Positions 1 through 64,000 of a stretch of DNA of 64,000 nucleotides are shown piece after piece. The stretch is from positions 11,315 to 75,314 of the forward strand of contig CAWJTT010000005.1 of the NCBI GenBank assembly GCA_963845865.1. The letters are read 5' to 3'. The notes under the pieces were generated by a model. The model saw only the letters and a program-made list of their open reading frames with translations. It had not been told where the DNA came from and made no database searches. The DNA comes from an uncultured Actinomycetes bacterium. Its GTDB lineage: Bacteria; Actinomycetota; Thermoleophilia; Gaiellales; JALYLC01. Within the stretch, counting starts at the first letter, position 1. Every line of letters starts with the position of its first letter. The position numbers and the translations under genes are program-made.

Positions 1-1921
1 AGATCACCTTGAACTTGCAGCCCCTGGCGAGCACGGTGATCCGGGCCTTGCTGATCGTCTTGCCCGTGATCTTCGGGACGATGCACCGCTTGACGACCTT
101 CTTCTTCTTGGCCGTTGCGGGCGTGGTGCCGCCGCCGGAGGCCTTGCCGCCGGTCGTGGCAGCGCCGGTCGCGCCGACGGCGCCGCCGGCAGCGGCGGTG
201 CCGGCCGTCGTGAAGACGACGTCGTCGCCGCCGTCCGAGCCGGGCGCGCTGGCGATGACGATGCGCGCGTGATAGGTGGTGCCGGTAGCAAGACCGGAGA
301 CGATGCCCTGGACGTTGACATCGTCCAGTGATGCCGGAAGGGCCTGGGCCACGGTGTGGGCGCCGTAGGCGGTGGTCGTGCCGTACTCGATCCACCAGGT
401 GCTGGCGGAGCCGTTGGTATTGACGATGCCGCTGATGCGGGCCGACGTGCCGGTGACCTGATCCGCGCCCATGGTCGACGCAGCGGGCAGCGGTAGTGGC
501 GGAGGCGAGCCGACCGCGAAGTAGCGCGCAGCCACGGTGGCCAGGCCGGCCGGGTCGGTCAGGCGGCCCGAGACGTCGATCATGCCCTGGGGACTCAGGG
601 CCATGCCTGTGATGTAACCATTGACGGCGGGCGCGCCGAACGGCGTGACGACCTGGCCGCTCGGGCCGAATCCGGGGTCGTGCGCGCCGGTTTGGGCGTT
701 GAAGCGTGTCATGCCGAAGGCAGACTTGCCGGCGAGGTTGGCGCCGCCTCCGACGATGACGTTGGTCGCCTGGAAGATCAGCGCCTGGCCGGTGTTGTTG
801 CCACCGCTGACCTTGGCCTGGGCGATGCCGCCGGCGCCGAAGCCGCCGACGAGGGCGCCGTTCGTGTCGACGCGCGCGGCCAGCATCCGGCGAGCGTCCG
901 CCGTGCCGCCGAGCGTCTCGCCTGCGGCGTACGCATCCGTGCCCTGCAGCTTGATGGCGTGCAGGTTGACGTTCTGAATCGGCAGGCGACCCGCGACGGG
1001 GACGATACTGCCGGCGCCGAGCGGGTTGAAGGTCGTGTCGAGACCGGCGCCTGCCGCGGGGAAGCGGAGCAGCCAGGCGGCGTTGCCCGCAGCGACGTTG
1101 GCATCTGGGCCGTTGGTGGTCGCCACGACGTAGCGGTTGTCCGGGAGCGCCGCCACGCCCTCGTAGTAGCGGCCCGCCAGCGTGGCATCGGTGACGGTTC
1201 CGTCGTGCAGGAGTCCGTCGATCTGGACGCCTGCGGAACCCTGCTCGGGCACTGCAGTGCTGCCACACGCTGTGGCGCTGACGCCGTTTGCCGGGAGCGT
1301 CACGACGGCGCGCTGGCCGTAGAGGACGGCCGCCGTCGGCGGGACAGCCACGGTCGGCCAGCGATCGCGGGCGTAGCCCACGAGCACGACGCTGCCGTTC
1401 GGGCGTACCGACACGGCGCGTGCGGTGTAGTCGATCAGGTGCGGCGCGAAGCAGACGGCGGCGGCGCTGAAGGCCCCGTTGGCGGTGAAGCGCGCGGCTA
1501 CCATCGACTGCGACGCGCCGAAGCCGGCGACGATGATGTTGCCGCCGGCATCCTGCGTCATTGCGGTTGCACCGCTGTTGCCAGGCGCGCTACCTGCGGT
1601 GCCGGCGAACTGTGCCGTGGCGAATCCGTTGACCCCGAACGACGTGTCCAGGGCGCCGCCGGGCGTGTAGCGCGCGAGCGTCATGAAGCCGCCGCGCGAG
1701 CCGCCGATGACGACGCTGCCGTTGGCCTGCACGATCATCGGGATGCGCGTGTCCGTGTTGTTGAACACGGTGCCCTCGGCCACGGTCCCCACGTGGTACC
1801 CGGTGCCGTTGAACGTCGGGTCGAGCTGTCCGTCGGCCAATGCGGCGGCCGGGATGGCGAGGCTGCCGAGGGTGAGCGCCAGGGTGGCAGCGAACGTGCG
1901 CCACCTTCGCCGTCGGTACAT
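1..1921 (-). CDS. secreted delta-60-repeat protein; the C-terminal end runs off the window start
   Basis: ATG at 1921-1919 is followed by the signal peptide MYRRRRWRTFAATLALTLGSLAIPAAALA. Recurring G-x-LD-x-[ST]-F-[GN] units (DGQLDPTFNGTG, GGALDTSFGVNG, AGLDTTFNPLG, GAHDPGFGPSG) resemble delta-60 repeats. The frame stays open to nt 1, which explains its absence from the ORF track. The distal part carries GIVNTNGSASTWWIEYGTTTAYG, a KKKK linker and a PASTA-like CIVPKITGKTISKARITVL. Confidence 0.75.
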   Translation of the reverse strand, partial: MYRRRRWRTFAATLALTLGSLAIPAAALADGQLDPTFNGTGYHVGTVAEGTVFNNTDTRIPMIVQANGSVVIGGSRGGFMTLARYTPGGALDTSFGVNGFATAQFAGTAGSAPGNSGATAMTQDAGGNIIVAGFGASQSMVAARFTANGAFSAAAVCFAPHLIDYTARAVSVRPNGSVVLVGYARDRWPTVAVPPTAAVLYGQRAVVTLPANGVSATACGSTAVPEQGSAGVQIDGLLHDGTVTDATLAGRYYEGVAALPDNRYVVATTNGPDANVAAGNAAWLLRFPAAGAGLDTTFNPLGAGSIVPVAGRLPIQNVNLHAIKLQGTDAYAAGETLGGTADARRMLAARVDTNGALVGGFGAGGIAQAKVSGGNNTGQALIFQATNVIVGGGANLAGKSAFGMTRFNAQTGAHDPGFGPSGQVVTPFGAPAVNGYITGMALSPQGMIDVSGRLTDPAGLATVAARYFAVGSPPPLPLPAASTMGADQVTGTSARISGIVNTNGSASTWWIEYGTTTAYGAHTVAQALPASLDDVNVQGIVSGLATGTTYHARIVIASAPGSDGGDDVVFTTAGTAAAGGAVGATGAATTGGKASGGGTTPATAKKKKVVKRCIVPKITGKTISKARITVLARGCKFKVI

Positions 1922-2326
1922 CGAATGGGACACGCATCGCTCCTGGAGCCGCGTTTGACAGGGGGTCGAGCGCGGTCCCGGAGGGTCCGCCGCCTCTCCA
2001 TCCAACCCCGGTCTCCGGGGGACACCCACCCCAAGAGGTCCGAGGATCCGCTGGACGTTGGTATGGGTTGGATAGGTGGGGCCCGCCCTCGCGACACCCT
2101 CTCACCCCTGCCCCCGCGGGCCGGCGGGCCGTGCTCGGCGCTCCCCGTTCGACTGCGTCGGCGCGCCTGCTTAGGGTATCCTTATTAGGTCGTCCTAACG
2201 ATGTGCGCTGCCGACCGCCGCCACGCTCCGCCCAGCGTGGCGGCGGCCGGGAGCGCACTGCGCCGAGGGACGAGCGACGGCTCCCGATTCGATACGATCA
2301 TCGCCGTCGAAGCGGCGAGGAGAGAC

Positions 2327-2626
2327 GTGGCGGACGTACCGGAGCAACTCGGGTTCTACGAGCGCATGCTGCCCCAGCGAGAGAAGCCGCTGGACGCGCT
2401 GGGCGGCATCTTCAACGGGCTCGGAGCCGGACTGGGCATCCTCGCCCTGTGGACATGGCCGCTCCTCCTCGGCACAGCTGGGGTCGGGCTGGCAGGCATG
2501 AGCCTCGTGTTCGCACGCGAGCGCGGGATCCAGAGTCGCTTCGCCTGGGGCTTCGCGATCGCCGGCCTCGGCTGGCTGATCGGCATGATGCTCGCCGTCC
2601 AGGGCCACAAGCCGCTCAGCCCTTGA
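2327..2626 (+). CDS. small two-helix membrane protein (hypothetical)
   Basis: It is in frame with track ORF 2201..2626. GTG 2327 is preceded by GAGGAGAGAC. There are two hydrophobic segments (GLGAGLGILALWTWPLLLGTAGVGLAG and FAWGFAIAGLGWLIGMMLAV). Its TGA overlaps the ATG of the next gene (TGATG). Confidence 0.5.
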   Translation: MADVPEQLGFYERMLPQREKPLDALGGIFNGLGAGLGILALWTWPLLLGTAGVGLAGMSLVFARERGIQSRFAWGFAIAGLGWLIGMMLAVQGHKPLSP

Positions 2627-4143
2627 TGGCGTTGCTGGAGCAGGCCACTGCCTGGAACGTCTTCGAGCAGTTCGAGCGCGATGTTTGCCAGCTCGGACGG
2701 GTCGGGGGCGTGCTCAATTGGGACGAGCAGGTCAACATGCCGCCGCGCGGCGCTTCGGCCCGCGGCGAGGCCAAGGCGACGCTTGCGGGCGTGCTGCACG
2801 AGCGCATCTGCGACGAGCGCTTCGGGGACGCGATCGCCGAGCTGGGCGGCGATGCAGGCCTCGGCGCCTTCGAGGCGGCGCGCGTACGCGAGGCGCGGCG
2901 CGAGCGCGACCGAGCAGTACGTGTCCCGGCCACGCTCGTGCGCGAGCTGGCGCTTGCCGAGTCGGCGGGTTTCGAGGCCTGGCAGATCGCGCGCGCCGAG
3001 GCGGATTTCTCGCAGTTCCGGCAGCCGCTGGAGCGCCTCCTCTCGCTGCGCCGCGAGGAGGCCGACGCGGTCGGCTACGAAGGCGGCGAGCGCTATGACG
3101 CGCTGCTCGACCAGTACGAGCCCGACATGCGCGTGGCACGTCTCGAGCCGCTGCTGCACGGTCTGCGCGACGAGCTGGTGCCGTTCGTGCAGGAGATCGC
3201 CGCGCGGCCGCGGCCCGACGACGCGTTCGTGCATCGCGCGTACGCGACGCAGACCCAGCGTGCTGTCGGCGCCCGCCTGGCCGCTGCGATCGGGTTCGAC
3301 TTCGAGGCCGGGCGCCTGGACGAGGCGGCGCACCCGTTCGCCGCAGGCTTCGCGCCCGGCGACGTCCGCCTGACGACGCGCGAGCGGGAGGACGACCTCT
3401 TCGCCGGCCTCTTCGCCGTCCTGCACGAGGCCGGCCACGGTCTCTACGAGCAGGGCCTGACGGGCGCCATCGAGGGCACGTTCTGCGGCAACGTCACGTC
3501 GCTCGGCCTCCACGAGTCGCAGTCGCGCTTCTGGGAGAACATGGTCGGCCGCTCGCGGGCGTTCTGGGAGCGGCATCTGGACGAGGTCCGGCAGGCGTTC
3601 CCCGTGCAGCTGAACGACATTCCGCTCGATCAGTTCGTGCGCGCAGCCAACCTGGTCGAGCCGTCGCTGATCCGGGTCGAGGCCGACGAGGTCACGTATC
3701 ACCTGCACGTCTTCCTGCGCTTCGAGCTCGAGCTGGCGCTGGTGCGCGGATCCCTCGCGGTGGGCGACCTGCCCGACGCGTGGAACGAGCGCATGCGCAC
3801 GCTCGTCGGCATCGAGCCGCCCCACGACGGCCTCGGCGTGCTTCAGGACGTGCACTGGTCGGCGGGACTCGTCGGCTACTTCCCGACGTACACGCTCGGA
3901 ACGCTCTACTCGGGCCAGTTCCTCGAGGCCATCGAGCGAGAGCTCGGCCCCATCGAGGTCGTCATCCGAGCCGGCGAGTACGACCGGCTGCTCGGCTGGA
4001 TGCGCGAGCACGTGCACAACCGCGGCGCGCTCGTCCCGCCCGAGCAGATCGCGCGCGACGCGACCGGCGAGGTGCTCGGACACGCGGCGTTCATGCGCTA
4101 CCTGCGAACGAAGTACGGCGACCTGTACGACCTCGGAGGCTGA
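2626..4143 (+). CDS. M32 family metallocarboxypeptidase (carboxypeptidase Taq-like)
   Basis: The start is an internal Met of track ORF 2068..4143 (MALLEQATAWNVFEQ). The zinc motif HEAGHGLYE (HExxH), HPFAAGF and HESQSRFWEN are present. The product is 505 aa, typical for M32. Confidence 0.9.
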   Translation: MALLEQATAWNVFEQFERDVCQLGRVGGVLNWDEQVNMPPRGASARGEAKATLAGVLHERICDERFGDAIAELGGDAGLGAFEAARVREARRERDRAVRVPATLVRELALAESAGFEAWQIARAEADFSQFRQPLERLLSLRREEADAVGYEGGERYDALLDQYEPDMRVARLEPLLHGLRDELVPFVQEIAARPRPDDAFVHRAYATQTQRAVGARLAAAIGFDFEAGRLDEAAHPFAAGFAPGDVRLTTREREDDLFAGLFAVLHEAGHGLYEQGLTGAIEGTFCGNVTSLGLHESQSRFWENMVGRSRAFWERHLDEVRQAFPVQLNDIPLDQFVRAANLVEPSLIRVEADEVTYHLHVFLRFELELALVRGSLAVGDLPDAWNERMRTLVGIEPPHDGLGVLQDVHWSAGLVGYFPTYTLGTLYSGQFLEAIERELGPIEVVIRAGEYDRLLGWMREHVHNRGALVPPEQIARDATGEVLGHAAFMRYLRTKYGDLYDLGG

Positions 4144-4166
4144 CCGCCGGGGCGAGGGGGTGCGGG

Positions 4167-4865
4167 ATGACGACGTTCGTGCTCGTGCACGGTGCCTGGC
4201 ATGGAGGCTGGTGCTGGGAGCGCCTGATCCCCGAGCTCGAGCGGCGCGGGCACGACGCCGTCGCAATCGACCTGCCCTGCGACGACCCGGACGCGGGGTG
4301 CGCTGCCTATGCCGAGGCCGTGGTCGCCCAGACCCGCGGCGCCGGCGACGATCTCGTCGTGGTCGGCCACTCGCTCGGCGGCCTGACGATTCCGCTGGTC
4401 GCAGCCGAGCGCCCCGTGCGCAAGCTCGTCTTCCTGTGCGCACTGCTGCCGGTGCCCGGGCTCAGCCTGGTCGATCAGCTCCGCCGGGAGCCCGAGATGT
4501 TCGTGCCAGGATTCGACCAGGGCGTCGCGCGCGACGAGCTCGGCCGCTCGTACTGGCGGGACTCCGAGGACGCGATCGAGCTGCTCTTCGGCGACTGCCC
4601 GAGGCAGCTCGCCTCGTGGGCGGTGGAGCGACTGCGGCCGCAGGGGCGCGCCCCGAGCCTCGAGCCGTGCCCGCTGGCGGCATGGCCGGCGGTCGATTCC
4701 GCATCACTGCTCGCGGTCGATGACGCCGCGATCTCGCCTAAGTGGTCGCGCGCGTCGGCGCCGGCACGCCTGGGGAGTGCGGCGGTCGAGCTGCCGGGAG
4801 GGCACTCGCCGTTCCTCAGCCGCCCGGGCGAGCTTGCCGACGCGCTCGTCGCCGTGGCCATCTGA
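4167..4865 (+). CDS. alpha/beta-fold hydrolase (esterase type)
   Basis: The start is an internal ATG of track ORF 3780..4865. The N-terminus is MTTFVLVHGAWHGGWCW and the nucleophile elbow is GHSLGG. Length is 232 aa. Confidence 0.85.
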   Translation: MTTFVLVHGAWHGGWCWERLIPELERRGHDAVAIDLPCDDPDAGCAAYAEAVVAQTRGAGDDLVVVGHSLGGLTIPLVAAERPVRKLVFLCALLPVPGLSLVDQLRREPEMFVPGFDQGVARDELGRSYWRDSEDAIELLFGDCPRQLASWAVERLRPQGRAPSLEPCPLAAWPAVDSASLLAVDDAAISPKWSRASAPARLGSAAVELPGGHSPFLSRPGELADALVAVAI

Positions 4866-4892
4866 ACCTTCGAGACCCGCTGAGAAGCTCTT

Positions 4893-5837
4893 CTACGCGG
4901 CGCGCCAGCGGTTGGGCTCGACCTGGACCGCGCGGCCGAGCCGCTCGAGCCGTTCGATGTGGGCCAGCGCCTCGGCCAGCGCGAAGCGCTGCTCGTGGAA
5001 GCCCAGCGTGCCGCCCCAGACGTGTTGTGCGGCCTCGTACGCGCTGCGGGCGCCTTCCCGCAACGCCTGTTCGTGCTCGTCGAGGCGGACGACGTGGTGC
5101 ATCGCGATCTCCTGCGCGCGCACCGCGGGCCGCTCGATCACGCCGCGATGGCCGGGGTAGACCACCGAGGGAGCCAGTTCCTCGATGCGCCCGAGCGTCT
5201 GCAGGTAGCGGCTCAGCGGGTCGGGCTCGTTGTCCTCCCAGCGGCCCACGTTGGGCGTGATCTCGTCGAGCAGCACGTCGCCTCCGAACAACCGCCCGCT
5301 GTGCCGGCCGAGTAGAGCGATGTGGCCGTCGGCGTGACCCGGGAGGACGAGCACGTCGAAGGGCTCGCCGGCGAGGTCGAGGGTGTCTCCCTCGTCCACC
5401 AGCATGGTCGGCTCGACGGGCGCGATCGGAAGCTCGTCCTCCTCGCCGGCCGAGCGCTCGGCGTCGGAGAGCGGCATGCCGTGGGCCAGCAGGTAGCGCT
5501 CGAAGCGGGCTCCCGAGTCGAGATCGAGCCACGTGCGCACCGTCAGCTCGCGATCGCGGGCGCCCTGCACGATCTCCTCGACTCCGGTCAGCTCGGCCAG
5601 GCGGGTGCTCGCGCCGATGTGATCCGGGTGGTAGTGCGTGATCACGAGGCGACGGACGCGCGGGTGTCCGAGCAGTCCGAGTGCCTCTTCCCAGCGGCGG
5701 CCGGTTCCGGGGGTGCCGAGCCCGCAGTCGATCAGCGTCCAGCCCTCGGCGTCGTCGATCGCGTAGCAGTGCACGTGGTCGAGTGCCCACGGCAACGGCT
5801 GCGTGACGCGGTGGACGCCACCGCCGAGCTCCTGCAC
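4893..5837 (-). CDS. MBL-fold metallo-hydrolase
   Basis: THYHPDH (HxHxDH) and PGHADGH motifs are present. GTG 5837 was chosen because it lies 24 nt after the thyX stop. The upstream part of track ORF 4893..6314 is Arg/Gly-rich shadow and overlaps thyX. Confidence 0.85.
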   Translation of the reverse strand: MQELGGGVHRVTQPLPWALDHVHCYAIDDAEGWTLIDCGLGTPGTGRRWEEALGLLGHPRVRRLVITHYHPDHIGASTRLAELTGVEEIVQGARDRELTVRTWLDLDSGARFERYLLAHGMPLSDAERSAGEEDELPIAPVEPTMLVDEGDTLDLAGEPFDVLVLPGHADGHIALLGRHSGRLFGGDVLLDEITPNVGRWEDNEPDPLSRYLQTLGRIEELAPSVVYPGHRGVIERPAVRAQEIAMHHVVRLDEHEQALREGARSAYEAAQHVWGGTLGFHEQRFALAEALAHIERLERLGRAVQVEPNRWRAA

Positions 5838-5863
5838 CTCGAGCTCGCGCCGCGGGCGTGCGC

Positions 5864-6556
5864 TCAGGGGGCCGTCCGTCCCTGATCCACGAATGAGCCG
5901 TGCGTCACCGGCATCGCTCGCGCGAAATGGGTCTCGGCCGCCTCCGCGTAGACGCGGATCTCGTGCTGCGCAGCCGCGGCGTTGCGCAGCGAGAGGAAGT
6001 TCATCAGCGAGCGCGCGTTGACCGACCAGTAGAACTCGGTGTAGAGCCCCACGGGCAGGACGCTGCGCGCGACCTCCTTCGCCACGCCGGCATCGAGCAG
6101 CTCCTGGTAGCGGCCGTAGGACTCGGCGTAGCTCGACTCGATGCCCGCTCGCACCTCCGCGGCCGTATCGCCCGGAAGCGGCTCGAAGGTGTACGCCCCG
6201 GGCTTGCCGACCTGCGTCCGGACGGCCTCGACGGCCGGAATGTAGAACTCGTCCGGCAGCTCCGAGTAGCGCCCCGACCGCTCGTTGAAGGAGCCGATGC
6301 GGTGGCGCTGCCACTCGCGCGTCACGAACAGCGGGGCCTTGATGTGGAATCGGAAGAAGTTGTGCTCGAACGGCGTGCCATGGCGCTCGCGCATGAGGAA
6401 CCGCACGAGACCCGCGTCGCGCTCGTCCATCGCCTCGCGCCGGGTGCCGAACGACACTCGTGCGGCGTTGACGACCGAGAGGTCGTCCGCCATCACGGCG
6501 TCGAGACGTACGAAGCCGTGGTCCAGCACCTCGATGGAATCGCTCGGCCCGGCCAC
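5864..6556 (-). CDS. thyX: FAD-dependent thymidylate synthase
   Basis: QRHRIGSFNERSGRY matches the ThyX signature RHRxxSxxxxSxR. The product is 230 aa with a GTG start. Confidence 0.95.
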   Translation of the reverse strand: MAGPSDSIEVLDHGFVRLDAVMADDLSVVNAARVSFGTRREAMDERDAGLVRFLMRERHGTPFEHNFFRFHIKAPLFVTREWQRHRIGSFNERSGRYSELPDEFYIPAVEAVRTQVGKPGAYTFEPLPGDTAAEVRAGIESSYAESYGRYQELLDAGVAKEVARSVLPVGLYTEFYWSVNARSLMNFLSLRNAAAAQHEIRVYAEAAETHFARAMPVTHGSFVDQGRTAP

Positions 6557-6598
6557 GGCCCCAAGCCTAACGGGCGCCCTCGACGGGACGGCCCGTGG

Positions 6599-7207
6599 TC
6601 AGGTCAGCGGGCCCCAGAGCGCCGTGTCCTTGCCGGGCTTCGCGCTGCCGCCGGCGGGCTCGCTGGTGACCCACAACCAGCGATAGCTGTCGAGCTCCTT
6701 GCGTGGCACCCGGAAGGTGATCGTGGCCTTGCCGTTGGCGTCCGTGCTGAAGGTCCCGAGCGCGTAGCGATCGCCCGTACGCCCGAGCCACGCCTCGTAG
6801 GTGCGTCCGGAGCCGGCGCTCGGCATCTTCCACACGGTGAGCTTGATCGTGCTGTCGCCGTCACCGTGCGCGACGACGTTCGCGGATCCGCCTCCGTGAG
6901 GCGCGAAGGGACGCCCGACGAGGTCGACCTGCTGTGTGCCGCCGCCGCTGCCGTCGCGCAGGACCGCGACTGCCGGCACGATCGCGATCGCCACGACGGC
7001 GGCAGCCAGGCCCGCGAGCGCGATCGGACGCGGCCGGCGCCACGACCGGCGTGCGACCGGCGCGACAGCCTCGTCCTCGGCCGTGGGGCCGCCGTCGGGG
7101 ATCGCCAGGACGCGGCCTCGCAGCGCCTCAGGGGCAGAGGGCAGCGGGCCGGCCGCTGTCAGCATCTGCGCCACGCGCTCGAGTTCAGGTTCGAGCTGAT
7201 CGCTCAT
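6599..7207 (-). CDS. anti-sigma factor (RskA-like, single-pass membrane protein)
   Basis: It overlaps the upstream ECF sigma gene by 4 nt (ATGA). There is one TM helix (IALAGLAAAVVAIAIVPAVAV) and an extracytoplasmic C-terminal domain (TYEAWLGRTGDRYALGTFSTDANG). Confidence 0.7.
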   Translation of the reverse strand: MSDQLEPELERVAQMLTAAGPLPSAPEALRGRVLAIPDGGPTAEDEAVAPVARRSWRRPRPIALAGLAAAVVAIAIVPAVAVLRDGSGGGTQQVDLVGRPFAPHGGGSANVVAHGDGDSTIKLTVWKMPSAGSGRTYEAWLGRTGDRYALGTFSTDANGKATITFRVPRKELDSYRWLWVTSEPAGGSAKPGKDTALWGPLT

Positions 7208-7749
7208 TGCGCCCGTTCCAGGTGATGGGCGAGGCGGGCGAGCCCGCTTCGCGTCCGCGTCTTGACCGTGCCAAGTGGCAATCCCAAATGCTCCGCAATC
7301 TCGCTCTGTGTGAAGCCGTCGCTGTAGGCAAGCGCCAGCACGATACGTTCGCGCTCGGGCAGCGTGTCGAGCGCCAGCCGGAGCCGGAACGCCTCATCTG
7401 CCGCGACCGCGAGTTCCTCCGGGGTCAGGCCCTCGTCCACCGGATCGACCTCTGGTGCTGTTACGCGCAGCGCGCGCCGCCGGTTCGCATCGAGAGCGGC
7501 ATTGCGCGCCACACGGCCGATCCACGCCCCTGCCGCGCCGCGCGCCGCGTCGAACGCGTCGGCATGTCGCCAGACGGCCGCGAAGGCCTCCTGTGCGGCA
7601 TCCTCGGCCGCTTGCGGCTCGCGCAGAACGCGGAGGCACGCACCGTAGACGGCGCTCGCATACCGGTCGTACAACTCCGAGAACGCCACGCGGTCGCCCC
7701 GCGCCACGCGCGTCAGCAGCCGCTCGGCAGTCGTGGTCGTCGTGACCAT
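7204..7749 (-). CDS. ECF-type RNA polymerase sigma factor
   Basis: Sigma-70 region 2 (AEDAAQEAFAAVWRHADAFD) and the region 4 HTH (GFTQSEIAEHLGLPLGTVKTRTRSGLARL) are present. The start is the internal ATG 7749 (MVTTTTTAERLL) of track ORF 7204..7851. Confidence 0.85.
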   Translation of the reverse strand: MVTTTTTAERLLTRVARGDRVAFSELYDRYASAVYGACLRVLREPQAAEDAAQEAFAAVWRHADAFDAARGAAGAWIGRVARNAALDANRRRALRVTAPEVDPVDEGLTPEELAVAADEAFRLRLALDTLPERERIVLALAYSDGFTQSEIAEHLGLPLGTVKTRTRSGLARLAHHLERAQ

Positions 7750-7850
7750 GGCCTCACTCTGCCGATTCTCGTGCGACACGGCAAGGGTTTGGCCGCGAAA
7801 AGTCGCGGACACGCACGCTCTACGTCGCCGCGAGTCTGCCGGATTGGCCA

Positions 7851-8591
7851 CTATGGGCTCGGCGAGCGAGCGCTGTGGCCGCCGTCGACGACGAGCTGCT
7901 CGCCGGTGACGAAGTCGGCTTCGATCAGATAGACGACGGCATCCACGATGTCGTCGGGGGAGCCGAGCCGGCCGAGCGCCGTGCGCTCCGCGTGGCGCGC
8001 GCGCATCTGCTCGTCACTGCCGTCGGGCAGCAGCACCGGGCCCGGGGCCACGGCGCACACGCGCACGCCGGGGGCGAATGCGAGCGCGAGCGAGCGCGTC
8101 AGGTGCGCGAGCGCCGCCTTGGCCGCGCCGTGCGGTGCGAACGACGGCCAGGCCTCCAGCGCCGCGATGTCGGTGACGTTCACGATCACGCCACGATCGC
8201 CCATGGCGCGCCGCGCCGCCTGGGCGCAGAAGAAGCCGCCGGTGAGCGTCGCGCCGAGCGCATCGGCGAACAGGGCGGGCTCGACGTCCATCGGGTCGCA
8301 TGGGGCGAAGCCGCCCGAGGCGGCGTGCACCAGGACGTCGAGGCCGTCCAGGGCGTCCGCCGCCTGCTCGACTGCGCGCCGCGCCGCGAGGCCGTCGGCC
8401 AGGTCGGCGCCGATGGCACGGCCGCCGGCGCCCGCGTCGGCCAGCGCCGCCGCCGTCAGCTCGGCGTCCGCAGCGGAATCGTGGTAGGTGAAGGCGATCT
8501 GCGCGCCGCGCTCGCCCAGGCCGAGCGCGATGGCGCGGCCGAGGCGCCGGGCGCCTCCCGTCACGAGCACGCGGGTGCCCGCGATGTGCAC
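7851..8591 (-). CDS. short-chain dehydrogenase/reductase of the pteridine-reductase (FolM/PTR1) type
   Basis: VTGGARRLGRAI fits the PTR1/FolM signature TGx3RxG. NVTD carries Asp where classical SDRs have the catalytic Ser. HGAAK sits where YxxxK is expected. GTG start, 246 aa. Confidence 0.8.
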   Translation of the reverse strand: MHIAGTRVLVTGGARRLGRAIALGLGERGAQIAFTYHDSAADAELTAAALADAGAGGRAIGADLADGLAARRAVEQAADALDGLDVLVHAASGGFAPCDPMDVEPALFADALGATLTGGFFCAQAARRAMGDRGVIVNVTDIAALEAWPSFAPHGAAKAALAHLTRSLALAFAPGVRVCAVAPGPVLLPDGSDEQMRARHAERTALGRLGSPDDIVDAVVYLIEADFVTGEQLVVDGGHSARSPSP

Positions 8592-8595
8592 CGGC

Positions 8596-8736
8596 TCAGC
8601 CGCCCTCGAGCGTCAGCCGGAAGCCGCGGATGATCGCCTCGACGGCCTGCTGGAGGCCGAGCCCGGTCTGCGCCGCGACCTCCTCGGCGCTGCGCCCACG
8701 GCGGAAGAGCGCCCAGGCGACGAGGTCGAGCGGCAT
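8596..8736 (-). CDS. unlisted small ORF (46 aa, possible helix-turn-helix)
   Basis: It reads MPLDLVAWALFRRGRSAEEVAAQTGLGLQQAVEAIIRGFRLTLEGG. 45 of 46 sense codons end in G or C. Its stop lies 4 nt before the SDR start. An alternative GTG start is at 8754. At under 60 aa it is missing from the track. Confidence 0.4.
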   Translation of the reverse strand: MPLDLVAWALFRRGRSAEEVAAQTGLGLQQAVEAIIRGFRLTLEGG

Positions 8737-8846
8737 GATCTCGGCAGCGGCCACCGCATCGGCCGTTCGACGCCGGCCCGTCCATTCCTGCGAGGGAGGG
8801 CGCGCGGGTGATCGATTAGAGTCAGCGGGCGCCGAGCACCCGCCGA

Positions 8847-9383
8847 ATGACCCCTCCCAACGCCATCACGCTCGCGCGGATGCTCGTCGTCCCGGTCGTC
8901 GTCTGGTTGATCCTGGCCGATTTTGCGAACCACGAGCGCTGGGCGGCGCTCGCCTACGCACTCGCCGCCTCCACGGACTCGCTGGACGGGTATCTCGCGA
9001 GGAGACGCGGCTGGACGAGCGTCGGCGGCGTCTTCCTCGACCCTCTGGCCGACAAGCTGCTCGTGATGGGCGCGCTGATCGCGCTCGTCGAGCAGGAGCG
9101 TGTGAGTACCTGGGTGGTGCTCGTCATCGTCGCGCGCGAGTTCGCCGTCACCGGGCTGCGGCTCGTCGCGGCGGGCGACTCGCGCATCATCGGCGCGTCG
9201 CAGCTGGGCAAGCTCAAGGCGTTCTCCCAGAACGTGATGGTCGTCTGCCTCCTGCTCGCGCCCCGCGATGCCGGCTGGACCGACATCGTCGTGGCTGTCG
9301 CACTCGTGCTCACCGTGTGGTCGTTCGCCGACTACTTCTGGCGCGGCCGTCACCACTTCCTCGCACGGGAAGTGCAGCCGTGA
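8847..9383 (+). CDS. pgsA: CDP-diacylglycerol--glycerol-3-phosphate 3-phosphatidyltransferase
   Basis: The CDP-alcohol phosphatidyltransferase motif is DSLDGYLARRRGWTSVGGVFLDPLADK. The protein has multiple TM helices and is 178 aa. Confidence 0.9.
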   Translation: MTPPNAITLARMLVVPVVVWLILADFANHERWAALAYALAASTDSLDGYLARRRGWTSVGGVFLDPLADKLLVMGALIALVEQERVSTWVVLVIVAREFAVTGLRLVAAGDSRIIGASQLGKLKAFSQNVMVVCLLLAPRDAGWTDIVVAVALVLTVWSFADYFWRGRHHFLAREVQP

Positions 9384-9988
9384 CCGAGGTCGTCCTGATC
9401 GCCGCCGCCTATATCTCGGGCTCGCTCCCGTTCGGCTACTGGCTCGTGCGCATCTTCCGCGGGGCCGACATCCGCACGCTGGGGTCGAAGAACACGGGCG
9501 CGACGAACGTCTGGCGCAACTTCGGCTGGCGCCTCGGAGTGTCGACGCTGCTGCTGGACGCGGCGAAGGGCGCGTTGCCGACGCTCGCGGCGCTGCACTG
9601 GTCGGGCTCGCTGACCGCGTCGATCGCCGGGATCGTGGCCATGCTCGGTCACGGCTACCCCGTGCTGCTGGGCTTCGGCGGCGGCAAGGGCGTCGCGACG
9701 GGCGCGGGCGCTGCGCTTGCACTTTTCCCCGCGGGCGTCGGGCTGGCGGCGCTGGCATGGGCGATCGCCTTCGTCACCCTGCGCTACGCGTCGGTGGCGT
9801 CGCTCGCGGCAGGCGCGGTGTTCCTGATCGCCGCTGTCGCTCTCGACCAGCCCTGGCCCGTCATCGCGTTCGCGGCGCTCGCTTTCGGATTCGTCGCGCT
9901 GCGTCACCGGGCGAACATCGCGCGCCTCCGGTCCGGGACGGAACCGCGTGCGCGTCTGCGTCGTGCGACATCGGAACCAGGTTCGTGA
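9380..9988 (+). CDS. plsY: glycerol-3-phosphate acyltransferase PlsY
   Basis: GTG 9380 overlaps the pgsA stop (GTGA). Motifs GSKNTGATNVWR and HGYPVLLGFGGGKGVATG are present. It corresponds to the internal part of track ORF 8630..9988. Confidence 0.9.
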   Translation: MTEVVLIAAAYISGSLPFGYWLVRIFRGADIRTLGSKNTGATNVWRNFGWRLGVSTLLLDAAKGALPTLAALHWSGSLTASIAGIVAMLGHGYPVLLGFGGGKGVATGAGAALALFPAGVGLAALAWAIAFVTLRYASVASLAAGAVFLIAAVALDQPWPVIAFAALAFGFVALRHRANIARLRSGTEPRARLRRATSEPGS

Positions 9989-10033
9989 CATTCGCTGCTT
10001 GGCCTGAGGCGAGTTATCGGCGAAACTAGTGGT

Positions 10034-10765
10034 GTGCTCGGTTCGTGGCGCAAGGGTGAAAGCAGCGACGTCCGGCGTGCTCTGAAGCAGGCGCGCCGGA
10101 GACAGTCCTGGATGCGCCGCCTGCCGCACCGCGAGCTCGAGCGCATCGTGGCCACGGTCGAATCCGACCTCGAGCGCTTCCCGACCAAGGACAGCCTGCT
10201 CGAGCACCTGGCGCGGCTGCACTTCGACGCGCGCGCGCGTCAGGAAGCAGTCGGGCTCGAGGAGGCACGGCGCCATCCCGACAGCGCGCGCCGCATCGTC
10301 GAGACCGCGATCTTCGAGCGGCGCTACAACGTCAAGCTGACGGAGGCGCTCGACCTCGGCAGCCCGGCCGGAGACGAGGAGTCCGACCAGGCCAACCTGT
10401 ATGTCGAGGGGGTGCTGCGTCGTCTCGGCATCGTCTACCAGACGCTCGATCGTGGCCGCTGGCTGATCGAGAGCGACGGCTGCGCCGTCTACCTGCAGCA
10501 CTACGCAGGCGAGCGTGTGCTCGACGTGTACGCCCCGATCATGCCGCTCGAGCCCGACGACGATCACGGTGAGCTGTTCCGCGATCTGCTCGGCTCCAAC
10601 GGCGGCTCGATCGCCGGGGGCTTCTACGGCATCTGCTCGTTCAGCGAGTCCGGCTCCCATCTCTGCGCGTGCGGTCGTCTCGCGACCGCGCACCTGGTCG
10701 GGCCGGAGGTCGTCTACGTGCTCAACTCGGTCGTCGCGCTGGCCGAGCGCCTGAACGCCGACTGA
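10034..10765 (+). CDS. hypothetical protein with a YbjN / secretion-chaperone-like C-terminal half
   Basis: It matches the track ORF. The C-terminal half (WLIESDGCAVYLQHYAGERVLDVYAPIMPL...LFRDLLGSNGGSIAGGFYGI) resembles YbjN-type domains. The start is uncertain: GTG 10034, or ATG 10112 with GGAGA 9 nt upstream. Confidence 0.55.
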   Translation: MLGSWRKGESSDVRRALKQARRRQSWMRRLPHRELERIVATVESDLERFPTKDSLLEHLARLHFDARARQEAVGLEEARRHPDSARRIVETAIFERRYNVKLTEALDLGSPAGDEESDQANLYVEGVLRRLGIVYQTLDRGRWLIESDGCAVYLQHYAGERVLDVYAPIMPLEPDDDHGELFRDLLGSNGGSIAGGFYGICSFSESGSHLCACGRLATAHLVGPEVVYVLNSVVALAERLNAD

Positions 10766-10795
10766 GACGGGCCGTACGTTCCGAGACCGCCCCGG

Positions 10796-11776
10796 CTAGC
10801 TCCGCAGCCAGTCGTCGAGTGATGCGTGTGCGCCGCCGTCGCCGCCGGCCAGCTCGCGCCGCAACTCGCCCAGGAGGCCTGTCCGCTCGGCGATCACGTC
10901 GTGGGCGTGGATCGTCTCGAAGTTGCGCTGGTGGGCCTGCACGAAGGCGTCGTCCTCGAGCCCCGTGAACTCGGCGACGACGCCGGCCACCATCTCGCGC
11001 ACCACGTCCTCGACGAAGCGCGGGTTGGCGTGCGCCTGCTCCACCACGTGCAGCTCGTCGGCTCGCTTGAGCAGCGTCAGGATCGGCGCGGACATGGAGC
11101 TCTCGGCGATCGCCTGCAGGCGTTCGGCGGGCACGTGCTCGCGCGTGCCCAGGAGCAGCGTCGCCTCGCCTCGCTGATTGTGCGTGGCGATCGGTACGAC
11201 GCCGAGGATGCGCGCCCGGTCGTCCTCGTCGTAGCCGAGCTCGGCGAGCCGCTCGTCTGCGTGGTCGCGGACCAGGCCCTGCGCGCAGGGGCACGCCGTG
11301 ATGCCGTGCACCCGTACGCCCACCGCGCGGCGCGTATGCGCGTCGCTCGCCGTGGCAACGCCGATCAGCGTCGAGATCTCCTGGCTGGGCAGGCCACTGC
11401 GCGGCGCCGTCCGCGTGGTCGACTGAATCGCCTCGATCCGCACCTGCGAGCGCAGCGCGCCCTGGCGGCCCACCATCTCGCGCGCGATTGCGCTCGCAAG
11501 CTCCTCGATATGCAGCGACTCGCCGATCACGAGGCGCTCGATCGACTCGCCGATCTGCTCGGGGAAGCGCGACATGTGCACGCCCTTGTGCGCCGGGTCG
11601 AGATCGACGGTGCATTCGAGCCTGGCCGCATAGAGCCGCTCCTTGCCGCCGTGCGCGATGCGGATGACGCTCTGGATGCCCGTCACCCCCGCGCGCGTCA
11701 GCGAGAGGTGCACGCGGGGCGTGGACGCCTGTACGTCGTGCCGCTGCACCACGTCTTCGCTGGCGGGCCGGCTCAC
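10796..11776 (-). CDS. folE2: GTP cyclohydrolase FolE2/MptA family (type IB)
   Basis: VDLDPAHKGVHMSRF, GITACPCAQ and PIATHNQRGEATL are present. The start is approximate, with GTG candidates at 11776, 11752 and 11749. The upstream part of track ORF 10796..12241 is shadow. Confidence 0.85.
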   Translation of the reverse strand: MSRPASEDVVQRHDVQASTPRVHLSLTRAGVTGIQSVIRIAHGGKERLYAARLECTVDLDPAHKGVHMSRFPEQIGESIERLVIGESLHIEELASAIAREMVGRQGALRSQVRIEAIQSTTRTAPRSGLPSQEISTLIGVATASDAHTRRAVGVRVHGITACPCAQGLVRDHADERLAELGYDEDDRARILGVVPIATHNQRGEATLLLGTREHVPAERLQAIAESSMSAPILTLLKRADELHVVEQAHANPRFVEDVVREMVAGVVAEFTGLEDDAFVQAHQRNFETIHAHDVIAERTGLLGELRRELAGGDGGAHASLDDWLRS

Positions 11777-11831
11777 GCTCGGGATCGTACGCGGGGACGA
11801 GGCCTGCCCGCATCCACTACCCTGGCCCGGC

Positions 11832-12414
11832 GTGCGCGGAGAACCCAGCGATCTTCCGAACCTCGTGGTCGACGCCTGCCACGACCTCCGCACGCCGCTG
11901 GCCGCGGCGTATGGCTTCGCGCGCACGATCGAGCGGATGGGCGGCGTCACCGGCGACAACGCGATGTATCTCCGGCAGGTGATCGAGGCGACGGAGGAGC
12001 TCGAGCAGCTGATCAAGGCGCTCTCTGCGGTCGCGCACTCCGAGCGCGGCACGCTGCGTCTGCGCCCCGAGCCGGTCGATCTCGGCGAGCTGACGCTGCA
12101 GGCGTCCGAGCTCAGCGGCCACGCACTGGAGCGCGACGTGAAGCGCCGGCATGGTCGAGACGGACGCTGGCCGTGCGGTGACCTCGCTGGCGTGGCTCGC
12201 TGCTCCGATCGCGGAGGCGCAGGGCGGGAAAGACCGCGCATGGCGCATCGTGAGCTCCGACAGCGTCAGCTTCGGCCCGCTCGACGGGAATGACGGCGAG
12301 CTGTTCGAGCGCGATCTGCGCGCCTACGCCGGCAAGCGCGTGCTCGAGCTGGCCGGTGCGACGGTCGAGCTCGGAGGCGAGCGCCTGACCGTGCGCTTCC
12401 CGCCTGCTACTTGA
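11832..12414 (+). pseudogene. sensor-less mini histidine kinase (HisKA H-box plus a degenerate ATPase), interrupted by a +1 frame change near 12144
   Basis: Frame A carries the H-box VVDACHDLRTPLAAAYGFARTIER and turns Arg-rich after ...GHALERDVK. Frame B (track ORF 12151..12414) continues with MVETDAGRAVTSLAWLAAPIA ... GERLTVRFPP. Frame B has a TGA at 12139-12141, so the switch lies within 12142-12150. Confidence 0.55.
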
Positions 12415-13255
12415 GCAGGCGCGAGCGCCGACGGTCGGCGTAGACCTGACCGCCCGTCTGGCACGAGGGGCAGTAGACGACCTGGTGATCGGCGAAGTCG
12501 ACGTTCAGCATGGTCGAGCCACAGCGCGGGCACGACTCGCCGGCGTGGCCATGGATGTCGTACACCTCGGGCGTCTTGCCCTTCGCGATCATGCGCGGGC
12601 CGCGCGGGCGAAAGCGCTCGATGCCGTCGGTCAGCGTGCTCCGGATCGCATCCAGCAGGCGCTCCCGCTCCTCCGGCGAGAGCCGGTCGGCGCTCGCGAA
12701 CGGCGCGAGTCGCGCGGCGTGCAGGATCTCGTTGGCGTACGCGCGCCCGATGCCGAGCACGGCGCGCTGATCGCGGAGCAGCGTGTGCAGCTGCCCACCG
12801 CGGGCGAGCGCGGCGTCGAGCGCGGCCTCGTCGAACGACGGCTCGAGCGGCTCGGGCCCGAGCTGTTCGAACTCCTCTTCGAGCTGGGCTGCAGGCACGA
12901 GCCGGACGCGCACGGACTTGCGAGTCACGCGCTCGCTGACGACGAGCTCTCCGTCGTCGGCGAAGCGCACGACGAGCACCGGCCCCGGCGGTCGCTTCTC
13001 CCCCGGCTCGACGTAGGCGAGCTTGCCCGCGGTCATGAGGTGGACGGTGAGCACCAGATCCTCGTCGGTGGGGAACAGCAGGTGCTTGCCGCGGCGGACG
13101 GCGCCCGTGAGTGGACGCCCGGCGAGCCAGTCGAGGGGCGGTGTCGCGGTCTTGACCACGGCGAAGTGCGCGACCGGCACGTCGCGTACGGGCGCGCGCG
13201 TGACAAGCGGTTCGAGCGCTTCGACGAGCGCCTCGAGCTCGGGCAGCTCGGGCAT
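12407..13255 (-). CDS. formamidopyrimidine-DNA glycosylase family protein (Fpg/Nei)
   Basis: The catalytic N-terminus is MPELPELE and the C-terminal zinc finger is CPRCGSTMLNVDFADHQVVYCPSCQ. ATG 13255 is an internal Met of track ORF 12407..14035. Length is 282 aa. Confidence 0.9.
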   Translation of the reverse strand: MPELPELEALVEALEPLVTRAPVRDVPVAHFAVVKTATPPLDWLAGRPLTGAVRRGKHLLFPTDEDLVLTVHLMTAGKLAYVEPGEKRPPGPVLVVRFADDGELVVSERVTRKSVRVRLVPAAQLEEEFEQLGPEPLEPSFDEAALDAALARGGQLHTLLRDQRAVLGIGRAYANEILHAARLAPFASADRLSPEERERLLDAIRSTLTDGIERFRPRGPRMIAKGKTPEVYDIHGHAGESCPRCGSTMLNVDFADHQVVYCPSCQTGGQVYADRRRSRLLK

Positions 13256-13275
13256 GCCGATATCGTACGTGCGCG

Positions 13276-14253
13276 GTGGAGCCGGGCGTCGTCGAGGAGG
13301 TGCGCGGGGGCGTCGTCGAGGCGCGTCACCGTGTGCACGCGGTCGTCGTGGACGCAGCCGGCGCCGTGCTGGCATCCGCGGGTGATCCCGGATGGCCGTG
13401 CATGTTGCGCAGCGCCGCCAAGCCCCTCCAGGCGCTGCCGGCTGTGCGCGACGGGGTCGTCCAGCGCTACGACCTGGAGGCTCGCCACGTCGCCGTTGCC
13501 TGCGGCTCGCACGAAGGAACGCCCGCCCATGCTGCCGCCGTGGCCGACGTGATCGCCCGTGCCGGGCTGTCGGTGGCCGATCTGCGGCCGCGCGGCGTGC
13601 ACCCCCCGCTGGCCGCCGGCGCGGCGCGGGCGCTCGCGCTCGCCGGCCGGACGCCGACCGTGCTCGAGCACAATTGCTCGGGAAATCACGCGCTGATGCT
13701 GCTGCGCGAGAGCATGCTCGGCCGCGAGCCCGCCGCGTATCTCGATCCGCATGGCGTTGCACAGGCCGACGCCACAGCCGCGGTCGCGGTGGCGTGCGAC
13801 TGCGAGCCCGTGATCGCGGGCGACCGCTGCGGCATGCGCGCGTACTCGGTGCCCCTGCGCAACGCGGCCCTCGGCTACCTGCGACTGGCCGGCCACGGCA
13901 TGCCGGACGCCTATGCCGAGGCCGCGCAGGGGGTCGCGCACGCCATGGGCGAGGCCCCGGAGATGGTCGCCGGGCCGGGGTCGTTCGACTCGCTCGCAAA
14001 CGCGCTGCCGCACGTCGTCGCCAAACGCGGCGCACTCGGCGTCTTCTGTTGCGCCAGCGCGCAGACGGGTCGCGGCGGCGCGCTCAAGGTCGAGGACGGG
14101 TCGTTCGAGGCGATGGAGATGGCCGCGCTGCACCTGCTCGAGGCCGTGGCGGGACCTGTGGGCGAGGCCTTCGACCCGTGGCGCGAGCGCCTGATCGGCG
14201 ACGGAAACGGATCGCCCGTCGGGGTCTGGGCGACGACGTTGTCAGTGCTATAG
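13276..14253 (+). CDS. asparaginase II family protein
   Basis: LRSAAKPLQALP, ACGSHEGTPAH and EHNCSGNHALML resemble the L-asparaginase II family. Length is 325 aa. Confidence 0.8.
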   Translation: MEPGVVEEVRGGVVEARHRVHAVVVDAAGAVLASAGDPGWPCMLRSAAKPLQALPAVRDGVVQRYDLEARHVAVACGSHEGTPAHAAAVADVIARAGLSVADLRPRGVHPPLAAGAARALALAGRTPTVLEHNCSGNHALMLLRESMLGREPAAYLDPHGVAQADATAAVAVACDCEPVIAGDRCGMRAYSVPLRNAALGYLRLAGHGMPDAYAEAAQGVAHAMGEAPEMVAGPGSFDSLANALPHVVAKRGALGVFCCASAQTGRGGALKVEDGSFEAMEMAALHLLEAVAGPVGEAFDPWRERLIGDGNGSPVGVWATTLSVL

Positions 14254-14265
14254 CCCGGGCTAGAA

Positions 14266-14284
14266 ACCCCCCGCTTATGGGGGT
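14266..14284 (+). terminator. short hairpin after the asparaginase gene
   Basis: ACCCCC / GGGGGT stem with a 7-nt loop, 13 nt after the stop. The T tract is weak. Confidence 0.35.
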
Positions 14285-14483
14285 ATTCCCGCTGTTGGTC
14301 GAGAACTGACAGCGCTTTTCGGTAGGTTCCGTTTCGCGCAATTTGCGGTCGCGTTTCCGTCACCTATGCTGCCCGCCACCTCGGACTCGCGGCTGAGTTG
14401 CAGGGGGGACAGCGAGGCGTGTCGCTTGATGCGGTGCAGGTTGGTGCCATACGAACCGGGAGGTGCGGTATGAGGGCCACGGA

Positions 14484-15566
14484 ATGCTGACGGTCGAGTA
14501 CTCGCTGCCCGATATCGAGGAGCTCACGCGCCTCGTTGAGGCCGGCCAGGAAAAGGGCTTCTTGACGTACGACGAGATCGCGACCGTGCTCGAAGAGGTC
14601 GAGATCTCGAAGGAGCAGGTAGAGGATCTGCATTCGTACCTGCTCGACCACGGCATCGACGTGCTCGAGAGCGCCGGCGATCCCGCGCCGGACGCGCCGG
14701 CAGCCGAGAAGGGGCCGGAGCTCGACCTGACCGTTGAGCCGTCGCTCGACTCCCTGCGTCTCTATCTCCGCGCCATCGGCCGCGTCTCGCTGCTCACGGC
14801 CGAGCAGGAAGTGCACCTCGCCAAGCGCATCGAGCGCGGCGACATGCGTGCCAAGCAGGCCATGATCGAGGCCAATCTGCGCCTCGTCGTCTCCATTGCG
14901 AAGGGCTATCTCGGTCGCGGCCTCTCGTTTCTCGACCTCATCCAGGAAGGCTCTCTCGGACTCATCCGCGCAGTCGAGAAGTTCGACTACCGCAAGGGCT
15001 ACAAGTTCTCCACCTACGCGACCTGGTGGATCCGGCAAGCGGTGACCCGCGCGATCGCCGACAAGTCCCGGACCATCCGCATCCCGGTCCACATGGTCGA
15101 GAAGCTCAACAAGGCCGTGCATGTCGAGCGCCAGCTCGTGCAGAAGCTCGGCCGCGAGCCGCTCCCGTCCGAGATCGCGCGCGAGCTCGGCATGAGCGCC
15201 GACGAGGTGCGCGAGATCATGCGCATGGCGCTGGCGCCGATCTCCCTCGAGAAGCCGATCGGCGAAGACGAGGAGTCCGAGCTCGGCGACTTCGTGCGCG
15301 ACGACAGCGAGCCGACGCCCTTCGACACCGCGACGCTCAACCTGCGCCGCGAGGACATCGAGCGGGCACTGGAATCGCTCCCCGAGCGCGAGCGGCGCGT
15401 GATCGAGCTCCGCTACGGCCTCACCGGAGATCGCCCGCGCACGCTCGAAGAGGTCGGGCGCGCGTTCGGCGTGACGCGCGAGCGCATCCGCCAGATCGAG
15501 AACAACACGCTCAAGAAGCTGGAGACCCTGCCGGAGGCCCAGAGCCTGCGCGGCACGATGGGCTGA
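14484..15566 (+). CDS. rpoD: principal (group 1/2) RNA polymerase sigma factor
   Basis: Regions 1.2 to 4 are present: [72 protein letters not shown] and [30 protein letters not shown] 14484 has GAGGG 7 nt upstream. The track start at 14463 is less likely. Confidence 0.9.
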
Positions 15567-15618
15567 GCCAGCGCGTTCGATAAGATCCAGCGCGCGGTTG
15601 TCCCAGCAGCCGCGAGCT

Positions 15619-15701
15619 GGGAGTGTGCCCGAGAGGCTAAAGGGGACGGGCTGTAAACCCGTTGGCGTATGCCTACGTTGGTTCGAATCCAACCGCTCCC
15701 A
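15619..15701 (+). tRNA. tRNA-Tyr(GTA): tRNA-Tyr, anticodon GTA, class II with a long variable arm, no encoded CCA
   Basis: The cloverleaf was folded by hand. Acceptor GGGAGTG/CGCTCCC has one G-U pair. Anticodon stem is ACGGG/CCCGT with loop CTGTAAA. The variable arm is GGC-gtat-GCC. The T arm is GTTGG-TTCGAAT-CCAAC. The discriminator is A. Confidence 0.9.
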
Positions 15702-15709
15702 CTGCGAGG

Positions 15710-15733
15710 AAAAGCCCACTACGGCGGGCTTTT
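15710..15733 (+). terminator. intrinsic terminator after tRNA-Tyr
   Basis: AAAAGCCC ... GGGCTTTT hairpin that ends in a T run. Confidence 0.6.
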
Positions 15734-15795
15734 CTGTGCTCTGACCTGCGTAGCGCTCAGACGCGCAGAGGCGCCCGGAGGCGCATGCGAACGCT

Positions 15796-15819
15796 GCAAA
15801 ACGACGCGCAAAACGACGC
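15796..15819. repeat. 12-nt tandem duplication GCAAAACGACGC x2, plus a partial third copy
   Basis: It was read directly from the sequence. It lies in the roughly 300-nt stretch after the tRNA that has no convincing ORF. Confidence 0.9.
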
Positions 15820-16043
15820 GCAACCTCTCGCACCGGGCTCGATCGACGGGCCGATGCCGACGCGCTGGCGCAGCCGTCCTGCTTCGCCATTGGGGCCCTG
15901 CCCCACGGCCGGACGGCGCCCCCGCCGGTGCGTGCGTGCAACGAGGTTGCAGACTGGGGCCCCCCGGGCCGCGTCACTGCTAGGGGCCGGTGGGTCGGGC
16001 TCGTTGGCGATCATGAGGCTTCTCCGTTGGGAACGGCGCACGC

Positions 16044-16075
16044 GAGCGCGAGCGGTGTCCTGACCGCTCGCGCTC
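16044..16075 (-). terminator. perfect 13-bp hairpin downstream of the small secreted-protein gene
   Basis: GAGCGCGAGCGGT - gtcctg - ACCGCTCGCGCTC, 37 nt after the stop at 16112. There is no T tract. Confidence 0.45.
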
Positions 16076-16111
16076 ATTCACGTGATGGCTGGGAGGGGTT
16101 GCGACGCGGAT

Positions 16112-16381
16112 TTACTGCGCCCACGGCCGCGTCTTGGCGGCTTCCCACTTGGCCGCGAGCGCGCTGCCCTCGACGCCGAGGCCCGCAAAGGCGTTCGTGC
16201 CGGACTCGACCTTGCGGAGGGCGCTGCCCTCGTGGCCGAGACCTGCAAAGGCGCTTGACCGCGCGTGAGCGACGATCTGGTGGCGCTTGACCGGCGTGCG
16301 CTGGTCGCCGGCCTGGGAGGCGGGCACGACGAGCGCACTCAGGAGAAGCGCACAGGCGATGGTGTTGACGCGGTGGTTCAT
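16112..16381 (-). CDS. small secreted protein (89 aa) with an internal tandem 13-aa repeat
   Basis: ATG 16381 has GAAGGAG 5 nt upstream. The signal peptide is MNHRVNTIACALLLSALVVPASQA. The mature part contains AFAGLGHEGSAL and AFAGLGVEGSAL separated by 8 residues. The track ORF begins 16 codons earlier. Confidence 0.7.
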   Translation of the reverse strand: MNHRVNTIACALLLSALVVPASQAGDQRTPVKRHQIVAHARSSAFAGLGHEGSALRKVESGTNAFAGLGVEGSALAAKWEAAKTRPWAQ

Positions 16382-16575
16382 CGGGACTCCTTCTCGCCGA
16401 GGGCCGTCCGATACGGCCCAACGAGACAAGCGTCCGAGGTGGCGGTTGGAGATCGGCTAAGGAGCGCTTGCGCGCGGTAGAGAAGCGCTAGAGGACGCGC
16501 GAGCGTCGCGCTGCACTGGCGTGGTAGCTTTGCGCCAGCAGGAGGCGGAGAGACGATGCATGCGGGCGAGCTCGG

Positions 16576-19500
16576 GTGAAGGGCCGGCTTGACTTCCGTG
16601 TCCTGGGGCCCTTGGAGGTCGTAGGCGAAGAGGGCGCGGTGGCGCTGGCGCAGGGAAAGGCGCGCGTCGCTCTCGGCGTCCTGCTGATACATGCGAACGA
16701 GGTCGTTGCCACCGATCGACTGATCGATGACATCTGGGGGGCGCAGCCGCCCGCGACTGCGCTCAAGAGCGTGCACGTCTACGTCTCACAGCTGCGGCGA
16801 AGCCTGGGCGCCGACGCGATCGTGACGCGACCGCCCGGGTACCAGTTGCGACTGGAGCCCGGGCAACTCGACCTCTACCGCTTCGAACGGCTGCGCGAGG
16901 AAGCGGCGCACGCTGAACCGGCCACCGCCGCCGCAAAGCTGCGCCAAGCACTCCGTTTGTGGCGTGGGCCGCCGTTTGCGGACTTCACCTACGCAGCCTT
17001 CGCGCAGGCGACGATCGCTCGCCTCGAGGAGCTGCGAGTCTGTGTGCTCGAAGAATGCATCGCAGCCGAGCTGGAGCTGGGACGCCATGCGGAGCTCGTG
17101 GGTGAGCTCGCGACACTCGCACAGGAGCATCCACTGCGCGAGCGCATCCGCGCCGCGCAGATGCTCGCACTCTACCGCTCGGGCCGGCAAGCAGACGCGC
17201 TCGCGGCCTACCAGAGCACGCGTCGCGCACTCGTCGACGTGCTCGGGATCGAGCCCGGCCGGGCCCTCCACGAACTCGAGCGAGACATCCTGACTCAGGA
17301 GTCCGCACTCGACTTCGTCCCGTCAGAAACGCACGCGGTAGCTCCAGAGAGAACCCTTCAGCCTCAAGGTATGCAGGCAGAGAGGTCCCTTCCGACGGGA
17401 ACGGTCAGCCTCCTCTTCACCGACATCGAGGGATCCACGCGTGTGCTCCAGACTCTCGGCGAGATCGTCGGACGCGAAGAGGAGCTTGCAAGTCTCGTCG
17501 CTTGCCTCGAGCAGCGGCAGCGGCTACCGCGGGAAATCGTGATCGAAGGTGAGGCGGGAATCGGCAAGACGATGTTGTGGCGGCACGCGGTCGCCGAGGC
17601 TCAAGCGCAGGGTTACCGGGTTCTCTCGTGCAGCCCGAGCGAAACCGAGGCGCACCTCGCCTTTTCTGGGTTGCGCGATCTCCTGGACGCGGCCTACGGC
17701 GACGGCGCGGACGCGCTCCCGCCTCCGCAGCGGCGCGCGCTCGACATTGCTCTCCTGCGTGCCGATCCCGGACAGCGGTCTCCCGATCAGGGAGCCGTGG
17801 CGGCAGCGTTTCTCGCCTCGCTCCGGCGCCTTGCGGAGCGCCGTCCAGTTCTCGTTGCGGTCGACGATGTCCAATGGCTCGACGGATCGACGGCGTTCCT
17901 GATGGGCTTCGTCGCGCGCCGGTTGCAAGACGAGCGGGTCGCCCTCCTCGTCGCCCGGCGCGCGGCCTTGTCTGATGCCGAACTGGCGTTCGGAGTGCGT
18001 GATCGGCTGCGAATGACGCTCGGTCCGCTCAGCATCGGAGCGCTTCACCGCATCCTGCGAACGCAGCTGGGCGGCGCTGCGCCGAGCCGGCCGATGCTGG
18101 TACGTCTGCACGAGCTCGCGGGCGGCAATCCCTTCTACGCGCTTGAGATTGCGCGTGCCCTTGAGCGCCGGGCCGACCTGGGGCCGGGCGAGGAGCTTCC
18201 CCTGCCTGCGCGGCTGCAGGATCTCGTGCTCGAGCGGCTCGCTGCGCTCCCGGAGCGCACGGTGGAGGCGCTTCAGGTCATAGCTGCGCTCTCGCAGCCG
18301 ACCGTGACGCTCGTCACCTCGGTGCTCCGCGACAACGCGGAGCCGCTCGAGCCAGCACTTGCGGCGCACGTGATCTCGACCGACGGTGATCGCCTGGTGT
18401 TCACGCACCCACTCCTGGCTTCCGGCGCATACTCCACCGCCGGTCCCGCGCGTCGGCGTGACCTGCACGGTCGGCTTGCGATGATCGTCGAGGAGGCCGA
18501 GGAACGGGCAAGGCACCTCGCGCTGGCCACCCTCCAGCCCGGCGCGGCAGTCGCGGCCGCACTCGAAGACGCGGCCCAGCGCGCGCGGGCACGCGGTGCG
18601 CTAAGCGCGGCCGCCGATCTCGCCGAGCAGGCAGTGCGGCTCACGCCGCCGGACGCGCGCGAGGACGTCCTCCGCCGGACGATCGAAGCCGCGGGCAATT
18701 GCTTCGAGGCAGGCGACGCCGGGCGGGCGCGGGCACTCTTCGAGCGTGCCGTCAGCATCGCTCCCGAGGGAGGACGTCGTCGGGCCACTGCGTTGGTGAG
18801 GCTCGCTCGCGCGAACGCGTTCGGAGCGAACCTCCGGGTCGCCGCCGCGCTCTACCGACAGGCGATCGCGGAGGCAGATCCGGAGAGTGCGACCCGTGCC
18901 GAGGCGGAAGAGGGACTCGCGGTCGCGCTCATGCGGATGCTCAAGGATCTCCCAACTGCTGCTCAGCACGCGGCGAACGCGACGGAGCTCGCCAAGCGCT
19001 TGGGCGACGGTCATGCGCTTGCGGAGTTCCGCGCGTCACACGCGCTTATCGTCGGGCTTCGGGGCGACCCACGAGCGCTCGGGTTGATGCAGCGTGTTGA
19101 GGGCGTGGAGGCGTTCGATGCGGAGAGCGATTTCGGTCCCTCGCGATTTCTGCGCACACTCTGGGGAACAGGATTCATGTCCTCGGTCCTCCGCGTGTTC
19201 GCCGACGATCTCGATGAGGCGCGAGCAGGGCTCGAGCTCGCGCGTGCGCGGGCCGTCGAGGCCGGCGACGAGGCGTCCTTGCCGCTCCTGCTGCGGTACC
19301 TGAGTCTCGTCGAGCTCCTCGCCGGTGACTGGTCTCGCGCGGAGCGCTTGGCCGACGAGGGTTACGAGGCATCCCTCCAGACCGGACAGCCCTCGCAACA
19401 GGCCGTGCTCGCGGCGTCAAGTGCGTTGATCGCAGCTCACGGAGGAAACGTCGAGGCGACGCGGGCGAGAGCGGACGAGGCGCTACGTCTCGGCGAGGAG

Positions 19501-20241
19501 ACCGGGTCGGGGTTCGCAGAACTGCTGGCCCGCTCGGCGCTTGGCCTGCTCGAGCTCTCGCTCGGGAATCCAGACCGTGCGGCGGAGGAGCTCGAGCCGC
19601 TCGTCGACGCGATCGAGGCAGCAGGTGTCGGCGAACCTGGAGTGGCACGATTCGTGCCTGACGCGATCGAGGCCAGGGTCGCGGTCGGGCGGCTTGGGGA
19701 TGCCGGCAGGCTGCTGGCGTCACACGAGGAGCGCGCGATGCGGCTCGACAGGCCGTCCGCTCTCGCGGCCGCAGGGCGTTGTCGCGCGTTGCTGCTCGCG
19801 GCGCGGACGGACTTCGACGGGGCGCTCGCCTCCGTCGGCGAGGCGCTCGCCCAGCATGCTCGGGTAGCGATTCCGTTCGAGCGTGGCCGGACGCTCCTCG
19901 TTCTCGGCGCAGTCCAGCGGCGCGCGACGCGAAAACGCGCAGCGCGAGAAGCGCTCGAGGAAGCGCTCGCGGTCTTCGAGCGGCTCGGTGCACGACTGTT
20001 CGCAGAGCAAGCACGCCTGGAGCTTGGCCGCATCGGTGGGCGCCGCCCCCCCACCGACCGACTGACGCCGACGGAACGCCGGGTTGCCGGCCTCGTCGCC
20101 GAAGGGCGATCGACGAAAGAGGTTGCCGCGACGCTCTTCGTCTCTCCGAAGACGGTCGAGGGACACCTGTCGAGCATCTACACCAAGCTGGGCATCCACT
20201 CGCGAACGGCGCTGGCCCGCGAGCTCTCGGCGTCTCGGTAG
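16576..20241 (+). CDS. chimeric transcriptional regulator: SARP (winged helix + BTAD), cyclase stub, P-loop STAND ATPase, TPR, LuxR HTH
   Basis: The N-terminus FRVLGPLEV...YVSQLRRSLG...GYQL plus ALRLWRGPPFADF...AELELGRH...LMLALYRSGRQADAL is the AfsR/DnrI type. LPTGTVSLLFTDIEGST is the start of a class III cyclase domain. IVGREEEL...GEAGIGKTML is the Walker A region. A long helical-repeat region follows. The C-terminus LTPTERRVAGLVAEGRSTKEVAATLFVSPKTVEGHLSSIYTKLG is a LuxR HTH. Confidence 0.85.
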   Translation: MKGRLDFRVLGPLEVVGEEGAVALAQGKARVALGVLLIHANEVVATDRLIDDIWGAQPPATALKSVHVYVSQLRRSLGADAIVTRPPGYQLRLEPGQLDLYRFERLREEAAHAEPATAAAKLRQALRLWRGPPFADFTYAAFAQATIARLEELRVCVLEECIAAELELGRHAELVGELATLAQEHPLRERIRAAQMLALYRSGRQADALAAYQSTRRALVDVLGIEPGRALHELERDILTQESALDFVPSETHAVAPERTLQPQGMQAERSLPTGTVSLLFTDIEGSTRVLQTLGEIVGREEELASLVACLEQRQRLPREIVIEGEAGIGKTMLWRHAVAEAQAQGYRVLSCSPSETEAHLAFSGLRDLLDAAYGDGADALPPPQRRALDIALLRADPGQRSPDQGAVAAAFLASLRRLAERRPVLVAVDDVQWLDGSTAFLMGFVARRLQDERVALLVARRAALSDAELAFGVRDRLRMTLGPLSIGALHRILRTQLGGAAPSRPMLVRLHELAGGNPFYALEIARALERRADLGPGEELPLPARLQDLVLERLAALPERTVEALQVIAALSQPTVTLVTSVLRDNAEPLEPALAAHVISTDGDRLVFTHPLLASGAYSTAGPARRRDLHGRLAMIVEEAEERARHLALATLQPGAAVAAALEDAAQRARARGALSAAADLAEQAVRLTPPDAREDVLRRTIEAAGNCFEAGDAGRARALFERAVSIAPEGGRRRATALVRLARANAFGANLRVAAALYRQAIAEADPESATRAEAEEGLAVALMRMLKDLPTAAQHAANATELAKRLGDGHALAEFRASHALIVGLRGDPRALGLMQRVEGVEAFDAESDFGPSRFLRTLWGTGFMSSVLRVFADDLDEARAGLELARARAVEAGDEASLPLLLRYLSLVELLAGDWSRAERLADEGYEASLQTGQPSQQAVLAASSALIAAHGGNVEATRARADEALRLGEETGSGFAELLARSALGLLELSLGNPDRAAEELEPLVDAIEAAGVGEPGVARFVPDAIEARVAVGRLGDAGRLLASHEERAMRLDRPSALAAAGRCRALLLAARTDFDGALASVGEALAQHARVAIPFERGRTLLVLGAVQRRATRKRAAREALEEALAVFERLGARLFAEQARLELGRIGGRRPPTDRLTPTERRVAGLVAEGRSTKEVAATLFVSPKTVEGHLSSIYTKLGIHSRTALARELSASR

Positions 20242-20257
20242 ACCCGCCGCAAAGACA

Positions 20258-20281
20258 GGGGATTTTCCCCGTTTCTCTTTC
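20258..20281 (+). terminator. weak intrinsic terminator after the regulator gene
   Basis: GGGGA-ttt-TCCCC followed by GTTTCTCTTTC. Confidence 0.4.
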
Positions 20282-20309
20282 GCGGGCGCCCTCCTAACCT
20301 CGGCTGCAA

Positions 20310-20576
20310 ATGGCGCGGTATCTCGTCGAGGTCTACATGCCGAACCGCGGCGACGCAGTTGCGCGCACGCACGCGGACGCGGCGACGCTCGCGCGCTCGC
20401 GCGGTGTGCGCTACGTGCGGGCGATCCTCATCCCGGAGGACGAAACGTGCTTTCACGTGCTCGACGCAGCCTCCGCGGACATCGTCGACGGAGCTGCAAG
20501 AGAGGGGTCCGTTCGGGTTGAGCGGATCGCCGAGGCCGTCGAGGTTTCGCGCCCGACACAAAGGGAGGAGCCATGA
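20310..20576 (+). CDS. small cytoplasmic protein resembling DUF4242
   Basis: The pattern MARYLVEVYMP...GVRYVRAILIPEDETCFHVLDAASADIVDGAAREG...ERIAEAVEV fits. No clear SD is visible. Its stop overlaps the next start (ATGA). Confidence 0.6.
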   Translation: MARYLVEVYMPNRGDAVARTHADAATLARSRGVRYVRAILIPEDETCFHVLDAASADIVDGAAREGSVRVERIAEAVEVSRPTQREEP

Positions 20577-21076
20577 GAAGGAAGATCATGCTCGGAGTGC
20601 TCGTCGCCGCAATTACGGGGGCGGCAGTGGCCGTGCCGCTCGCGGCATCGGCGGATCGCGACCACAGGCTCGTGATCGGCGTCAGAGTGAATTTCGTCAG
20701 CTCGACGCACGCCGAAGGCACGTTCGCGGCCTGCTGCGCGGTCAACGACAACGGCGCCGCTCAGGCTGACATCACCGCCTTCAGCGTCAAGAATGACGAT
20801 ACGGGCGCGTTCGAGGCGATCGAGACGTTCTCCGGTTCGAAGGGCTCGTTCAGGCTGGCGCTGCGCGGCACGACTGGTCCGCTAAGCAGCCTCCGCCACG
20901 TCGCGCGCGGCCATTGGTCGGTCCTGGATGGCACCGGCGCATACGCCGGCATGAAAGGAGAGGGAAAGCTCACCGCCGTCACAGACGAGACGGACGGCGC
21001 TCTCACCGCGATCAACGACGGCGAGGCGCAGGCGGTCGAACGCTCGGCCGAACCCCGAGAGGAGAAGAAGCAATGA
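20573..21076 (+). CDS. secreted hypothetical protein (167 aa)
   Basis: GGGAGGAG lies upstream. The signal peptide is MRRKIMLGVLVAAITGAAVAVPLAASA. The beta-rich body carries GHWSVLDGTGAYAGMKGEGKL. Confidence 0.75.
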   Translation: MRRKIMLGVLVAAITGAAVAVPLAASADRDHRLVIGVRVNFVSSTHAEGTFAACCAVNDNGAAQADITAFSVKNDDTGAFEAIETFSGSKGSFRLALRGTTGPLSSLRHVARGHWSVLDGTGAYAGMKGEGKLTAVTDETDGALTAINDGEAQAVERSAEPREEKKQ

Positions 21077-21088
21077 GGAAGGAAGCGC

Positions 21089-21922
21089 TTGATCGCTGCG
21101 GCAGCCGGCACGTTGCTCGCCGCCGCGATCGTCGGCGGCGTCGCGTACGCGACGATCCCCAGCGACACGAATGTCTTCACGGCCTGCATGCTCAAGAACG
21201 TGGGGACGATCCCGCTGATTGACCCCTCGCTGTCGAGCAGCTCCCTGCTGAGCCACTGCGCCTCGCTCGAAGCGCAGTTGTCGTGGAACCAGAAGGGGCA
21301 GCCCTCGGCGGCCGGGCTTCCGGGGCCTGCAGGCACGGCCGGTCCAGCCGGTCCGGCGGGCAAGGACGGCGCCGGTGTGAACGGCACCGCGGAGGCGGCA
21401 GGCGCCAACTGCGCCGCGGGCGGCGTCCAGCTCGCCACGGCGAACGGCGTGACCTACGTTTGCGACGGCAAGAACGGGAGGGACGGCAAGGACGGCACCA
21501 ACGGCACCAACGACACCAACGGTCGCGAAGGGAAGGACGGCGTAAGCGTGACGAGTGCCGCCGAGCCTGCCGGCACCAACTGTGCGAACGGCGGCTCGAA
21601 GTTCACTGCGGCGAACAACAACGTGACCTATGCCTGCGACGGGTCCGGTGGCACGGGCGGGATCGGGAGCCTCGATGCGCTCCGCGGATCGCCGTGCAAC
21701 AACGGCGCCGGCACGACCGAGATCACCTACGGCAGCAACGGCTCCGTCTCGCTGACGTGCGGAGCGCAGACCAGGCACGCCCTCACCGTCACGCTGAACT
21801 CGATCTCTGGAGGGAGCGGCACCGTCACGAGCTCGCCCGTGGGTATCAGCTGCTCGGGAACCTGCACCGCGAGGTTCTCGGCCGGGACGAACGTGACGCT
21901 CACGGCGACGCCCGCCGCCTGA
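21089..21922 (+). CDS. membrane-anchored collagen-like protein with Cys-bracketed modules and a partial InlB-B-repeat-like end
   Basis: TTG 21089 lies 3 nt after GGAAGGAAG and 12 nt after the previous stop. The N-terminal anchor is IAAAAGTLLAAAIVGGVAYA. GXY tracts are GLPGPAGTAGPAGPAGKDGAG and GKNGRDGKDGTNGTN..GREGKDG. Two paralogous modules are AGANCAAGGVQLATANGVTYVCDG and AGTNCANGGSKFTAANNNVTYACDG. The C-terminus is LTVTLNSISGGSGTVTSSPVGISCSGTCTARFSAGTNVTLTATPAA. Confidence 0.75.
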   Translation: MIAAAAGTLLAAAIVGGVAYATIPSDTNVFTACMLKNVGTIPLIDPSLSSSSLLSHCASLEAQLSWNQKGQPSAAGLPGPAGTAGPAGPAGKDGAGVNGTAEAAGANCAAGGVQLATANGVTYVCDGKNGRDGKDGTNGTNDTNGREGKDGVSVTSAAEPAGTNCANGGSKFTAANNNVTYACDGSGGTGGIGSLDALRGSPCNNGAGTTEITYGSNGSVSLTCGAQTRHALTVTLNSISGGSGTVTSSPVGISCSGTCTARFSAGTNVTLTATPAA

Positions 21923-21949
21923 GGATTCGGAGCGTCCCCAGCTCGTTGG

Positions 21950-22810
21950 CTATCGAGACGCCCGCATCACGGCGTCGGCTATCGCGCGGTACCCGACATC
22001 TGTCGGATGCGGATCGCTCTTCGAGCAGATGAAGGTGAACTTGCAGAGGCGAGCGCGCTGAGCTTGCAAGCTTCCCACTGGATTGAGCACCGGAAGCATC
22101 CGCGCGATCTTCGCGTGCGACCCGGTTGCCGCTCCGGCGATCGCCGCCTCGAACGAGCGGTAGACCGCTCGGAGCTGCTGGAGCGAATTCGGATCGGGGT
22201 TCCACGCTCCCGTGACAATGATCTCGGCGTGGGGCGCTGCTGCTCGAATCCGTCGAAGGATCGCCGTGAGACGAGCGGCGAACGCTTTGGTCTCACTCGG
22301 CGCCTGCTTGCGAGCGCACGCCACCGAGCCGCCGCAGGTGTTCTGCAACACCGGAAGCCAGTCGTTGCCCCACAGCGTCACCGTGATCGGGCTGACGTCT
22401 CCCGGGTGCGCCCGCAGGAACGACAAGGCCGCGTCGAGCTGCGCGCCCTTGAAGGAACGGTGCAGCCTAACCTCCCTGCGCGTAGGGCATCCGCCAGCGA
22501 CGAACGTCCGGGTCGACTCTCCCGGGCAGCCGTAGTTGACGACCTGCAGGCTCGGCGAGAGCTTTCGCAGACGCGCGGCGAAGACGTCGACGTACCCCGT
22601 ATCGAACGAAGACGGCGCAGCCATCAGCGGCTTGCCCGGCTGGAACCCGTATGCGATCGAGTCGCCAAGCGCGAGGTAGTAGCCACGAGGAGTCGCCTGC
22701 TTGGCCCCCGAGGTCGCACCGGCGGTGAGGGCGAGAACGCCCGCGAGCGCAAGACCCGAGAGCAGAACAGTCACCAACACTGCACGGCGAGTCGTACGCA
22801 GACGCGGCAC
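21950..22810 (-). CDS. secreted SGNH/GDSL hydrolase
   Basis: GTG 22810 has AAGGAGG upstream. A signal or anchor is present (VLVTVLLSGLALAGVLALTAGA). Block I is LALGDSIAYG, block III is TLWGNDW and block V is DPHPTDVGY. Confidence 0.85.
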   Translation of the reverse strand: MPRLRTTRRAVLVTVLLSGLALAGVLALTAGATSGAKQATPRGYYLALGDSIAYGFQPGKPLMAAPSSFDTGYVDVFAARLRKLSPSLQVVNYGCPGESTRTFVAGGCPTRREVRLHRSFKGAQLDAALSFLRAHPGDVSPITVTLWGNDWLPVLQNTCGGSVACARKQAPSETKAFAARLTAILRRIRAAAPHAEIIVTGAWNPDPNSLQQLRAVYRSFEAAIAGAATGSHAKIARMLPVLNPVGSLQAQRARLCKFTFICSKSDPHPTDVGYRAIADAVMRASR

Positions 22811-22896
22811 GCGAGCCTCCTTCGGCTTAGCGTATCGGACGTTCCATCTCGGGCCTCAGCGCCGGTCGAGTTCCGGAGTCTTCAGGCACGGCCGTC

Positions 22897-22918
22897 AAAG
22901 CCCGCTCCGGCGGGCTTT
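22897..22918 (-). terminator. perfect 9-bp hairpin AAAGCCCGC-tccg-GCGGGCTTT
   Basis: It lies about 100 nt downstream of the collagen-like gene stop at 23016. Confidence 0.45.
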
Positions 22919-22963
22919 CCTGCGCTTCAGCGTGGTAGAGCTCGGGCGCACAGCCGGCGTGGG

Positions 22964-23010
22964 GGCGTGAGCGAGGATCGGCGCCGACGCCGCTCACCCT
23001 CGCTCACGCC
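22964..23010 (-). terminator. 13-bp perfect inverted repeat with a 21-nt loop
   Basis: GGCGTGAGCGAGG ... CCTCGCTCACGCC starts 6 nt after the stop at 23016. Confidence 0.4.
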
Positions 23011-23015
23011 GCCGT

Positions 23016-23741
23016 TCAGGAAGCGACGAGCGTCGCGCTCGGGTTGCTCTGTGCGAGTTCGGCCGTCATCGTGATTGGCCCCCAGAACACGGCCGGGCAG
23101 TCGGACGCGCCATTTAGGTAGATGGTGTTAGCGCCTGCGACGATCGGCAGGACGCGTGTTGCCGAGGCGCTGAATCCGAGGAACGTTCCTGCGCCGTTTT
23201 GGGTGGGCAGGTTGCCGTTGATCCACTGATCGGCGAAGCCTGGCGCCGACGCGCCGCCGACCGGAATCGTCGGAGCAGCGGCAGCGGAGGCGATCTGCGA
23301 CTGAACTCGGCAGTCCGTGCCTGCGGTGTTGTGTACGCGTGTCGAGAAATTCGCCGTGACGAGCGCGAAGCCGGCGGTCGTCGAGGTGAAGGTGAGGTGC
23401 GCGACCTCACCGCTCGGCAGCGGAACTCGTGCCGCCGGGTATGCCGATGCGCTCCAGACAGCCGTCAGTCCCGCGAGTCCGGGGGCCCCCGCGGCTCCCG
23501 CGGGACCCGCGGGGCCTGCCGGTCCCCTCGGACCCGCCGGGCCGACGGGGCCACGGCGTCCGCGCAGACCGCGTAGCTTCTTCGGCGGCTTCTTCTTGGC
23601 CGCGTGTGCGTTCTTGGCCGGGTGTGCGGAGGGCGCCGTCGAGGAAGCGACGGCGATCCCGCCCACCGTCGCGAGAGTAAACCCCGCCGCCACGCTAGCG
23701 ATCACGAGTGGCGACCGGGTGAACGCGCGAGCACGTCTCAT
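23016..23741 (-). CDS. exported collagen-like protein with a globular beta-rich C-terminal domain (BclA-like layout)
   Basis: ATG 23741 has AGGAGGAG upstream. The N-terminus MRRARAFTRSPLVIASVAAGFTLATVGGIAVA is a signal or anchor. A Lys-rich linker is followed by 11 GXY triplets (GLRGRRGPVGPAGPRGPAGPAGPAGAAGAPGLAG). About 145 further residues follow. The upstream part of track ORF 23016..23963 is shadow. Confidence 0.75.
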   Translation of the reverse strand: MRRARAFTRSPLVIASVAAGFTLATVGGIAVASSTAPSAHPAKNAHAAKKKPPKKLRGLRGRRGPVGPAGPRGPAGPAGPAGAAGAPGLAGLTAVWSASAYPAARVPLPSGEVAHLTFTSTTAGFALVTANFSTRVHNTAGTDCRVQSQIASAAAAPTIPVGGASAPGFADQWINGNLPTQNGAGTFLGFSASATRVLPIVAGANTIYLNGASDCPAVFWGPITMTAELAQSNPSATLVAS

Positions 23742-23838
23742 GGCTCCTCCTAAGGGGAGAACAGGGTGGAACGCGGAGCATCTCCCGTACGCGCACCGAA
23801 CGCAAGCTTCCCGTGCCGAGCAGCCTGCTACGCGGGGT

Positions 23839-24654
23839 TCAGCGAGACGCGGTGGACGGGTGGACCCGCACGCGCGCGCGGGGGATGTCACGCACTCGCC
23901 GCGAGAGCATGCGATCGTAGTCCGGCCCGTCGAAGAGCGCGTAGTGGTGCCGCATGGCGGCAAGCGCGGCGGCTGGATCGCGCTGCTCGATCGCCTCGAG
24001 GATGGGTAGATGCGATGCGACCTCCCAGGACTCCGGTGCGGCGAGGTCGGGAGGGAGGGAGGTGTCGACGATGATCCGTTGCAACGGACGTAAGAGAATC
24101 TCTAGGCCGGGCAGGTGCACCGACTCGACGAGGACGACGTGGAAGCGCAGGTGCGCCCTTTCGGCACGTGCCCAGTCTGCAACCTCTTCGGCGGCGCACA
24201 GGTCGGTATATGCCGCGCGGAGCCGTGAGACGTCGGCGTCGTCGCGCTCGACGGCCGCGCGCTCGCAGAGCATGAGGTCGACGGCCTCGCGCGCCTTGGC
24301 CAGGTCGGCGAGTGTCACGTCGGAGCGGACGAGGAGATCGAGGAGAGCGTCGGCGTAGGGCTCTTCGGGCTCTCCCCGCACGACCGTGCCGTACCCCTGC
24401 CGCACCTCGACCAGGCCGCGCGCAGCGAGCGAGCGGACGGCGTCGCGTACGACGCTGCGGCTGACGCCGAACGTCTCGACCAGCTCCGGCTCCGAGGGGA
24501 GGCGATGCCCTGCCGGCCACGCCCCGGTCAGCACGCGTTCGGCGAGGACGCCTGCGACCTGGTCGGAGAGCGATGACGAGCGTCCAAGGAACGGCAGCGT
24601 CGTCGTCGCGGGCTGGGTTCTCGGCTTGGGCGCGGCCATGGGTTGACTCATCAT
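23839..24654 (-). CDS. GntR family regulator (FadR subfamily, FCD effector domain)
   Basis: The HTH is LPSEPELVETFGVSRSVVRDAVRSLAARGLVEVRQGYGTVV and the C-terminal domain is helical. The start is uncertain, with ATG candidates at 24654, 24651 and 24639. Confidence 0.85.
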   Translation of the reverse strand: MMSQPMAAPKPRTQPATTTLPFLGRSSSLSDQVAGVLAERVLTGAWPAGHRLPSEPELVETFGVSRSVVRDAVRSLAARGLVEVRQGYGTVVRGEPEEPYADALLDLLVRSDVTLADLAKAREAVDLMLCERAAVERDDADVSRLRAAYTDLCAAEEVADWARAERAHLRFHVVLVESVHLPGLEILLRPLQRIIVDTSLPPDLAAPESWEVASHLPILEAIEQRDPAAALAAMRHHYALFDGPDYDRMLSRRVRDIPRARVRVHPSTASR

Positions 24655-24697
24655 ACGTCTGATCAATAGGCTTACGCCTGGCGAACCGGAGGCGAGC

Positions 24698-26290
24698 ATG
24701 ACCACGGACGGGCAGCAGTTGGACCCCCACACGCTGGGCGAGACGGGGATGACGCGCAGGGCCGCGCTCCTGGCCGGGGCGCTCGGTGCCGGCGGGCTGC
24801 TTGCCGCCCAGGGCGGACTCGGCGCCGCCGCCGCGCTGGGGGCTGCGACTCCGGAACGCGGAGGGCACCTGCGCGTCGGGCACGTCGGCGCGGGCAAGGG
24901 CGAGTCGTTCAACCCCGGCCGCGGCTCGTCGTTCATCGACGCCTCGCGCTACTACAACCTCTACGACCCGCTGGTGCGCGTCAATCCGGATTTCTCGCAG
25001 TCGCCCGCGCTCGCGCTCGCATGGACGCCGAATGCGACGCGCACGGTCTGGGAGGTCAAGCTGCGACCGGGCGTCAAGTGGCACGACGGGTCGCCGTTCA
25101 CGGCCGACGACGTGATCTACACGCTTCGTCAGATGGGCAATCCGAAGCACGTCGGTCATGCGGCGGTCCTGAACATCCGCCTGGCGGACGTCAAGAAGAA
25201 GGGCCCGTTGGTCGTCCGGATCCCGCTGAAGTCGCCGGATGCACGGCTGTCCGACTCGTTCGTGCAGCAGAACACCGTGATGATCAAGAACGGGGAGACG
25301 GACTTCGCGCATCCGATCGGCACGGGCCCGTTCATGTTCAAGTCGTTCGAGGTCGGCGTGCGCAGCCTCTGCACTCGCAACCCCGACTACTGGGAACATG
25401 GCAAGCCGTACGTCGACTCGTGGGAGGACATCTCGATCGACGACAACTCGGCACGCCTGAACGCGCTGCTCGCCGGCCAGATCGACATGATGAGCCAGCT
25501 CGACTTCAATCAGGCCAAGGCGCAGAAGTCGGCCAAGAAGATCCAGGTCATCGATGCGCCGAGCCCGGCCTACCAGGTGTTCATCATGCGCACCGACCGG
25601 CCGCCCTTCAACGACGTCAGGGTGCGGCAGGCGTTCCGGCTGATCGTCGACCGCCAGGCGTTGATCAACGTCGCGCTCGGTGGCTTCGGCACGCCGGGGA
25701 ACGACCTCTTCGGTCGGGGTCTGCCGTACTTCGCGAAGTCGCTCCCCGTGCGCAAGCAGGACATCGAGCAGGCGAAGTCGCTGCTGAAGAGCGCAGGCAA
25801 GACCAATCTCAGCGTGACGCTGCAGACCTCGAACATCGTGCCGGGGTTCACCGCAGCGGCGACGCTGCTCGCCCAGCAGGCGCAGCAAGCCGGCGTCAAG
25901 GTGCAGATCAAGACGGAGCCGGCGAACGCCTACTTCGACACGTCGCTGTTGTACACGAAGATGACCTTTGCGCAGTCGTACTGGACGACGGGCTCGCTGG
26001 CCGCGTTCTACAGCCAGGCGCTCGACTCGAAGGCGGTCTGGAACGAGACGCACTTCAAGCACGCGTCGTTCGACGCCCTGATGCGCAAGGCCACGGGCGC
26101 CACGACGGTCCCGCAGGCCACGGCACTCTGGCTCAAGGTGCAGAAGATCCAGTACGAGCGCGGTGGCTACATCGGCTGGGCCAACCAGAACATCGTCGAC
26201 GCCGCCTCGAACAAGATCAAGGGCATGGTGCCGAGCGCGTTCTTCAACCTCGGCGGGTGGGACTACCGCGACGTCTGGTTCGGGGCCTAG
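24698..26290 (+). CDS. ABC transporter substrate-binding protein, family 5 (peptide/opine/nickel type), Tat signal
   Basis: GGAGG lies 5 nt upstream. The twin-arginine signal is MTRRAALLAGALGAGGLLAAQG. VKWHDGSPFTADDVIYTL is present. Length is 530 aa. Confidence 0.9.
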   Translation: MTTDGQQLDPHTLGETGMTRRAALLAGALGAGGLLAAQGGLGAAAALGAATPERGGHLRVGHVGAGKGESFNPGRGSSFIDASRYYNLYDPLVRVNPDFSQSPALALAWTPNATRTVWEVKLRPGVKWHDGSPFTADDVIYTLRQMGNPKHVGHAAVLNIRLADVKKKGPLVVRIPLKSPDARLSDSFVQQNTVMIKNGETDFAHPIGTGPFMFKSFEVGVRSLCTRNPDYWEHGKPYVDSWEDISIDDNSARLNALLAGQIDMMSQLDFNQAKAQKSAKKIQVIDAPSPAYQVFIMRTDRPPFNDVRVRQAFRLIVDRQALINVALGGFGTPGNDLFGRGLPYFAKSLPVRKQDIEQAKSLLKSAGKTNLSVTLQTSNIVPGFTAAATLLAQQAQQAGVKVQIKTEPANAYFDTSLLYTKMTFAQSYWTTGSLAAFYSQALDSKAVWNETHFKHASFDALMRKATGATTVPQATALWLKVQKIQYERGGYIGWANQNIVDAASNKIKGMVPSAFFNLGGWDYRDVWFGA

Positions 26291-26297
26291 GGCTCGC

Positions 26298-27326
26298 GTG
26301 GGGGGCCTGGCGGAGGCCCGCGCGGTTGCGCCGCCGGGTGCCGCCCGGCGGAATCATCCGGTCGCGCGCTTTCTCGTGCGCCGCGTGGCTGCGGCGCTCG
26401 GGACGCTGCTCGTCGTGTCGATGCTCGTCTTCGCCGCTACTGAGGTGCTGCCGGGCGACGCCGCCGGCGCAGTCCTCGGAAAGACCGCGACACCGGCGCA
26501 GGTGGCGCAACTGCGGAAGACGATGGGCCTCGACAGGCCCATCGTCGTGCAGTACGGCGACTGGCTGAGCGGATTCGCCCATGGCGACCTCGGAGATTCG
26601 GCGGCGGGCTACGCGGCCGGCTCCAAGCTGCCGATCTGGGATCAGATCCGCCCGCGCCTCGTGGCGTCGCTGTGGCTCGCGGGCATCACCGCGCTCCTCA
26701 TGATTCCCCTGTCCCTGCTGCTCGGGATCATGGCGGCGCGCCACGTCGGCCGGCCGGCCGACGTCGTTATCTCGACTACCTCGCTCGCGGTCATCTCGCT
26801 GCCGGAGTTCGTGATCGGCTCGCTGCTGATCCTCGTGTTCTTTTCCTGGCTCGACGCGCTACCTCCGGTCGCGCTGCTCGAACCCGGCCAGAGCCCGGTC
26901 GAGAACCTGCGTCTCATCGTCTTGCCCGTGCTCACCCTGCTCGGAGCGACGCTCGCGGCCTCCGTGCGCATGACGCGCGCCGGGATGATCCAGGCGCTGC
27001 GCGCGGACTTCGCCGAGATGGCGCGCCTCAACGGGTTCCCGGAGCGGCGCGTCGTCTGGCGGCACGCGCTGCGCAACGCGCTCGCGCCCGCTGTGCAGGT
27101 CTTCGCCCAGAATCTGCAGTACCTCATCGGCGGCGTGATCGTGGTCGAGTATCTCTTCGGCTACCCGGGACTCGGCAAGGAGCTCGTGGACTCGGTCGCG
27201 GTACGCGACGTCAGCGCGGTGCAGTCGATCGCACTCCTGATCGCGTTCGCCGTGATCTGCCTCAATCTGATCGCCGATCTGCTCGTCGTGCTGCTCGTGC
27301 CACGGCTGCGGACGGCCGCGCGGTGA
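26298..27326 (+). CDS. ABC transporter permease (DppB/OppB type)
   Basis: FLVRRVAAALGTLLVVSMLVFAATEVLPGD is present, along with the EAA-type loop region. GTG 26298 lies 8 nt after the SBP stop and is approximate. Confidence 0.85.
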   Translation: MGGLAEARAVAPPGAARRNHPVARFLVRRVAAALGTLLVVSMLVFAATEVLPGDAAGAVLGKTATPAQVAQLRKTMGLDRPIVVQYGDWLSGFAHGDLGDSAAGYAAGSKLPIWDQIRPRLVASLWLAGITALLMIPLSLLLGIMAARHVGRPADVVISTTSLAVISLPEFVIGSLLILVFFSWLDALPPVALLEPGQSPVENLRLIVLPVLTLLGATLAASVRMTRAGMIQALRADFAEMARLNGFPERRVVWRHALRNALAPAVQVFAQNLQYLIGGVIVVEYLFGYPGLGKELVDSVAVRDVSAVQSIALLIAFAVICLNLIADLLVVLLVPRLRTAAR

Positions 27327-28153
27327 GCAGGTTCCGTTTCGCGGCCACGCCCTCGGGCGCGATCGGGCTCGTGCTCCTGTCCTTCGTGTTGCTGGTCGCG
27401 CTCGTTGGTCCCTCCTTCGCGCCCCACCCGCCTGCGCAGACGATCGGCCTGCCGTTCGCAGACCCGGCCCACGGCATTCCCCTCGGCAGCGACGTGCTCG
27501 GGCGCGATGGGCTCTCGCGCACGCTCTGGGGTGGCCGCAGCGTGCTCGGGCTCGCCGGCACGGCGACCCTGCTCGCCTATCTCGCCGGCGCCGCGATCGG
27601 GCTCTCCTCGGGCTACCTGGCGGGACCCGTCGACGCCCTCCTGATGAGGGGCGTCGATGTGCTCGCGTCGATTCCCGCGCTGCTCTTCATCCTCCTGCTC
27701 GTGACCGGCGCCGGCACCAGCAACACCACGCTCGTCATCGCCGTCGCGGTGGTACAGGCGCCCCTGATCGCCCGCGTCGTGCGCTCGGCGACGCTGGAGC
27801 AGTCGGTGCGCGCATTCGTCGAGGCGGCGGTCGCGCGCGGCGAGCGCGCGAGCGCGATCATCACGCGCGAAATCGTGCCGAACATCGTCCCGTCCGTCAT
27901 GGCCGACGCCGGCCTGCGGTTGACCTACTCGATCATCCTCGTCGCATCGGTGAACTTCTTCGGGCTCGGGCTCCAGCCGCCGGCGGCCGATTGGGCGCTG
28001 ATGATCTCGGAGAACCGCAGCGGCTTCAATCTCAACCCCTGGGTGATCATCGCCCCGGCCGTCATGATCGCGCTGCTGACGATCTCGGTGAACCTCGTCG
28101 GCGACGCGCTCGCGCGCAGTCTGGGGCGCTCGGACGTGCGGAGCGAGGCATGA
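27323..28153 (+). CDS. ABC transporter permease (DppC/OppC type)
   Basis: GTG 27323 overlaps the previous stop (GTGA). GSDVLGRDGLSRTLWGGR and FVEAAVARGERASAIITREIVPN are present. Confidence 0.85.
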   Translation: MSRFRFAATPSGAIGLVLLSFVLLVALVGPSFAPHPPAQTIGLPFADPAHGIPLGSDVLGRDGLSRTLWGGRSVLGLAGTATLLAYLAGAAIGLSSGYLAGPVDALLMRGVDVLASIPALLFILLLVTGAGTSNTTLVIAVAVVQAPLIARVVRSATLEQSVRAFVEAAVARGERASAIITREIVPNIVPSVMADAGLRLTYSIILVASVNFFGLGLQPPAADWALMISENRSGFNLNPWVIIAPAVMIALLTISVNLVGDALARSLGRSDVRSEA

Positions 28154-29922
28154 CCGCCGCGCTCGAGGCACGCGGGGTGCGCGTCGAGCTGCGAGGTGGG
28201 ACGCCGATCATCGACGGCGTCGACCTGACACTCGCGCCTGGACGCGTGCTCGGCCTCGTGGGCGAGTCGGGAAGCGGGAAGACGACGACGGCCCTCGCGC
28301 TGCTCGGCTACGCGCGACCGGGCACGCGTATCGTCGCGGGGACGGCCGACGTCGCCGGGGCACGCCTGCCGCTCGGCAACGAGCGTGCGCTCCGGCCGCT
28401 GCGCGGCAGGCGGATCGCCTATGTCGCGCAGGATCCCTCGTCGGCGCTCGACCCGACGGTGCGGATCGGCCGAGCCGTGGACGAGATGCTCGAGGTGCAC
28501 GCGCGCGAGCGGAGGGGAGCGGTCGAACGCCTGCTCGGCGCCGTCGGACTGCCGACCGACGCTGCCTTCCGGCGGCGCTATCCGCATGAGGTGTCGGGCG
28601 GTCAGAAGCAGCGCGTCGCGATCGCGACCGCGCTCGCCTGCGAACCGCCGGTGGTGGTGCTGGACGAGCCAACCACCGGCCTCGATGTCGTCACACAGGC
28701 GCGCGTGCTCGCCGAGATCCGTCGCATCCGGGACGAGCTCGGCGTCGCGCTCGTGTACGTCTCTCACGATCTCGCCGTGGTGGCCGAGATCGCCGACGAG
28801 ATCGCCGTCCTCTACGCCGGCCGGATCGTCGAGCAAGCGCCCGCGAACGCCATCGCGACGCGGCCGCGGCATCCGTATACGCGCGGTCTTGTCGGCTCGA
28901 TCCCCGATCCCACGATGCCGCGGCGACTCGTCTCGATGCCGGGAGTCGCAGCGGCCGTGGGAGAGTGGCCGCGCGGCTGTGCCTTCGCGCCTCGCTGCGA
29001 TCAGGTCGTACCTGCCTGCACGCTCGCCCTGCCCGAGCTGGTCACCGCGGCCGCCGACTGGACCGTGCGCTGCCCCGAGCACGAGCGCACCCCGCCGCTG
29101 GCGGCGGGCACGCCGATCTCGGCTTTCGTGACGCCGAGCGAGGGTCCTCCGGTGCTGTCCGTAGACCGGCTGCACGCCACATATGGCACGGGCCGCAGTC
29201 GCACGACCGCCGTCGCGGATCTCAGCCTGGCGATCGGGCACGGTGCCTGCCTGGCGCTGGTGGGCGAGTCGGGCTCGGGCAAGACAACTGCGGCGCGTTG
29301 CATCGCCGGCCTGCATCGCCCGACGGGCGGCTCGATCAGCCTCGACGGCAGTGTCCTTGCGGGGCGCGCGCGGGATCGCTCGCGCGACGAGCGCCGGCGG
29401 GTGCAGCTGATCTTCCAGAACCCGTACGAGTCGCTCAATCCGCGCCATCGCGTGGGCCAGGCGATCATGCGGCCCGCGCGCATGCTGCGTGGCATCGACG
29501 GCGCCGCCGCCGAGCGCGAGCTCGCAACGCTGCTCGAGCAGGTCAGACTTCCATCCCGCACGGCGTCACGCTTCCCCGGCGAGCTGTCGGGTGGCGAGCG
29601 CCAGCGCGTGGCCATCGCCCGCGCGCTCGCGGCCGAGCCGTCGGTGCTGGTCTGCGACGAGGTGACGAGCGCCCTCGACGTCTCGGTTCAGGCGGCGGTG
29701 CTCGATCTGCTCGACGACTTGCGGCGGCGGCTGGGGCTGGCGATCCTCTTCATCACGCACGATCTCGGCGTCGTCGCGGCGATCGCCGACGACGTCATCG
29801 TGCTCGAGCTGGGCGAGGTACGCGAGCGCGGGCCCGCGGGCCGCGTGCTCGTCGATCCGCGCGACCCGTACACGAAGGCACTCGTCGCCGCGGCACCGCG
29901 CCTTCCAAAGGTCAGCCAATGA
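28150..29922 (+). CDS. fused double ABC ATPase (DppD-DppF type)
   Basis: ATG 28150 overlaps the previous stop (ATGA). There are two Walker A motifs (GESGSGKTTTA and GESGSGKTTAA) and two signature motifs (VSGGQKQR and LSGGERQR). Length is 590 aa. Confidence 0.9.
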   Translation: MTAALEARGVRVELRGGTPIIDGVDLTLAPGRVLGLVGESGSGKTTTALALLGYARPGTRIVAGTADVAGARLPLGNERALRPLRGRRIAYVAQDPSSALDPTVRIGRAVDEMLEVHARERRGAVERLLGAVGLPTDAAFRRRYPHEVSGGQKQRVAIATALACEPPVVVLDEPTTGLDVVTQARVLAEIRRIRDELGVALVYVSHDLAVVAEIADEIAVLYAGRIVEQAPANAIATRPRHPYTRGLVGSIPDPTMPRRLVSMPGVAAAVGEWPRGCAFAPRCDQVVPACTLALPELVTAAADWTVRCPEHERTPPLAAGTPISAFVTPSEGPPVLSVDRLHATYGTGRSRTTAVADLSLAIGHGACLALVGESGSGKTTAARCIAGLHRPTGGSISLDGSVLAGRARDRSRDERRRVQLIFQNPYESLNPRHRVGQAIMRPARMLRGIDGAAAERELATLLEQVRLPSRTASRFPGELSGGERQRVAIARALAAEPSVLVCDEVTSALDVSVQAAVLDLLDDLRRRLGLAILFITHDLGVVAAIADDVIVLELGEVRERGPAGRVLVDPRDPYTKALVAAAPRLPKVSQ

Positions 29923-30815
29923 CGATCACCATGGGCGACGGGGTGATCTCGCTCACGATCGCTCCCGATCGGGGCGGCGAGGTTCGGTCCCTGCGAGCGG
30001 CAGGCGTGGAGCTGCTCTACCGCCCGCCGTGGGAGCCCGCGCCCCTTCCCCCGGGCCCTCTCGCTGCGGAGGCGTGGGAGCGGTCGTGGCATGGCGGGTG
30101 GCAGTTGCTCTGGCCGAACGCCGGTGTCGCCTGCGTCGTCGACGGCAGCGCGCACGGTTTCCACGGCGCCGGATCGGTTGCGCCCTTCACGGTCGTGCAG
30201 GAGGATGAGCGGCACGCCCTCCTGCACTGCGATCTCGACGGGCTCTCGTGCGAGCGCGGCTACGAGGTGGACGGCGGTCGGGTGCGTGCCACGACACGCG
30301 TCATGAACTGCGGCGAACGGACGATTCCGCTCATCACCGTCGAGCACCTCGTCCTCGGAGGCCGCCTGGCCGCGGCAGGAACGACGGTCGGGCTCGACGG
30401 CGGGTGGCTCGTCGAGCAGAGCTGGGACGGGACGCCGCACCCGCCCGGCAGCGGCTGGCCGTCGCTCGACCGCGAGGACTACTCGGTGCTTCCAGAGACG
30501 ACCTCGCGCTTCGCGGTCGTGCAGGACCTGCCCGCCGGCCGGGCGCGCATCACCGGAGCCGAGGACGTTGCGCTCGACATCTCGTTCGATCACGCCGCCT
30601 ACCCGCATCTGTGGATCTGGGAGGAGCGCGGCGGTGCCGTGGTTCCGCCTTGGAATGGCGACGGAGAGTGCCTCGCCGTGGAGCCGGCGAGCGTCCCTTC
30701 GACCGATGGGCTCGCCGGCGCGATCGAGCGCGGCGAGGCCACGCTGCTTGCGCCGGGGGACGAGCGATCGAGCTGGATCGAGCTTGTACCCGGAAAGAGC
30801 GGGAGGCTGGAATGA
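29919..30815 (+). CDS. aldose-1-epimerase-like (DUF4432-type) protein
   Basis: It overlaps the ATPase gene by ATGA. WHGGWQLLWPNAG...HGFHGAGS and the beta-rich body resemble a mutarotase-like fold. Length is 298 aa. Confidence 0.6.
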   Translation: MTITMGDGVISLTIAPDRGGEVRSLRAAGVELLYRPPWEPAPLPPGPLAAEAWERSWHGGWQLLWPNAGVACVVDGSAHGFHGAGSVAPFTVVQEDERHALLHCDLDGLSCERGYEVDGGRVRATTRVMNCGERTIPLITVEHLVLGGRLAAAGTTVGLDGGWLVEQSWDGTPHPPGSGWPSLDREDYSVLPETTSRFAVVQDLPAGRARITGAEDVALDISFDHAAYPHLWIWEERGGAVVPPWNGDGECLAVEPASVPSTDGLAGAIERGEATLLAPGDERSSWIELVPGKSGRLE

Positions 30816-31988
30816 CCGCAAGCCGTGTCGTGGACGTCGAGGCGATTCCGCTGGTGACGGGCCGGGGGCCGGGCGATCTCGACGCCGGCAACGAGACGGT
30901 TCTCGTGCGCGTGACCGACGAGGACGGTCGTGTCGGCGTGGGCGAGTCGGACGCGCCGGCACGGATCGTGCAGGAGCTCGTCGACATGGACGATCTCTTC
31001 GAATGGAGCCGGGGCCTCCGCTCGATCGTGGTCGGGCTCGACCCGTTCGAGCTCGCCGCGAACCACGCGCGCATGTTGCGGGAGACGCAGTACCACGGCC
31101 GGCGGGGCCTGGGCGTGCACGCCGTGAGCGCGGTGGACATGGCGCTCTACGACCTTGCGGGAAAGCAGCTCGAGCGGCCCGCCTACCAGCTGCTCGGCGG
31201 CGCGTGCCGGACGGCGCTCCGCCCCTACGCGACGATCTGGCCCGGAAGCCCGAACGGACGCACGATCGGCGAGATGATGGACGTGATCGCCGAGCAGTTC
31301 GAGCGCGCGCTCGCGCTCGGCTTCCGCGCCCTCAAGATGGAGGTCATCTTTCGCGACCTCGTGAACGATCGCGAGCTCGAGCAGTGCGTGCGGGAGGGAC
31401 GCCGGCTGCTCGGGCCCGACATCGCCATGCTGGTCGACTTCGGTTACCGCTGGACACACTGGCGCGACGCGGCACGCGTGCTCACGCGGCTGGACGAACT
31501 GCGACATCTTCCTCGCCGAAGCGACCGTGCAGCACGACGATCTCGACGGGCACGCGCGCCTCGCACGCGCCGCGCCCATGCGCATCGCCGGCGCGGAGTT
31601 CGCCGCCACGGTGCAGGAGTGCCGCGAGTGGCTCGAGCGTGGGCACGTCGACGTGCTGCAGCCCGACGTCAACCGCTGCGGCGGTCTCACCGAGCTGCGG
31701 CGGATCGCAGAGCTCGCGTCGCACCATGGGGCGGAGGTCGTGCCGCACGGCTGGAAGACCGGCATCACGGTCGCCGCGCAGAGGCATTTCCAGGCCGCCA
31801 CCCCGTGCTGTCCGCTGATCGAGACGTTCCATCCCGACCTCTTCGCCTCGACGTTGCGCGAGTCCCTGACCGGCCCCGAGGCGGTCATCTCCGGTGGGCT
31901 TCTCCCGCTGCCGGAAGGGCCGGGACTCGGCGTCGCCGTCGACGAGGCAGTCGTCGACCGCTACCGCATCCCGGAGGGAGCGTCATGA
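30812..31988 (+). pseudogene. enolase-superfamily enzyme (mandelate racemase / muconate lactonizing family) with a +1 frame change at about 31502
   Basis: Frame 1 reads MTASRVVDVEAIPL...AVDMALYDLAGK...KMEV...LVDFGYRW...RVLTRLDEL and then turns into Arg-rich nonsense. Frame 2 continues DIFLAEATVQHDDLDGHARLA...PMRIAGAEF...VDVLQPDVNRCGGLTE...VPHGW. Skipping C31502 gives LDELDIFLAEA and a 391-aa product. Confidence 0.75.
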
Positions 31989-33094
31989 CGCAGACCGCGA
32001 CCCGAGCCGCCGTCCTCCGCGCGTTCGGCGAGCCGCAGAGCATCGAGGACGTCGAGCTCAGGCCGCCGGGGCCGGGAGAGGCGCGGGTACGCATCCTGGC
32101 CGCGGGCGTCTGTCACAGCGACGTGGGTCAGGCGGCGGGGGAGTGGTCCTTCCCGCTCCCCGTCGTGCTCGGCCACGAAGGCGCCGGAGTCGTCGAGGAG
32201 GTGGGCCCCGATGTCAGCATGCCCGTCGGGACGCGCGTCGTCCTGAGCCTCGCGCCTGGCTGCGGCGCGTGCGCGCACTGCCACGCCGGCTCGCCGATCC
32301 GCTGCCAGGCCGCGCTCGCCGCCATGAGCGAAGGGCGCTTGACGACCGGTCCGACGCCGATCTCGACCCCCGCCGGCGAGATTGCGACCTATTCGCTCCT
32401 CTCCTGCTTTGCAGAGCACGCCGTCGTGGCCGCGCGCAGCCTCATTCCGATTCCCCACGACCTCCCCGCCGAGGCAGCGGCGCTGGTCGGCTGCGCCGTG
32501 ATCACGGGCGTGGGTTCTGCGATCGTCACGCTCGGAGTCCCCCCGGGAAGCCGCGGCGCCGTGATCGGAGTCGGCGGCGTCGGCGTGAATGCGATCCAGG
32601 GCGCGCGGATCTGCGGCGCGAGCTCGATCCTCGCGCTCGACCCGTCGGCCGAGCGACGCGAGCTCGCACAACGCTTCGGAGCCACCAGCCTCGTCGACAG
32701 TCGCGACTCGGACGTCGTCGCTGCGTTGCGGTCGGCCGCGCCCACGGATGGGCTCGACTGGACGATCGTGACCGTCGGAAACACGACCGCGATGCGCCTG
32801 GGGGTGGAACTCCTGCGTCCCGGCGGCACGGCCGCCATCGTCGGGCTCGCTCCTGAGGGAACGCCGGCAGCGATCGACATGCTCGATCTCGTGACCTACG
32901 AGCGGCGCATCGTGGGCTCGGCCTACGGCTCGATGGCTCCGCCGATCCTGATCCCGAAGATCATCGAGCTCTACCGCTCCGGCGCTCTCCTGCTCGACGA
33001 GCTCGTCAGCCATCGCTTCCCGCTTGACGGCATCAACGACGCGTTCGCGCTCTCGGCGCGTGCCGGCGGCCTGCGCGCCGTGCTCGAGATGTGA
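31985..33094 (+). CDS. zinc-dependent alcohol dehydrogenase (MDR superfamily)
   Basis: It overlaps the previous gene by ATGA. GVCHSDV, GHEGAGVVEEVG, the structural-zinc cysteines CGACAHCHAGSPIRC and the Rossmann motif GVGGVGVNA are present. Length is 369 aa. Confidence 0.9.
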   Translation: MTQTATRAAVLRAFGEPQSIEDVELRPPGPGEARVRILAAGVCHSDVGQAAGEWSFPLPVVLGHEGAGVVEEVGPDVSMPVGTRVVLSLAPGCGACAHCHAGSPIRCQAALAAMSEGRLTTGPTPISTPAGEIATYSLLSCFAEHAVVAARSLIPIPHDLPAEAAALVGCAVITGVGSAIVTLGVPPGSRGAVIGVGGVGVNAIQGARICGASSILALDPSAERRELAQRFGATSLVDSRDSDVVAALRSAAPTDGLDWTIVTVGNTTAMRLGVELLRPGGTAAIVGLAPEGTPAAIDMLDLVTYERRIVGSAYGSMAPPILIPKIIELYRSGALLLDELVSHRFPLDGINDAFALSARAGGLRAVLEM

Positions 33095-33147
33095 GGCCCT
33101 TGCGTGCCGGCCGGTCGCCGCCGTCTGAGCGCGTGGCGACTCCTCAC

Positions 33148-33186
33148 GGGTTGGCGAGCGGCGCGCCGGGCGCCGCTCGCCAACCC
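33148..33186. terminator. 17-bp perfect hairpin between convergent genes
   Basis: GGGTTGGCGAGCGGCGC - gccgg - GCGCCGCTCGCCAACCC. Confidence 0.6.
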
Positions 33187-33220
33187 TGACAGGACGAGCC
33201 ATTGGCCGCCTGAGGTGCGG

Positions 33221-33718
33221 TCAGGCTGCGGCTCCGTCCTTCTCCCTCGTGGCGAGCCACTGACCCACCCATTCCCCGCTGATCTGCCGCGTCGCGACGT
33301 TGAGGCGGTTCCAGGTGTTGATCGAGGCGATCGCGAGCACGAGCGCGGCGAGCTGCGGCTCGTCGTAGTGGCGCGCGGCGTCGTCCCACACGTCGTCCGG
33401 AACGGGATCAGTGCGGTCGGCCAGACGGGTGGCCGCCTCGGTGAGCGCGAGCGCGGCCCGCTCGGCCTCGGTGAAGTACGAGGCATCGCGCCAGGCGGCG
33501 ACCGCGTTGATGCGCGCATCGGGCTCGCCCGCAGCCTTGAGCTCGCGGGAGTGGATGTCGACGCAGACGCCGCAGCCGTTGATCTGGCTCGCGCGCAGCT
33601 CGACGAGGTACAGCGTCGTGTCGGGGATGGCGGTCTGCATGATCGCGGTGGCGACCGCCTGCAGCCCCTTCAGGGCGCCGGGAACGGTGAGAGCCGGGTT
33701 GTCGATCCGTGTCTGCAT
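33221..33718 (-). CDS. carboxymuconolactone decarboxylase family protein (AhpD-like)
   Basis: ATG 33718 has AGGAGG upstream. The CxxC motif is INGCGVCVDIH. Length is 165 aa. Confidence 0.85.
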   Translation of the reverse strand: MQTRIDNPALTVPGALKGLQAVATAIMQTAIPDTTLYLVELRASQINGCGVCVDIHSRELKAAGEPDARINAVAAWRDASYFTEAERAALALTEAATRLADRTDPVPDDVWDDAARHYDEPQLAALVLAIASINTWNRLNVATRQISGEWVGQWLATREKDGAAA

Positions 33719-33908
33719 GATCGGTCCTCCTGTAGTTGATGGTTGTTCCGTGGGACTCATCTCCTGTGCGACGAACGGGCGCGGCGGACGGGGACAGGCG
33801 GGCGGGATCCGCGACCGGCATGCGGAGAGGGGCCGCCGCCGGCGGCCCCTCGTGGCGTCCACCCGCCGCGGCGGCGTGGCGGGCCCTCGGTCTGCGCCAT
33901 CGCCTCGA

Positions 33909-35387
33909 TCACGCCGCCGGCTCGAGCACGACATCCACGTCGACCCGTTCTGCCTTCGGAGTTGCCTTCGGCCTGGACTCGAGGAAGGCGGCGGCGATCG
34001 CCGCTCCCGCGAGCGCCGCGGCGGTGAGCGCGTAGAACGCGACCTGGAACCCGTGCGTGAGCGCCGGGCCGCTGAAGGCGGGCACCTCGTGGCCGTCGGC
34101 GTAGTGGCTCGTCGCGGTGGCGGCGATCGTCGTCACCGCGGCCAGCCCGACGGAGCCGCCGATCTGCCGGCTCGTGTTGATCAGCCCGGAGGCGACGCCC
34201 GCGTCGGCGGACTCGACGCCTGTGAGGCCGGCGATCGTCACCGGCACGAACGAGAGGGCGAGCCCGAACCCGCTGACGACCAGCCCGGGGAACACATCCC
34301 AGAAGTAGTGCCCGTCGGCGGGCATCTGGGCGTAGAGCGCTGCGCCGGCCGCGGTGAGCAGCAGGCCGGCGCTCAGCACCGGTCGTGCGCCCAGCCGGGT
34401 GGTCAGCGCCTGGCCGAGGTTCGAGACGGCGATGATCGTGGCGGTGATCGCGATGAAGGCGACGCCTGTCTCGATCGCCGAGTAGCGCAGGACCTCCTGC
34501 AGGTACAGCGTGACCAGGAAGAACTGCGCGAACGCAGTCGCGCCGATCGTCAGCGTCACCGCGTTGGCGGCCGACAGCGTCCGCAGGCGGAAGATCCGGA
34601 GCGGCAGCAGCGGCGCGGGGGAGCGTGCCTCGATCCCGACGAACGCCGCGATCAGCGCACCCGCGGTGGCGAGTAGCCCGACCGTCACGCCATCGCTCCA
34701 GCCATGCTCGCTCGTGCGGGTGATCGCGTAGACCAGCGTCATCAGCCCGGCCGTGATCGCGGTGGCGCCGGCCACGTCGAAGTGCCGGTGCGCGACGGCG
34801 GCCCGGCTCTCGCCCACGAGCCACGGGGTGACGGCGAGGACGGCCGCCCCGATCGGCAGGTTCACGAAGAAGATCCACGACCAGCTCAGGTACGAGGTCA
34901 GGACGCCGCCGAGCAGGACGCCGACGGCGCCACCGCTGCCGGAGGCAGCGCCCCACACGCCGAGCGCGATGTTCCGCTCACGCCCCTCGCGGAAGGTGGT
35001 GACGACGATCGAGAGCGCGGCCGGGGCGAGCAATGCGCCGCCGAGGCCCTGCAGTGCCCGGGTGGCGATCAGCGCGCCTTCCGACCAGGCGAGCCCGGAC
35101 AGGAGCGAGCCGAGCGTGAACACTCCGACGCCTGCCATGAACACGCGCCGGCGTCCGAGCAGGTCGGCCAGGCGGCCGCCCAGCAGCAGCGTTCCGCCGA
35201 ACAGGAGCGCGTAGGCGGTGACCACCCACTGCAGGCTCTCCTGGGAGAAGTGGAGGTCATCCTTGATCGCCGGCAGGGCGACGTTCACGACCGCGACGTC
35301 GACGATGACCATGAACTGCGCGGCAACGGTCACCGCGAGCACCAGCCAGCGCCTCCTGTCGGGGTTGGTAGCGAGTAGCGCGTTCAT
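33909..35387 (-). CDS. MFS transporter, 14-TMS drug:H+ antiporter (DHA2/EmrB-QacA) type
   Basis: ATG 35387 has AGGAGGG upstream. LPAIKDDLHFSQESLQWVVTAYALLFGGTLLLGGRLADLLGRRR is present. Length is 492 aa. Confidence 0.9.
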   Translation of the reverse strand: MNALLATNPDRRRWLVLAVTVAAQFMVIVDVAVVNVALPAIKDDLHFSQESLQWVVTAYALLFGGTLLLGGRLADLLGRRRVFMAGVGVFTLGSLLSGLAWSEGALIATRALQGLGGALLAPAALSIVVTTFREGRERNIALGVWGAASGSGGAVGVLLGGVLTSYLSWSWIFFVNLPIGAAVLAVTPWLVGESRAAVAHRHFDVAGATAITAGLMTLVYAITRTSEHGWSDGVTVGLLATAGALIAAFVGIEARSPAPLLPLRIFRLRTLSAANAVTLTIGATAFAQFFLVTLYLQEVLRYSAIETGVAFIAITATIIAVSNLGQALTTRLGARPVLSAGLLLTAAGAALYAQMPADGHYFWDVFPGLVVSGFGLALSFVPVTIAGLTGVESADAGVASGLINTSRQIGGSVGLAAVTTIAATATSHYADGHEVPAFSGPALTHGFQVAFYALTAAALAGAAIAAAFLESRPKATPKAERVDVDVVLEPAA

Positions 35388-35405
35388 AAGGGGCCCTCCT
35401 TGGGC

Positions 35406-35430
35406 GTTCGTGTCTGTCAAGACCACGAAC
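35406..35430. promoter_or_regulatory. 7-bp inverted repeat GTTCGTG-N11-CACGAAC upstream of the MFS gene
   Basis: It was read directly and overlaps a TTGACA on the coding strand. No cognate regulator gene lies next to it. Confidence 0.25.
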
Positions 35431-35556
35431 AGAGCGACGCCCGGGGGACATGGAGCGTGAGAGCCTTTCGATCCGCGCTTCGATGGAGCGCCGCTCGGGC
35501 CCGTCGCGGGCGCGGTCACGTCGCCCAAACGCATCGCTCCGAGTCGTTCTCGCGCG

Positions 35557-36429
35557 CTACGGCACTTGTCGAGTGGGGCTCAGCGACTCGGCGTGTGCGA
35601 TGTCGCGAGGCCCTCGACGCGCGCGGAGCATGCGCGCGTAGTCGTGCCGTGTGCGCGCGAGCCATGGGCGGGCGTCCATGCGCGCGTTCGCGTCGAGTGC
35701 TGCTTCGAAATGGCGGACTGCATCCTCCCAGCGTCCAAGCACGGCTGCGGCGTTGCCGAGGCTGCGTGATACGTCGCCGAGGCTGATCTCGTCTGCGTTG
35801 GAGGCGTTGCGCCCCGCATGTGGACGCAGCAGGTCGTAGAGCGTGCCGGCGTGGTCGGCGGAACCCAGTCGTTCGCTCGCGTCGGCGAGGAAGCTCATGC
35901 AGAAGAGCCATTCGTTGTCGACCGGAATGTCGGTGAACGCGCCGACGGCGAGGTGCTCGAGCGCAGTACGCGCCTCGTCCTCACGGCCGAGATCGCAGAG
36001 CAGGAGAACGAGCGCGCAGCGGAATACCGGCCGCGCCGGATACTCCTGAACGGATCGTCTGATCGTCTCCTCGATCTCGTCCAGACGGCCTTGCTCGCGT
36101 CGGAGCAGGAAGAGCTGGAGGCGCGACGAGAGGGTGGCATCTTGGTTCATGGCGTGGCGGCCGAGCTCGAGCGCTCGCGAGATCAGAGTTTCGGCGTCGT
36201 CGAGTCGCCCGGTAAGCAGCGCCAGGTTGGCGCGCGTTGCCGCGACGTACCAGAGCTGCGCGGGCTGTCGTAACTCGTCCGCGTAATCGCCGCAAACCCT
36301 GTCAGCCCATGAGCGTGCTCCGCGCGAGCGGTCGGGAGACCGCTCGCGCGCGTGCGGGTCGCCGCGAGGTGGGAACGAACGAGCAAGAGGCCGCCGTACT
36401 CCGTAACCTCCTCGATCGCGCGCGCAGGG
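35557..36429 (-). pseudogene. remnant of the TPR region of a large STAND/cyclase/LuxR-type regulator, truncated at both ends
   Basis: The frame is open from the TAG at 36432-36430 down to the stop at 35557. The first ATG/GTG/TTG is at 36150. The product (...LWYVAATRANLALLTGRLDDAETLISRALELGRHAMNQDATLSSRLQLFLLRREQGRLDE...ARPWLARTRHDYARMLRARRGPRD...) looks like the distal helical repeats of such regulators. It has no ATPase or HTH. Confidence 0.5.
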
Positions 36430-36446
36430 CTAGGCTTGGTCGGGCC

Positions 36447-37880
36447 GTGGCGTCGAGGCGCGCAGAGAAGTCCGCGGTCGCGTTCGCGGCCGGGCCTGTG
36501 CTTGTCGTCGTCGCGCTGAAGAGCGCTCTGGCGCTTGCGGTCGCCGGACGGTACGGCTGGCATCGCGACGAGCTGTACTACGCCGTCGCGGGCCTGCATC
36601 TTCAGGGCGGCTACGTCGAGTTTCCGCCGGGGACGGCGCTGTTCTCGGCACTGGCCCGGGAGTTGTTCGGCTGGTCGCTCGTCGGCCTTCGTGCCTTCAC
36701 GATCCTCGCGAGCGCGGGAGCGGTCCTGGTCGGTGCGCTCATCGCCCGTGAACTCGGAGGGTCGCGACGTGCCCAGACGCTCGCGGCGGTGATGATCGGG
36801 TTCGCGCCTGGGATGCTCGCGACGAACCTGCTCTTCCAGCCCGTCGCGCTCGACCAGCTCACGACGATGGTCGTCCTCTGGCTTGCGCTGCGACTCGCGC
36901 TCGGGCGCGGATCGTGGGCGCTCCTGGGAGTCGCCGCGGGCGTCGGGCTCGAGACGAAATACACGATCGCCGTCGTCCTCGTCCTGCTCGTTGCGACGTT
37001 CCTCGTCTGGCGCCGTGACCTACTGCGCTCCTGGGGCTTCCCGCTGGCCGTGGGCATTGCGGCCCTGCTGCTCGCACCCAACCTCGTCTGGGAGGCGAGC
37101 CACGGCTGGGCGAGCGTCCACTGGTTCCTCAACCCTCCGCCGAGCGCCAGCGACGAGACGAGGCCGCAGTTCGTCGCCAACCTGACACTGCTCACGCTGG
37201 TGGCCCTTCCGGTCGCCGTCGCGGGAGTCGTCTCGCTCGTCCGCAACCGCGCGCTGCGCCCGCTCGGCTGGACGGTCGCCGGCACCGTCGTCGCATACCT
37301 CGTGCTCGGCGGAAAGTCGTACTACGCGCTGCCGGTCGTGTTGTTCGCGCTCGCCGTCGGGGCGATCCCGTTCGATCGCTGGGCGACTCGCCCCCGTCTG
37401 GCAATGGCCGGCACTGCCTTCGCCGCGACCGGCCTTCTCGTGCTACCGCTCGCCCTGCCCGTGCTGCCGCTACACACGGCCGTCCGGGTCGGGGTCGTAA
37501 AGGCGCGTAGCGACTATCAGTCGGAGGTCGGCTGGCCCGCGTACGCGCGCCTCGTCGAGCGGCACGCGAAGGGTACCGATGTGATCGTGGCGGACAACTA
37601 CGGCGAGGCGGGGGCGCTCGACGTGTTCGGCCACCGCCTCCCGCCGGTCGCGTCGGCAGACGTGACGATGCGATACTGGCGCCCGCAGGTTTCCGGGCGA
37701 CGCGCGCTCGTGATCGGCTACTCCCGGCACGCCGCGAGCTTCTGCAGCGGCTACCGCGTCGTGGCCCGCATCTCAGCGGCGGATGACAGCGATGAGGGCG
37801 GCGAGCCGATCGCGCGCTGTGCGCTGCGTGGCACACTCGCCGAGGTCTGGCCGAGCATCGTCGCCTCCAACCCCGAGTAG
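36447..37880 (+). CDS. family 39 glycosyltransferase (ArnT/PMT-like, polytopic membrane protein)
   Basis: YGWHRDELYYAVAGLHLQGGYVEFPPG is present with many TM helices. GTG 36447 is approximate. The upstream part of track ORF 36237..37880 is Arg-rich. Confidence 0.8.
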   Translation: MASRRAEKSAVAFAAGPVLVVVALKSALALAVAGRYGWHRDELYYAVAGLHLQGGYVEFPPGTALFSALARELFGWSLVGLRAFTILASAGAVLVGALIARELGGSRRAQTLAAVMIGFAPGMLATNLLFQPVALDQLTTMVVLWLALRLALGRGSWALLGVAAGVGLETKYTIAVVLVLLVATFLVWRRDLLRSWGFPLAVGIAALLLAPNLVWEASHGWASVHWFLNPPPSASDETRPQFVANLTLLTLVALPVAVAGVVSLVRNRALRPLGWTVAGTVVAYLVLGGKSYYALPVVLFALAVGAIPFDRWATRPRLAMAGTAFAATGLLVLPLALPVLPLHTAVRVGVVKARSDYQSEVGWPAYARLVERHAKGTDVIVADNYGEAGALDVFGHRLPPVASADVTMRYWRPQVSGRRALVIGYSRHAASFCSGYRVVARISAADDSDEGGEPIARCALRGTLAEVWPSIVASNPE

Positions 37881-37946
37881 GTCGCCCATGCGCTTGGCGT
37901 CTCATGGAAACACGGCGCCCGCCCACCACTGATCGATGTGGGACTG

Positions 37947-38363
37947 CTAGCCCCAGACCCCGCTCGCGCCTGTTGCGCTGAGTGCGTCGGCACGGTGGAG
38001 GTAGTCCTGCATGAACGTGATGCGCCCGTCGCGCAGGGTGAACACGACACACGCCTGTCCGCGGGGCGGCGAGTGGTCATCGAGTGGAACGCCGACGCCC
38101 GGGCCGCGCACGCTCATGATCACATGCTCGCCAGCCGCTATCAGCTCGAGGGCCTCGACCGCGGGCGGGTTCCCGACGCGCGCGCCGACCCGCTCGAGCA
38201 CCTGATCCCGGCCCTGGCAGACCCAGTCCGGCTTCAGCCCCTGGTGGACGACGTCGGGGGAAAGGCGCTCGCTCATCGTGTCCAGATCCCCGCGCCGCAT
38301 GGCATCGAGCCAATCGCGGAAGATGATCTCAACGTTCGACGAACCGGCATCGGAACCAGCCAC
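37947..38363 (-). CDS. SnoaL-like / NTF2 family protein
   Basis: The pattern IIFRDWLDAMRRGDLDTMSERLSPDVVHQG ... VVFTLRDGRITFMQDY fits. Length is 138 aa. Confidence 0.7.
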   Translation of the reverse strand: MAGSDAGSSNVEIIFRDWLDAMRRGDLDTMSERLSPDVVHQGLKPDWVCQGRDQVLERVGARVGNPPAVEALELIAAGEHVIMSVRGPGVGVPLDDHSPPRGQACVVFTLRDGRITFMQDYLHRADALSATGASGVWG

Positions 38364-38467
38364 GCGCCATCACCTCAAACGCTCGCCCGGACGGATAGAC
38401 AGCACCGGGACGTTACCAGCGCCTCCTGACTCGAGGCCGGACCTCTCGTCGTGGTCAGCCCGCCGCG

Positions 38468-38510
38468 GCCGCCGTTCGCGCCGACGACCTCGCCGTGCGC
38501 GAAGGCGATG
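38468..38510. repeat. left copy of a 43-nt imperfect direct repeat (40/43 identical to 40955..40997)
   Basis: GCCGCCGTTCGCGCCGACGACCTCGCCGtGCGCgAAgGCGATG. On the minus strand it encodes IAFAHGEVVGANGG with no gene attached. Confidence 0.9.
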
Positions 38511-38516
38511 AGCCAG

Positions 38517-38551
38517 TCCGGCGCCCGGCGTGTTGTGCGCCGGGCGCCGGA
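38517..38551 (-). terminator. 14-bp perfect hairpin after the 738-aa gene
   Basis: TCCGGCGCCCGGCG - tgttgtg - CGCCGGGCGCCGGA, 13 nt after the stop at 38564. Confidence 0.6.
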
Positions 38552-38563
38552 CTTGCGGTCAGG

Positions 38564-40780
38564 TCAGCGCACGACGCGCAGCGATCGCGTTGCGGCGAGC
38601 GACTGCAGTCCCTGCGCGTCCTTGGCGGTGACGCGGAGCGTGTATCTGTGCGGTGCGACGTGCTTGAGCGACAGCACGACGGTGAACAGGCCCGCCTTCT
38701 TGCGCGAGACGGTCAGGGCGCGCACGACCTTCTTCCTGGAAAGCACGCTGATCGTGACCTTCGCAGGCTCGGAGAGCTTGAGCTTCAGCTTGAGCAGATG
38801 GCCCTTGGCGAACTGGTGCACGGACACGATGTGCACCTTCGGCTTCGTAGGCTTCGGAGGCTTCGGCGCTGCGATCGTTGTCAACGTCTGATCGGCGCCC
38901 GTGATCGAGCCGAAGTCGCTCGAAGCGACGGCGCGGTAGTGAATCGTGCTCCCGGCGGGCAGGCCCGCGAGAGCGGCGCTGAACGAGGTCGCCGAGGACC
39001 CGACCCCGAGCAGCTGGTCCGGAGTGCTCGAGCCGTATGCGGTCGTCGCACCGAAGTCGAAATGCACCTTGACGCGGGCGCCGCCCGGGTTGACCGTGCC
39101 CGACAGCGTCGCTGCGTGCGTGCTCACGGCCGAGGCAGCGCCAGTCGCGACGTCACTCGGCGCGTAGGCCTGGGCGAACAGGTGTTGAGCTCCGGCGGGG
39201 CCGTCCGCGAACAGGAAGAACGGCGTACCGGCCGCGCCGGCCTGACAGGTGGCTCCATCGGCATTCGTCGGGTTCGCGGTGCAGGTCGACGAGACGGGCG
39301 GGCGGAGGTCGGCGGTGCCCACCTTGGCGACGCCGGTTGGCGTGTCGAGCTTGAAGACCGGATTGGCCGCGCCGCCTTCGAAGTGACCGCTGAACGTGCG
39401 GTGCTGACCGGCGACGTCCTCCTGCCAGGTGATGTACGGAGTGTTTCCAGAGAATGCGATGTCAGGCCGCGAAGCGTCGTTCAGGGTGTTCGAGATCGGC
39501 TGGCCCTGATTGAAGACCTCGAAGTGATCGCCTCCGACCAGGCGCGAGACGAAGATTCCGTGACGTCCCGCACCGATCGTCTCCGACCAGACCACCCACG
39601 GCACCGTCGTGCCGCCCGGCGTGAGCGTGCCTGCCGCGACACGCGGATCCTCGGCGTCGACGGTCGCGTCCTTGTTGAGCGAGCAGGCGCGCTCCGCACC
39701 GGCGCTCGCCAGGCAAGGGCCGAACTGGTTGGCCCCCGAGGTGTCGAGCACGTTGTTCTGCCCGGCCGTGCCATTGCCGACCGCGACCCAGTGGAAACCA
39801 CCGTCCGCGCTGGCGTCCGGAACTGCCTTGGCGGCGAACACGAGCTCGTTGCCGACTCCGTTGAGGCCCGGGTTCTGCTCGTACCAGACGACCCAGGGAA
39901 CCGTGTCCGACGGGCCCGTGAAGGCATCATCGGGCTCGATTCCATCGCGCGTCGGATCGATGCTCAGCGTCGGGTCGCCCGTCGGGGACGAAGCGCCGGT
40001 CGTGGGGTTCAGGCGATCGAGTCCGACCTGAAGCCAGCAGAATCCGTTGACGTTGGCGTTGCCACTCGCGGGCTTCCCGACGCACGGCGTGCCCGGAGCC
40101 GCCTGCTTGACGGCGCGCGAGACGAAGATCTGATTCTTCCCGGTACCTGCGCCGTCGAGTTCCTGCCAGGCCACCCAGGGTACGGGATCATTGCCCGCGA
40201 CGGCGGCCCCGCCGACGACGGCAGGATTCTCCGCGTCGCGAGTGACGTTGATGTTGAGCGACGGTAGCCCGTGGCTCGGCGCGCGGTCCTGACCCGCCGG
40301 CAGCCAGACATTGGCGGCTGCCGAGAAGCGGCTCGCGAAGATCTGCTTCTTGTTGCCGAGGAACGAGTTCGGTTCGTACCACGACACCCACGGCACGGTG
40401 CGGCCCGCCCCGGCGAAGTCGACTGAAGGAGCCTCGGCGTGAACCGTCGGATCGATGTTGAGCGACGCCGGGAACCCTTGCGTCACCCATGCGCCGCCCT
40501 TGAAGGCGCGTACGAAGATTTGCTGCGAGGTGCCGCTCTTCTGCTCGAACGTCGCCCAGGGCACCTGGAGGTTGCCTGCAACCACCGTGCCGCCCTGAAC
40601 GTCGGAGACGCCGGCATCCTGGTTCGGGTCGATGCCGTTGGCGGGGTCGTTGTTGACCTGGGAGCCGTCGGCCGGCAGGCCGACGAAGGCAGCAGTAGCG
40701 GTCGCGGCGAGCACGAGGGCGATCGCCGTCGCCACCGTCGCAAGCAGCGCGTGCCGTCTGTGCGGGACCAATGCCCACAT
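38564..40780 (-). CDS. large secreted protein: six PW-type repeats (putative beta-propeller), an FN3-like TTAYG module and an Ig-like tail
   Basis: ATG 40780 has AAAGGAA 6 nt upstream, and the track starts at TTG 40786. The signal or anchor is ALLATVATAIALVLAATATAAFVG. The repeats are VPWATFEQKSGTSQQIFVRAF, VPWVSWYEPNSFLGNKKQIFASRF, VPWVAWQELDGAGTGKNQIFVSRAV, VPWVVWYEQNPGLNGVGNELVFAAKAV, VPWVVWSETIGAGRHGIFVSRLV and TPYITWQEDVAGQHRTFSGHF. These are followed by LSGTVNPGGARVKVHFDFGATTAYG, a PKPPKPTKPK linker and a Lys-rich beta tail. Confidence 0.8.
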   Translation of the reverse strand: MWALVPHRRHALLATVATAIALVLAATATAAFVGLPADGSQVNNDPANGIDPNQDAGVSDVQGGTVVAGNLQVPWATFEQKSGTSQQIFVRAFKGGAWVTQGFPASLNIDPTVHAEAPSVDFAGAGRTVPWVSWYEPNSFLGNKKQIFASRFSAAANVWLPAGQDRAPSHGLPSLNINVTRDAENPAVVGGAAVAGNDPVPWVAWQELDGAGTGKNQIFVSRAVKQAAPGTPCVGKPASGNANVNGFCWLQVGLDRLNPTTGASSPTGDPTLSIDPTRDGIEPDDAFTGPSDTVPWVVWYEQNPGLNGVGNELVFAAKAVPDASADGGFHWVAVGNGTAGQNNVLDTSGANQFGPCLASAGAERACSLNKDATVDAEDPRVAAGTLTPGGTTVPWVVWSETIGAGRHGIFVSRLVGGDHFEVFNQGQPISNTLNDASRPDIAFSGNTPYITWQEDVAGQHRTFSGHFEGGAANPVFKLDTPTGVAKVGTADLRPPVSSTCTANPTNADGATCQAGAAGTPFFLFADGPAGAQHLFAQAYAPSDVATGAASAVSTHAATLSGTVNPGGARVKVHFDFGATTAYGSSTPDQLLGVGSSATSFSAALAGLPAGSTIHYRAVASSDFGSITGADQTLTTIAAPKPPKPTKPKVHIVSVHQFAKGHLLKLKLKLSEPAKVTISVLSRKKVVRALTVSRKKAGLFTVVLSLKHVAPHRYTLRVTAKDAQGLQSLAATRSLRVVR

Positions 40781-40951
40781 GAGCAATTCCTTTCTCGTGG
40801 TTGACGTGCCAGTCGCAAGGACGCCACGAGCTGCCGCTTATTCCCGCCCCTGTGCAAGAACGCCGGAGACAAGGCCGGCACGGCGCGCCTGTCCGCCTTC
40901 TGAGCGGCTACTGAAGCGAGCACCGAACCCCGTGCCTGACAGCTGGCTGAT

Positions 40952-41251
40952 TCAGCCGCCGTTCGCGCCGACGACCTCGCCGCGCGCAAACGCGATGTGC
41001 ACGGGATAGCCCTCGAGCCGGTCCGGATCGGGCAGCCCGTGCCTGGCCCGCATCGCCCGGAACGGCTCGCCGGCGTGGAAGGCCTCGAAGACCTCCTTCG
41101 TCGGGCAGGTGTCGACGACGATGATCCCGTCGTCCGTGCGCAGGCACAGGTGCAGGATCAAGCCCTCGGCCGGAATCTCGGCGAGCAGTGCGTCGTAGCG
41201 GCGCAGGAGGTCGTCGGGATCTCCTCGCAGGTGCGAGATGGATGCGTGCAT
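40952..41251 (-). CDS. small alpha+beta protein (99 aa), paralogue of 47306..47620, ABM/dimeric-barrel-like
   Basis: ATG 41251 lies 8 nt after the amidase stop. It reads MHASISHLRGDPDDLLRRYDALLAEIPAEGLILHLCLRTDDGIIVVDTC...HIAFARGEVVGANGG. Its last 14 codons form the right copy of the 43-nt repeat (40955..40997). Confidence 0.65.
   Translation of the reverse strand: MHASISHLRGDPDDLLRRYDALLAEIPAEGLILHLCLRTDDGIIVVDTCPTKEVFEAFHAGEPFRAMRARHGLPDPDRLEGYPVHIAFARGEVVGANGG
40955..40997. repeat. right copy of the 43-nt direct repeat
   Basis: GCCGCCGTTCGCGCCGACGACCTCGCCGcGCGCaAAcGCGATG. It forms the 3' end of CDS 40952..41251. Confidence 0.9.
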
Positions 41252-41259
41252 GGCCGTTC

Positions 41260-42697
41260 CTATCGCGTCGTCGTCGGGGTGGGTGACAAGGCGTAGCGAG
41301 GCCAGCCGGCGACCTCCTCGAGCTCCGTCGCCATGGCGAGCAGGAGGTCTTCCCGGCCGGGTGGTCCAACGAGCTGCGCGCCGACCGGGACGCCCCCGGC
41401 GGAGATCCCGAGCGGCACGCTCATCGCCGGCTGGCCCGTGACGTTCCAGATGCGCACGAGCGCGCTGAAGCGCACGGCGTCGTCGGTGACGCCGGCCTGT
41501 GAGCGCATGCCGCCGACCTCGGCGGGCAGCCTGGTCAGGGTGGGCGTGACGAGAACCTCGTCGTCGCCCCAGCCCGCCAGTATGCGCCGGGCGAATGCCC
41601 ACAGGCGCTCGCCCGCCTCGAGATAGTCGACCAGCGGCACGGGCTGCGAGTCGATCAGCCAGGCGCGTGTCGCGGGCTCGAGCCGTTCCGGGTCGGCGCG
41701 GCGGCCGTGCAGGCGCTCGACGACGTGTACCAGGTGCTGCGCGCAGCCCGTCAGGTACGTCGCCCAGCTCGACGGGAACGACTCGTCGTCCCAGTCGGGC
41801 GACCCGCTGCGTACGTCGTGGCCGAGCTCGGCGAGCGTCGCGGCGGCGAGCGATGCCGCGGCCGTCGGCCGCGTCGTCGACCGGCACTCCGAGCGGAGCG
41901 GTGAGCGAGAGGCGGACGGAGAGTCGCTCAGGCCGGATGCGGGCGGCCTCCGCGAACGAGTGCGGGCGAGACGGCGCACCGTGCCGGTCACCCGGCTCGT
42001 AGCCGGCGATCGCGTCCAGCGCGACCGCGGTGTCCCGCACGGTGCGGGTGAGCGCGCCGTCGACGGGCATCCCGCCGGCGATGTCGCCGAAGTCGGGGCC
42101 GATCGAGACGCGGCCGAGCGCGGGCTTCATCCCTACGACGCCGCAGCACGACGCCGGGATGCGAATCGAGCCCCCGAGGTCGCTGCCGTCGGCTATCGCG
42201 ACCATGCCCGAGGCGACTGCCGCGGCGCTGCCGCCCGAGGAGCCGCCGGCCGAGAGCCCCGGGCTCCAGGGGTTGCGGGTGGCTCCGAAGCGCGCGTTCT
42301 CCGTGACCGGGCGAAGACCGAGCTCCGGCGTGTTCGTCTTGCCGACGATGATCGCGCCGGCCTCGCGCAGGCGCCGCACGTGGGCGCTGTCGTGGTCGGC
42401 TATCCAGTCGCCGAACGCGCTGCTCCCCTCGCTGGTCGGGATGCCCTCGGTGGCCGAGAGCAGGTCCTTGATGCCGATGGGCACGCCGCAGAGTGGCCGC
42501 GCGTCGCCGACGCGAACGCGGTCGGCCTGGGCCAGCGCCCGCTCGGCGCAGACGTGAGAGAACGCATTGAGCTCCGGATTGAGCTGCTCGATGCGGAGCA
42601 GCGAGGCCTCGACGAGCTCGCGCGCCGAGAGCTCGCCGGTACGCACGAGGGCTGCCTGCTCGACGGCGCTCAGCTCGAGGACCTCTTCACCGGTCAT
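41260..42697 (-). pseudogene. amidase-signature family amidase with a +1 frame change at about 41860-41866
   Basis: Frame 1 reads MTGEEVLELSAVEQAALV...GIKDLL...GGSSGGSAAAVASG...GGSIRIPAS...LSLTAPLGVPVDDAAD and then becomes nonsense. Frame 2 (track ORF 41260..41991) continues AAASLAAATLAELGHDV...NVTGQPAMSVPLG...VGAQLVGPPGREDLLLAMATELE. Confidence 0.75.
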
Positions 42698-42870
42698 CGC
42701 GGGTCAGTCCCTGCGGGCGACGTCCCGGGGAACTCCTGCGCGCGCTCTGCATCGACGTCGATCACTGCCATCGCCTCCTGTGTTCGCAGGTCGATCGCAG
42801 TGTCTGTGTGCCGCCGCTTGCGCACATGCGTGCCGGTACCCAATTCGCCGGCGGCCGGTACGCATCTTCC

Positions 42871-44484
42871 TCAGGCCAGGCCGTGCGCGTGCGCCCAGGC
42901 GGTCGCCGCGGCGCGCGCGCTGCGGCCGGAGACACCGATCTTGCCGTAGATGTTCTCGACGTGGCGCTCGACAGTGCGTACGCTGAGCACGAGCTCCGAG
43001 GCGATCGCGTCGTTCGATCGTCCCTGCGCGAGGAGGTGGAGGACCTCGCGCTCGCGCGCTGTCAGGAGCGACTGCTCATCCGGCGCCGCTGGAGCAGGAG
43101 CGCCGAGCTCGGCCAGCGCGGAGCGGGCCGCGACAAGAGCTGCATCTGCGGCGTCGAGTCGGCCCTGCGCGCGCAGCACATCTGCCAGATCGAGGCGGGC
43201 CTGCGCAGCCTCGTAGCGAGCACCGCAGGCCGCATAGAGGTCGATGGCATCCTCGAGCGCGCTCCGTGCCGCGGCCGGCTCGCGCTTGGCTTCGACGCGT
43301 CCGCGCGCGAGCAGCGCCGCGGCCCGGAGAGGATCCGTGCCCGCTTCGGCCGCGGTGCGCTCCAGCTCGGCTGCGGCGCTCTCGGCCGTCGGTGAATCGC
43401 CGACGCCCAGGCTGGCCCGCACCTGGAGCTCGAGACCCGGCGCGCGCTCGAAGCGATCCTTCTCCCCGACCCGGCGCAGGTAGCGCTCCGCCTCCTCGAC
43501 CGCCCCCGACGCATCACCACGGTCGAGGCAGAGGGCCGCTCGCACGAGCAACGCCAGGCGGTGCCCCTCCGCCTCCGCCAGCAGTGCACCGGCCTGGTCC
43601 GGCCGGCCCTGCCGGCGGCGCAGCTCCGCAAGGCGCACGAGTCCGTCGGCGACCTTGCGGGGCACGCCGCCGAGATCGCGACATGCGGCGGTGAGCGTCT
43701 GCTCCGCCTCGCTCCACTGCCCGCGCCAGACGAGCAGATCGGCGTAGTGGGTACGGCAGGTCGCGAACATCTCCGCGTCCGCGTAGCGCTCCGAGATCTC
43801 CCCGACGCGGAGGCACCACTCGCCTGCGCGATCGAGATCGCGCACCCGCTGGCAGGCGTCGATCAGGTGGCAGCAGATGACCTCGACCATCCGCACGACC
43901 GCGATCTCGCCCGCGACGGCCGAGGTCGTCGCCTCGTCCAGCAGGCGCATGCCCTCGCGCACCTCGCCTGCGGCGACTTGCGCCAGGCCCTCGAGCGCTC
44001 GGCAGATCATCTCGTAGTCGAGCGATCCCGCCGCGACCGCCGCCGCGACGCCCGCCGCCGCCTGCCGCTGGGCCTCGGCCGGATCGTGGTCGCCGTTGAG
44101 CGCCCGGTTCGCCCGCCAGTACGCAAGTGCCGCGTGCTCCGGCGCAGGGGGCAGTCCCTCCAGCAGATGCCCGGCGCGCTCCAGCCAGCCGTTCGCCTCC
44201 GCCGCGCCGCGAAACTGCGCGCAGTCGAATGCCAGCTCTATGGCCAGCCGCGCCGAGGCCGGCTCGTCGCCTGCCTCACGCGCCAGTCGGTAGGCGCGCT
44301 CGTGCGACGCCAGTGCCGTGGGCCCGTCCATCTGCCAGCGGGCAGCGACGCCGAGGCCCTCGAGTGCCTCGACCGTCTCCTCCGCGGCGAGCGCGGCCTC
44401 GAAGCAGGAGCGCGCCTCGGCCCAGGCGGCGCGCACCAACGCCGCTCGCCCGGCCGGCAGGGAGCTCTCCCCGAGAGCACTCAC
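42871..44484 (-). CDS. LuxR family regulator with a long N-terminal TPR-like sensor region and no ATPase
   Basis: The C-terminal HTH is LTAREREVLHLLAQGRSNDAIASELVLSVRTVERHVENIYGKIG. The start is approximate: GTG 44484 was chosen so the gene does not overlap the divergent gene. Confidence 0.8.
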   Translation of the reverse strand: MSALGESSLPAGRAALVRAAWAEARSCFEAALAAEETVEALEGLGVAARWQMDGPTALASHERAYRLAREAGDEPASARLAIELAFDCAQFRGAAEANGWLERAGHLLEGLPPAPEHAALAYWRANRALNGDHDPAEAQRQAAAGVAAAVAAGSLDYEMICRALEGLAQVAAGEVREGMRLLDEATTSAVAGEIAVVRMVEVICCHLIDACQRVRDLDRAGEWCLRVGEISERYADAEMFATCRTHYADLLVWRGQWSEAEQTLTAACRDLGGVPRKVADGLVRLAELRRRQGRPDQAGALLAEAEGHRLALLVRAALCLDRGDASGAVEEAERYLRRVGEKDRFERAPGLELQVRASLGVGDSPTAESAAAELERTAAEAGTDPLRAAALLARGRVEAKREPAAARSALEDAIDLYAACGARYEAAQARLDLADVLRAQGRLDAADAALVAARSALAELGAPAPAAPDEQSLLTAREREVLHLLAQGRSNDAIASELVLSVRTVERHVENIYGKIGVSGRSARAAATAWAHAHGLA

Positions 44485-44610
44485 GGGCGGAAGCGTACGG
44501 CGAATCCGCGGCAGAGCGACGAGCACAGCGACGGCGGAGCAGGACCGCGAGCGGCGTATACTCGCAACATCCGGTCCACCGCCCTCGAGACCCTGCCGTC
44601 GGGAAGTCGA

Positions 44611-45801
44611 GTGCACGTCATCGGCGCGGGCCCAGTGGGCCTCATGCTGACGGCGCTGTTGCAGTCGATGGAAGGCATCTCCGTTCGCCTCTACGAGAAG
44701 CGACGGGACTACACGCGGACGCGCATGGTCCAGCTCGCGCCGTACCTCGTGGCGGATTCAGTCGAGAGCTACCGCGTGGATCCGATTGATGGAGACAGCA
44801 TCGAGGCGGTCTTCGATCCTCCGGAGCTCGATGAGGGTGTTGCGTTCAGACAGTCGATTCCGCCGGACTTGATGGCCCTTCTTCGCGGCTGGGCCCTGGG
44901 GTTCTGCCGGCTCAATACCATCGAGCGCGCCGTCAGCGATCTGATCGATACGCGCGCGTCGAATGGCGTGCAGCGGATCGCGGCTGTGGTATCGGCGGAG
45001 GAAGCGGTGGCGATGCTCGAGCCGGGTGACGTCCTGGTCGACTGCACGGGCAGCAGGTCGCTGCTTCGAGATCACCTGACGCCCGGCTCCGACGGGGCGA
45101 ACGGCGGCTCGAACACGCTCAAGTTCCGGCTCGAATACGCGCTCGTCATCACCTTCCTGTACGGCCAGAAGTACGACTGCAACGAATACTGCAAGTACTA
45201 CAAGAACATCGAGAACGCACGGTACAAGTTCATTCCGATGGTCCAGCGCACGCATTACGACGGCAGCGTCAGTCACGTGTCGGGAATCGTCAACATCACG
45301 GCCGAGGACTATGAGTCGATGCCGTCCAGATTCGACGGTGAGTGGCTACGAAGCAACCGTCCCGGCGTCGCCCAGTCGATGGATCGCTTCATCGACAAGA
45401 TCAAGCAGGAAACCCAGGGTGAGATACTCGGCGAGCTGGAGATCGTCTCGATACCCCTGGATCTCTACCGGGCCCGGAACGCCACCAGCCGGCAATGGCG
45501 GACAGCAGGCTCCGGTGAGCACCCCTTCACCAGCTCGCCGGTATTCCTCGCGGGCGATTCTGCCATCGGATCGCCGTACTTCCAGTCGATCTCGCTCGGA
45601 TTCGAGTGTGCGATGTACATGGCTGGACTCATTGCCCAGCGCGACATGCCACTTGACGAGATGCTCAATCGGTATGAGCTGCACATCTACAAACAGTGGC
45701 TTCGCGTCTACATGCGCAGCAAGATGATCAAGCACAACAAGGATATTTTCGAGTGCATCGATGACCCCTACGCGGTCCTCGACAAGCTGCACATCTATTA
45801 A
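44611..45801 (+). CDS. FAD/NAD(P)-binding oxidoreductase (group-A flavin monooxygenase-like), atypically low GC
   Basis: GTG 44611 has GGGAAG 4 nt upstream. The Rossmann motif is VHVIGAGPVGLMLTALL...VRLYEKR. VLVDCTGSRSLLRDHL and FLAGDSAIGSPYFQSISLG are present. Single-line hand counts give about 43-48% GC in 45181-45780. Confidence 0.75.
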   Translation: MHVIGAGPVGLMLTALLQSMEGISVRLYEKRRDYTRTRMVQLAPYLVADSVESYRVDPIDGDSIEAVFDPPELDEGVAFRQSIPPDLMALLRGWALGFCRLNTIERAVSDLIDTRASNGVQRIAAVVSAEEAVAMLEPGDVLVDCTGSRSLLRDHLTPGSDGANGGSNTLKFRLEYALVITFLYGQKYDCNEYCKYYKNIENARYKFIPMVQRTHYDGSVSHVSGIVNITAEDYESMPSRFDGEWLRSNRPGVAQSMDRFIDKIKQETQGEILGELEIVSIPLDLYRARNATSRQWRTAGSGEHPFTSSPVFLAGDSAIGSPYFQSISLGFECAMYMAGLIAQRDMPLDEMLNRYELHIYKQWLRVYMRSKMIKHNKDIFECIDDPYAVLDKLHIY

Positions 45802-45838
45802 CGCTCGTCGCTCGTGAAACACCAAGCCGAGGTCTTAC

Positions 45839-46420
45839 ATGCGGAAGCTTCAGAGTCAGGGCGTCCACCACATCACGATCGTCGGTGCCGACCGGCAGAC
45901 GTCGATCGACTTCTGGGAGGGTTTGCTCGGAATGCCCTTCGTGTTCGAGCAGCCGAACCTCGACAACGAGGGTGAGAGCCATCTCTACTTCGAGCCGGGC
46001 GACGGGCGCCTGATCACAGTCTTCACCGACGAGTCGCGCACGCCCGATCCGACGCGCACTCCCACCGATCCGGGCTGCGTCCACCACATCGCCTTTTCGC
46101 TCTCGCAGGCCGTCTTCTACCAGGCGGTGGAGCGGCTCGAGGAGCGCGGGATCTCGCACAGCGGCGTCAAGGATCGCGGCTTCATGGACTCGATCTATTT
46201 CGAGGACCCGCTGGGCCTGACGATCGAGCTGGCGTCGTATCGCTTCGACCCGCCGACGGGGTTCAGCCACTCGCAGGTGCTGCTCGAGGCGCACAGGCTC
46301 CGTGTCGAGCGCGGCGATTACAACATCGACCGGGTGCACCTGGCGGATGCGATCGAGTTGCTGATGACTCGCTCGCGCGAATCGCTCTCCGACGAGAGAG
46401 CATCCAAGAACGCCTACTGA
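45839..46420 (+). CDS. VOC (glyoxalase / bleomycin-resistance / extradiol dioxygenase) family protein
   Basis: GAGG lies 6 nt upstream. The two half-modules are GVHHITIVGADRQTSIDFW and CVHHIAFSLSQ...MDSIYFEDPLGLTIEL. Length is 193 aa. Confidence 0.8.
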   Translation: MRKLQSQGVHHITIVGADRQTSIDFWEGLLGMPFVFEQPNLDNEGESHLYFEPGDGRLITVFTDESRTPDPTRTPTDPGCVHHIAFSLSQAVFYQAVERLEERGISHSGVKDRGFMDSIYFEDPLGLTIELASYRFDPPTGFSHSQVLLEAHRLRVERGDYNIDRVHLADAIELLMTRSRESLSDERASKNAY

Positions 46421-46438
46421 GAAAGCGGAGGCTGCGAG

Positions 46439-47137
46439 ATGGCCACGATGAAGCTCCACGTCCTGAAGCCGAGCGTCAACAACCTCTCGGTCCGCATCTT
46501 CGTGCGGGCCGCCGGGCTCGACGCGGAGGAGGTCGACGTGTGGGGGACGACGACCTCGCCCGAGTTCATGGAGAAGAACCCGGCCCGCCTGACGCCGATG
46601 ATCGAGGAGCCGGGGCTGCCGCGCGCGACGCTCTGGGAGAGCTGCGCGATCATGCAGTACCTCTGCAACAAGTACGACCTGGATCAGTTCTATCCGCGCG
46701 ATCCGGCGCAGCGCGCGATGGTCGACAGCGCGATGTTCTATCTGATCGGAACGCTCTACCCGCTCGTCGCGCGCGCCACGTATCCGGCGCTCAGCTTCCC
46801 GCAGTACCCGGGCGAGGTTGGCACCTCCGACGCCGACGACGCCATGAAGGCCAAGGCGCAGCAGGACGCGGTGGCGGCGATCGCGGAGCCGCTGGACGTG
46901 TACCGGGCGTTCTACATGGACGGCAAGCAGTTCATCGGCGGCGCCTCGCCGTCCATCGCCGACATCCGCCTCGCCGCGACCCTCGAGTTCCTGCAGGCCA
47001 TCGACTACGAGCTCCCGGCCTGGGCCAAGGACTACATGGCGGCGATGGAATCGTCGCTCGGCGAGGCGTACTCCGAACCCGCGGCCGACGTGCGCGGCTA
47101 TATCGCCTACGTCAAGTCTCAGGCGTCCGGAACGTGA
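46439..47137 (+). CDS. glutathione S-transferase family protein
   Basis: GGAGG lies 7 nt upstream. LWESCAIMQYLCNKY and the C-terminal helical domain are present. Length is 232 aa. Confidence 0.8.
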   Translation: MATMKLHVLKPSVNNLSVRIFVRAAGLDAEEVDVWGTTTSPEFMEKNPARLTPMIEEPGLPRATLWESCAIMQYLCNKYDLDQFYPRDPAQRAMVDSAMFYLIGTLYPLVARATYPALSFPQYPGEVGTSDADDAMKAKAQQDAVAAIAEPLDVYRAFYMDGKQFIGGASPSIADIRLAATLEFLQAIDYELPAWAKDYMAAMESSLGEAYSEPAADVRGYIAYVKSQASGT

Positions 47138-47305
47138 GGAACCGCGGCCCGGCTGGACCTGCGTGGCGAGCGCGAGCTCGCAGGCTCTGGCCACCGTTTG
47201 GCGATGCCAATACAGGGGCGCGCCGCGGCGACATCCTAGGCCAGGCGACAGGAGCGAGCTGTCGAGCTGGTGCGCCCGCGCGCACCCATCGATCGCGCGC
47301 TCCGC

Positions 47306-47620
47306 TCAGCGCCCCATCGCGTCGTGCAGCTCGTACCAGCTGTCCCGGGTGGGAGGCGCGAATTCGCCCTCGGCAGCGGAGGCCATCATCGACTCGATTA
47401 TCGGGTTGAGCTGCTCGTCGGTGAACCGCTGTCCCTGCTCGCGGGATTCCCAGACGTCGAAGATGCGGAACACGCCGGCATCGTGATCGAAGCCCGCGGT
47501 GTGGACGATGAGCCCGTCGGGCGCTGCCTTGAGATCGAGCGCCGCGACGACTGCGTCGTAGTTCGCCGTGCTGGCCTCGCCCTCCCGGATCGGGAACTCC
47601 TGGATGTAGGCGATCGTCAT
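47306..47620 (-). CDS. small alpha+beta protein (104 aa), ABM/dimeric-barrel-like
   Basis: GAAAGGAG lies upstream. It shares the pattern YDA[VL]...GLI[VL]H...D.G..[IV].D with 40952..41251. Confidence 0.65.
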   Translation of the reverse strand: MTIAYIQEFPIREGEASTANYDAVVAALDLKAAPDGLIVHTAGFDHDAGVFRIFDVWESREQGQRFTDEQLNPIIESMMASAAEGEFAPPTRDSWYELHDAMGR

Positions 47621-47742
47621 CGTCGACTCCTTTCGTCTCGAGAGCTCCGATCCTAGCGCGAGCGCGTCGCCTGTCGATTCCGGTGGCAGTCGTTCGTCAA
47701 CAGAGCGAACGGTCCCAGGGCTGCGACAGGAAAGGAACGGAC

Positions 47743-48129
47743 ATGCCCGACATCACGGTCATGAGCGTGGATCAGTTCGACTCGCCGAACGGCGGCGGCT
47801 TCTGCCGCGCTCGGGCGGGGCTCGGCGTGCACGCGTTCGGCATGCAGGTCGAGAACTTCCCGCCGCACTTCGAGCACTACCCCGAGCACGACCACTCCGC
47901 AGATGGCCAGGAGGAGGTCTACACGGCTCTCTCCGGAGTTGCGACGTTGCACGTCGGGGGCGAGCAGCATGAGCTCGTGCCCGGCACGTTCGCGCGCGTC
48001 GGCCCCGGCGTCACGCGCCGCATCACGACGGGCGACCAGCCCGTTCAGTTGCTCGCCATCGGCGCGACCCCCGGGCAGCCGTACGTCGCCCCGCCGTTCA
48101 CCGAGAACGGCGCAGCGCTGCCTGGTTGA
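47743..48129 (+). CDS. cupin domain protein
   Basis: ATG 47743 has AAAGGAACGG upstream. EHDHSADGQEEVYTALSGVATLHVGG is present. Length is 128 aa. Confidence 0.75.
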   Translation: MPDITVMSVDQFDSPNGGGFCRARAGLGVHAFGMQVENFPPHFEHYPEHDHSADGQEEVYTALSGVATLHVGGEQHELVPGTFARVGPGVTRRITTGDQPVQLLAIGATPGQPYVAPPFTENGAALPG

Positions 48130-48234
48130 TCACCGCCCGAAGGCCGGCGGGCTTGCCCGCCGGCCCTCGGCGCCGTGACGCCGTCTCCGCCCACCGGCGC
48201 GCGAGGGGACGGCGCCGAGGCGTACGCTCCCGGT

Positions 48235-48966
48235 ATGCCGATGCAGGTGGCGGAGTTGTGGCGCTACCCCGTCAAGTCGCTGCGCGGCCAGCGGCTGGAT
48301 GTCGTGGACGTGGACGAGGCGGGCATCCCCGGCGATCGGCTCGTGCACGTGCGCCAGCAGTCCGGGCGGGTCGTCACCGCTCGCTTCCGGCACAGGCTGC
48401 TCGGCCTCCAGGGATCGCTGGGCGACGACGGTGAGCCACGCATCGAGGGCCAGCCGTGGGACTCGGCCGCCGCGCGGGAGCTCGTGCGCGCGGCCGCCGG
48501 GCCGGGCGTGGAGCTCGTGCGCTACACAGGCGGCGATCACGGTCAGCGCTATGACGTGCTGCCGCTCACGGTCCTGACCACCGGGATGGTCGACGTGCTG
48601 GGCGTCGATCGCAGGCGCTTCCGTCCGAACATCCTGATCGCGGGCACGACAACACTCGAAGAGGCCGGCTGGCCGGGCTACGGCCTGCGCGCGGGCACTG
48701 CCCTCATCGGGGTGCGCAACCGGCGGATGCGCTGCGTGATGACGACATTCGACCCCGACACCCTCGAGCAGGACCTGGGCGTCCTGCAGTGGATCTACCG
48801 CGAGGCCTCGGGCGAGGCGGCTCTCGACTGCTGGGTCGTCGAGCCGGGTCGTATCGCCGAGGGCGACGCCGTCGAGCTCGTCGAGCTGGAGGACGGCGTC
48901 GAGCCGCCGCTCGGCAACGGCACGGAGCCGTTTGTCTGGAGCCGGCGGCGACTCGCGCCGCGCTAG
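48235..48966 (+). CDS. MOSC domain-containing protein
   Basis: The N-terminal barrel carries AELWRYPVKSLRGQ. The MOSC region carries RFRPNILI and NRRMRCVMTTFDPDT. The start is the internal ATG of the track ORF. Confidence 0.8.
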   Translation: MPMQVAELWRYPVKSLRGQRLDVVDVDEAGIPGDRLVHVRQQSGRVVTARFRHRLLGLQGSLGDDGEPRIEGQPWDSAAARELVRAAAGPGVELVRYTGGDHGQRYDVLPLTVLTTGMVDVLGVDRRRFRPNILIAGTTTLEEAGWPGYGLRAGTALIGVRNRRMRCVMTTFDPDTLEQDLGVLQWIYREASGEAALDCWVVEPGRIAEGDAVELVELEDGVEPPLGNGTEPFVWSRRRLAPR

Positions 48967-48968
48967 AG

Positions 48969-49763
48969 CTACTTCTTCTTTTTCTTCTTCGCCGGCGGCA
49001 GCTTCGGGACGCCGAAGCCGTTGGCGACCAGCAGCTTGCGCCCGGCCGGGCTCGTCAGCCGCTTGATGAAGGCCGCCGCGTCGGCGTGGTTCTTCGTGCT
49101 GCTGACGATTGCGATCTGGTAGCGCACGGGCGGCTGCGCCCAGGCGGGCACCGGGATCGTCTTGACCTTGCCTGCGACCGTGAGTGCGTCCGTGACGTAC
49201 ATGAACCCGGCGTCGGCCGTGCCGAGCGCGACCTTGGAGGAGATCGCGTTGACGTTCTGCTCCTGGCTGACGACCTGGGGCAGGACCTTGTTCGTGATGC
49301 CCATGTTGTTGAGCACCTGGCGCGTGTAGGCGCCGATCGGGACCGTGGCCGTACCGATCAGGAGCTTCACGCCCGGGCGCTCGACGTCGTAGATGCTCGT
49401 GATGTTGGCGGGGTTGGAGGCAGGCACCGCGAGCACGAGCTTGTTGGTCGCGAACGTGACGGGCTGCTCGACGAGGCCGGCGTGGTAGAGCGCCTGCGGT
49501 GCGTCGGGGCTGGCGCCGGCGAACACGTCGGCGGGCGCGCCCAGCCGGATCTGCGCGGCGAGCGCGTCGGTGCCGGCGAAGTTGTACTTCTGGCCGCCGT
49601 CGAACTGCGGGAACGCGACGCTCAGCGAGGCGGCGGCGAACACGTTCATCTGCGCCGTGGCTCGGCGGGTGCCTGCAGTCGCGCCCGCGGTGAATGCCGT
49701 GAGCATCGCGATGGACAGGAGCAGCGCGCCGCCGATGCGGCGCAGGCAGGAGATGCGAGTCAT
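48969..49763 (-). CDS. modA: molybdate ABC transporter substrate-binding protein
   Basis: FAAASLSVAF...ADVFAGASPD...VPIGAYTRQVL...GTADAGFMYVTDA is present. An alternative GTG start at 49772 directly abuts the upstream stop. The C-terminus ends in KKKKKK. Confidence 0.85.
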   Translation of the reverse strand: MTRISCLRRIGGALLLSIAMLTAFTAGATAGTRRATAQMNVFAAASLSVAFPQFDGGQKYNFAGTDALAAQIRLGAPADVFAGASPDAPQALYHAGLVEQPVTFATNKLVLAVPASNPANITSIYDVERPGVKLLIGTATVPIGAYTRQVLNNMGITNKVLPQVVSQEQNVNAISSKVALGTADAGFMYVTDALTVAGKVKTIPVPAWAQPPVRYQIAIVSSTKNHADAAAFIKRLTSPAGRKLLVANGFGVPKLPPAKKKKKK

Positions 49764-49772
49764 CGTGGCCAC

Positions 49773-50369
49773 CTAGTAGGAGATGAATTGGGAGAGCTGA
49801 TCGCCGCCGTCTTCGAGGCCGAGCGCGCGCGGTGCGCCATTCGGGAGCGGCGGGCCGCCGGTGAGCACGGAGAGAGCGGAGAAGTGCTGGCCGTCGCCGG
49901 CGACGACGCGTGCGAGCAATTCTGCGACCGTCGGATCGTCGGTCGTCGACGCGGCGCCGATTGCGATTCCGAGCAACATCTCCTCCAGGTCGAGCGCGAA
50001 GTTCGAGGCGTGGTCCAACGACCTGAGCGCGCCGGCCGGGAAGGAGTAGGTGTAGTCGTCGTCGACGGGCGGCGGGTTCAGCAGCGGAGCCAGCAGGCCG
50101 TAGTGCCCCTGCTCCTGACTGCGGATCGCCCGGATGAGGTCCGCGGTGTCACTGCTGTCGACCGCCTTCGGAGTGTTGACCCAACTCGTCAGCCAGTTGA
50201 TGGCAATGCGCTTGCCGACGCACACGATGCGCACGTTCGCGAGATCGGTGATCGAGGGGGCCGCGAGCGCGGGCGCCGCGGCCGTCCCGAGCAGCGCGAA
50301 GACTCCCGCCCCCGTCCCGATTCCCGCGCGCGTGAGCAATGCGCGCCGACTGACTCCCGCTGCACCCAT
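49773..50369 (-). CDS. Tat-exported ferritin-like domain protein
   Basis: ATG 50369 has GGAGA 7 nt upstream. The 10 codons upstream in the track ORF are AT3-rich. The twin-arginine signal is SRRALLTRAGIGTGAGVFALLGTAAAPALA. IRSQEQGHYGLL, ALDLEEMLLGIAIG and AGDGQHFSAL resemble Ferritin_2-type helices. Confidence 0.7.
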   Translation of the reverse strand: MGAAGVSRRALLTRAGIGTGAGVFALLGTAAAPALAAPSITDLANVRIVCVGKRIAINWLTSWVNTPKAVDSSDTADLIRAIRSQEQGHYGLLAPLLNPPPVDDDYTYSFPAGALRSLDHASNFALDLEEMLLGIAIGAASTTDDPTVAELLARVVAGDGQHFSALSVLTGGPPLPNGAPRALGLEDGGDQLSQFISY

Positions 50370-50456
50370 CCGGCTGTCTCCAGTACCTAGGAAAAACATA
50401 AGAAGAGCGCGACGTTATCAAGAATGTGAAGGTTCCTGTCGCACTCGCCCAGAAGC

Positions 50457-51306
50457 TCAGGAGCCGGGCCGGGCCGCTCCGAGGATGAATGCGCCCTCGC
50501 CACCGCGCGCCCTGCCGGAGAGACGCGCGAGCAGCTTGACCAGTATCAGGACGGCCGCACTCACGATCACGAGCAGGGCACCGATGGCGAGCGCAACGTC
50601 GAAACTGAGCTCGAAGTCCTGATAGATCAGCAGCGGCAGCGTCTGCGTGACTGCGCGCAGGTTGCCGGCGAACATGATCGTGGCGCCGAACTCGCCGATG
50701 CCGCGCGCGAATGCCAGGGCGGCGCCCGCGGCGAGGCCGGTCGAGGCGAGCGGGATGCTCATGCTCATGAGCAGGCGCAGCTGGCCCGCGCCGTCGACGC
50801 GAGCGGCGTCGAGGATGTCCTTGTCGAGTACCTCGAACGACGCGATCGCCTGGCGAACGTAGAACGGGCCGGCAACGAAGCAGATCGCCAGCACGACGGC
50901 GGTCGTGGTGAAGACGACGTTGATCTTGAGCGGGTCGAGGATGTCGGAGAGCAGGCCGACGCGGCCCGCGAACGCAGCCAGGAGGCCGATGCCGGCCACG
51001 GTCGGCGGCAGCACCAGCGGGAGCTCCACGAGCGTGATTGCGAGCGCCCGGCCGCGGAAGCGCCGCGTTCCGATGAAGTACGCGGCCGGGGTGCCGAAGA
51101 GCAGGATGACGGCGAGCGCGAGCACGTTGGTGATCGCTGTGAGCACGAGCGCGTCGCGCACGATCGGGTCGTCCAGCTGGTCGATCAGGAGGTGCAGCGG
51201 CACCCGCGCGAAGATCGCCACGATCGGCAGGACGAGAAACGCCGAGCACGGCGACCGTCGCACCGAAGGTCGCCAGCCCGAAGGCGGCGCCGCGGAGGCG
51301 CCTCAT
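50457..51306 (-). CDS. modB: molybdate ABC transporter permease; a full-length N-terminus needs a +1 frame change near 51237-51241
   Basis: LPLVLPPTVAGIGLL and AFARGIGEFGATIMFAGN are present. The track frame starts at GTG 51263 (MRRSPCSAFLVLPIVAIF). A better N-terminal TM, MRRLRGAAFGLATFGATVAVLG, starts at ATG 51306 in the adjacent frame and joins at the TTT run. Confidence 0.8.
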
Positions 51307-51340
51307 GTCACGTCCAGGATCAAGCGAATCCCCCCTGCAT

Positions 51341-51355
51341 CTAGGCAGAACCTAG
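51341..51355. promoter_or_regulatory. CTAGG-cagaa-CCTAG inverted repeat in the modB / regulator divergent region
   Basis: It was read directly. A third CTAGG lies at 51402-51406. Confidence 0.3.
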
Positions 51356-51414
51356 GCGTCGGCGACGATAGCAGCCGACGCGAGCGCTCGTGACGGCTAC
51401 GCTAGGCCCGACGC

Positions 51415-51834
51415 ATGGCTGACTCCGCGCACGAGGACAGCTCGCTCGACGTCGCGCCGACGCGCCTGCGCATCGGCGCGGCGGCCGCCAGTCTGGGTGT
51501 CAGCGTCGACACGCTCCGGCGCTGGGAGAAGGATGGACGGATCCACTTCGAGCGCGTCGGCAACCAGCGCGTGATCTCGAGCGACGAGGTCGAGCGCCTC
51601 CTGCGCGACCGTCCCGCCCGCACGCGCACCTCGAGCGCCCGCAATCGCCTCGAGGGCTCCGTCGTCGCAATCAAGCGGGGGCGGGTGATGAGCCAGATCG
51701 AGCTCGCCTGCGGCCCATTCCGCGTCGTCTCGCTGTTGAGCACCGACTCGCTCGACGATCTCGGCCTCAAGCCCGGCGATGCGGCGATCGCGGTCGTCAA
51801 GGCCACGACCGTGATCGTCGAGCGCGAGGACTAG
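51415..51834 (+). CDS. MerR/excisionase-type HTH fused to a Mop/TOBE molybdate-binding domain (ModE-like regulator)
   Basis: The HTH is LRIGAAAASLGVSVDTLRRWEKDGRI. The Mop domain is SARNRLEGSVVAIKRGRVMSQIELACGPFRVVSLLSTDSLDDLGLKPGDAAIAVVKATTVIVE. Confidence 0.8.
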   Translation: MADSAHEDSSLDVAPTRLRIGAAAASLGVSVDTLRRWEKDGRIHFERVGNQRVISSDEVERLLRDRPARTRTSSARNRLEGSVVAIKRGRVMSQIELACGPFRVVSLLSTDSLDDLGLKPGDAAIAVVKATTVIVERED

Positions 51835-52334
51835 TGGCGGACGCTGTCACGTTCATGCCGATCGGCATCGTGCGCACGCCGTTCGCGACGCACGAGGGGA
51901 TGCCCATCCAGACGGTGGCGGCACGAGGTGTGCAGGGCCGCATCGAGCTCGATCCCGCGTACGTCGCCGGGCTGGCCGACCTCGACGGCTTCACGCATCT
52001 GCACCTGATCACCCACCTGCATCGCACCGGCGCCGCCTCGCTGCGCGTCACCCCGTACCTCGACACGAGCGAGCGCGGAGTCTTCGCGACTCGCTCGCCC
52101 AAGCGCCCGAACGCGATCGGGCTCTCGCTCGTCCGGCTCGTGCAGATCGAGGGTCCGACACTCCACGTCGAGGAGCTCGATCTCCTCGACGGCACCCCGT
52201 TGCTCGACATCAAGCCCTACGTGCCGCCCTTCGACGACCGCGCCGGTGCACGCTACGGCTGGTTCGAGCAGCGCGCGCAGAACGTGCACGCGGTGCGCGC
52301 CGACAGCCGCTTCGAGGAGCCCGGAGCGTCATAG
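51834..52334 (+). CDS. trmO: TsaA/YaeB-type tRNA methyltransferase (TrmO family)
   Basis: IGIVRTPF...EGMPIQ, HLHLITHLH, GVFATRSPKRPNAIGLSLVRL and LDGTPLLDIKPY are present. The GTG overlaps the previous TAG. Confidence 0.8.
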   Translation: MADAVTFMPIGIVRTPFATHEGMPIQTVAARGVQGRIELDPAYVAGLADLDGFTHLHLITHLHRTGAASLRVTPYLDTSERGVFATRSPKRPNAIGLSLVRLVQIEGPTLHVEELDLLDGTPLLDIKPYVPPFDDRAGARYGWFEQRAQNVHAVRADSRFEEPGAS

Positions 52335-52365
52335 CGCGGCGTGCCCGACGCGGTACAAATCGGGG

Positions 52366-53343
52366 GTGGCGGAAACGGCAGTCATCGAAGCTCGTGGGCT
52401 CGTGAAGCGCTACGGAGATGTCGAGGCGGTGCGGGGCCTCGATCTCACGGTGGCCGCCGGCGAGACGTTCGGATTCCTCGGGCCGAACGGTGCCGGAAAA
52501 TCCACGACGATCAAGATCCTCTGCACGCTGGCGCTGCCGAGCGCGGGACACGCGAGCGTCGGCGGCTTCGATGTCGTGCGCGAGCGGGCGGCCGTGCGGC
52601 GCAACATCGGCCTCGTGTTCCAGGACACGACGCTCGACCAGTACCTCTCGGCCGAGCGCAACCTGCGCTTTCACGGCGAGCTGTACGGCGTGCCGCGACC
52701 GGTCATCGCCGAGCGCTCGAAGCAGGTGCTCGAGATGGTGGGGCTCTGGGATCGGCGAAAGGCGCGTGTGTCGACGTTCTCCGGCGGCATGAAGCGTCGC
52801 CTCGAGATCGCGCGCGGCCTCCTGCACTCGCCTCGCGTGCTCTTCCTGGACGAGCCGACCGTGGGCCTGGATCCGCAGACGCGCGCGTCGATCTGGAACT
52901 ACCTGGAAGAGCTACGCCGGCGTGAGGCGATCACGATCTTCCTGACCACGCACTACATGGACGAGGCAGAGCACTGCGATCGCATCGCCATCGTCAACGA
53001 AGGGCAGATCATCGCCCTCGAAACGCCAGACGCGCTCAAGGCGAGCGTCGGCACCGACCGCGTGCAGATCGCGACTGCCGACGATGATGCGGCGATCGCG
53101 GCTCTCGCACAGCTCTTCGAGATTACCGGCGAGCGTCGCGATGGCCTCGTCATGTTCCACGTCGCCGACGGCGAGCGGTTCGTTCCGCGCCTGTTCGCCG
53201 AGCTGCCCGTGCCGATCCGGTCGGTCAGCGTGTCCCGTCCGACGCTCGACGACGTGTTCCTCTCGTATACGGGCACGACGATCCGGGACGCGGAAGCCTC
53301 GGCGGCCGACTCGATGCGCGTGTTCGCGCGGGCCCGCGGATGA
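52366..53343 (+). CDS. ABC transporter ATP-binding protein (DrrA / ABC-2 exporter type)
   Basis: Walker A is GPNGAGKSTT, the signature is FSGGMKRR and Walker B is LFLDEPT. The GTG 52366 start is approximate. Confidence 0.9.
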   Translation: MAETAVIEARGLVKRYGDVEAVRGLDLTVAAGETFGFLGPNGAGKSTTIKILCTLALPSAGHASVGGFDVVRERAAVRRNIGLVFQDTTLDQYLSAERNLRFHGELYGVPRPVIAERSKQVLEMVGLWDRRKARVSTFSGGMKRRLEIARGLLHSPRVLFLDEPTVGLDPQTRASIWNYLEELRRREAITIFLTTHYMDEAEHCDRIAIVNEGQIIALETPDALKASVGTDRVQIATADDDAAIAALAQLFEITGERRDGLVMFHVADGERFVPRLFAELPVPIRSVSVSRPTLDDVFLSYTGTTIRDAEASAADSMRVFARARG

Positions 53344-54215
53344 GCGAGATCGGCGCCGGCTCGGCGCTGCCGGTCGCCGCGGTGCGAGTGGCTCCTCCCG
53401 GGCTGCGCAGTGACATGCGCGCGGCGCGGGTCGTCTGGCAGCGCGAGCTGATCCGCTTCGGTCAGGACCGCATCCGCATCGTCGCGGCCCTCGTGCAGCC
53501 GGTCCTCTTCCTGTTCGTGCTCGGGACGGGGCTGCAGTCGCTGACCAGCGCCTCGACCGGCGGCACATCGCTGCGCACGTTCATGTTTCCGGGCGTGCTT
53601 GCCACGAGTGTGCTCTTCACCGCCATGTTCTCCGCGATCTCGATCGTGTGGGATCGCGAATTCGGCTTCCTGCGCGAGATGCTCGTCGCACCCGTGCGGC
53701 GAGGCTCGATCCTCGTCGGCAAATGCCTCGGCGGCGCCACGGTGGCCACGCTCCAGGGGATGCTCGTGCTCGTCCTGGCCCCCCTGGTGGGCGTTCCGTA
53801 CAACGCCGAGATGATTGTCGAGCTGATCGTCGTGATGTTCCTCCTGGCCTTCGCACTGACGGCCTTCGGCCTCGTCATCGCGGCGCGCATCGCGAACATC
53901 CAGACCGTCATGGGAGTGATGCAGGTCTTGTTGTTCCCGCTCGCGTTCCTGTCGGGCGCGCTCTATCCGATCGACGATCTGCCCACCTGGATGTCGGTGC
54001 TCGTGCGCCTCAATCCGATCACGTATGCCGTGCACGTCTCACGCAACATCGTGTTCTCGCACATCGACGCCACCCCGGCCGCGCGCGCCGCACTCAACCC
54101 GCCCCTGATGTGGGGCGACTGGGTCGTCCCGAACGGCGTTTCGATCGCCCTGGTCGCCGGAATCGGCGCGGGACTGCTCGGTCTCGCGATGGTGCAGTTC
54201 GCCCGCGTCGAGTAG
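53340..54215 (+). CDS. ABC-2 type transporter permease
   Basis: It overlaps the ATPase gene by ATGA. It has six hydrophobic segments and the motif REFGFLREMLVAPV. Confidence 0.85.
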   Translation: MSEIGAGSALPVAAVRVAPPGLRSDMRAARVVWQRELIRFGQDRIRIVAALVQPVLFLFVLGTGLQSLTSASTGGTSLRTFMFPGVLATSVLFTAMFSAISIVWDREFGFLREMLVAPVRRGSILVGKCLGGATVATLQGMLVLVLAPLVGVPYNAEMIVELIVVMFLLAFALTAFGLVIAARIANIQTVMGVMQVLLFPLAFLSGALYPIDDLPTWMSVLVRLNPITYAVHVSRNIVFSHIDATPAARAALNPPLMWGDWVVPNGVSIALVAGIGAGLLGLAMVQFARVE

Positions 54216-54274
54216 CACTCGCGTCGGGGTCAGGCAGCGTGCCTGGCCGCTGAGCATCCCTCTAGACTCGTGCC

Positions 54275-55282
54275 ATGCAATTCGGCGTCACGATCCTTCC
54301 CGATCCGCCGTGCTCGCGCTTCGTCGAGCTCGTGCAGGCGGCAGAGGCCAGCGGCTACCACTGGGCGTACACCTACGACTCGCACATCCTCTGGCAGGAC
54401 GGCTCGGCGTTCCTCGCCGCCGCAGCCGCGCAGACCGAGCGCATCGGCCTCGGGTTCTGCGTGACCAATCCGGGCACCCGGGAGCCGACGGTCACCGCGA
54501 GCTTCCACGCCACGCTCAACTCCATGGCGCCGGGGCGCGTCGTGGTCATGATCGGCCGCGGCGATTCGGCCCGGCGCACGATCGGGCTGGAGCCCGTCAA
54601 GGTGCGCGAGTTCGAGGCGGCGACCGAGCTGATCCGGGAACTCGCGAACGGCCGAACCGCCGACTGGAACGGCAAGCAGATCACGCTGGAGTGGGCCAAG
54701 GATCTGCCGGAGATCCCGGTGTGGGTGGCCGGCTACGGCCCCAGGGCGCTTGCGGTCGCCGGCCGGCAGGGCAACGGCGTCGTGATCCAGCTGGCCGACG
54801 TCGACATCATCGACTGGATCATGGGCCAGGCCCGCGCGGCTGCCGAGGAGGCCGGCCGCGATCCGGGCGCGCTCGAGCCCATCGTCTGCGCTCCCGCGGT
54901 CATCAGCGACGACATCGCGGCTGCGCGCGACGCCTCGCGCTGGTTCCCGGCGATGGTCTCCAACCACGTCGTCGACCTGCTCAAGCGCTACGACCAGTCG
55001 CTGCTCCCTCCCAGCCTGACCGGCTACCTGGAGCGGCGCGAGTTCTACGACTACTCCGAGCACAGCCGCACGGGCGCCAGGCACGGCGAGTTCGTCGACG
55101 ACGAGACCTGCGATCGCTTCTGCATCCTCGGCACGGTCGAGGACCACATCGCGAAGCTCCGCGAGCTCGAGGCGCACGGCGTCACGCAATTCAACATGTA
55201 CCTCATGACCGGGGCACAGGAGGATCACTTCCGCGCCTACGGCGAGCACATCATCCCCCTGCTCGCGGACCAGGGTGGCTGA
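54275..55282 (+). CDS. luciferase-like (LLM class) oxidoreductase, probably F420-dependent
   Basis: The pattern MQFGVTILPD...AYTYDSHILWQD...CVTNPGTREPTV...VWVAGYGPRAL fits. Length is 335 aa. Confidence 0.75.
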   Translation: MQFGVTILPDPPCSRFVELVQAAEASGYHWAYTYDSHILWQDGSAFLAAAAAQTERIGLGFCVTNPGTREPTVTASFHATLNSMAPGRVVVMIGRGDSARRTIGLEPVKVREFEAATELIRELANGRTADWNGKQITLEWAKDLPEIPVWVAGYGPRALAVAGRQGNGVVIQLADVDIIDWIMGQARAAAEEAGRDPGALEPIVCAPAVISDDIAAARDASRWFPAMVSNHVVDLLKRYDQSLLPPSLTGYLERREFYDYSEHSRTGARHGEFVDDETCDRFCILGTVEDHIAKLRELEAHGVTQFNMYLMTGAQEDHFRAYGEHIIPLLADQGG

Positions 55283-55285
55283 GAC

Positions 55286-56521
55286 ATGGAGATCACCTGT
55301 CAACCGCAGCGCGCGATCGCCGACCTGCGTGCGCTGGCCGAGCTGACCGGCGGCCCCGGCGGGGCGCGCCGGCTGGCCTGGACGGACGAGTGGGCGAGTG
55401 CGCGGCGCCTCCTGCGCGAGCGGCTGGCGGACCTGCCCGTCCACGTCGAGATCGACGAGGCCGGCAATCTCTGGGCGCGCCTGGCGGGCGACCGACCCGA
55501 GGCGGTCGTGATCGGCTCGCACATCGACTCCGTCCCGAATGGCGGCTGGCTCGACGGCGCGCTCGGAGTGATGGCAGCCCTCGAGACCTTGCGCACGATC
55601 GCGGAGGCCGGGACACCGCCCTGCACCGTGACGCTCGTGGACTGGGCCGACGAGGAGGGCGCGCGCTTCGGCCGCAGCCTGCTCGGCTCCTCTGCCGTGG
55701 CCGGGACGCTCGATCCCGACGCCGTGCGCGACCTGCGCGACGCCGGTGGAATGCGGCTCGAGGATGCGCTCGCCGCGCACGGCGTCGACCTCGACCGCGC
55801 TCCCGAGGCGACCGCGAGGCTGCGCGACGTGCGCGCGTACCTCGAGTTGCACATCGAGCAGGGACCCGTGCTCGAAGGTCTGGGCCTGCCCGTCGGGACG
55901 GTGCTCGGGACGGTCGGGGTGGAGCGCAACCGCGTGATCTTCCGTGGGCAGGCCGCGCACGCCGGCTCGACGCCGATGACCCACCGTCGCGACTCGTTCC
56001 TCGCGGCCGCGCGTTTCGCGCTCGCCGTGCGCGATGCCGCCGTGCGCCGCGGCGGCATGAGCACGACCGGGGGTGCCGCCTCGCAGCCGGGCGTCGTGAC
56101 TGCGATCGCGGGGGAGACGGCGCTGCTGCTCGATCAGCGGCACCTCGATGCGGACGCGCTGGCCGTCCTGCTGGCCGAGTCGCGCACGCTTGCCGAGGAG
56201 GCCGCTGCAACCGAGCACTGCACGGTCGAGTGGGAGCCGATCTGGCGCATCGACCCGATCCCGTTCGACGCCGAGCTGATCGTCGCGGCCCGCGCTGCCT
56301 GTCAGGACGTCGCAGGCACCGATCACGCGTTGCCGTCGGGCCCGCTGCACGACGCCGCGGAGATGGCGCGGCACGTGCCGACGGTCATGATCTTCTCGTC
56401 CTCGACCAACGGCATCAGCCACGCCAAGGAGGAGGACACCCCGATCGAGCACCTCGAGCTCGCGATCAGGGCGTATGCGCAGACCGTCGGCGCCGCGATC
56501 GACCGCGTCGCGGCGGCATGA
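55286..56521 (+). CDS. M20 family amidohydrolase (allantoate amidohydrolase / N-carbamoyl-amino-acid hydrolase type)
   Basis: GSHIDSVPNGGWLDGALGV, WADEEGARFG, ELHIEQGPVLE and GQAAHAGSTPM are present. Length is 411 aa. Confidence 0.85.
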   Translation: MEITCQPQRAIADLRALAELTGGPGGARRLAWTDEWASARRLLRERLADLPVHVEIDEAGNLWARLAGDRPEAVVIGSHIDSVPNGGWLDGALGVMAALETLRTIAEAGTPPCTVTLVDWADEEGARFGRSLLGSSAVAGTLDPDAVRDLRDAGGMRLEDALAAHGVDLDRAPEATARLRDVRAYLELHIEQGPVLEGLGLPVGTVLGTVGVERNRVIFRGQAAHAGSTPMTHRRDSFLAAARFALAVRDAAVRRGGMSTTGGAASQPGVVTAIAGETALLLDQRHLDADALAVLLAESRTLAEEAAATEHCTVEWEPIWRIDPIPFDAELIVAARAACQDVAGTDHALPSGPLHDAAEMARHVPTVMIFSSSTNGISHAKEEDTPIEHLELAIRAYAQTVGAAIDRVAAA

Positions 56522-56527
56522 CGTTTC

Positions 56528-57337
56528 TCAGCCGGGCCCGCCGACCTCGGCCTTGATCTCCGCCAGCTCGTGCTCGAGCTCGGCCAGCTCGCTGCCGCCG
56601 GCCATCAGGCGCACGAGCTCGGTCTGGTCGATCTCGCCACGCGCGAACGAGCCCAGCATGTGGCCGCGGTTGAGGATCACGAAGCGGTCGCCGACGGGAT
56701 AGGCGTGGTGCGGGTTGTGCGTGATGAAGATCACGGCCACTCCGCGCTCGCGTGCCTGCAGGATGTAGCGCAGCACGACGCCCGCCTGCTTGACGCCGAG
56801 CGCCGAGGTGGGCTCGTCGAGGATCAGCACGCGCGCGCCGAAGTAGATGGCGCGGGCGATCGCGACCGATTGGCGCTCGCCGCCCGACAGGGTGCCGACC
56901 GGCTGGTCGGGATCGCGGATGTCGATGCCCATCTGGCGCAATTCCGAGCGCACCGTCTCGCGCGCCAGCTTGACGTCGAACATCCGCAGCGGCCAGACGC
57001 CCGTGGTCGGCTCGGCGCCCAGGAAGAAGTTGCGCCAGACCGACATCAGCGGCACCATCGCGAGATCCTGGTAGACGGTCGCGATGCCGAGCGCCCGCGC
57101 ATCTCTCGGCGAGTGGAAATGCACCACGTCGCCGTCCACGAGCAGTTCGCCCTCGTCGGGCTGATGCGCGCCCGAGAGGATCTTGATGAAGCTCGACTTG
57201 CCCGCGCCGTTGTCGCCCAGCACGCAGGTGACGGAGCCCGCGTCGACGTGCGCCGAGATGTCCTTGAGCGCGACGACGTTGCCGTAGTACTTCGACAGGT
57301 CGCGCGCCTCGAGCAGGTGCGTCGCGGGTTCGCTCAT
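56528..57337 (-). CDS. sugar ABC transporter ATP-binding protein (single-domain type)
   Basis: ATG 57337 overlaps the permease stop (ATGA). [17 protein letters not shown] and [10 protein letters not shown] are present. Length is 269 aa. Confidence 0.9.
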
Positions 57338-58422
57338 CCCGACCTCGCGCCCGCTGCTCGCGCGCGGATGGCGGCGTTGAGCATCACGGCCAGCACGAGG
57401 ATGGCGCCCTGGAACGCGTACACCCAGTTGCTGTCCCACTGCGACACGATGATCCCGATGCTCGCCATGCCGAGGATGGCCGCGCCGAAGGCCGTGCCGA
57501 CGACCGAGCCGTAGCCGCCGGTCAGCAGGCAGCCTCCGACGACGGCGGCGATGATGAAGATGAACTCGCGGCCGACGCCCTCGTTGGCCTGGATCCCGCG
57601 CAGCCCGATGGCGGTGATGATCCCGAGCAGCGCGGCGGTCGTGGACGTCATCATGAAGAGCGCGATCTTCGTGCGCGCGACCGGGACGCCGACGTTGCGC
57701 GCGGCGACCGGGTCGCCGCCGACGGCGTAGATCCAGTTGCCGAAGCGCGTGCGCGCGAGCATCCACGCTCCCACCACGGTCAGTCCGAGCCACCAGATCA
57801 CGTTGACCTTGAAGTCGTAGGGCGACCACAGGCTCGAGGCGAAGAACGGGCGGGCCGAGTCGAATCCGGGAGCCGCGTCGATGCCGTTGATCGCGACCGT
57901 GCCCGTGATCTTCAGCGTGCCGCCGGCGTTGACGCCCTGGAGGATGAAGAACGTGCCCAGCGTGACGATGAAGCTCGGCAGCTTCGTCTTGACGACCGTG
58001 TAGCCGTTGATGAAGCCGATCGCCATGCCGAACAGCAGCACGACGGCGATCGAGGGCCAGACGTTCCAGTCGGCTCGCGTCGTCAGCAGCCCGAGCAGCA
58101 GGCCGGAGGAGCCGATCATGACGCCGGCCGAGAGATCGAACTCGCCGCCGATCATGAGCAGCGCGACGGGCACCGCGACGATTCCGTACTGCGCCGACTG
58201 GTCCAGCCACTGGCTCCAGATGGCGAAGTCGGAGAGCCAGCCCACGCTGCGCGCCGTCCAGGCGAACAGGAGGAAGACGGCGATGGCACCGCAGAAGGCG
58301 CCGATGTCGGGCCTCGCGACGAGGCGCGCCAGGATGTTGACGCCGGCGATTCGCTCGTCGGGGGCCGTGGGTGCTGCGGTCTCGGACATCGATGGCCGCG
58401 GGGCGGATGGCAACGTTGCCAC
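57334..58422 (-). CDS. sugar ABC transporter permease (ribose/xylose family)
   Basis: [21 protein letters not shown] and [14 protein letters not shown] are present. An alternative ATG lies at 58389. Confidence 0.9.
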
Positions 58423-58438
58423 CCGCCCCGCTCTGCTC

Positions 58439-59458
58439 CTAGCGCGTGCCCTTGGAGGCGAGGGCGGCGACCTTCGCCGCGTTCGCCTTGTTGATGATGC
58501 CCGGCCCGGTCAGCACCGGCTTGCCGCCGCCGACCGTGTTGAGGTTGTTCACGTACAGCACCGCGAACACGACGGGCAGGTAGCCCTGGAGGTACTGCTG
58601 CTGGTCGATCGCGAACAGGATCTTGCCGCCCTTGATGCCCGTGATCACGGCCGGGTTGACGTCGAAGGTGCCGACCTTGGTGCCGGCGGGCGCGACCTGC
58701 TGGGCCGGGACCGTCACGTCCGGGTCGAGGCCCAGAAGGGCATCGGTGCCCTTGTTGGCCGCGAAGTAGGCCTTGATCTTGGCCTGCGTCCCCGGGATGT
58801 CGGCCTTCGCGTTCGGGATCAGGAGTGTCTTGGTGGTGCCCTTGAACGTCTTCTTGACGCCCTTGGCGCGGTCGGTCAGGCCCGAGTTGCTGGCCTCGTG
58901 GATGATCACGACGACCGACTTCGCTCCCGCCGCCGTGAACTGCTTGCCCGCACCTTCGCCGGCGATCTCCTCGTCCTGCCCGACGTGGACCTCATAGGTG
59001 GAGAGGCTGTCGAACGCCCCCTCGCCCGAGTTGACCGTGATGATCTCGATGCCCTTGGAGGCCGCCTTCGTCAGCGGATCCTTGAGTGCGCTCGCATCGG
59101 GGACGGAGGTGGCGATGACGTTCACCTTGGAGGCGATCGCGGCGTTGATGCCCGAGACCTGCTTGGAGACGTCGTTGTTGGCGTAGACCTGCGTGACGTT
59201 GATGCCGCGCGCCTTCATGTCCTTCGTGGCCTGGTCCACGCCCGCCTTGAAGACCGACCAGAACGACCCGGTGTCGCCGTGGGTGACGACGGCGACCTTC
59301 GTCGTCGTGGCGGTGGAGGCAGCCGACGCGATGCCCTCGGCGCCGAACGCGCTCAGCCCGGCGGCCAGAACCCCGCCCGAGACGAACAGGCCGCGGCGCG
59401 AGAGCGCGCTCGACTCCTCGTTCATCGCCGTTTCCGTCGCGTGCTCCTGCGTGCCCAT
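58439..59458 (-). CDS. sugar ABC transporter substrate-binding protein (Tat signal)
   Basis: GGAGGAAACAG lies upstream. The signal is SRRGLFVSGGVLAAGLSAFG. The fold looks like a periplasmic-binding-protein type 1. Confidence 0.85.
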   Translation of the reverse strand: MGTQEHATETAMNEESSALSRRGLFVSGGVLAAGLSAFGAEGIASAASTATTTKVAVVTHGDTGSFWSVFKAGVDQATKDMKARGINVTQVYANNDVSKQVSGINAAIASKVNVIATSVPDASALKDPLTKAASKGIEIITVNSGEGAFDSLSTYEVHVGQDEEIAGEGAGKQFTAAGAKSVVVIIHEASNSGLTDRAKGVKKTFKGTTKTLLIPNAKADIPGTQAKIKAYFAANKGTDALLGLDPDVTVPAQQVAPAGTKVGTFDVNPAVITGIKGGKILFAIDQQQYLQGYLPVVFAVLYVNNLNTVGGGKPVLTGPGIINKANAAKVAALASKGTR

Positions 59459-59494
59459 CTGTTTCCTCCGTGTCGGGTCTGAACGGGCTGGGTG

Positions 59495-60547
59495 TCAGCC
59501 CGCCGGGACCGGTGTGCCGGCGATCTCGTCGATTGCGACGGGCCGCCGTTCGAGTCTCGAGCGGTCTGCGGCGAGCGCGACGAGCAGCGCGGCGCGTGCG
59601 TCGCGCAACGTACAGGCGCTGGGACCGCCGTCCAGTACTGCCGCGACGAATGCCGCGAGCTCGTCTTCGTAGGCCTGGTGGAATCGCTGCATGAAGTCGC
59701 CATAGGGGGGTGAGGCCGGCTGCGCCGCGCCCGTCTCGAGCGAGCGGATCGGGCTGCGCGAATCCATTCCCACGGCAACGCTGTCGCTGGTGCCGAAGAG
59801 CTCGAGTCGCACGTCGTAGCCGAGCGGATCGTGCCGTGTTCCCGAGAGGATGGCAAGCGCTCCGCCGCCGAGCTTGAGCACGGCGGCGGCGACGTCCACG
59901 TCACCGACCTCCGCGAACTCCGCGCTCTCGCGCACGGCGCCGTCGGCATAGACCTCGACGATCTCCTCGCCCGTGACGAAGCGGAGCGCGTCGAAGTCGT
60001 GGATGTTCAGATCCCTGAAGATCCCGCCGGAGCCCTCGATGTACGCCATGGGCGGCGGCTCTGGGTCGTGCGTCGCCGCGCGTGCGATGAGCAGGCGGCC
60101 GAGCGCGCCGTCGGCGACGATGCGGCGCGCCGCGCGGTAGCCCGCGTCGAAGCGCCGTTGGAAGCCGATCTGGACGAGGATGCCTGCTCGCTCGACCTGC
60201 TCGATCGCCGCATCGATCGCCGCGAGGTCGAGGGCCACGGGCTTCTCGCAGAACGCGGGGAGTCCGGCGCGGGCAGCCAGTTCGAGCGCGCGCGTGTGCG
60301 CTGGCGTCGACGTGGCGATCACGAGCGCGTCGGCGGCCGCCACCAGATCCGCGGGCGTCGCTGCCAGGGAGGCCCCGAGCTGATCCGCCAGGCGCCGCGC
60401 ACGCGCGCTGTCGGCGTCGCACACCGTGACGGACGCGACGCGCGCGAGCGACGTCAACGTGCGTACGTGCATGGAACCGATGCGGCCGGCGCCGATGACG
60501 CCGATGCGGAGACTGGACGACCCAGGTGTGCGCGCTCCGGGCTCCAT
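59495..60547 (-). CDS. Gfo/Idh/MocA family oxidoreductase (inositol 2-dehydrogenase-like)
   Basis: LRIGVIGAGRIGSMH and CEKPVAL are present. Length is 350 aa. No SD precedes the ATG. Confidence 0.85.
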   Translation of the reverse strand: MEPGARTPGSSSLRIGVIGAGRIGSMHVRTLTSLARVASVTVCDADSARARRLADQLGASLAATPADLVAAADALVIATSTPAHTRALELAARAGLPAFCEKPVALDLAAIDAAIEQVERAGILVQIGFQRRFDAGYRAARRIVADGALGRLLIARAATHDPEPPPMAYIEGSGGIFRDLNIHDFDALRFVTGEEIVEVYADGAVRESAEFAEVGDVDVAAAVLKLGGGALAILSGTRHDPLGYDVRLELFGTSDSVAVGMDSRSPIRSLETGAAQPASPPYGDFMQRFHQAYEDELAAFVAAVLDGGPSACTLRDARAALLVALAADRSRLERRPVAIDEIAGTPVPAG

Positions 60548-60574
60548 CAGTAAGCGCTTACAGTAAGCGCTTAC
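60548..60574. promoter_or_regulatory. tandem duplicated perfect palindrome (2 x CAGTAAGCGCTTA; GTAAGCGCTTAC at 60550-60561 and 60563-60574)
   Basis: It was read directly. It begins immediately upstream of the dehydrogenase ATG and fills half of the 51-nt gap after tetR. Confidence 0.6.
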
Positions 60575-60598
60575 CGATTGACCGTCTCCTGCGAGCGA

Positions 60599-61261
60599 TC
60601 AGGAACCTCTTTCCTGATCGAGGAGCTGGCCGCTGGAGCTGTCCACGAACCACTGCTCCCAGCGCTCGGCCGTCCAGCCGCGCTGGGTGACGAGCAGCTG
60701 CCACACGTCCGGGTGGTTCAGCGTCCAGAGGATGTCGGCCGCCTCGGCGACCTCGAGGCCCGGGCGCAGTGCCCCCCTGGCGTCGAGTGCCTGCACGATC
60801 GCTCGCTGGTTCTCGTAGAAGTCGGATTGGATGCGAGCCCAGAGGGCTTCGGTGTCCGGATCGAGCAGCGCCGCCTGCCGGATCACGTCCAGCACTCCCG
60901 CGATGCGCGTCTTCACAGCGCGCGCGTTGCGCGCGTTGAGGCGCAGCTGGCGCTCGGCGTCGGGCTCCTCCAGGACCTCGCGGTACCAGGCGCGATCCAT
61001 CACCGGGACGTCCTCTTCATCGCCCCGTAGGAGCGCGTGCCAGAGCGCGCGCAGAACGCCGCTCTTCGTGTCGAAGGCGGCGTACACGGTCTTGAGCGCG
61101 ACGCCCGCATCCTCCGCGATCTCCGACATCTTCGTGGCCGCGTAACCCTGCCGCTCGAACAGTCGCTGCGCCGCGTCGAGGATCTCGCGGCGGGTCGCAG
61201 CCGCCTGCTCTCGCCGGCGCGGCGAGTCGTACGAGCGCTTCGGGTTGACGTGTGGTGGCAT
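60599..61261 (-). CDS. TetR/AcrR family regulator
   Basis: The HTH is TRREILDAAQRLFERQGYAATKMSEIAEDAGVALKTVYAAF. Length is 220 aa. Confidence 0.9.
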   Translation of the reverse strand: MPPHVNPKRSYDSPRRREQAAATRREILDAAQRLFERQGYAATKMSEIAEDAGVALKTVYAAFDTKSGVLRALWHALLRGDEEDVPVMDRAWYREVLEEPDAERQLRLNARNARAVKTRIAGVLDVIRQAALLDPDTEALWARIQSDFYENQRAIVQALDARGALRPGLEVAEAADILWTLNHPDVWQLLVTQRGWTAERWEQWFVDSSSGQLLDQERGS

Positions 61262-61266
61262 TTAGG

Positions 61267-61312
61267 TATAGTCCAAATAACTTCAATACTCTCAGAGAGA
61301 GTCTAATTTGGA
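61267..61312. promoter_or_regulatory. AT-rich divergent promoter region with nested inverted repeats
   Basis: TATAGT lies at 61267-61272. The outer inverted repeat is TCCAAAT (61272-61278) / ATTTGGA (61306-61312). The inner palindrome is ACTCTC-aga-GAGAGT (61288-61302). Confidence 0.45.
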
Positions 61313-61336
61313 GCATGCGCTCCAGGAGGCACAGAG

Positions 61337-62203
61337 ATGGAAGCCAGCAGCATTGTCGCCCCGCCGGACGGGCTCCGTGCGCATCTGCGGGGCATGTGGT
61401 CCGCGGTCGCCGGAGGATGGGGCGAGCACGCCGAGTACGTGGACGCACGCGGCGCGGCCGTGACGCGGAGCATGCTCGCCGAGTCGAAGCCGCAGTCGGG
61501 CGAGCGGGTGCTCGAGCTCGCCTGCGGGGCGGGCGGGCTCGGCCTCGCGGCGGCCGCCCTGGTCGCTCCGGACGGGGAGGTGGTGCTCTCCGACGTCGTC
61601 GCCGAGATGACCGCGATCGCCGCCGCCCGCGCGCGCACGCTCGGGGTCGAGAACGTCGGCACCCGGCAACTCGACCTCGAGAGCATCGCGGAGCCCGACG
61701 AGTCGTATGACATCGTGCTCTGCCGCGAGGGGATGATGTTCGCCCCCGAGCCGGAGCGAGCTGCGAGCGAGATCGCGCGCGTCCTGCGTCCGGGTGGCCG
61801 TGTCGCCGTGGCGGTGTGGGGACCGCGCGAGCAGAACCCGTGGCTCGGGCTCGTGTTCGACGCCGTCAGCGCCGAGACCGGCGCGCCTGTGCCCCCGCCC
61901 GGCGTTCCCGGCCCGTTCTCGCTCTCCGATCGCGACCGGGTGGCCGGCCTCTTCACGCACGCCGGCTTCTCCGACGTGCGCGTGCGCGAGGTGCCCACAC
62001 CGCTGCGCGCGGATTCCTTCGAGGAGTGGTGGGAGCGGACGTCGGCTCTGGCCGGCCCCCTGACGAAGATCCTCGCGGCCCTGTCGGCGGGAGCCGCGCA
62101 GGCCCTGAGCGCGCGGCTGCAGGAGAGCGTGCGCCCGTACACGACGCCCGACGGGGCCGTCGAGATCCCCGGGCTCACGCTCGTTGCGGCGGCTTCCCGA
62201 TGA
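61337..62203 (+). CDS. class I SAM-dependent methyltransferase
   Basis: AGGAGG lies upstream. Motif I is VLELACGAGGLG. Length is 288 aa. Confidence 0.85.
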   Translation: MEASSIVAPPDGLRAHLRGMWSAVAGGWGEHAEYVDARGAAVTRSMLAESKPQSGERVLELACGAGGLGLAAAALVAPDGEVVLSDVVAEMTAIAAARARTLGVENVGTRQLDLESIAEPDESYDIVLCREGMMFAPEPERAASEIARVLRPGGRVAVAVWGPREQNPWLGLVFDAVSAETGAPVPPPGVPGPFSLSDRDRVAGLFTHAGFSDVRVREVPTPLRADSFEEWWERTSALAGPLTKILAALSAGAAQALSARLQESVRPYTTPDGAVEIPGLTLVAAASR

Positions 62204-62264
62204 CGGCGGCCTAAGCTGCTCGTCACCCTCCCGGCGACGGCTGGTTCCCTGAGGGCCGCCCCGC

Positions 62265-62867
62265 CTACGCCGTGCGCGTGTACGCGCGCTGGCGAGCGGG
62301 GCGCGCCTCGAGGCCGTCGAGGTAGGGGACGATGCCGGGTGGCAGCTCGGCGGTCTCCGACGCACGTGCGAAGCTGAGCACGCCGCCGACGAGGATGTCG
62401 GCGACCGAGAAGCCGTCGCCGACGAGGTGGTCGCCGCCGGCCAGAGCCGCCTCCACGACCTCGACGCCCCGGGCGAAGCGCGCGCGTGCCGCCTCCACGA
62501 TCTCGGCGTCGGGCTCGCCCGAGTCCGCCCAGAGTTGGCGCGCCACGTCCATGAGCGGGGCCTCCAGCTCGGTCATCGCGAAGAAGGACCACTGGTACTG
62601 GAGTGCGCGCTCGTGCGAGCCCGGCTCCGCGATCAGGCCCGCCTCCGGGTGCCGGTCGGCGAGATGCAGGCAGAGCGCGGCGGATTCGAACACCGGCCCG
62701 CCGTCCTCGATGTACGCAGGGGCTCGGCACAGCGGGTGCATCTTGCGGTAGTCGTCCGTGAACTTCTGCTCGCGTTCGATGACGACGACATCGATCGGCG
62801 CGCCCGCTTCCTCGGCGAGCCAGAGAACGCGGGCGGAGCGGGAGCGGGGCTGGTGATAGAGGCGCAT
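62265..62867 (-). CDS. glutathione S-transferase family protein
   Basis: MRLYHQPRSRSARVLWLAEE...VFESAALCLHLADRH is present, with a C-terminal GST helical domain. Confidence 0.8.
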   Translation of the reverse strand: MRLYHQPRSRSARVLWLAEEAGAPIDVVVIEREQKFTDDYRKMHPLCRAPAYIEDGGPVFESAALCLHLADRHPEAGLIAEPGSHERALQYQWSFFAMTELEAPLMDVARQLWADSGEPDAEIVEAARARFARGVEVVEAALAGGDHLVGDGFSVADILVGGVLSFARASETAELPPGIVPYLDGLEARPARQRAYTRTA

Positions 62868-62893
62868 CCCGCGACACTACCCACAGCGCCGAG

Positions 62894-62940
62894 ATGGAAA
62901 GCGAGCTTGACAGGATGAAGATGTCAAGCTAGCTTTCCAT
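62894..62940 (+). promoter_or_regulatory. promoter embedded in a 19-bp inverted repeat upstream of the XRE gene
   Basis: ATGGAAAGCGAGCTTGACA - 9 nt - TGTCAAGCTAGCTTTCCAT, with 1 mismatch. TTGACA (62907-62912) is followed by a 17-nt spacer and TAGCTT (62930-62935). The ATG lies at 62945. Confidence 0.55.
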
Positions 62941-62944
62941 CGAG

Positions 62945-63145
62945 ATGAAAAACGACGTACGCGAGCTACGGGCCGCACGGGGGCTCTCGCAGGGTGATCT
63001 GGCGCAGGAGATGAAGGTCTCGCGGCAGACCATCAACGCTGTCGAGACCGGTCGCTACACGCCTTCGCTGCCGCTCGCCATCGCGCTCGCGCGGTTCTTC
63101 CAGCGACCTGTCGAGGAGGTCTTCCATGCAACTGGCAGCCATTAG
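62945..63145 (+). CDS. XRE (Cro/CI) family HTH regulator, 66 aa
   Basis: LRAARGLSQGDLAQEMKVSRQTINAVETGRYTPSLPLAIALARFF. Confidence 0.85.
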   Translation: MKNDVRELRAARGLSQGDLAQEMKVSRQTINAVETGRYTPSLPLAIALARFFQRPVEEVFHATGSH

Positions 63146-63530
63146 CCGGCGCGTCTGCTCGACGCGCTGGTTCCTGCCCGCGTTCACGCTCGTCCTGGGC
63201 TTCGGCCTGGGCGGCGCCCAGTGGAAGGGCGGTGATCGTCAGACGGGCCTCACGTCCATGGCGTTCTTCGTCCTCATCGCCGCCGTGCTCGCGCTCGGCG
63301 GGCGCAGCGAGACGATCAGGATGATCCGCGGCGATGGCCGCGACGAGCGCTGGGCGCGCATCGATCTGGCGGCTACGGCGCTCGCGGGCCTCGTCGTGAT
63401 CTCCTCGATCATCATCGCCTGCGGGTGGGAGTGGGCACACGGTCGCGACGGCACGCCGTTCGTCCAGCTCGGTGCGATTGCCGGCGTGGCCTACATCGCG
63501 GCGCTGGCCGTCCTGCTCAGGCGATCCTGA
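63126..63530 (+). CDS. small membrane protein (4 predicted TM helices)
   Basis: GAGGAGG lies 6 nt upstream. It overlaps the XRE gene by 20 nt. Its hydrophobic segments include FLPAFTLVLGFGLGG, MAFFVLIAAVLALGG, ALAGLVVISSIIIACG and LGAIAGVAYIAALAVLL. Confidence 0.7.
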   Translation: MQLAAISRRVCSTRWFLPAFTLVLGFGLGGAQWKGGDRQTGLTSMAFFVLIAAVLALGGRSETIRMIRGDGRDERWARIDLAATALAGLVVISSIIIACGWEWAHGRDGTPFVQLGAIAGVAYIAALAVLLRRS

Positions 63531-63576
63531 GGGCCGCTCGAGCACCGCACGCTGCCGAGCAGGACCGCAACACCGG

Positions 63577-63605
63577 GGTCAGACCCGCAACGTGCGGGTC
63601 TGACC
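63577..63605. terminator. 13-bp perfect hairpin between convergent genes
   Basis: GGTCAGACCCGCA - acg - TGCGGGTCTGACC. Confidence 0.5.
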
Positions 63606-63607
63606 CC

Positions 63608-63646
63608 ACCTGTGCGGACCTGACCCCGACCTGTGCGGACCTGATC
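63608..63646. repeat. 18-nt tandem direct repeat ACCTGTGCGGACCTGA[CT]C x2, with a 3-nt spacer
   Basis: It was read directly. Its core TGCGGACCTGAYC is related to the hairpin arm TGCGGGTCTGACC. Confidence 0.85.
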
Positions 63647-64000
63647 AGCCCTGGCCAGGCGCGGGCGCGAACTCGCCCAGGAAGCCCTGCGAAATGATCT
63701 TCTGATCGACGGCCGCCTGACCGATGTAGCACTCCCACTCGCGGCCGTCGTTCGCGAGTGAGCGGCAGCCGCCGTTGACGTGTTTCGTCGCGTCGACGCT
63801 CGGCTCGACCGTGCCCTTCCAGGCGGGGTTGCCATTCTGGTCGGTTACCTCTGACGCCGGCGCCCTGGCGAGCACGCAGTGGAACTCGACGTCCTTGGTG
63901 ACGACGGTGCAGGTCGGCTCCGTGCCGGCCAGCGCGAGGGTGCCGGCGGGCATGCTCTGCGCCACGTCGCCGGTGCTGATCAGCTGGTCGGCCGCGATCG
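63645..64000 (-). CDS. hypothetical Cys-containing protein; the N-terminus lies beyond the window end
   Basis: The frame is open from nt 64000 (…IAADQLISTGDVAQSMPAGTL…) to the stop at 63645. There are four Cys residues (CTVV, FHCV, GGCRS, WECY). GC3 is high. Confidence 0.55.
   Translation of the reverse strand, partial: IAADQLISTGDVAQSMPAGTLALAGTEPTCTVVTKDVEFHCVLARAPASEVTDQNGNPAWKGTVEPSVDATKHVNGGCRSLANDGREWECYIGQAAVDQKIISQGFLGEFAPAPGQG

What the first reader, a model, noticed from the sequence alone, without database searches (positions are those of the whole stretch)
39375..40564. Six divergent PW-x-W / IF-x-[SA]-R repeats suggest an undescribed six-bladed propeller in a 738-aa secreted protein
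Six units spaced about 55-75 residues apart share the pattern [VT]-P-[WY]-[VAI]-x-W-x-E ... (Q/H/E)-[IL/T]-F-[VA]-[SA]-[RK]. They read VPWATFEQK..QQIFVRAF, VPWVSWYEP..KQIFASRF, VPWVAWQEL..NQIFVSRAV, VPWVVWYEQ..NELVFAAKAV, VPWVVWSET..HGIFVSRLV and TPYITWQED..HRTFSGHF.

The motif does not match the repeat signatures I know (BNR/Asp-box, WD40, Kelch, FG-GAP, delta-60). The domain is followed by an FN3-like module and an Ig-like Lys-rich tail, a layout typical of surface-exposed binding proteins.
Basis: partly seen in the sequence, partly recalled or inferred. Interest (0 to 1): 0.6.

Follow-up and report, generated by a model that had tools for sequence, protein, structure and literature searches.

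The report
Uncharacterised secreted beta-propeller protein family
The six repeats are real and fold as blades of a beta-propeller in a secreted soil-bacterial protein that no domain library names; this adds a new sequence family to a very common fold, and its function is still unknown.

Summary
The gene lies at window 38564-40780 on the minus strand and encodes 738 aa from the ATG. It carries six VPW-x-x-W ... QIF-x-SR units at residues 75, 131, 202, 296, 395 and 449. Shuffled sequences never gave more than one such motif. Blade profiles detect each other: hhalign gives 95-99% probability among blades 1-5 and 43-86% for blade 6.

AlphaFold models the head (residues 31-545) confidently, with pLDDT 86 and pTM 0.90, as four-stranded blades. 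A further sheet is built from the first strand after the signal peptide plus the C-terminal strands. I read this as a non-repeat seventh closing blade, so the propeller is probably seven-bladed rather than six.

Foldseek finds only fold-level neighbours at about 10% identity: GH33 sialidases and the seven-bladed GH145/PL42 enzymes. Pfam, NCBIfam and PDB sequence searches give nothing for the propeller in 47 family members scanned.

The architecture is a Sec signal peptide, an acidic propeller with three conserved Cys pairs, an optional divergent FN3, and a strongly basic Ig-like tail. More than 1500 "hypothetical" homologues exist, in uncultured Thermoleophilia and Binatota-type genomes. The distribution is patchy and the gene has no conserved neighbours in its own clade. 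A sister clade places it directly behind an ECF sigma / RskA anti-sigma pair.

The function is inferred, not shown: an envelope-tethered binder or processor of an extracellular ligand. The scan has not met this family on other DNA.

The parts
38564..40780 (-). Gene for the 738-aa protein (ATG at 40780; an in-frame TTG lies at 40786; stop at 38564-38566)
   Evidence: ORF list and translation. SD GAAAGGA lies 7 nt before the ATG. A 99%-identical database protein is 738 aa.
40691..40780 (-). Sec signal peptide, residues 3-32 in TTG numbering; predicted cleavage A-T-A | A-F
   Evidence: It has a basic n-region, a hydrophobic h-region and an AxA site. The same layout, ending AxA|AF, is present in nearly all of the 37 aligned homologues. 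Cleavage was inferred by eye, not with a predictor.
39152..40690 (-). Beta-propeller head, residues 33-545; acidic (pI 4.6); three conserved Cys pairs (235/250, 358/368, 502/514)
   Evidence: AlphaFold domain model has pLDDT 86.2 and pTM 0.90. Foldseek neighbours are all propellers. pI and Cys data are.
40469..40633 (-). Blade 1, residues 52-106 (VPWATFEQK ... QQIFVRAF ... GGAW)
   Evidence: Strands 58-67, 74-84, 87-96 and 99-102. hhalign to blades 3 and 5 gives 96% probability.
40277..40465 (-). Blade 2, residues 108-170 (SLNIDPTVHAEAP ... VPWVSWYEP ... KQIFASRF)
   Evidence: Strands 118-125, 131-140, 146-155 and 160-167. hhalign gives 97-98.5% to blades 3-5.
40019..40261 (-). Blade 3, residues 176-256, with a disulfide-containing insert (C235/C250) between strands C and D
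   Evidence: Strands 185-192, 203-211, 217-227 and 244-254. hhalign gives 96-99% to blades 1, 2, 4 and 5.
39773..39973 (-). Blade 4, residues 272-338, with an Asp-box-like C-D hairpin SADGGFHW
   Evidence: Strands 281-290, 296-304, 315-323 and 331-335. Regex hit at residue 326.
39506..39682 (-). Blade 5, residues 369-427. It follows a helix-bearing loop (about residues 339-368) that holds the C358/C368 pair
   Evidence: Strands 378-386, 395-405, 408-418 and 421-424, and helix 362-368.
39338..39499 (-). Blade 6, residues 430-483 (TPYITWQED ... HRTFSGHF), the most divergent repeat
   Evidence: Strands 437-446, 449-458, 461-470 and 477-480. hhalign gives 43-86% to blades 1-5.
39152..39328 (-). 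Probable seventh, non-repeat closing blade, residues 487-545 (C502/C514 loop, TPFFLF, QHLFAQAY), completed by N-terminal strand 33-36
   Evidence: Strands 486-488, 498-500, 522-528 and 535-542, plus 33-36. There is no significant profile similarity to blades 1-6; the best is 9% to blade 1, in register. The blade assignment is inferred and was not seen in coordinates.
38861..39151 (-). Divergent FN3 module, residues 546-642
   Evidence: Top Foldseek hits of the full-length model are FN3 tandems. The same module occurs in 5-37 tandem copies in giant proteins; the four of these that were scanned match Pfam fn3 and Pur_ac_phosph_N. Some family members lack it.
38567..38860 (-). Pro/Lys linker (residues 643-655) and basic Ig-like tail (656-740); pI 12
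   Evidence: All-beta sandwich in the model. Pfam FlgD_ig matches 18 of 37 homologues. Median tail pI is 10.4. Basic tails are kept even where the FN3 is missing.
38512..38556 (-). GC-rich hairpin 8 nt after the stop codon (19-nt arms, 95% complementary); likely terminator
   Evidence: Inverted repeat I2; sequence. It has no T-tail, so the consensus scan does not call it.

Best explanation
The gene encodes a Sec-exported protein with three domains.

Shown:
- A signal peptide with an AxA|AF cleavage site.
- An acidic beta-propeller head built from six homologous blades of 50-95 residues. Each blade reads: a loop S-L-N-x-D...A-E-x-P, then strand A, then strand B (V-P-W-V-x-W-x-E), then strand C (Q-I-F-x-S-R), then strand D (W...G).
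- Three conserved, locally paired cysteines in loop inserts.
- A divergent FN3 module, and a strongly basic Ig-like tail.

Inferred:
- The ring is closed by a seventh, non-repeat blade. It is made of the first strand after the signal-peptide cut plus the last four or so strands of the head.
- The cysteine pairs are disulfides, which would confirm that the protein lives outside the cytoplasm.
- The basic tail holds the protein on the anionic cell envelope, and the FN3, where present, acts as a spacer.
- The propeller's loop-lined face binds, and possibly cleaves, an extracellular polymer, most probably a glycan. The basis is its sialidase / GH145-like topology and its repeated conserved Asn/Asp/Glu loops.

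The gene is an accessory, horizontally exchanged single-gene unit of uncultured soil Thermoleophilia and Binatota-type bacteria. In a sister clade it is the gene directly downstream of a SigK/RskA-type ECF sigma / anti-sigma pair. That suggests signal-controlled expression of a secreted protein.
For: - Repeats.
- Fold: full-length model has pLDDT 82.7 and pTM 0.77; the head alone has pLDDT 86.2 and pTM 0.90.
- Foldseek against PDB: NanA sialidase at E 1.4e-6. The best TM-scores go to seven-bladed GH145/PL42 structures: 4irt 0.58, 5mum 0.56, 5mul 0.56, 7esn 0.49. Six-bladed GH33/GH93 structures score 0.45-0.53. That GH145/PL42 enzymes are seven-bladed is stated in PMC8377490.
- Export: signal peptides, 6 Cys and an acidic head (pI 4.3-4.7) in all 37 aligned homologues; basic tails (median pI 10.4) in most.
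- Tail: FlgD_ig matches in 18 of 37 members. A basic tail is kept in members that lack the FN3.
- FN3.
- Family size and conservation: more than 1520 clusters at 59-99% identity, and 19,164 representative hits, many through the FN3 alone.
- Distribution: Thermoleophilia plus Binatota-type MAGs. Only 3 of 41 genomes (the own genome plus 40 relatives) carry it. A second copy, 81% identical, lies in the same genome.
- Context: no shared neighbours in the gene's own clade. An ECF sigma plus RskA_C anti-sigma sits directly upstream on the same strand in 14 of 59 loci, all from the 34-54% identity clade. SigK/RskA controls a small regulon that includes the secreted MPT70/MPT83 (PMC7509140).
Against: - There is no experimental or sequence-level link to any ligand or activity.
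- Foldseek similarity is generic for propellers: TM 0.35-0.58 at about 10% identity.
- I could not inspect coordinates. The blade count, the face that carries the conserved loops and the Cys-Cys distances are therefore inferred from the secondary-structure map and sequence position.
- The conserved repeat residues (Trp, Glu, Arg, Gln) may be purely structural.
- The tail is not basic in a minority of homologues (pI 5.3-7.3 in 5 of 37).
- No glycan-metabolism genes are consistently nearby.
Confidence: 0.6

Rival explanations
1. This is the first reader's reading: a strictly six-bladed propeller. Residues 487-545 and the N-terminal strand would form a separate cap or linker subdomain, not a blade.
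For: Only six units share detectable sequence homology; blade 7 scores 9% or less in hhalign. Six-bladed sialidases give the best Foldseek E-values (2w20 at 1.4e-6) and Neu2 reaches TMt 0.53. The 481-489 segment of the domain model (residues 511-519 of the protein) is low-confidence.
Against: Blade 6 already has four strands. The extra sheet combines the N-terminal strand with C-terminal strands, which is the usual way a propeller ring is closed. The hairpin FFLF / LFAQAY and the N-terminal A-F-x-x-L-P are conserved across the family, even where the Cys loop is deleted. Seven-bladed targets give the highest query-normalised TM-scores, 0.43-0.47 against 0.34-0.39.
Confidence: 0.2
2. The head is a catalytic domain and founds a new glycoside hydrolase or polysaccharide lyase family, rather than being a non-catalytic binder.
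For: Most structural neighbours are enzymes: GH33, GH43, GH93, GH117, GH145 and PL42. Conservation of the head is very high, with 69-70% mean column identity and many invariant polar residues that are specific to one blade, such as R258, R280, H421, H468, D481 and R495 (a 50-sequence non-redundant set keeps several). It is a secreted protein of soil bacteria.
Against: No catalytic motif of any neighbour family is present: no FRIP and no Asp-box series, and no Pfam hit. No transporter or sugar-catabolic genes are linked. Strong blade-to-blade repetition of polar residues is more typical of multivalent lectin propellers than of enzymes; this last point rests on my own knowledge and was not tested.
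Confidence: 0.25
3. The protein is a structural or adhesive envelope component that binds protein or peptidoglycan. It would be an S-layer-like or adhesin protein with no role for glycans.
For: The architecture of propeller, FN3 and Ig-like basic tail is typical of surface proteins. The same genome has another propeller protein, of delta-60 type, with the same FN3 and Lys-rich tail. Structural neighbours include non-enzymatic receptor binders: PfCyRPA, measles H and the integrin alpha head. In the sister clade the gene lies behind an envelope-type ECF system.
Against: Only 3 of 41 genomes searched carry it, and it is shared between monoderm Thermoleophilia and Binatota-type MAGs. That argues against a core envelope structural role tied to one envelope type. 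There are only one or two copies, with no array of paralogues.
Confidence: 0.2
4. The repeats are a chance pattern or a low-complexity artefact, and the ORF is not a real gene.
For: The region is about 69% G+C, and such DNA produces many long spurious ORFs.
Against: There are 6 motif hits against at most 1 in 20,000 shuffles. Over 1500 full-length homologues keep the reading frame at 59-99% identity. The fold prediction is confident.
Confidence: 0.01

Closest known systems
GH33 sialidases / BNR (Asp-box) six-bladed propellers, e.g. S. pneumoniae NanA (2w20), C. perfringens NanH (8um0), human Neu2 (2f10)
   Same: Secreted four-stranded-blade propellers. They give the best Foldseek E-values (1.4e-6 to 5e-4) and TMt up to 0.53. 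One hairpin in blade 4 (SADGGFHW) resembles an Asp-box, and from my own knowledge of sialidase structures it sits at the usual strand C-D position.
   Different: Identity is about 8-10%. There is no FRIP motif and no Asp-box series (0 of 37 members match the loose pattern). There are no BNR or BNR_2 Pfam hits, and a six-frame BNR_2 search of the own genome finds nothing. The blade signature is different (PW-x-x-W-x-E / QIF-x-SR), and the ring probably has seven blades.
GH145 / PL42 seven-bladed propellers: BT3686 (5muk/5mul), BACINT_00347 (5mum), FoRham1 (7esn), probably BACOVA_03493 (4irt); Pfam BNR_4
   Same: They give the highest TM-scores (TMt 0.49-0.58, TMq 0.42-0.47). They are seven-bladed secreted glycan-active propellers (PMC8377490).
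   Different: Identity is about 10% and there is no BNR_4 hit. The catalytic residues (His48 of BT3686; the Arg/His/Tyr set of FoRham1) could not be mapped. Assigning 4irt to GH145 rests on my own recollection, not on a tool result.
Multivalent propeller lectins (AAL/RSL fucose lectins, tachylectin-2, PLL)
   Same: A near-identical motif with conserved aromatic and charged residues is repeated in every blade. This is how those lectins build one site per blade. The resemblance comes from my own knowledge and was not tested.
   Different: None of them appears in the 50 rows listed for each of the two Foldseek searches against PDB. Blade length and motif differ. No ligand is known.
SigK/RskA regulon of mycobacteria (secreted MPT70/MPT83 under an ECF sigma / anti-sigma dyad)
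   Same: In 14 of 59 loci, all from the sister clade, the propeller gene lies directly downstream and co-directional with an ECF sigma and an RskA_C anti-sigma. SigK/RskA likewise controls a handful of mostly adjacent genes for secreted proteins (PMC7509140).
   Different: The output protein is unrelated: a propeller rather than a fasciclin-like MPT70. The window's own clade has lost, or never had, the pair. No promoter was tested.
Delta-60 / DUF5122-type propeller protein at the start of the same window (about window 200-2100, minus strand)
   Same: Same overall layout: signal peptide, propeller-like repeats, the same kind of FN3 module (34% identity to residues 547-639), then a Lys-rich basic tail.
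   Different: The repeat family is different (FNGTG / GFG motifs), and there is no similarity in the head (one search matches only the FN3).

Membership tests
GH33 sialidase / BNR superfamily | Several Asp-boxes (S-x-D-x-G-x-T-W) in the strand C-D hairpins | tested here: not met
   There is one degenerate match (SADGGFHW, residue 326). The strict-loose pattern matches 0 of 37 members, and S.D.G..[WFY] matches 5 of 37.
GH33 sialidase / BNR superfamily | FRIP ([FY]RIP) motif supplying the first arginine of the catalytic triad | tested here: not met
   The regex matches 0 of 37 members.
GH33 sialidase / BNR superfamily | Match to Pfam BNR / BNR_2 / BNR_4 models | tested here: not met
   The window protein has no propeller hit at E<=10. 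There is also none at E<=0.1 in 37 members or at E<=0.001 in 10 divergent members. BNR_2 finds nothing in the own genome in six frames.
GH33 sialidase / BNR superfamily | Six-bladed four-stranded propeller fold | tested here: inconclusive
   The propeller fold is confirmed, but the model suggests seven blades and the TM-scores are only 0.35-0.53.
GH145 / PL42 (BNR_4) | Seven-bladed propeller with the conserved Arg/His/His/Tyr anterior pocket, or His48 in the posterior pocket | not testable with these tools
   The fold-level match is the best of all (TMt 0.49-0.58), but no residue-level superposition or coordinates were available. The features are taken from PMC8377490.
WD40 / Kelch / FG-GAP / YWTD / delta-60 repeats | Match to the family HMM or its signature motif | tested here: not met
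   No Pfam or NCBIfam hits. The regexes for WD, FG-GAP and YWTD are negative.
Fibronectin type III (Pfam fn3 / Pur_ac_phosph_N) | HMM match of the middle module (residues 546-642) | tested here: inconclusive
   The window protein gives no hit. Homologous modules (34-49% identity) in multi-copy proteins do hit fn3 and Pur_ac_phosph_N at E 1e-20 to 1e-56. FN3 tandems are the top Foldseek hits of the full-length model. Membership therefore holds by transitivity and fold, not by a direct HMM match.
FlgD_ig-like Ig domain (PF13860) | HMM match of the C-terminal domain | tested here: inconclusive
   It matches 18 of 37 homologues (best E 3.7e-7) but not the window protein itself.
Sec-exported protein | N-terminal basic region, hydrophobic core and AxA cleavage site; extracytoplasmic hallmarks | tested here: met
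   Seen by inspection across the 37 homologues, nearly all ending AxA|AF. All have six conserved Cys in three local pairs. No signal-peptide predictor was available.

The most novel reading that the evidence does not exclude
The propeller would found a new carbohydrate-active family: either a multivalent lectin with one site per blade, or a hydrolase/lyase. It would be displayed on the cell envelope through a basic Ig-like anchor, exchanged horizontally between soil Thermoleophilia and Binatota, and in one clade hard-wired as the output gene of a SigK/RskA-type ECF switch. That would give a ligand-linked handle on what RskA-type anti-sigma factors sense.
Probability: 0.3. Interest if true: 0.5.

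Novelty: new variant of a known kind. Interest (0 to 1): 0.33.

Why it matters
The finding puts a fold and a domain map on a large family, over 1500 clusters, of "hypothetical" secreted proteins from abundant uncultured soil bacteria (Thermoleophilia and Binatota-type). No domain library currently covers the propeller head.

It defines a blade signature that could seed a Pfam or InterPro entry. It also shows that the family moves between phyla.

In one clade the gene is linked to an ECF sigma / RskA pair whose signal is unknown even in mycobacteria.

The importance is moderate. Propellers with FN3 and Ig tails are commonplace, and without a ligand this is an annotation gain rather than new biology.

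Tried and rejected
- Sequence searches for a named family. Pfam and NCBIfam on the protein, Pfam on 37 members and on 10 divergent members, and PDB by sequence and by profile gave nothing for the head.
- Profile comparison of the family with a genuine Asp-box/Sortilin-type protein encoded next to the 81% orthologue gave 0.1% probability.
- I tried to collect BNR_2 proteins from the class for a profile-profile test. None was found in 81 genomes, so that test could not be built.
- Foldseek on the full-length model was swamped by FN3 tandems, so I re-modelled the head alone.
- The BFVD search gave only generic phage propellers.
- Gene-neighbourhood clustering over 46 loci found no universal neighbour. 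Regulators seen next to Binatota copies (Trans_reg_C + AAA_16) occur in only 6 of the 46 loci clustered.
- I tested whether flanking direct repeats are a family trait. Only the window's copy has one.
- I looked for the empty site in same-genus genomes. They are too divergent (72-74% nucleotide identity) and not syntenic.
- I considered a Tat signal because of HRRH in the n-region. I rejected it because the RR is not conserved in homologues.
- I considered a T9SS C-terminal sorting domain for the tail. I rejected it: only one of 37 members gives a weak Por_Secre_tail hit, and from my own knowledge actinobacteria such as Thermoleophilia lack T9SS.
Full report
**The gene and the observation.** The finding lies inside one ORF on the minus strand, 38564..40786. 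It reads 740 aa from a TTG, or 738 aa from the ATG at 40780. The ATG is the likely start, because a GAAAGGA Shine-Dalgarno sits 7 nt upstream and a 99%-identical database protein is 738 aa.

The pattern [VT]P[WY][VAI].[WF] occurs at residues 75, 131, 202, 296, 395 and 449, which matches the stated coordinates. Twenty thousand shuffles of the protein never gave more than one hit.

I cut the protein at the blade boundaries of the structure model and built a profile for each blade from 37 homologues. Every profile of blades 1-5 finds most of the other blades in register at 10-45 bits. Blade 6 is found at 4-6 bits. Profile-profile comparison gives 95-99% probability for most pairs among blades 1-5 and 43-86% for blade 6.

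It starts with a conserved loop S-L-N-x-D-x-x-x-A-E-x-P, followed by strand A. Strand B is V-P-W-V-x-W-x-E, strand C is Q-I-F-x-S-R, and strand D contains W...G. Spacing is 54-99 residues, because blades 3 and 4 carry long inserts.

**Fold.** AlphaFold2 with a 37-sequence alignment gives pLDDT 82.7 and pTM 0.77 for the whole protein. For residues 31-545 alone it gives pLDDT 86.2 and pTM 0.90. The head is all-beta, with six sets of four strands that coincide with the six repeats.

After blade 6 there are further strands at 486-488, 498-500, 522-528 and 535-542. A strand at 33-36, directly after the signal-peptide cut, is also predicted. A sheet built from both chain ends must lie between blade 6 and blade 1. 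I therefore read it as a seventh, closing blade. It has no significant sequence similarity to the repeats (best 9%, in register with blade 1). Its hairpin FFLF / LFAQAY and the N-terminal A-F-x-x-L-P are nevertheless conserved across the family, even in members that lack the Cys loop. I could not open the coordinates, so the blade count remains an inference.

Foldseek against PDB returns only propellers for the head. GH33 sialidases have the best E-values (NanA 2w20 at 1.4e-6). The best TM-scores belong to 4irt (0.58), 5mum (0.56), 5mul (0.56), 5muk (0.54) and 7esn (0.49). The GH145/PL42 enzymes BT3686 and FoRham1 are seven-bladed propellers (PMC8377490). Identities are 7-14%, so this is fold-level resemblance only.

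**Is it a named family?** The searches say no.
- Pfam at E<=10 gives one spurious tail hit, and NCBIfam gives none.
- PDB by sequence and by family profile gives nothing meaningful.
- Pfam scans of 37 members and of 10 more divergent members give no hit in the head.
- There is no FRIP motif and no Asp-box series. The only trace is one Asp-box-like hairpin, SADGGFHW, in blade 4.
- A real Asp-box protein encoded next to the 81% orthologue shows no profile similarity.
- Every source name found for the family is "hypothetical protein".

**The rest of the protein.** All 37 aligned homologues have a Sec-type signal peptide, nearly all ending AxA|AF, six Cys in three local pairs, and an acidic head (pI 4.3-4.7). 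Most have a basic tail, with median pI 10.4 and pI 12 in the window protein.

The middle module (residues 546-642) gives FN3 tandems as top Foldseek hits. It recurs in 5-37 tandem copies in giant proteins. The four of those that I scanned match Pfam fn3 and Pur_ac_phosph_N strongly. It is therefore a divergent FN3.

The tail matches FlgD_ig in 18 of 37 members. Some members lack the FN3 but keep a Lys/Arg-rich Ig-like tail. The tail, not the FN3, is thus the constant partner of the head.

**Distribution and context.** There are more than 1520 homologous clusters at 59-99% identity, nearly all 740-760 aa.

Among species-representative genomes, 59 loci were recovered. They come from uncultured Thermoleophilia (Solirubrobacterales, Gaiellales, Thermoleophilaceae, Miltoncostaeaceae). 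They also come, at 64-70% identity, from "delta proteobacterium", Candidatus Binatus and Thermodesulfobacteriota MAGs.

Only 3 of the 41 genomes searched (the own genome plus 40 relatives) have it. It was found in none of the nine other genomes of its genus (51-91% complete) and in none of the 27 genomes from other families of the order. The own genome holds a second copy at 81% identity on another contig.

Neighbours differ even between close homologues. The 99% strain has the same locus, but the 82% homologue sits between a cyclase gene and a DsbA gene. Clustering the neighbours over 46 loci finds nothing universal.

One linkage is robust. In 14 of 59 loci the gene lies directly downstream, on the same strand, of an ECF sigma factor and an RskA_C-type anti-sigma factor. 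All 14 loci belong to the clade that is 34-54% identical to the window protein. SigK/RskA in mycobacteria controls a small regulon of eleven genes that includes the secreted MPT70/MPT83 (PMC7509140).

**How it most likely works.**

Shown: an exported three-domain protein whose head is a confident propeller built from six homologous blades.

Inferred:
- A seventh closing blade and three disulfides.
- Retention on the anionic envelope by the basic Ig-like tail, with the FN3 as a spacer.
- A ligand-binding face formed by the conserved loops before strand A and by the glutamates that end strand B. In propellers these loops form the face that usually carries the active or binding site; this rests on general knowledge of the fold.

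I favour an extracellular polymer, probably a glycan, as the ligand, for three reasons: the structural neighbours are glycan-active, the head is acidic and rich in conserved Asn/Asp/Glu/Trp, and the protein works in both monoderm and Binatota-type hosts. I cannot choose between a lectin-like binder and an enzyme. A protein-binding or adhesive role also remains open.

**Verdict.** This is a new sequence family of a very familiar fold and architecture. It is useful for annotation and would be a reasonable target for structural or glycan-array work, but it would not surprise a specialist. The scan has no other record of this family on other DNA.

Noticed in passing
window 38468-38513 and 40955-41000 (with hairpin 38512-38556): A 46-nt direct repeat (91% identical, with a 19-nt perfect core) brackets the whole propeller gene. 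The upstream copy is the last 15 codons of the small 99-aa gene that ends at 40952. The downstream copy sits right after the gene's terminator-like hairpin. None of 39 other loci of the family has such a bracket, and the paralogue on contig 50 lacks it. It looks like the scar of a single-gene insertion. No empty site could be found in relatives.
   Followed up: partly
window about 41260-42697, minus strand: The amidase gene is split over two frames. The N-terminal part (Pfam Amidase profile positions 1-239 of 445) continues in ORF 41260..41991. A 99%-identical strain (L086) has an intact 478-aa amidase followed by the 99-aa gene. The frameshift is therefore specific to this strain or is an assembly error.
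   Followed up: partly
G000 contig 50:11362-13575 (L004): The same genome holds a second full-length copy of the propeller protein. It is 81% identical overall and 88% identical in the head, with the same FN3 and basic tail.
   Followed up: partly
window about 200-2100, minus strand (L008): Another secreted repeat protein, of delta-60-like FNGTG/GFG propeller type, carries the same kind of FN3 module (34% identity) followed by a Lys-rich basic tail. The FN3-plus-basic-tail cassette seems to be reused on different heads in this genome.
   Followed up: partly
L005, L006, L007, L009 (own genome contigs 21, 16, 2, 54): Four paralogous proteins of about 650-900 aa each carry one FN3-like domain, and three end in a metallophosphoesterase-like C-terminus (GNHEY...GHDH). 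The copy in L005 appears to lose frame near its C-terminus compared with L006.
   Followed up: no
L055:6556-10280 (and 13 similar loci, e.g. L039, L040, L065, L067): A conserved three-gene unit, ECF sigma - RskA_C anti-sigma - propeller protein, occurs in the sister clade of Solirubrobacterales/Actinomycetota MAGs. The sigma factors are 63-78% identical to the L055 sigma used as query, whereas these propellers are only 34-54% identical to the window protein.
   Followed up: partly
L015:6429-7556 and L087:7319-7957: Next to the 81% orthologue lies a genuine BNR/Asp-box Sortilin-Vps10-type protein. Next to the 82% homologue lies a DsbA gene. Each is a single case, possibly coincidental.
   Followed up: no

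What the first reader, a model, noticed from the sequence alone, without database searches (positions are those of the whole stretch)
44611..45801. Strikingly low-GC flavoprotein gene in a greater-than-70% GC genome
Hand counts of lines 45181 and 45721 give about 43% and 48% GC, against 73-82% in core genes. The codons are rich in AAG, TAC, ATC and TTC, and the protein is unusually rich in Lys, Tyr and Asn (KYDCNEYCKYYKNIENARYKFIPM).

The protein keeps the three hallmarks of group-A flavin monooxygenases: GxGxxG followed by an acidic residue, a DCTGSRS segment of the GADG-type, and GDSAIGSPYF of the GD-type. The regions in between match no subfamily I recognise.

It is the first gene downstream of a divergent LuxR-TPR regulator. 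Recent horizontal acquisition from a much lower-GC donor is the simplest reading.
Basis: partly seen in the sequence, partly recalled or inferred. Interest (0 to 1): 0.6.

Follow-up and report, generated by a model that had tools for sequence, protein, structure and literature searches.

The report
Conserved orphan flavoprotein gene, not low-GC import
The GC dip is real, but it comes from the Lys/Tyr/Asn/Ile-rich sequence of a strongly conserved, uncharacterised FAD enzyme that moves between high-GC soil bacteria (with distant cousins in bdelloid rotifers), not from recent import out of a low-GC genome.

Summary
Gene 44611-45801 (+) is a real 396-aa FAD protein. Its GC is 60.5% against 70.8% for the genome, in the lowest 0.2-0.4% of the genome.

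About 78% of the deficit lies in codon positions 1 and 2. GC3 is 0.82, roughly the 10th-29th percentile. Lys, Tyr, Phe and Gln use the host's G/C-ending codons.

Eighty homologues from 63-73% GC soil MAGs show the same signature. Their GC3 tracks the host (r=0.61, slope about 1), while GC1+2 stays at 0.48-0.52. A recent low-GC donor is therefore not supported.

Horizontal transfer is supported:
- The gene is absent from 9 same-genus genomes and present in 8 of 301 genomes of the class.
- It has no conserved neighbourhood.
- It is 77-84% identical to every homologue compared, including across phyla where the RpoB core is 62-70%.
- The tree is star-like.

Pfam covers only the first 37 residues. 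The AlphaFold model matches the PHBH/group-A monooxygenase fold at TM 0.45-0.52. The family carries an invariant CxE-x-CKYY-x-N motif. Its only distant branches are one metagenomic clade (44% identity) and bdelloid rotifer genes (about 30%).

Function is inferred only: an NAD(P)H/FAD monooxygenase acting on an unknown small aromatic or xenobiotic substrate.

The parts
44611..45801 (+). Gene for a 396-aa FAD-binding protein of an uncharacterised PHBH-fold family. GTG is the probable start.
   Evidence: ORF and translation. More than 3000 homologues. dN/dS about 0.15-0.2. AlphaFold pLDDT 81.6 and Foldseek matches to group-A monooxygenases.
44575..44610 (+). In-frame relic of the family's N-terminal extension, encoding STALETLPSGSR. 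The ancestral ATG, 18 codons upstream of the Val, is missing here. This stretch now probably serves as the 5' leader and RBS (GGGAAG).
   Evidence: Upstream in-frame translations of 80 loci. Most begin M-PPQSGSTxLETLPSxGR-VHV, whereas the window has AAYTRNIRSTALETLPSGSR before the GTG.
44623..44697 (+). Rossmann dinucleotide-binding motif G5-A-G-P-V-G10 through E29 (LYEKR). It is followed by YTRTRM, which aligns with the RxR of PHBH-type enzymes.
   Evidence: Pfam FAD_binding_3 and NAD_binding_8 match residues 1-37 only. PDB alignment to 4-hydroxybenzoate 3-monooxygenase covers residues 2-59. The columns are invariant.
45040..45069 (+). D144-C-T146-G147-S-R-S150-L-L-R153, a variant of the 'DG' fingerprint with T in place of the canonical D before the G.
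   Evidence: D144, T146, G147, S150, L152, R153 and D154 are invariant across the family, including the rotifer and 44% branches.
45178..45207 (+). Family-specific motif C190-N-E-Y-C194-K-Y-Y-K-N199. It lies on a loop and short helix between two long strands of the middle-domain sheet. This is the AT-richest stretch of the gene.
   Evidence: C190, E192, C194, K195, Y196 and N199 are invariant. Rotifers have CNELCKYYKN and the 44% branch has CTEHCKYYGN. Secondary structure.
45553..45609 (+). 'GD' flavin-binding fingerprint G315-D-S-A-I-G-S-P-Y-F-Q-S-I-S-L-G-F-E.
   Evidence: G315, D316, G320, P322-S328, G330 and E332 are invariant. The family profile aligns this region to the GD region of ChlE3 and TetX-like monooxygenases.
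45715..45798 (+). Conserved C-terminal helices (RSKMIKHNKD...LDKLHIY).
   Evidence: Mean column conservation is 0.96. I373, N376 and K377 are invariant and the C-terminus I-Y/F is conserved in all branches.
42871..44436 (-). Divergent GerE (LuxR-type) HTH regulator with TPR/MalT-like repeats. It neighbours the flavoprotein only in the window's own lineage.
   Evidence: Pfam GerE, TPR_12 and TPR_MalT. It was not found next to the flavoprotein in any of the 80 other loci. It is present in the 96% relative.
45839..47137 (+). VOC/glyoxalase-fold gene (45839-46420) and GST gene (46439-47137). They lie 37 and 18 nt downstream on the same strand and probably form an operon with the flavoprotein gene here.
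   Evidence: Pfam Glyoxalase and GST_N/GST_C. The pair occurs at 76-80% aa identity in same-family genomes without the flavoprotein. It lies next to the flavoprotein in 3 of 81 loci, in a different order each time.

Best explanation
**What the gene is.** It encodes a member of a small, sequence-isolated family of PHBH-fold (group-A-like) FAD enzymes. The family is under purifying selection and has spread horizontally among high-GC soil bacteria. Most carriers are Thermoleophilia/Gaiellaceae-type Actinomycetota. A few are Vicinamibacteria, a proteobacterial MAG and possibly others.

**Why the GC is low.** The deficit is a protein-composition effect. The conserved sequence is rich in Lys, Tyr, Asn, Ile, Phe, Met, Asp and Glu, whose codons are A/T-rich at positions 1 and 2. 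Position 3 has drifted to each host's G/C preference. The window's lineage acquired the gene from another high-GC bacterium. This happened before the lineage split from relatives that are now 96-99% identical, not recently and not from a low-GC donor.

**Likely mechanism (inferred, not shown).**
- NAD(P)H reduces the FAD.
- O2 forms a C4a-hydroperoxyflavin.
- This oxygenates a small electron-rich aromatic or xenobiotic substrate held over the middle-domain sheet, where the invariant C-x-E-x-C-K-Y-Y-x-N loop lies.
- In this genome the product may pass to the co-oriented VOC-fold enzyme and GST.
For: **Composition**
- GC 0.605 against 0.708. GC1, GC2 and GC3 are 0.60, 0.40 and 0.82.
- 78% of the deficit comes from positions 1+2, and the K/Y/F/Q/H codon choice equals the genome's.
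- Across 80 homologues, gene GC is about 0.62 against flanks of about 0.68.
- GC3 correlates with flank GC (r 0.61, slope 1.06). GC1+2 is flat at 0.48-0.52.

**Selection**
- dN is about 0.1, dS 0.5-1.0 and omega 0.15-0.2.

**Horizontal transfer**
- The gene is in 0 of 9 same-genus genomes, 4 of 41 relatives and 8 of 301 class genomes.
- Synteny with same-genus genomes starts only at about 47656.
- Neighbours differ in nearly every one of 80 loci.
- Identity to the window is 77-84% in every comparison. The RpoB core is 78-85% within the class and 62-70% across phyla.
- Synonymous mismatch is 56-86% of saturation for this gene against about 85-105% for rpoB.
- In a Vicinamibacteria contig, the adjacent acetyl-CoA synthetase is 55% identical to G000's, while the flavoprotein is 77%.
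- The tree is star-like, with other phyla nested inside it.

**Fold and motifs**.

**Residence time**: the same gene order occurs in the 96% and 99% relatives.
Against: - GC3 (0.82) and the CAI-like index are on the low side of the genome (10th-29th percentile), with some excess of GAT, ATT and AAT. A weak residual foreign signal cannot be excluded.
- Four of the non-actinobacterial carriers are on contigs under 10 kb and could be binning errors. Only the Vicinamibacteria (621 kb) and 'proteobacterium' (438 kb) contigs are robust.
- NCBI labels of these MAGs are coarse.
- The Nei-Gojobori dS is distorted by strong codon bias.
- No biochemical evidence exists for any family member. The substrate, the cofactor and even monooxygenase chemistry are inferred.
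- The model's TM-scores to known enzymes are only 0.45-0.52, with RMSD of 7-11 Å.
Confidence: 0.8

Rival explanations
1. One reading: the gene was acquired recently from a donor of much lower GC, and its composition has not yet ameliorated.
For: Overall GC is the lowest among long ORFs. The gene is absent from same-genus genomes. GAT, ATT and AAT are slightly over-used. The only low-GC carriers of the family are bdelloid rotifers at about 31% GC.
Against: GC3 of 0.82 and the codon choice for K/Y/F/Q/H match the host. All close homologues come from 63-73% GC genomes with the same signature. Rotifer genes are only about 30% identical. The 96-99% relatives share the locus.
Confidence: 0.04
2. The gene is an ancient, vertically inherited resident of Thermoleophilia-type actinobacteria that has been lost many times. 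Its high identity reflects only extreme functional constraint.
For: Most carriers are Thermoleophilia/Gaiellaceae-type MAGs. GC3 has equilibrated to each host. Purifying selection is evident.
Against: Identity does not fall with host distance. G021 has RpoB core 85% but flavoprotein 76%, while the Binatia MAG has RpoB 63% but flavoprotein 83%. Synonymous divergence is below saturation where rpoB is saturated. The gene is present in 2.7% of class genomes and in other phyla on long contigs. There is no synteny.
Confidence: 0.08
3. The composition is a frozen relic. On this view the family arose in a low-GC lineage long ago, and purifying selection has since kept the A/T-rich first and second codon positions while it spread through high-GC bacteria. 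This is compatible with the best explanation but puts the ultimate origin in a low-GC genome.
For: FYMINK enrichment is seen in conserved and variable columns alike (0.27, 0.21, 0.24). The deepest branch sits in bdelloid rotifers at 31% GC.
Against: Bdelloids are known recipients of bacterial genes (PMC4632278, PMC11258130). The 44% branch comes from a 61% GC contig. No rooted tree is available. Enzymes with Lys/Tyr/Asn-rich active sites need no such history.
Confidence: 0.15
4. The flavoprotein is the first enzyme of a dedicated (chloro)hydroquinone- or phenol-type catabolic or detoxification operon with the VOC dioxygenase-like protein and the GST, under the LuxR-TPR regulator.
For: The genes are co-oriented with gaps of 37 and 18 nt. 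The VOC-GST pair lies next to the flavoprotein in 3 of 81 loci. An intradiol dioxygenase lies 16 nt downstream in L011/L092. ABM-domain proteins lie upstream in 15 loci.
Against: VOC-GST exists as a pair without the flavoprotein in same-family genomes. The regulator is not a conserved partner. Most loci have unrelated neighbours, such as an AlkZ-like glycosylase, HNH, LtrA, a beta-propeller and transporters. No similarity to PcpB/PnpA-type hydroxylases extends beyond the Rossmann motif.
Confidence: 0.2

Closest known systems
Group A flavoprotein monooxygenases (p-hydroxybenzoate hydroxylase fold; Pfam FAD_binding_3, PF01494), e.g. PHBH, kynurenine 3-monooxygenase, PhzS
   Same: It is a single-component protein of about 400 aa. 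It has GxGxxG followed by an acidic residue at the end of beta-2, an RxR segment after beta-2, a GD motif and a C-terminal helical segment. The predicted fold matches with Foldseek probability 1.0.
   Different: Identity is only 12-15% and TM 0.45-0.52. Pfam and NCBIfam models match residues 1-37 only. The DG motif reads D-C-T-G. The invariant C-x-E-x-C-K-Y-Y-x-N loop and the C-terminal ...LHIY have no counterpart that I know of. No substrate is known.
Antibiotic-inactivating group-A monooxygenases: rifampicin monooxygenase (Rox/RIFMO, 5kox, 6brd) and Tet(X)
   Same: RIFMO is the top structural match and Tet(X) is among the matches. Like them, this is a stand-alone gene. It is patchily distributed, horizontally mobile, and often sits among detoxification or resistance-type neighbours (VOC/bleomycin-resistance fold, GST, AlkZ-like glycosylase, ABM).
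   Different: NCBIfam rif_monoox and tet_monoox_X score 10-14 bits against cut-offs of 750-800. There is no evidence of activity on any drug. The resemblance is in fold and lifestyle only.
Flavin-dependent halogenases (Bmp2, CmlS, PrnA/RebH type)
   Same: The fold is the same (Bmp2 TM 0.51, CmlS 0.49). The D-x-[ST]-G form of the DG motif and the GDxxxxxP...S.G spacing resemble halogenase and geranylgeranyl-reductase-type motifs. That comparison rests on my own knowledge.
   Different: WxWxIP is absent from all 80 members and from the distant branches. There is no conserved Lys between residues 31 and 194. Pfam Trp_halogenase scores only 14 bits, on the Rossmann motif.
PcpB/PcpA/PcpC-like (chloro)hydroquinone pathways (flavin monooxygenase plus VOC-fold dioxygenase plus GST)
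   Same: The window's gene order of monooxygenase-like, VOC-fold and GST genes is the same kind of trio.
   Different: The association is not conserved in the family. The VOC-GST pair pre-exists without the flavoprotein in relatives. There is no sequence relationship to PcpB.

Membership tests
Group A flavoprotein monooxygenases (PHBH fold) | N-terminal beta-alpha-beta GxGxxG with an acidic residue at the end of beta-2 | tested here: met
   G5-A-G-P-V-G10 and E29, invariant in the family. Pfam FAD_binding_3 scores 25.8 bits against a cut-off of 22, on residues 1-37.
Group A flavoprotein monooxygenases (PHBH fold) | DG fingerprint (xDGxxSxxR), which contacts FAD and NAD(P)H | tested here: inconclusive
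   The sequence reads V-D144-C-T146-G147-S-R-S150-L-L-R153. The G, S and R spacing fits, but Thr replaces the Asp before the Gly and an Asp lies two residues earlier.
Group A flavoprotein monooxygenases (PHBH fold) | GD fingerprint binding the flavin ribityl and pyrophosphate | tested here: met
   LAG315-D316-SAIGSPYFQSISLG. The profile aligns it to the GD region of ChlE3 and TetX-like enzymes.
Group A flavoprotein monooxygenases (PHBH fold) | Two-domain PHBH fold without a separate NAD(P)H domain | tested here: met
   The AlphaFold model (pLDDT 81.6, pTM 0.80) gives 334 PDB matches at E<=0.001. All 50 best listed matches are PHBH-fold flavoenzymes, at probability 1.0 and TM 0.41-0.52.
Group A flavoprotein monooxygenases (PHBH fold) | Full-length match to a curated family model | tested here: not met
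   Pfam, NCBIfam and PDB sequence or profile searches match only residues 1-37 or 1-72, plus a weak match at the GD region.
Group A flavoprotein monooxygenases (PHBH fold) | NAD(P)H-dependent substrate oxygenation via C4a-hydroperoxyflavin | not testable with these tools
   This needs purified protein.
Flavin-dependent halogenases | WxWxIP motif and a catalytic Lys above the flavin | tested here: not met
   0 of 80 members and none of the distant branches have W.W.IP. There is no conserved Lys between K30 and K195.
Known antibiotic-inactivating monooxygenases (Rox, Tet(X)) | Score above the NCBIfam cut-off for rif_monoox or tet_monoox_X | tested here: not met
   The scores are 10.3 and 14.4 bits against cut-offs of 800 and 750.
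Recently transferred gene from a low-GC donor | Atypical third-position composition and codon usage, with closest relatives in low-GC genomes | tested here: not met
   GC3 is 0.82 and the CAI-like index is at the 11th percentile. The closest relatives all come from 63-73% GC contigs.

The most novel reading that the evidence does not exclude
This is a previously undescribed flavoenzyme family that no curated model recognises beyond the Rossmann motif. Its invariant Cys-x3-Cys/KYYKN loop would mark a new substrate-binding or redox feature. It acts on a widespread soil natural product or toxin, for example as a stand-alone detoxifying or resistance monooxygenase. That role would explain why one tightly conserved gene has been passed between unrelated soil bacterial phyla and has a distant, expanded branch in bdelloid rotifers.
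Probability: 0.25. Interest if true: 0.65.

Novelty: new variant of a known kind. Interest (0 to 1): 0.4.

Why it matters
**Method.** A striking GC dip can be wholly a protein-composition effect. Codon-position analysis separates this from recent transfer.

**The family.**
- It has more than 3000 sequence clusters in soil metagenomes, but almost no diversity. One cluster sits at 74% identity or more, and the only other full-length branches found are one at 44% and one at about 30%.
- It has no curated model and no characterised member.
- It is similar across phyla to a degree that exceeds the RpoB core.
- It has a branch in bdelloid rotifers.

That pattern suggests a specific, portable and selectively valuable activity in soil. 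The family is a cheap target for enzymology. If it does act as a resistance or detoxification enzyme, it would belong in resistome surveys.

Tried and rejected
- **Sequence searches.** Pfam, NCBIfam and PADLOC scans and PDB sequence and profile searches gave only Rossmann-motif matches.
- **Non-coding signals.** Rfam and promoter/terminator scans of 43000-48000 found no RNA-family match, no terminator-like site and only two promoter-like sites at 47397-47677, outside the flavoprotein gene and its upstream gap.
- **Literature.** Full-text searches for the motif strings CKYYKN and GSPYFQSIS found no paper. Source annotations give only 'UbiH-like FAD-dependent oxidoreductase' or 'hypothetical'.
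- **Halogenase.** Rejected because WxWxIP and the catalytic Lys are missing.
- **Integron-cassette-like mobility.** Considered because of the shuffled small neighbours. Rejected because gaps to downstream genes are as short as 2-22 nt, leaving no room for an attC-like site.
- **RpoB comparison error.** My first comparison used an off-frame 951-aa ORF and gave identities that were too low. I redid it with the true frames.
- **Apparent divergent family members.** Many in the 50%-cluster library are frameshifted translations of ordinary members.
- **Neighbour tally.** A Pfam tally of all 150 neighbours through the alignment route was abandoned as impractical.

Full report
**1. Observation**

The ORF 44611-45801 (+) encodes 396 residues with the quoted motifs.

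The whole gene is 60.5% GC against 70.8% for the 5.2-Mb genome. That is the 0.4th percentile of 1191-nt windows, and the lowest of 1473 long reference ORFs. The dip is therefore real, though smaller than the hand counts suggest.

By codon position, GC1 is 0.60, GC2 is 0.40 and GC3 is 0.82. The reference ORFs average 0.72, 0.52 and 0.885. So 78% of the deficit sits in positions 1 and 2.

GC3 is at about the 10th percentile of a strict set and the 29th percentile of all ORFs. A CAI-like index is at the 11th percentile. Lys is 92% AAG, Tyr 86% TAC and Phe 100% TTC, as in the genome. Only GAT, ATT and AAT are somewhat over-used.

FYMINK residues make up 25% of the protein against about 11% genome-wide. 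The two AT-rich lines fall on two of the family's most conserved segments.

**2. Homologues share the signature**

A search of 5.8 billion proteins gave 3133 hits. The best 120 are all 81-99% identical.

Eighty loci from species-representative genomes are mostly soil MAGs labelled Thermoleophilia, Gaiellaceae or 'Actinomycetes'. They have gene GC of about 0.62 against flanks of about 0.68, GC2 of about 0.39 and GC3 of about 0.83.

Across loci, GC3 follows flank GC (r = 0.61, slope 1.06). GC1+2 stays within 0.48-0.52. Third positions have adapted to each host while first and second positions are held by selection.

**3. The gene is nevertheless not a vertical resident**

*Distribution*
- It is absent from 9 same-genus and 4 same-family genomes.
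- It is present in 4 of 41 relatives and in 8 of 301 class genomes, spanning 6 of 106 genera.

*Local synteny*
- DNA synteny with same-genus genomes begins only at about 47656.
- Within the stretch compared (window 36000-54000), the part left of about 47650 is lineage-specific.
- The VOC-GST pair occurs elsewhere in same-family genomes without the flavoprotein or the regulator.

*Neighbourhood in other carriers*
- Across 80 other loci the neighbourhood differs almost every time.
- The only recurrent neighbours are small: ABM-domain proteins upstream (15 loci), two ABM-like 90-aa families, a 100-aa Cys-rich protein, a convergent two-repeat membrane protein (9 loci), a canonical FAD_binding_3 enzyme, and AlkZ-like glycosylases.

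*Comparison with RpoB*
- Identity to the window is 77-84% in every comparison.
- The RpoB core of the same genomes is 78-85% within the class and 62-70% in other phyla.
- Closer hosts are not closer in the flavoprotein.
- At identical residues, synonymous codon mismatch is 56-86% of its saturation value for the flavoprotein but about 85-105% for rpoB.

*Cross-phylum example*
- In a 621-kb Vicinamibacteria contig, the adjacent acetyl-CoA synthetase is 55% identical to G000's, while the flavoprotein is 77%.

*Tree and selection*
- The tree is star-like with non-actinobacterial members nested inside it.
- Nei-Gojobori dN is about 0.1, dS 0.5-1.0 and omega 0.15-0.2. This is ordinary purifying selection on a family that radiated later than its hosts.

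*Residence in this lineage*
- A 96% relative and a 99% contig have the same regulator-flavoprotein-VOC-GST order. The gene has been in this lineage for some time.

**4. What the protein is**

Pfam, NCBIfam and PDB sequence searches see only the Rossmann motif. A family profile adds a weak match at the GD region.

In 1.84 billion 50%-identity representatives there are only 431 hits. Most are fragments or frameshifted versions of one cluster. The only other full-length branches are at 44% and 32% identity.

The 32% branch belongs to bdelloid rotifers (Adineta and Rotaria), with many paralogues. One copy lies on a 15-Mb Adineta vaga chromosome beside a eukaryotic ABC transporter, at 31.7% GC.

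An AlphaFold model (pLDDT 81.6, pTM 0.80) matches group-A monooxygenases. These include rifampicin monooxygenase, KMO, AlpK, MICAL, PhzS, Bmp2, TetX and CmlS, at probability 1.0, TM 0.41-0.52 and 12-15% identity.

Invariant features across all branches:
- GxGxxG...E29-K-R
- R36/R38
- D144-x-T-G-x-x-S-x-L-R-D
- C190-x-E-x-C-K-Y-Y-x-N
- I-P209
- H222
- P-L-x-x-Y-R-A
- G-D316-...-G-x-P-Y-F-Q-S-I-S-x-G-x-E
- N376-K
- a C-terminal I-Y/F

Halogenase motifs are absent.

**5. Mechanism**

Shown: the FAD-binding motifs and the PHBH-type fold.

Inferred: NAD(P)H-driven formation of a flavin hydroperoxide and oxygenation of a small aromatic or xenobiotic substrate. The Cys/Lys/Tyr loop between the long sheet strands would line the pocket.

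Weak contextual support comes from three observations:
- co-orientation with the VOC-fold and GST genes in the window;
- an intradiol dioxygenase 16 nt downstream in one relative;
- ABM-domain partners in 15 loci.

The stand-alone, mobile lifestyle among detoxification-type neighbours, together with the top structural match to rifampicin monooxygenase, make a detoxifying or resistance role a reasonable but untested guess.

**6. Start codon**

Most homologues start at an ATG 18 codons upstream (MPPQSGSTxLETLPSxGR-VHV). The window keeps in-frame STALETLPSGSR but has no start codon at that position. GTG 44611, preceded by GGGAAG, is therefore the likely start.

**7. Verdict**

The gene is a horizontally spread, conserved member of an uncharacterised group-A-like flavoenzyme family. 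It was acquired from other high-GC soil bacteria.

Interest is moderate. The composition story is ordinary. The family's isolation, its cross-phylum identity and its rotifer branch make it worth an enzymologist's look.

Noticed in passing
G000 contigs C21:39224-41821 and C2:27321-29919 (loci L094, L095): A 2.6-kb segment is duplicated at 98.7% identity. It carries a truncated, frameshifted 3' end of a second flavoprotein copy (residues about 293-396, 72-73% identical to the window's). It also carries the convergent two-repeat membrane-protein gene that sits next to intact copies in 9 other genomes. So the genome took up this family at least twice, and one copy decayed and was duplicated.
   Followed up: partly
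G000 contig C23:7778-11100 (locus L111): The essential rpoB gene is split over at least three reading frames (open frames of 951, 528 and 394 aa). This points to indel errors in the assembly. Frameshift-type findings elsewhere in this genome, such as the amidase at about 41860 and modB at about 51237, should be read with that in mind.
   Followed up: partly
window 36000-47650: This stretch has no synteny with same-genus genomes. Conserved order (104-aa gene, cupin, MOSC, mod genes) begins at about 47656. A 99%-identical contig (L091) has an extra ~6.5 kb inserted right after the GST gene, and a 96% relative (L133) has a SpoIIAA-like gene there. The site after GST looks like a hot spot for insertions.
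   Followed up: partly
L132 (Adineta vaga chromosome CP075496.1, 8884526-8898465): A bdelloid rotifer homologue (about 30% identity, single exon over the conserved region) is annotated as a 609-aa protein. It lies next to an ABCG-type transporter and a different FAD_binding_3 gene. Several Adineta and Rotaria species have multiple paralogues.
   Followed up: partly
L012, L020, L023, L024, L029, L035, L047, L072 (about 5500-5930), with related copies 320-520 nt upstream in L026, L027, L039, L040, L055, L057 and L085: A 100-aa ABM-domain protein (MTSTIALVRHRVADFDAWKKVYDGF...) recurs upstream of the flavoprotein on the same strand. It is itself very conserved between genomes. Two other ~90-aa families with a similar N-terminal pattern (MPKVVITHAVxDIDRWL, MPTVMAYHDVKDKDHWL) also recur beside the gene.
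   Followed up: partly
G037:C5:74881-76065 and G263:C9:166765-167955: The flavoprotein copies in these two genomes of the same order are interrupted. The G037 copy is spread over three frames with a TGA. The G263 copy has an in-frame TGA. These are either pseudogenes or long-read assembly errors.
   Followed up: no
L078 (Anaerolineae MAG contig, 6.4 kb): Here the flavoprotein gene (56% GC, GC3 0.73) is much more GC-rich than its flanks (45.5%). That is the reverse of the window's situation. It suggests recent transfer into a lower-GC host, or a chimeric or mis-binned contig.
   Followed up: no
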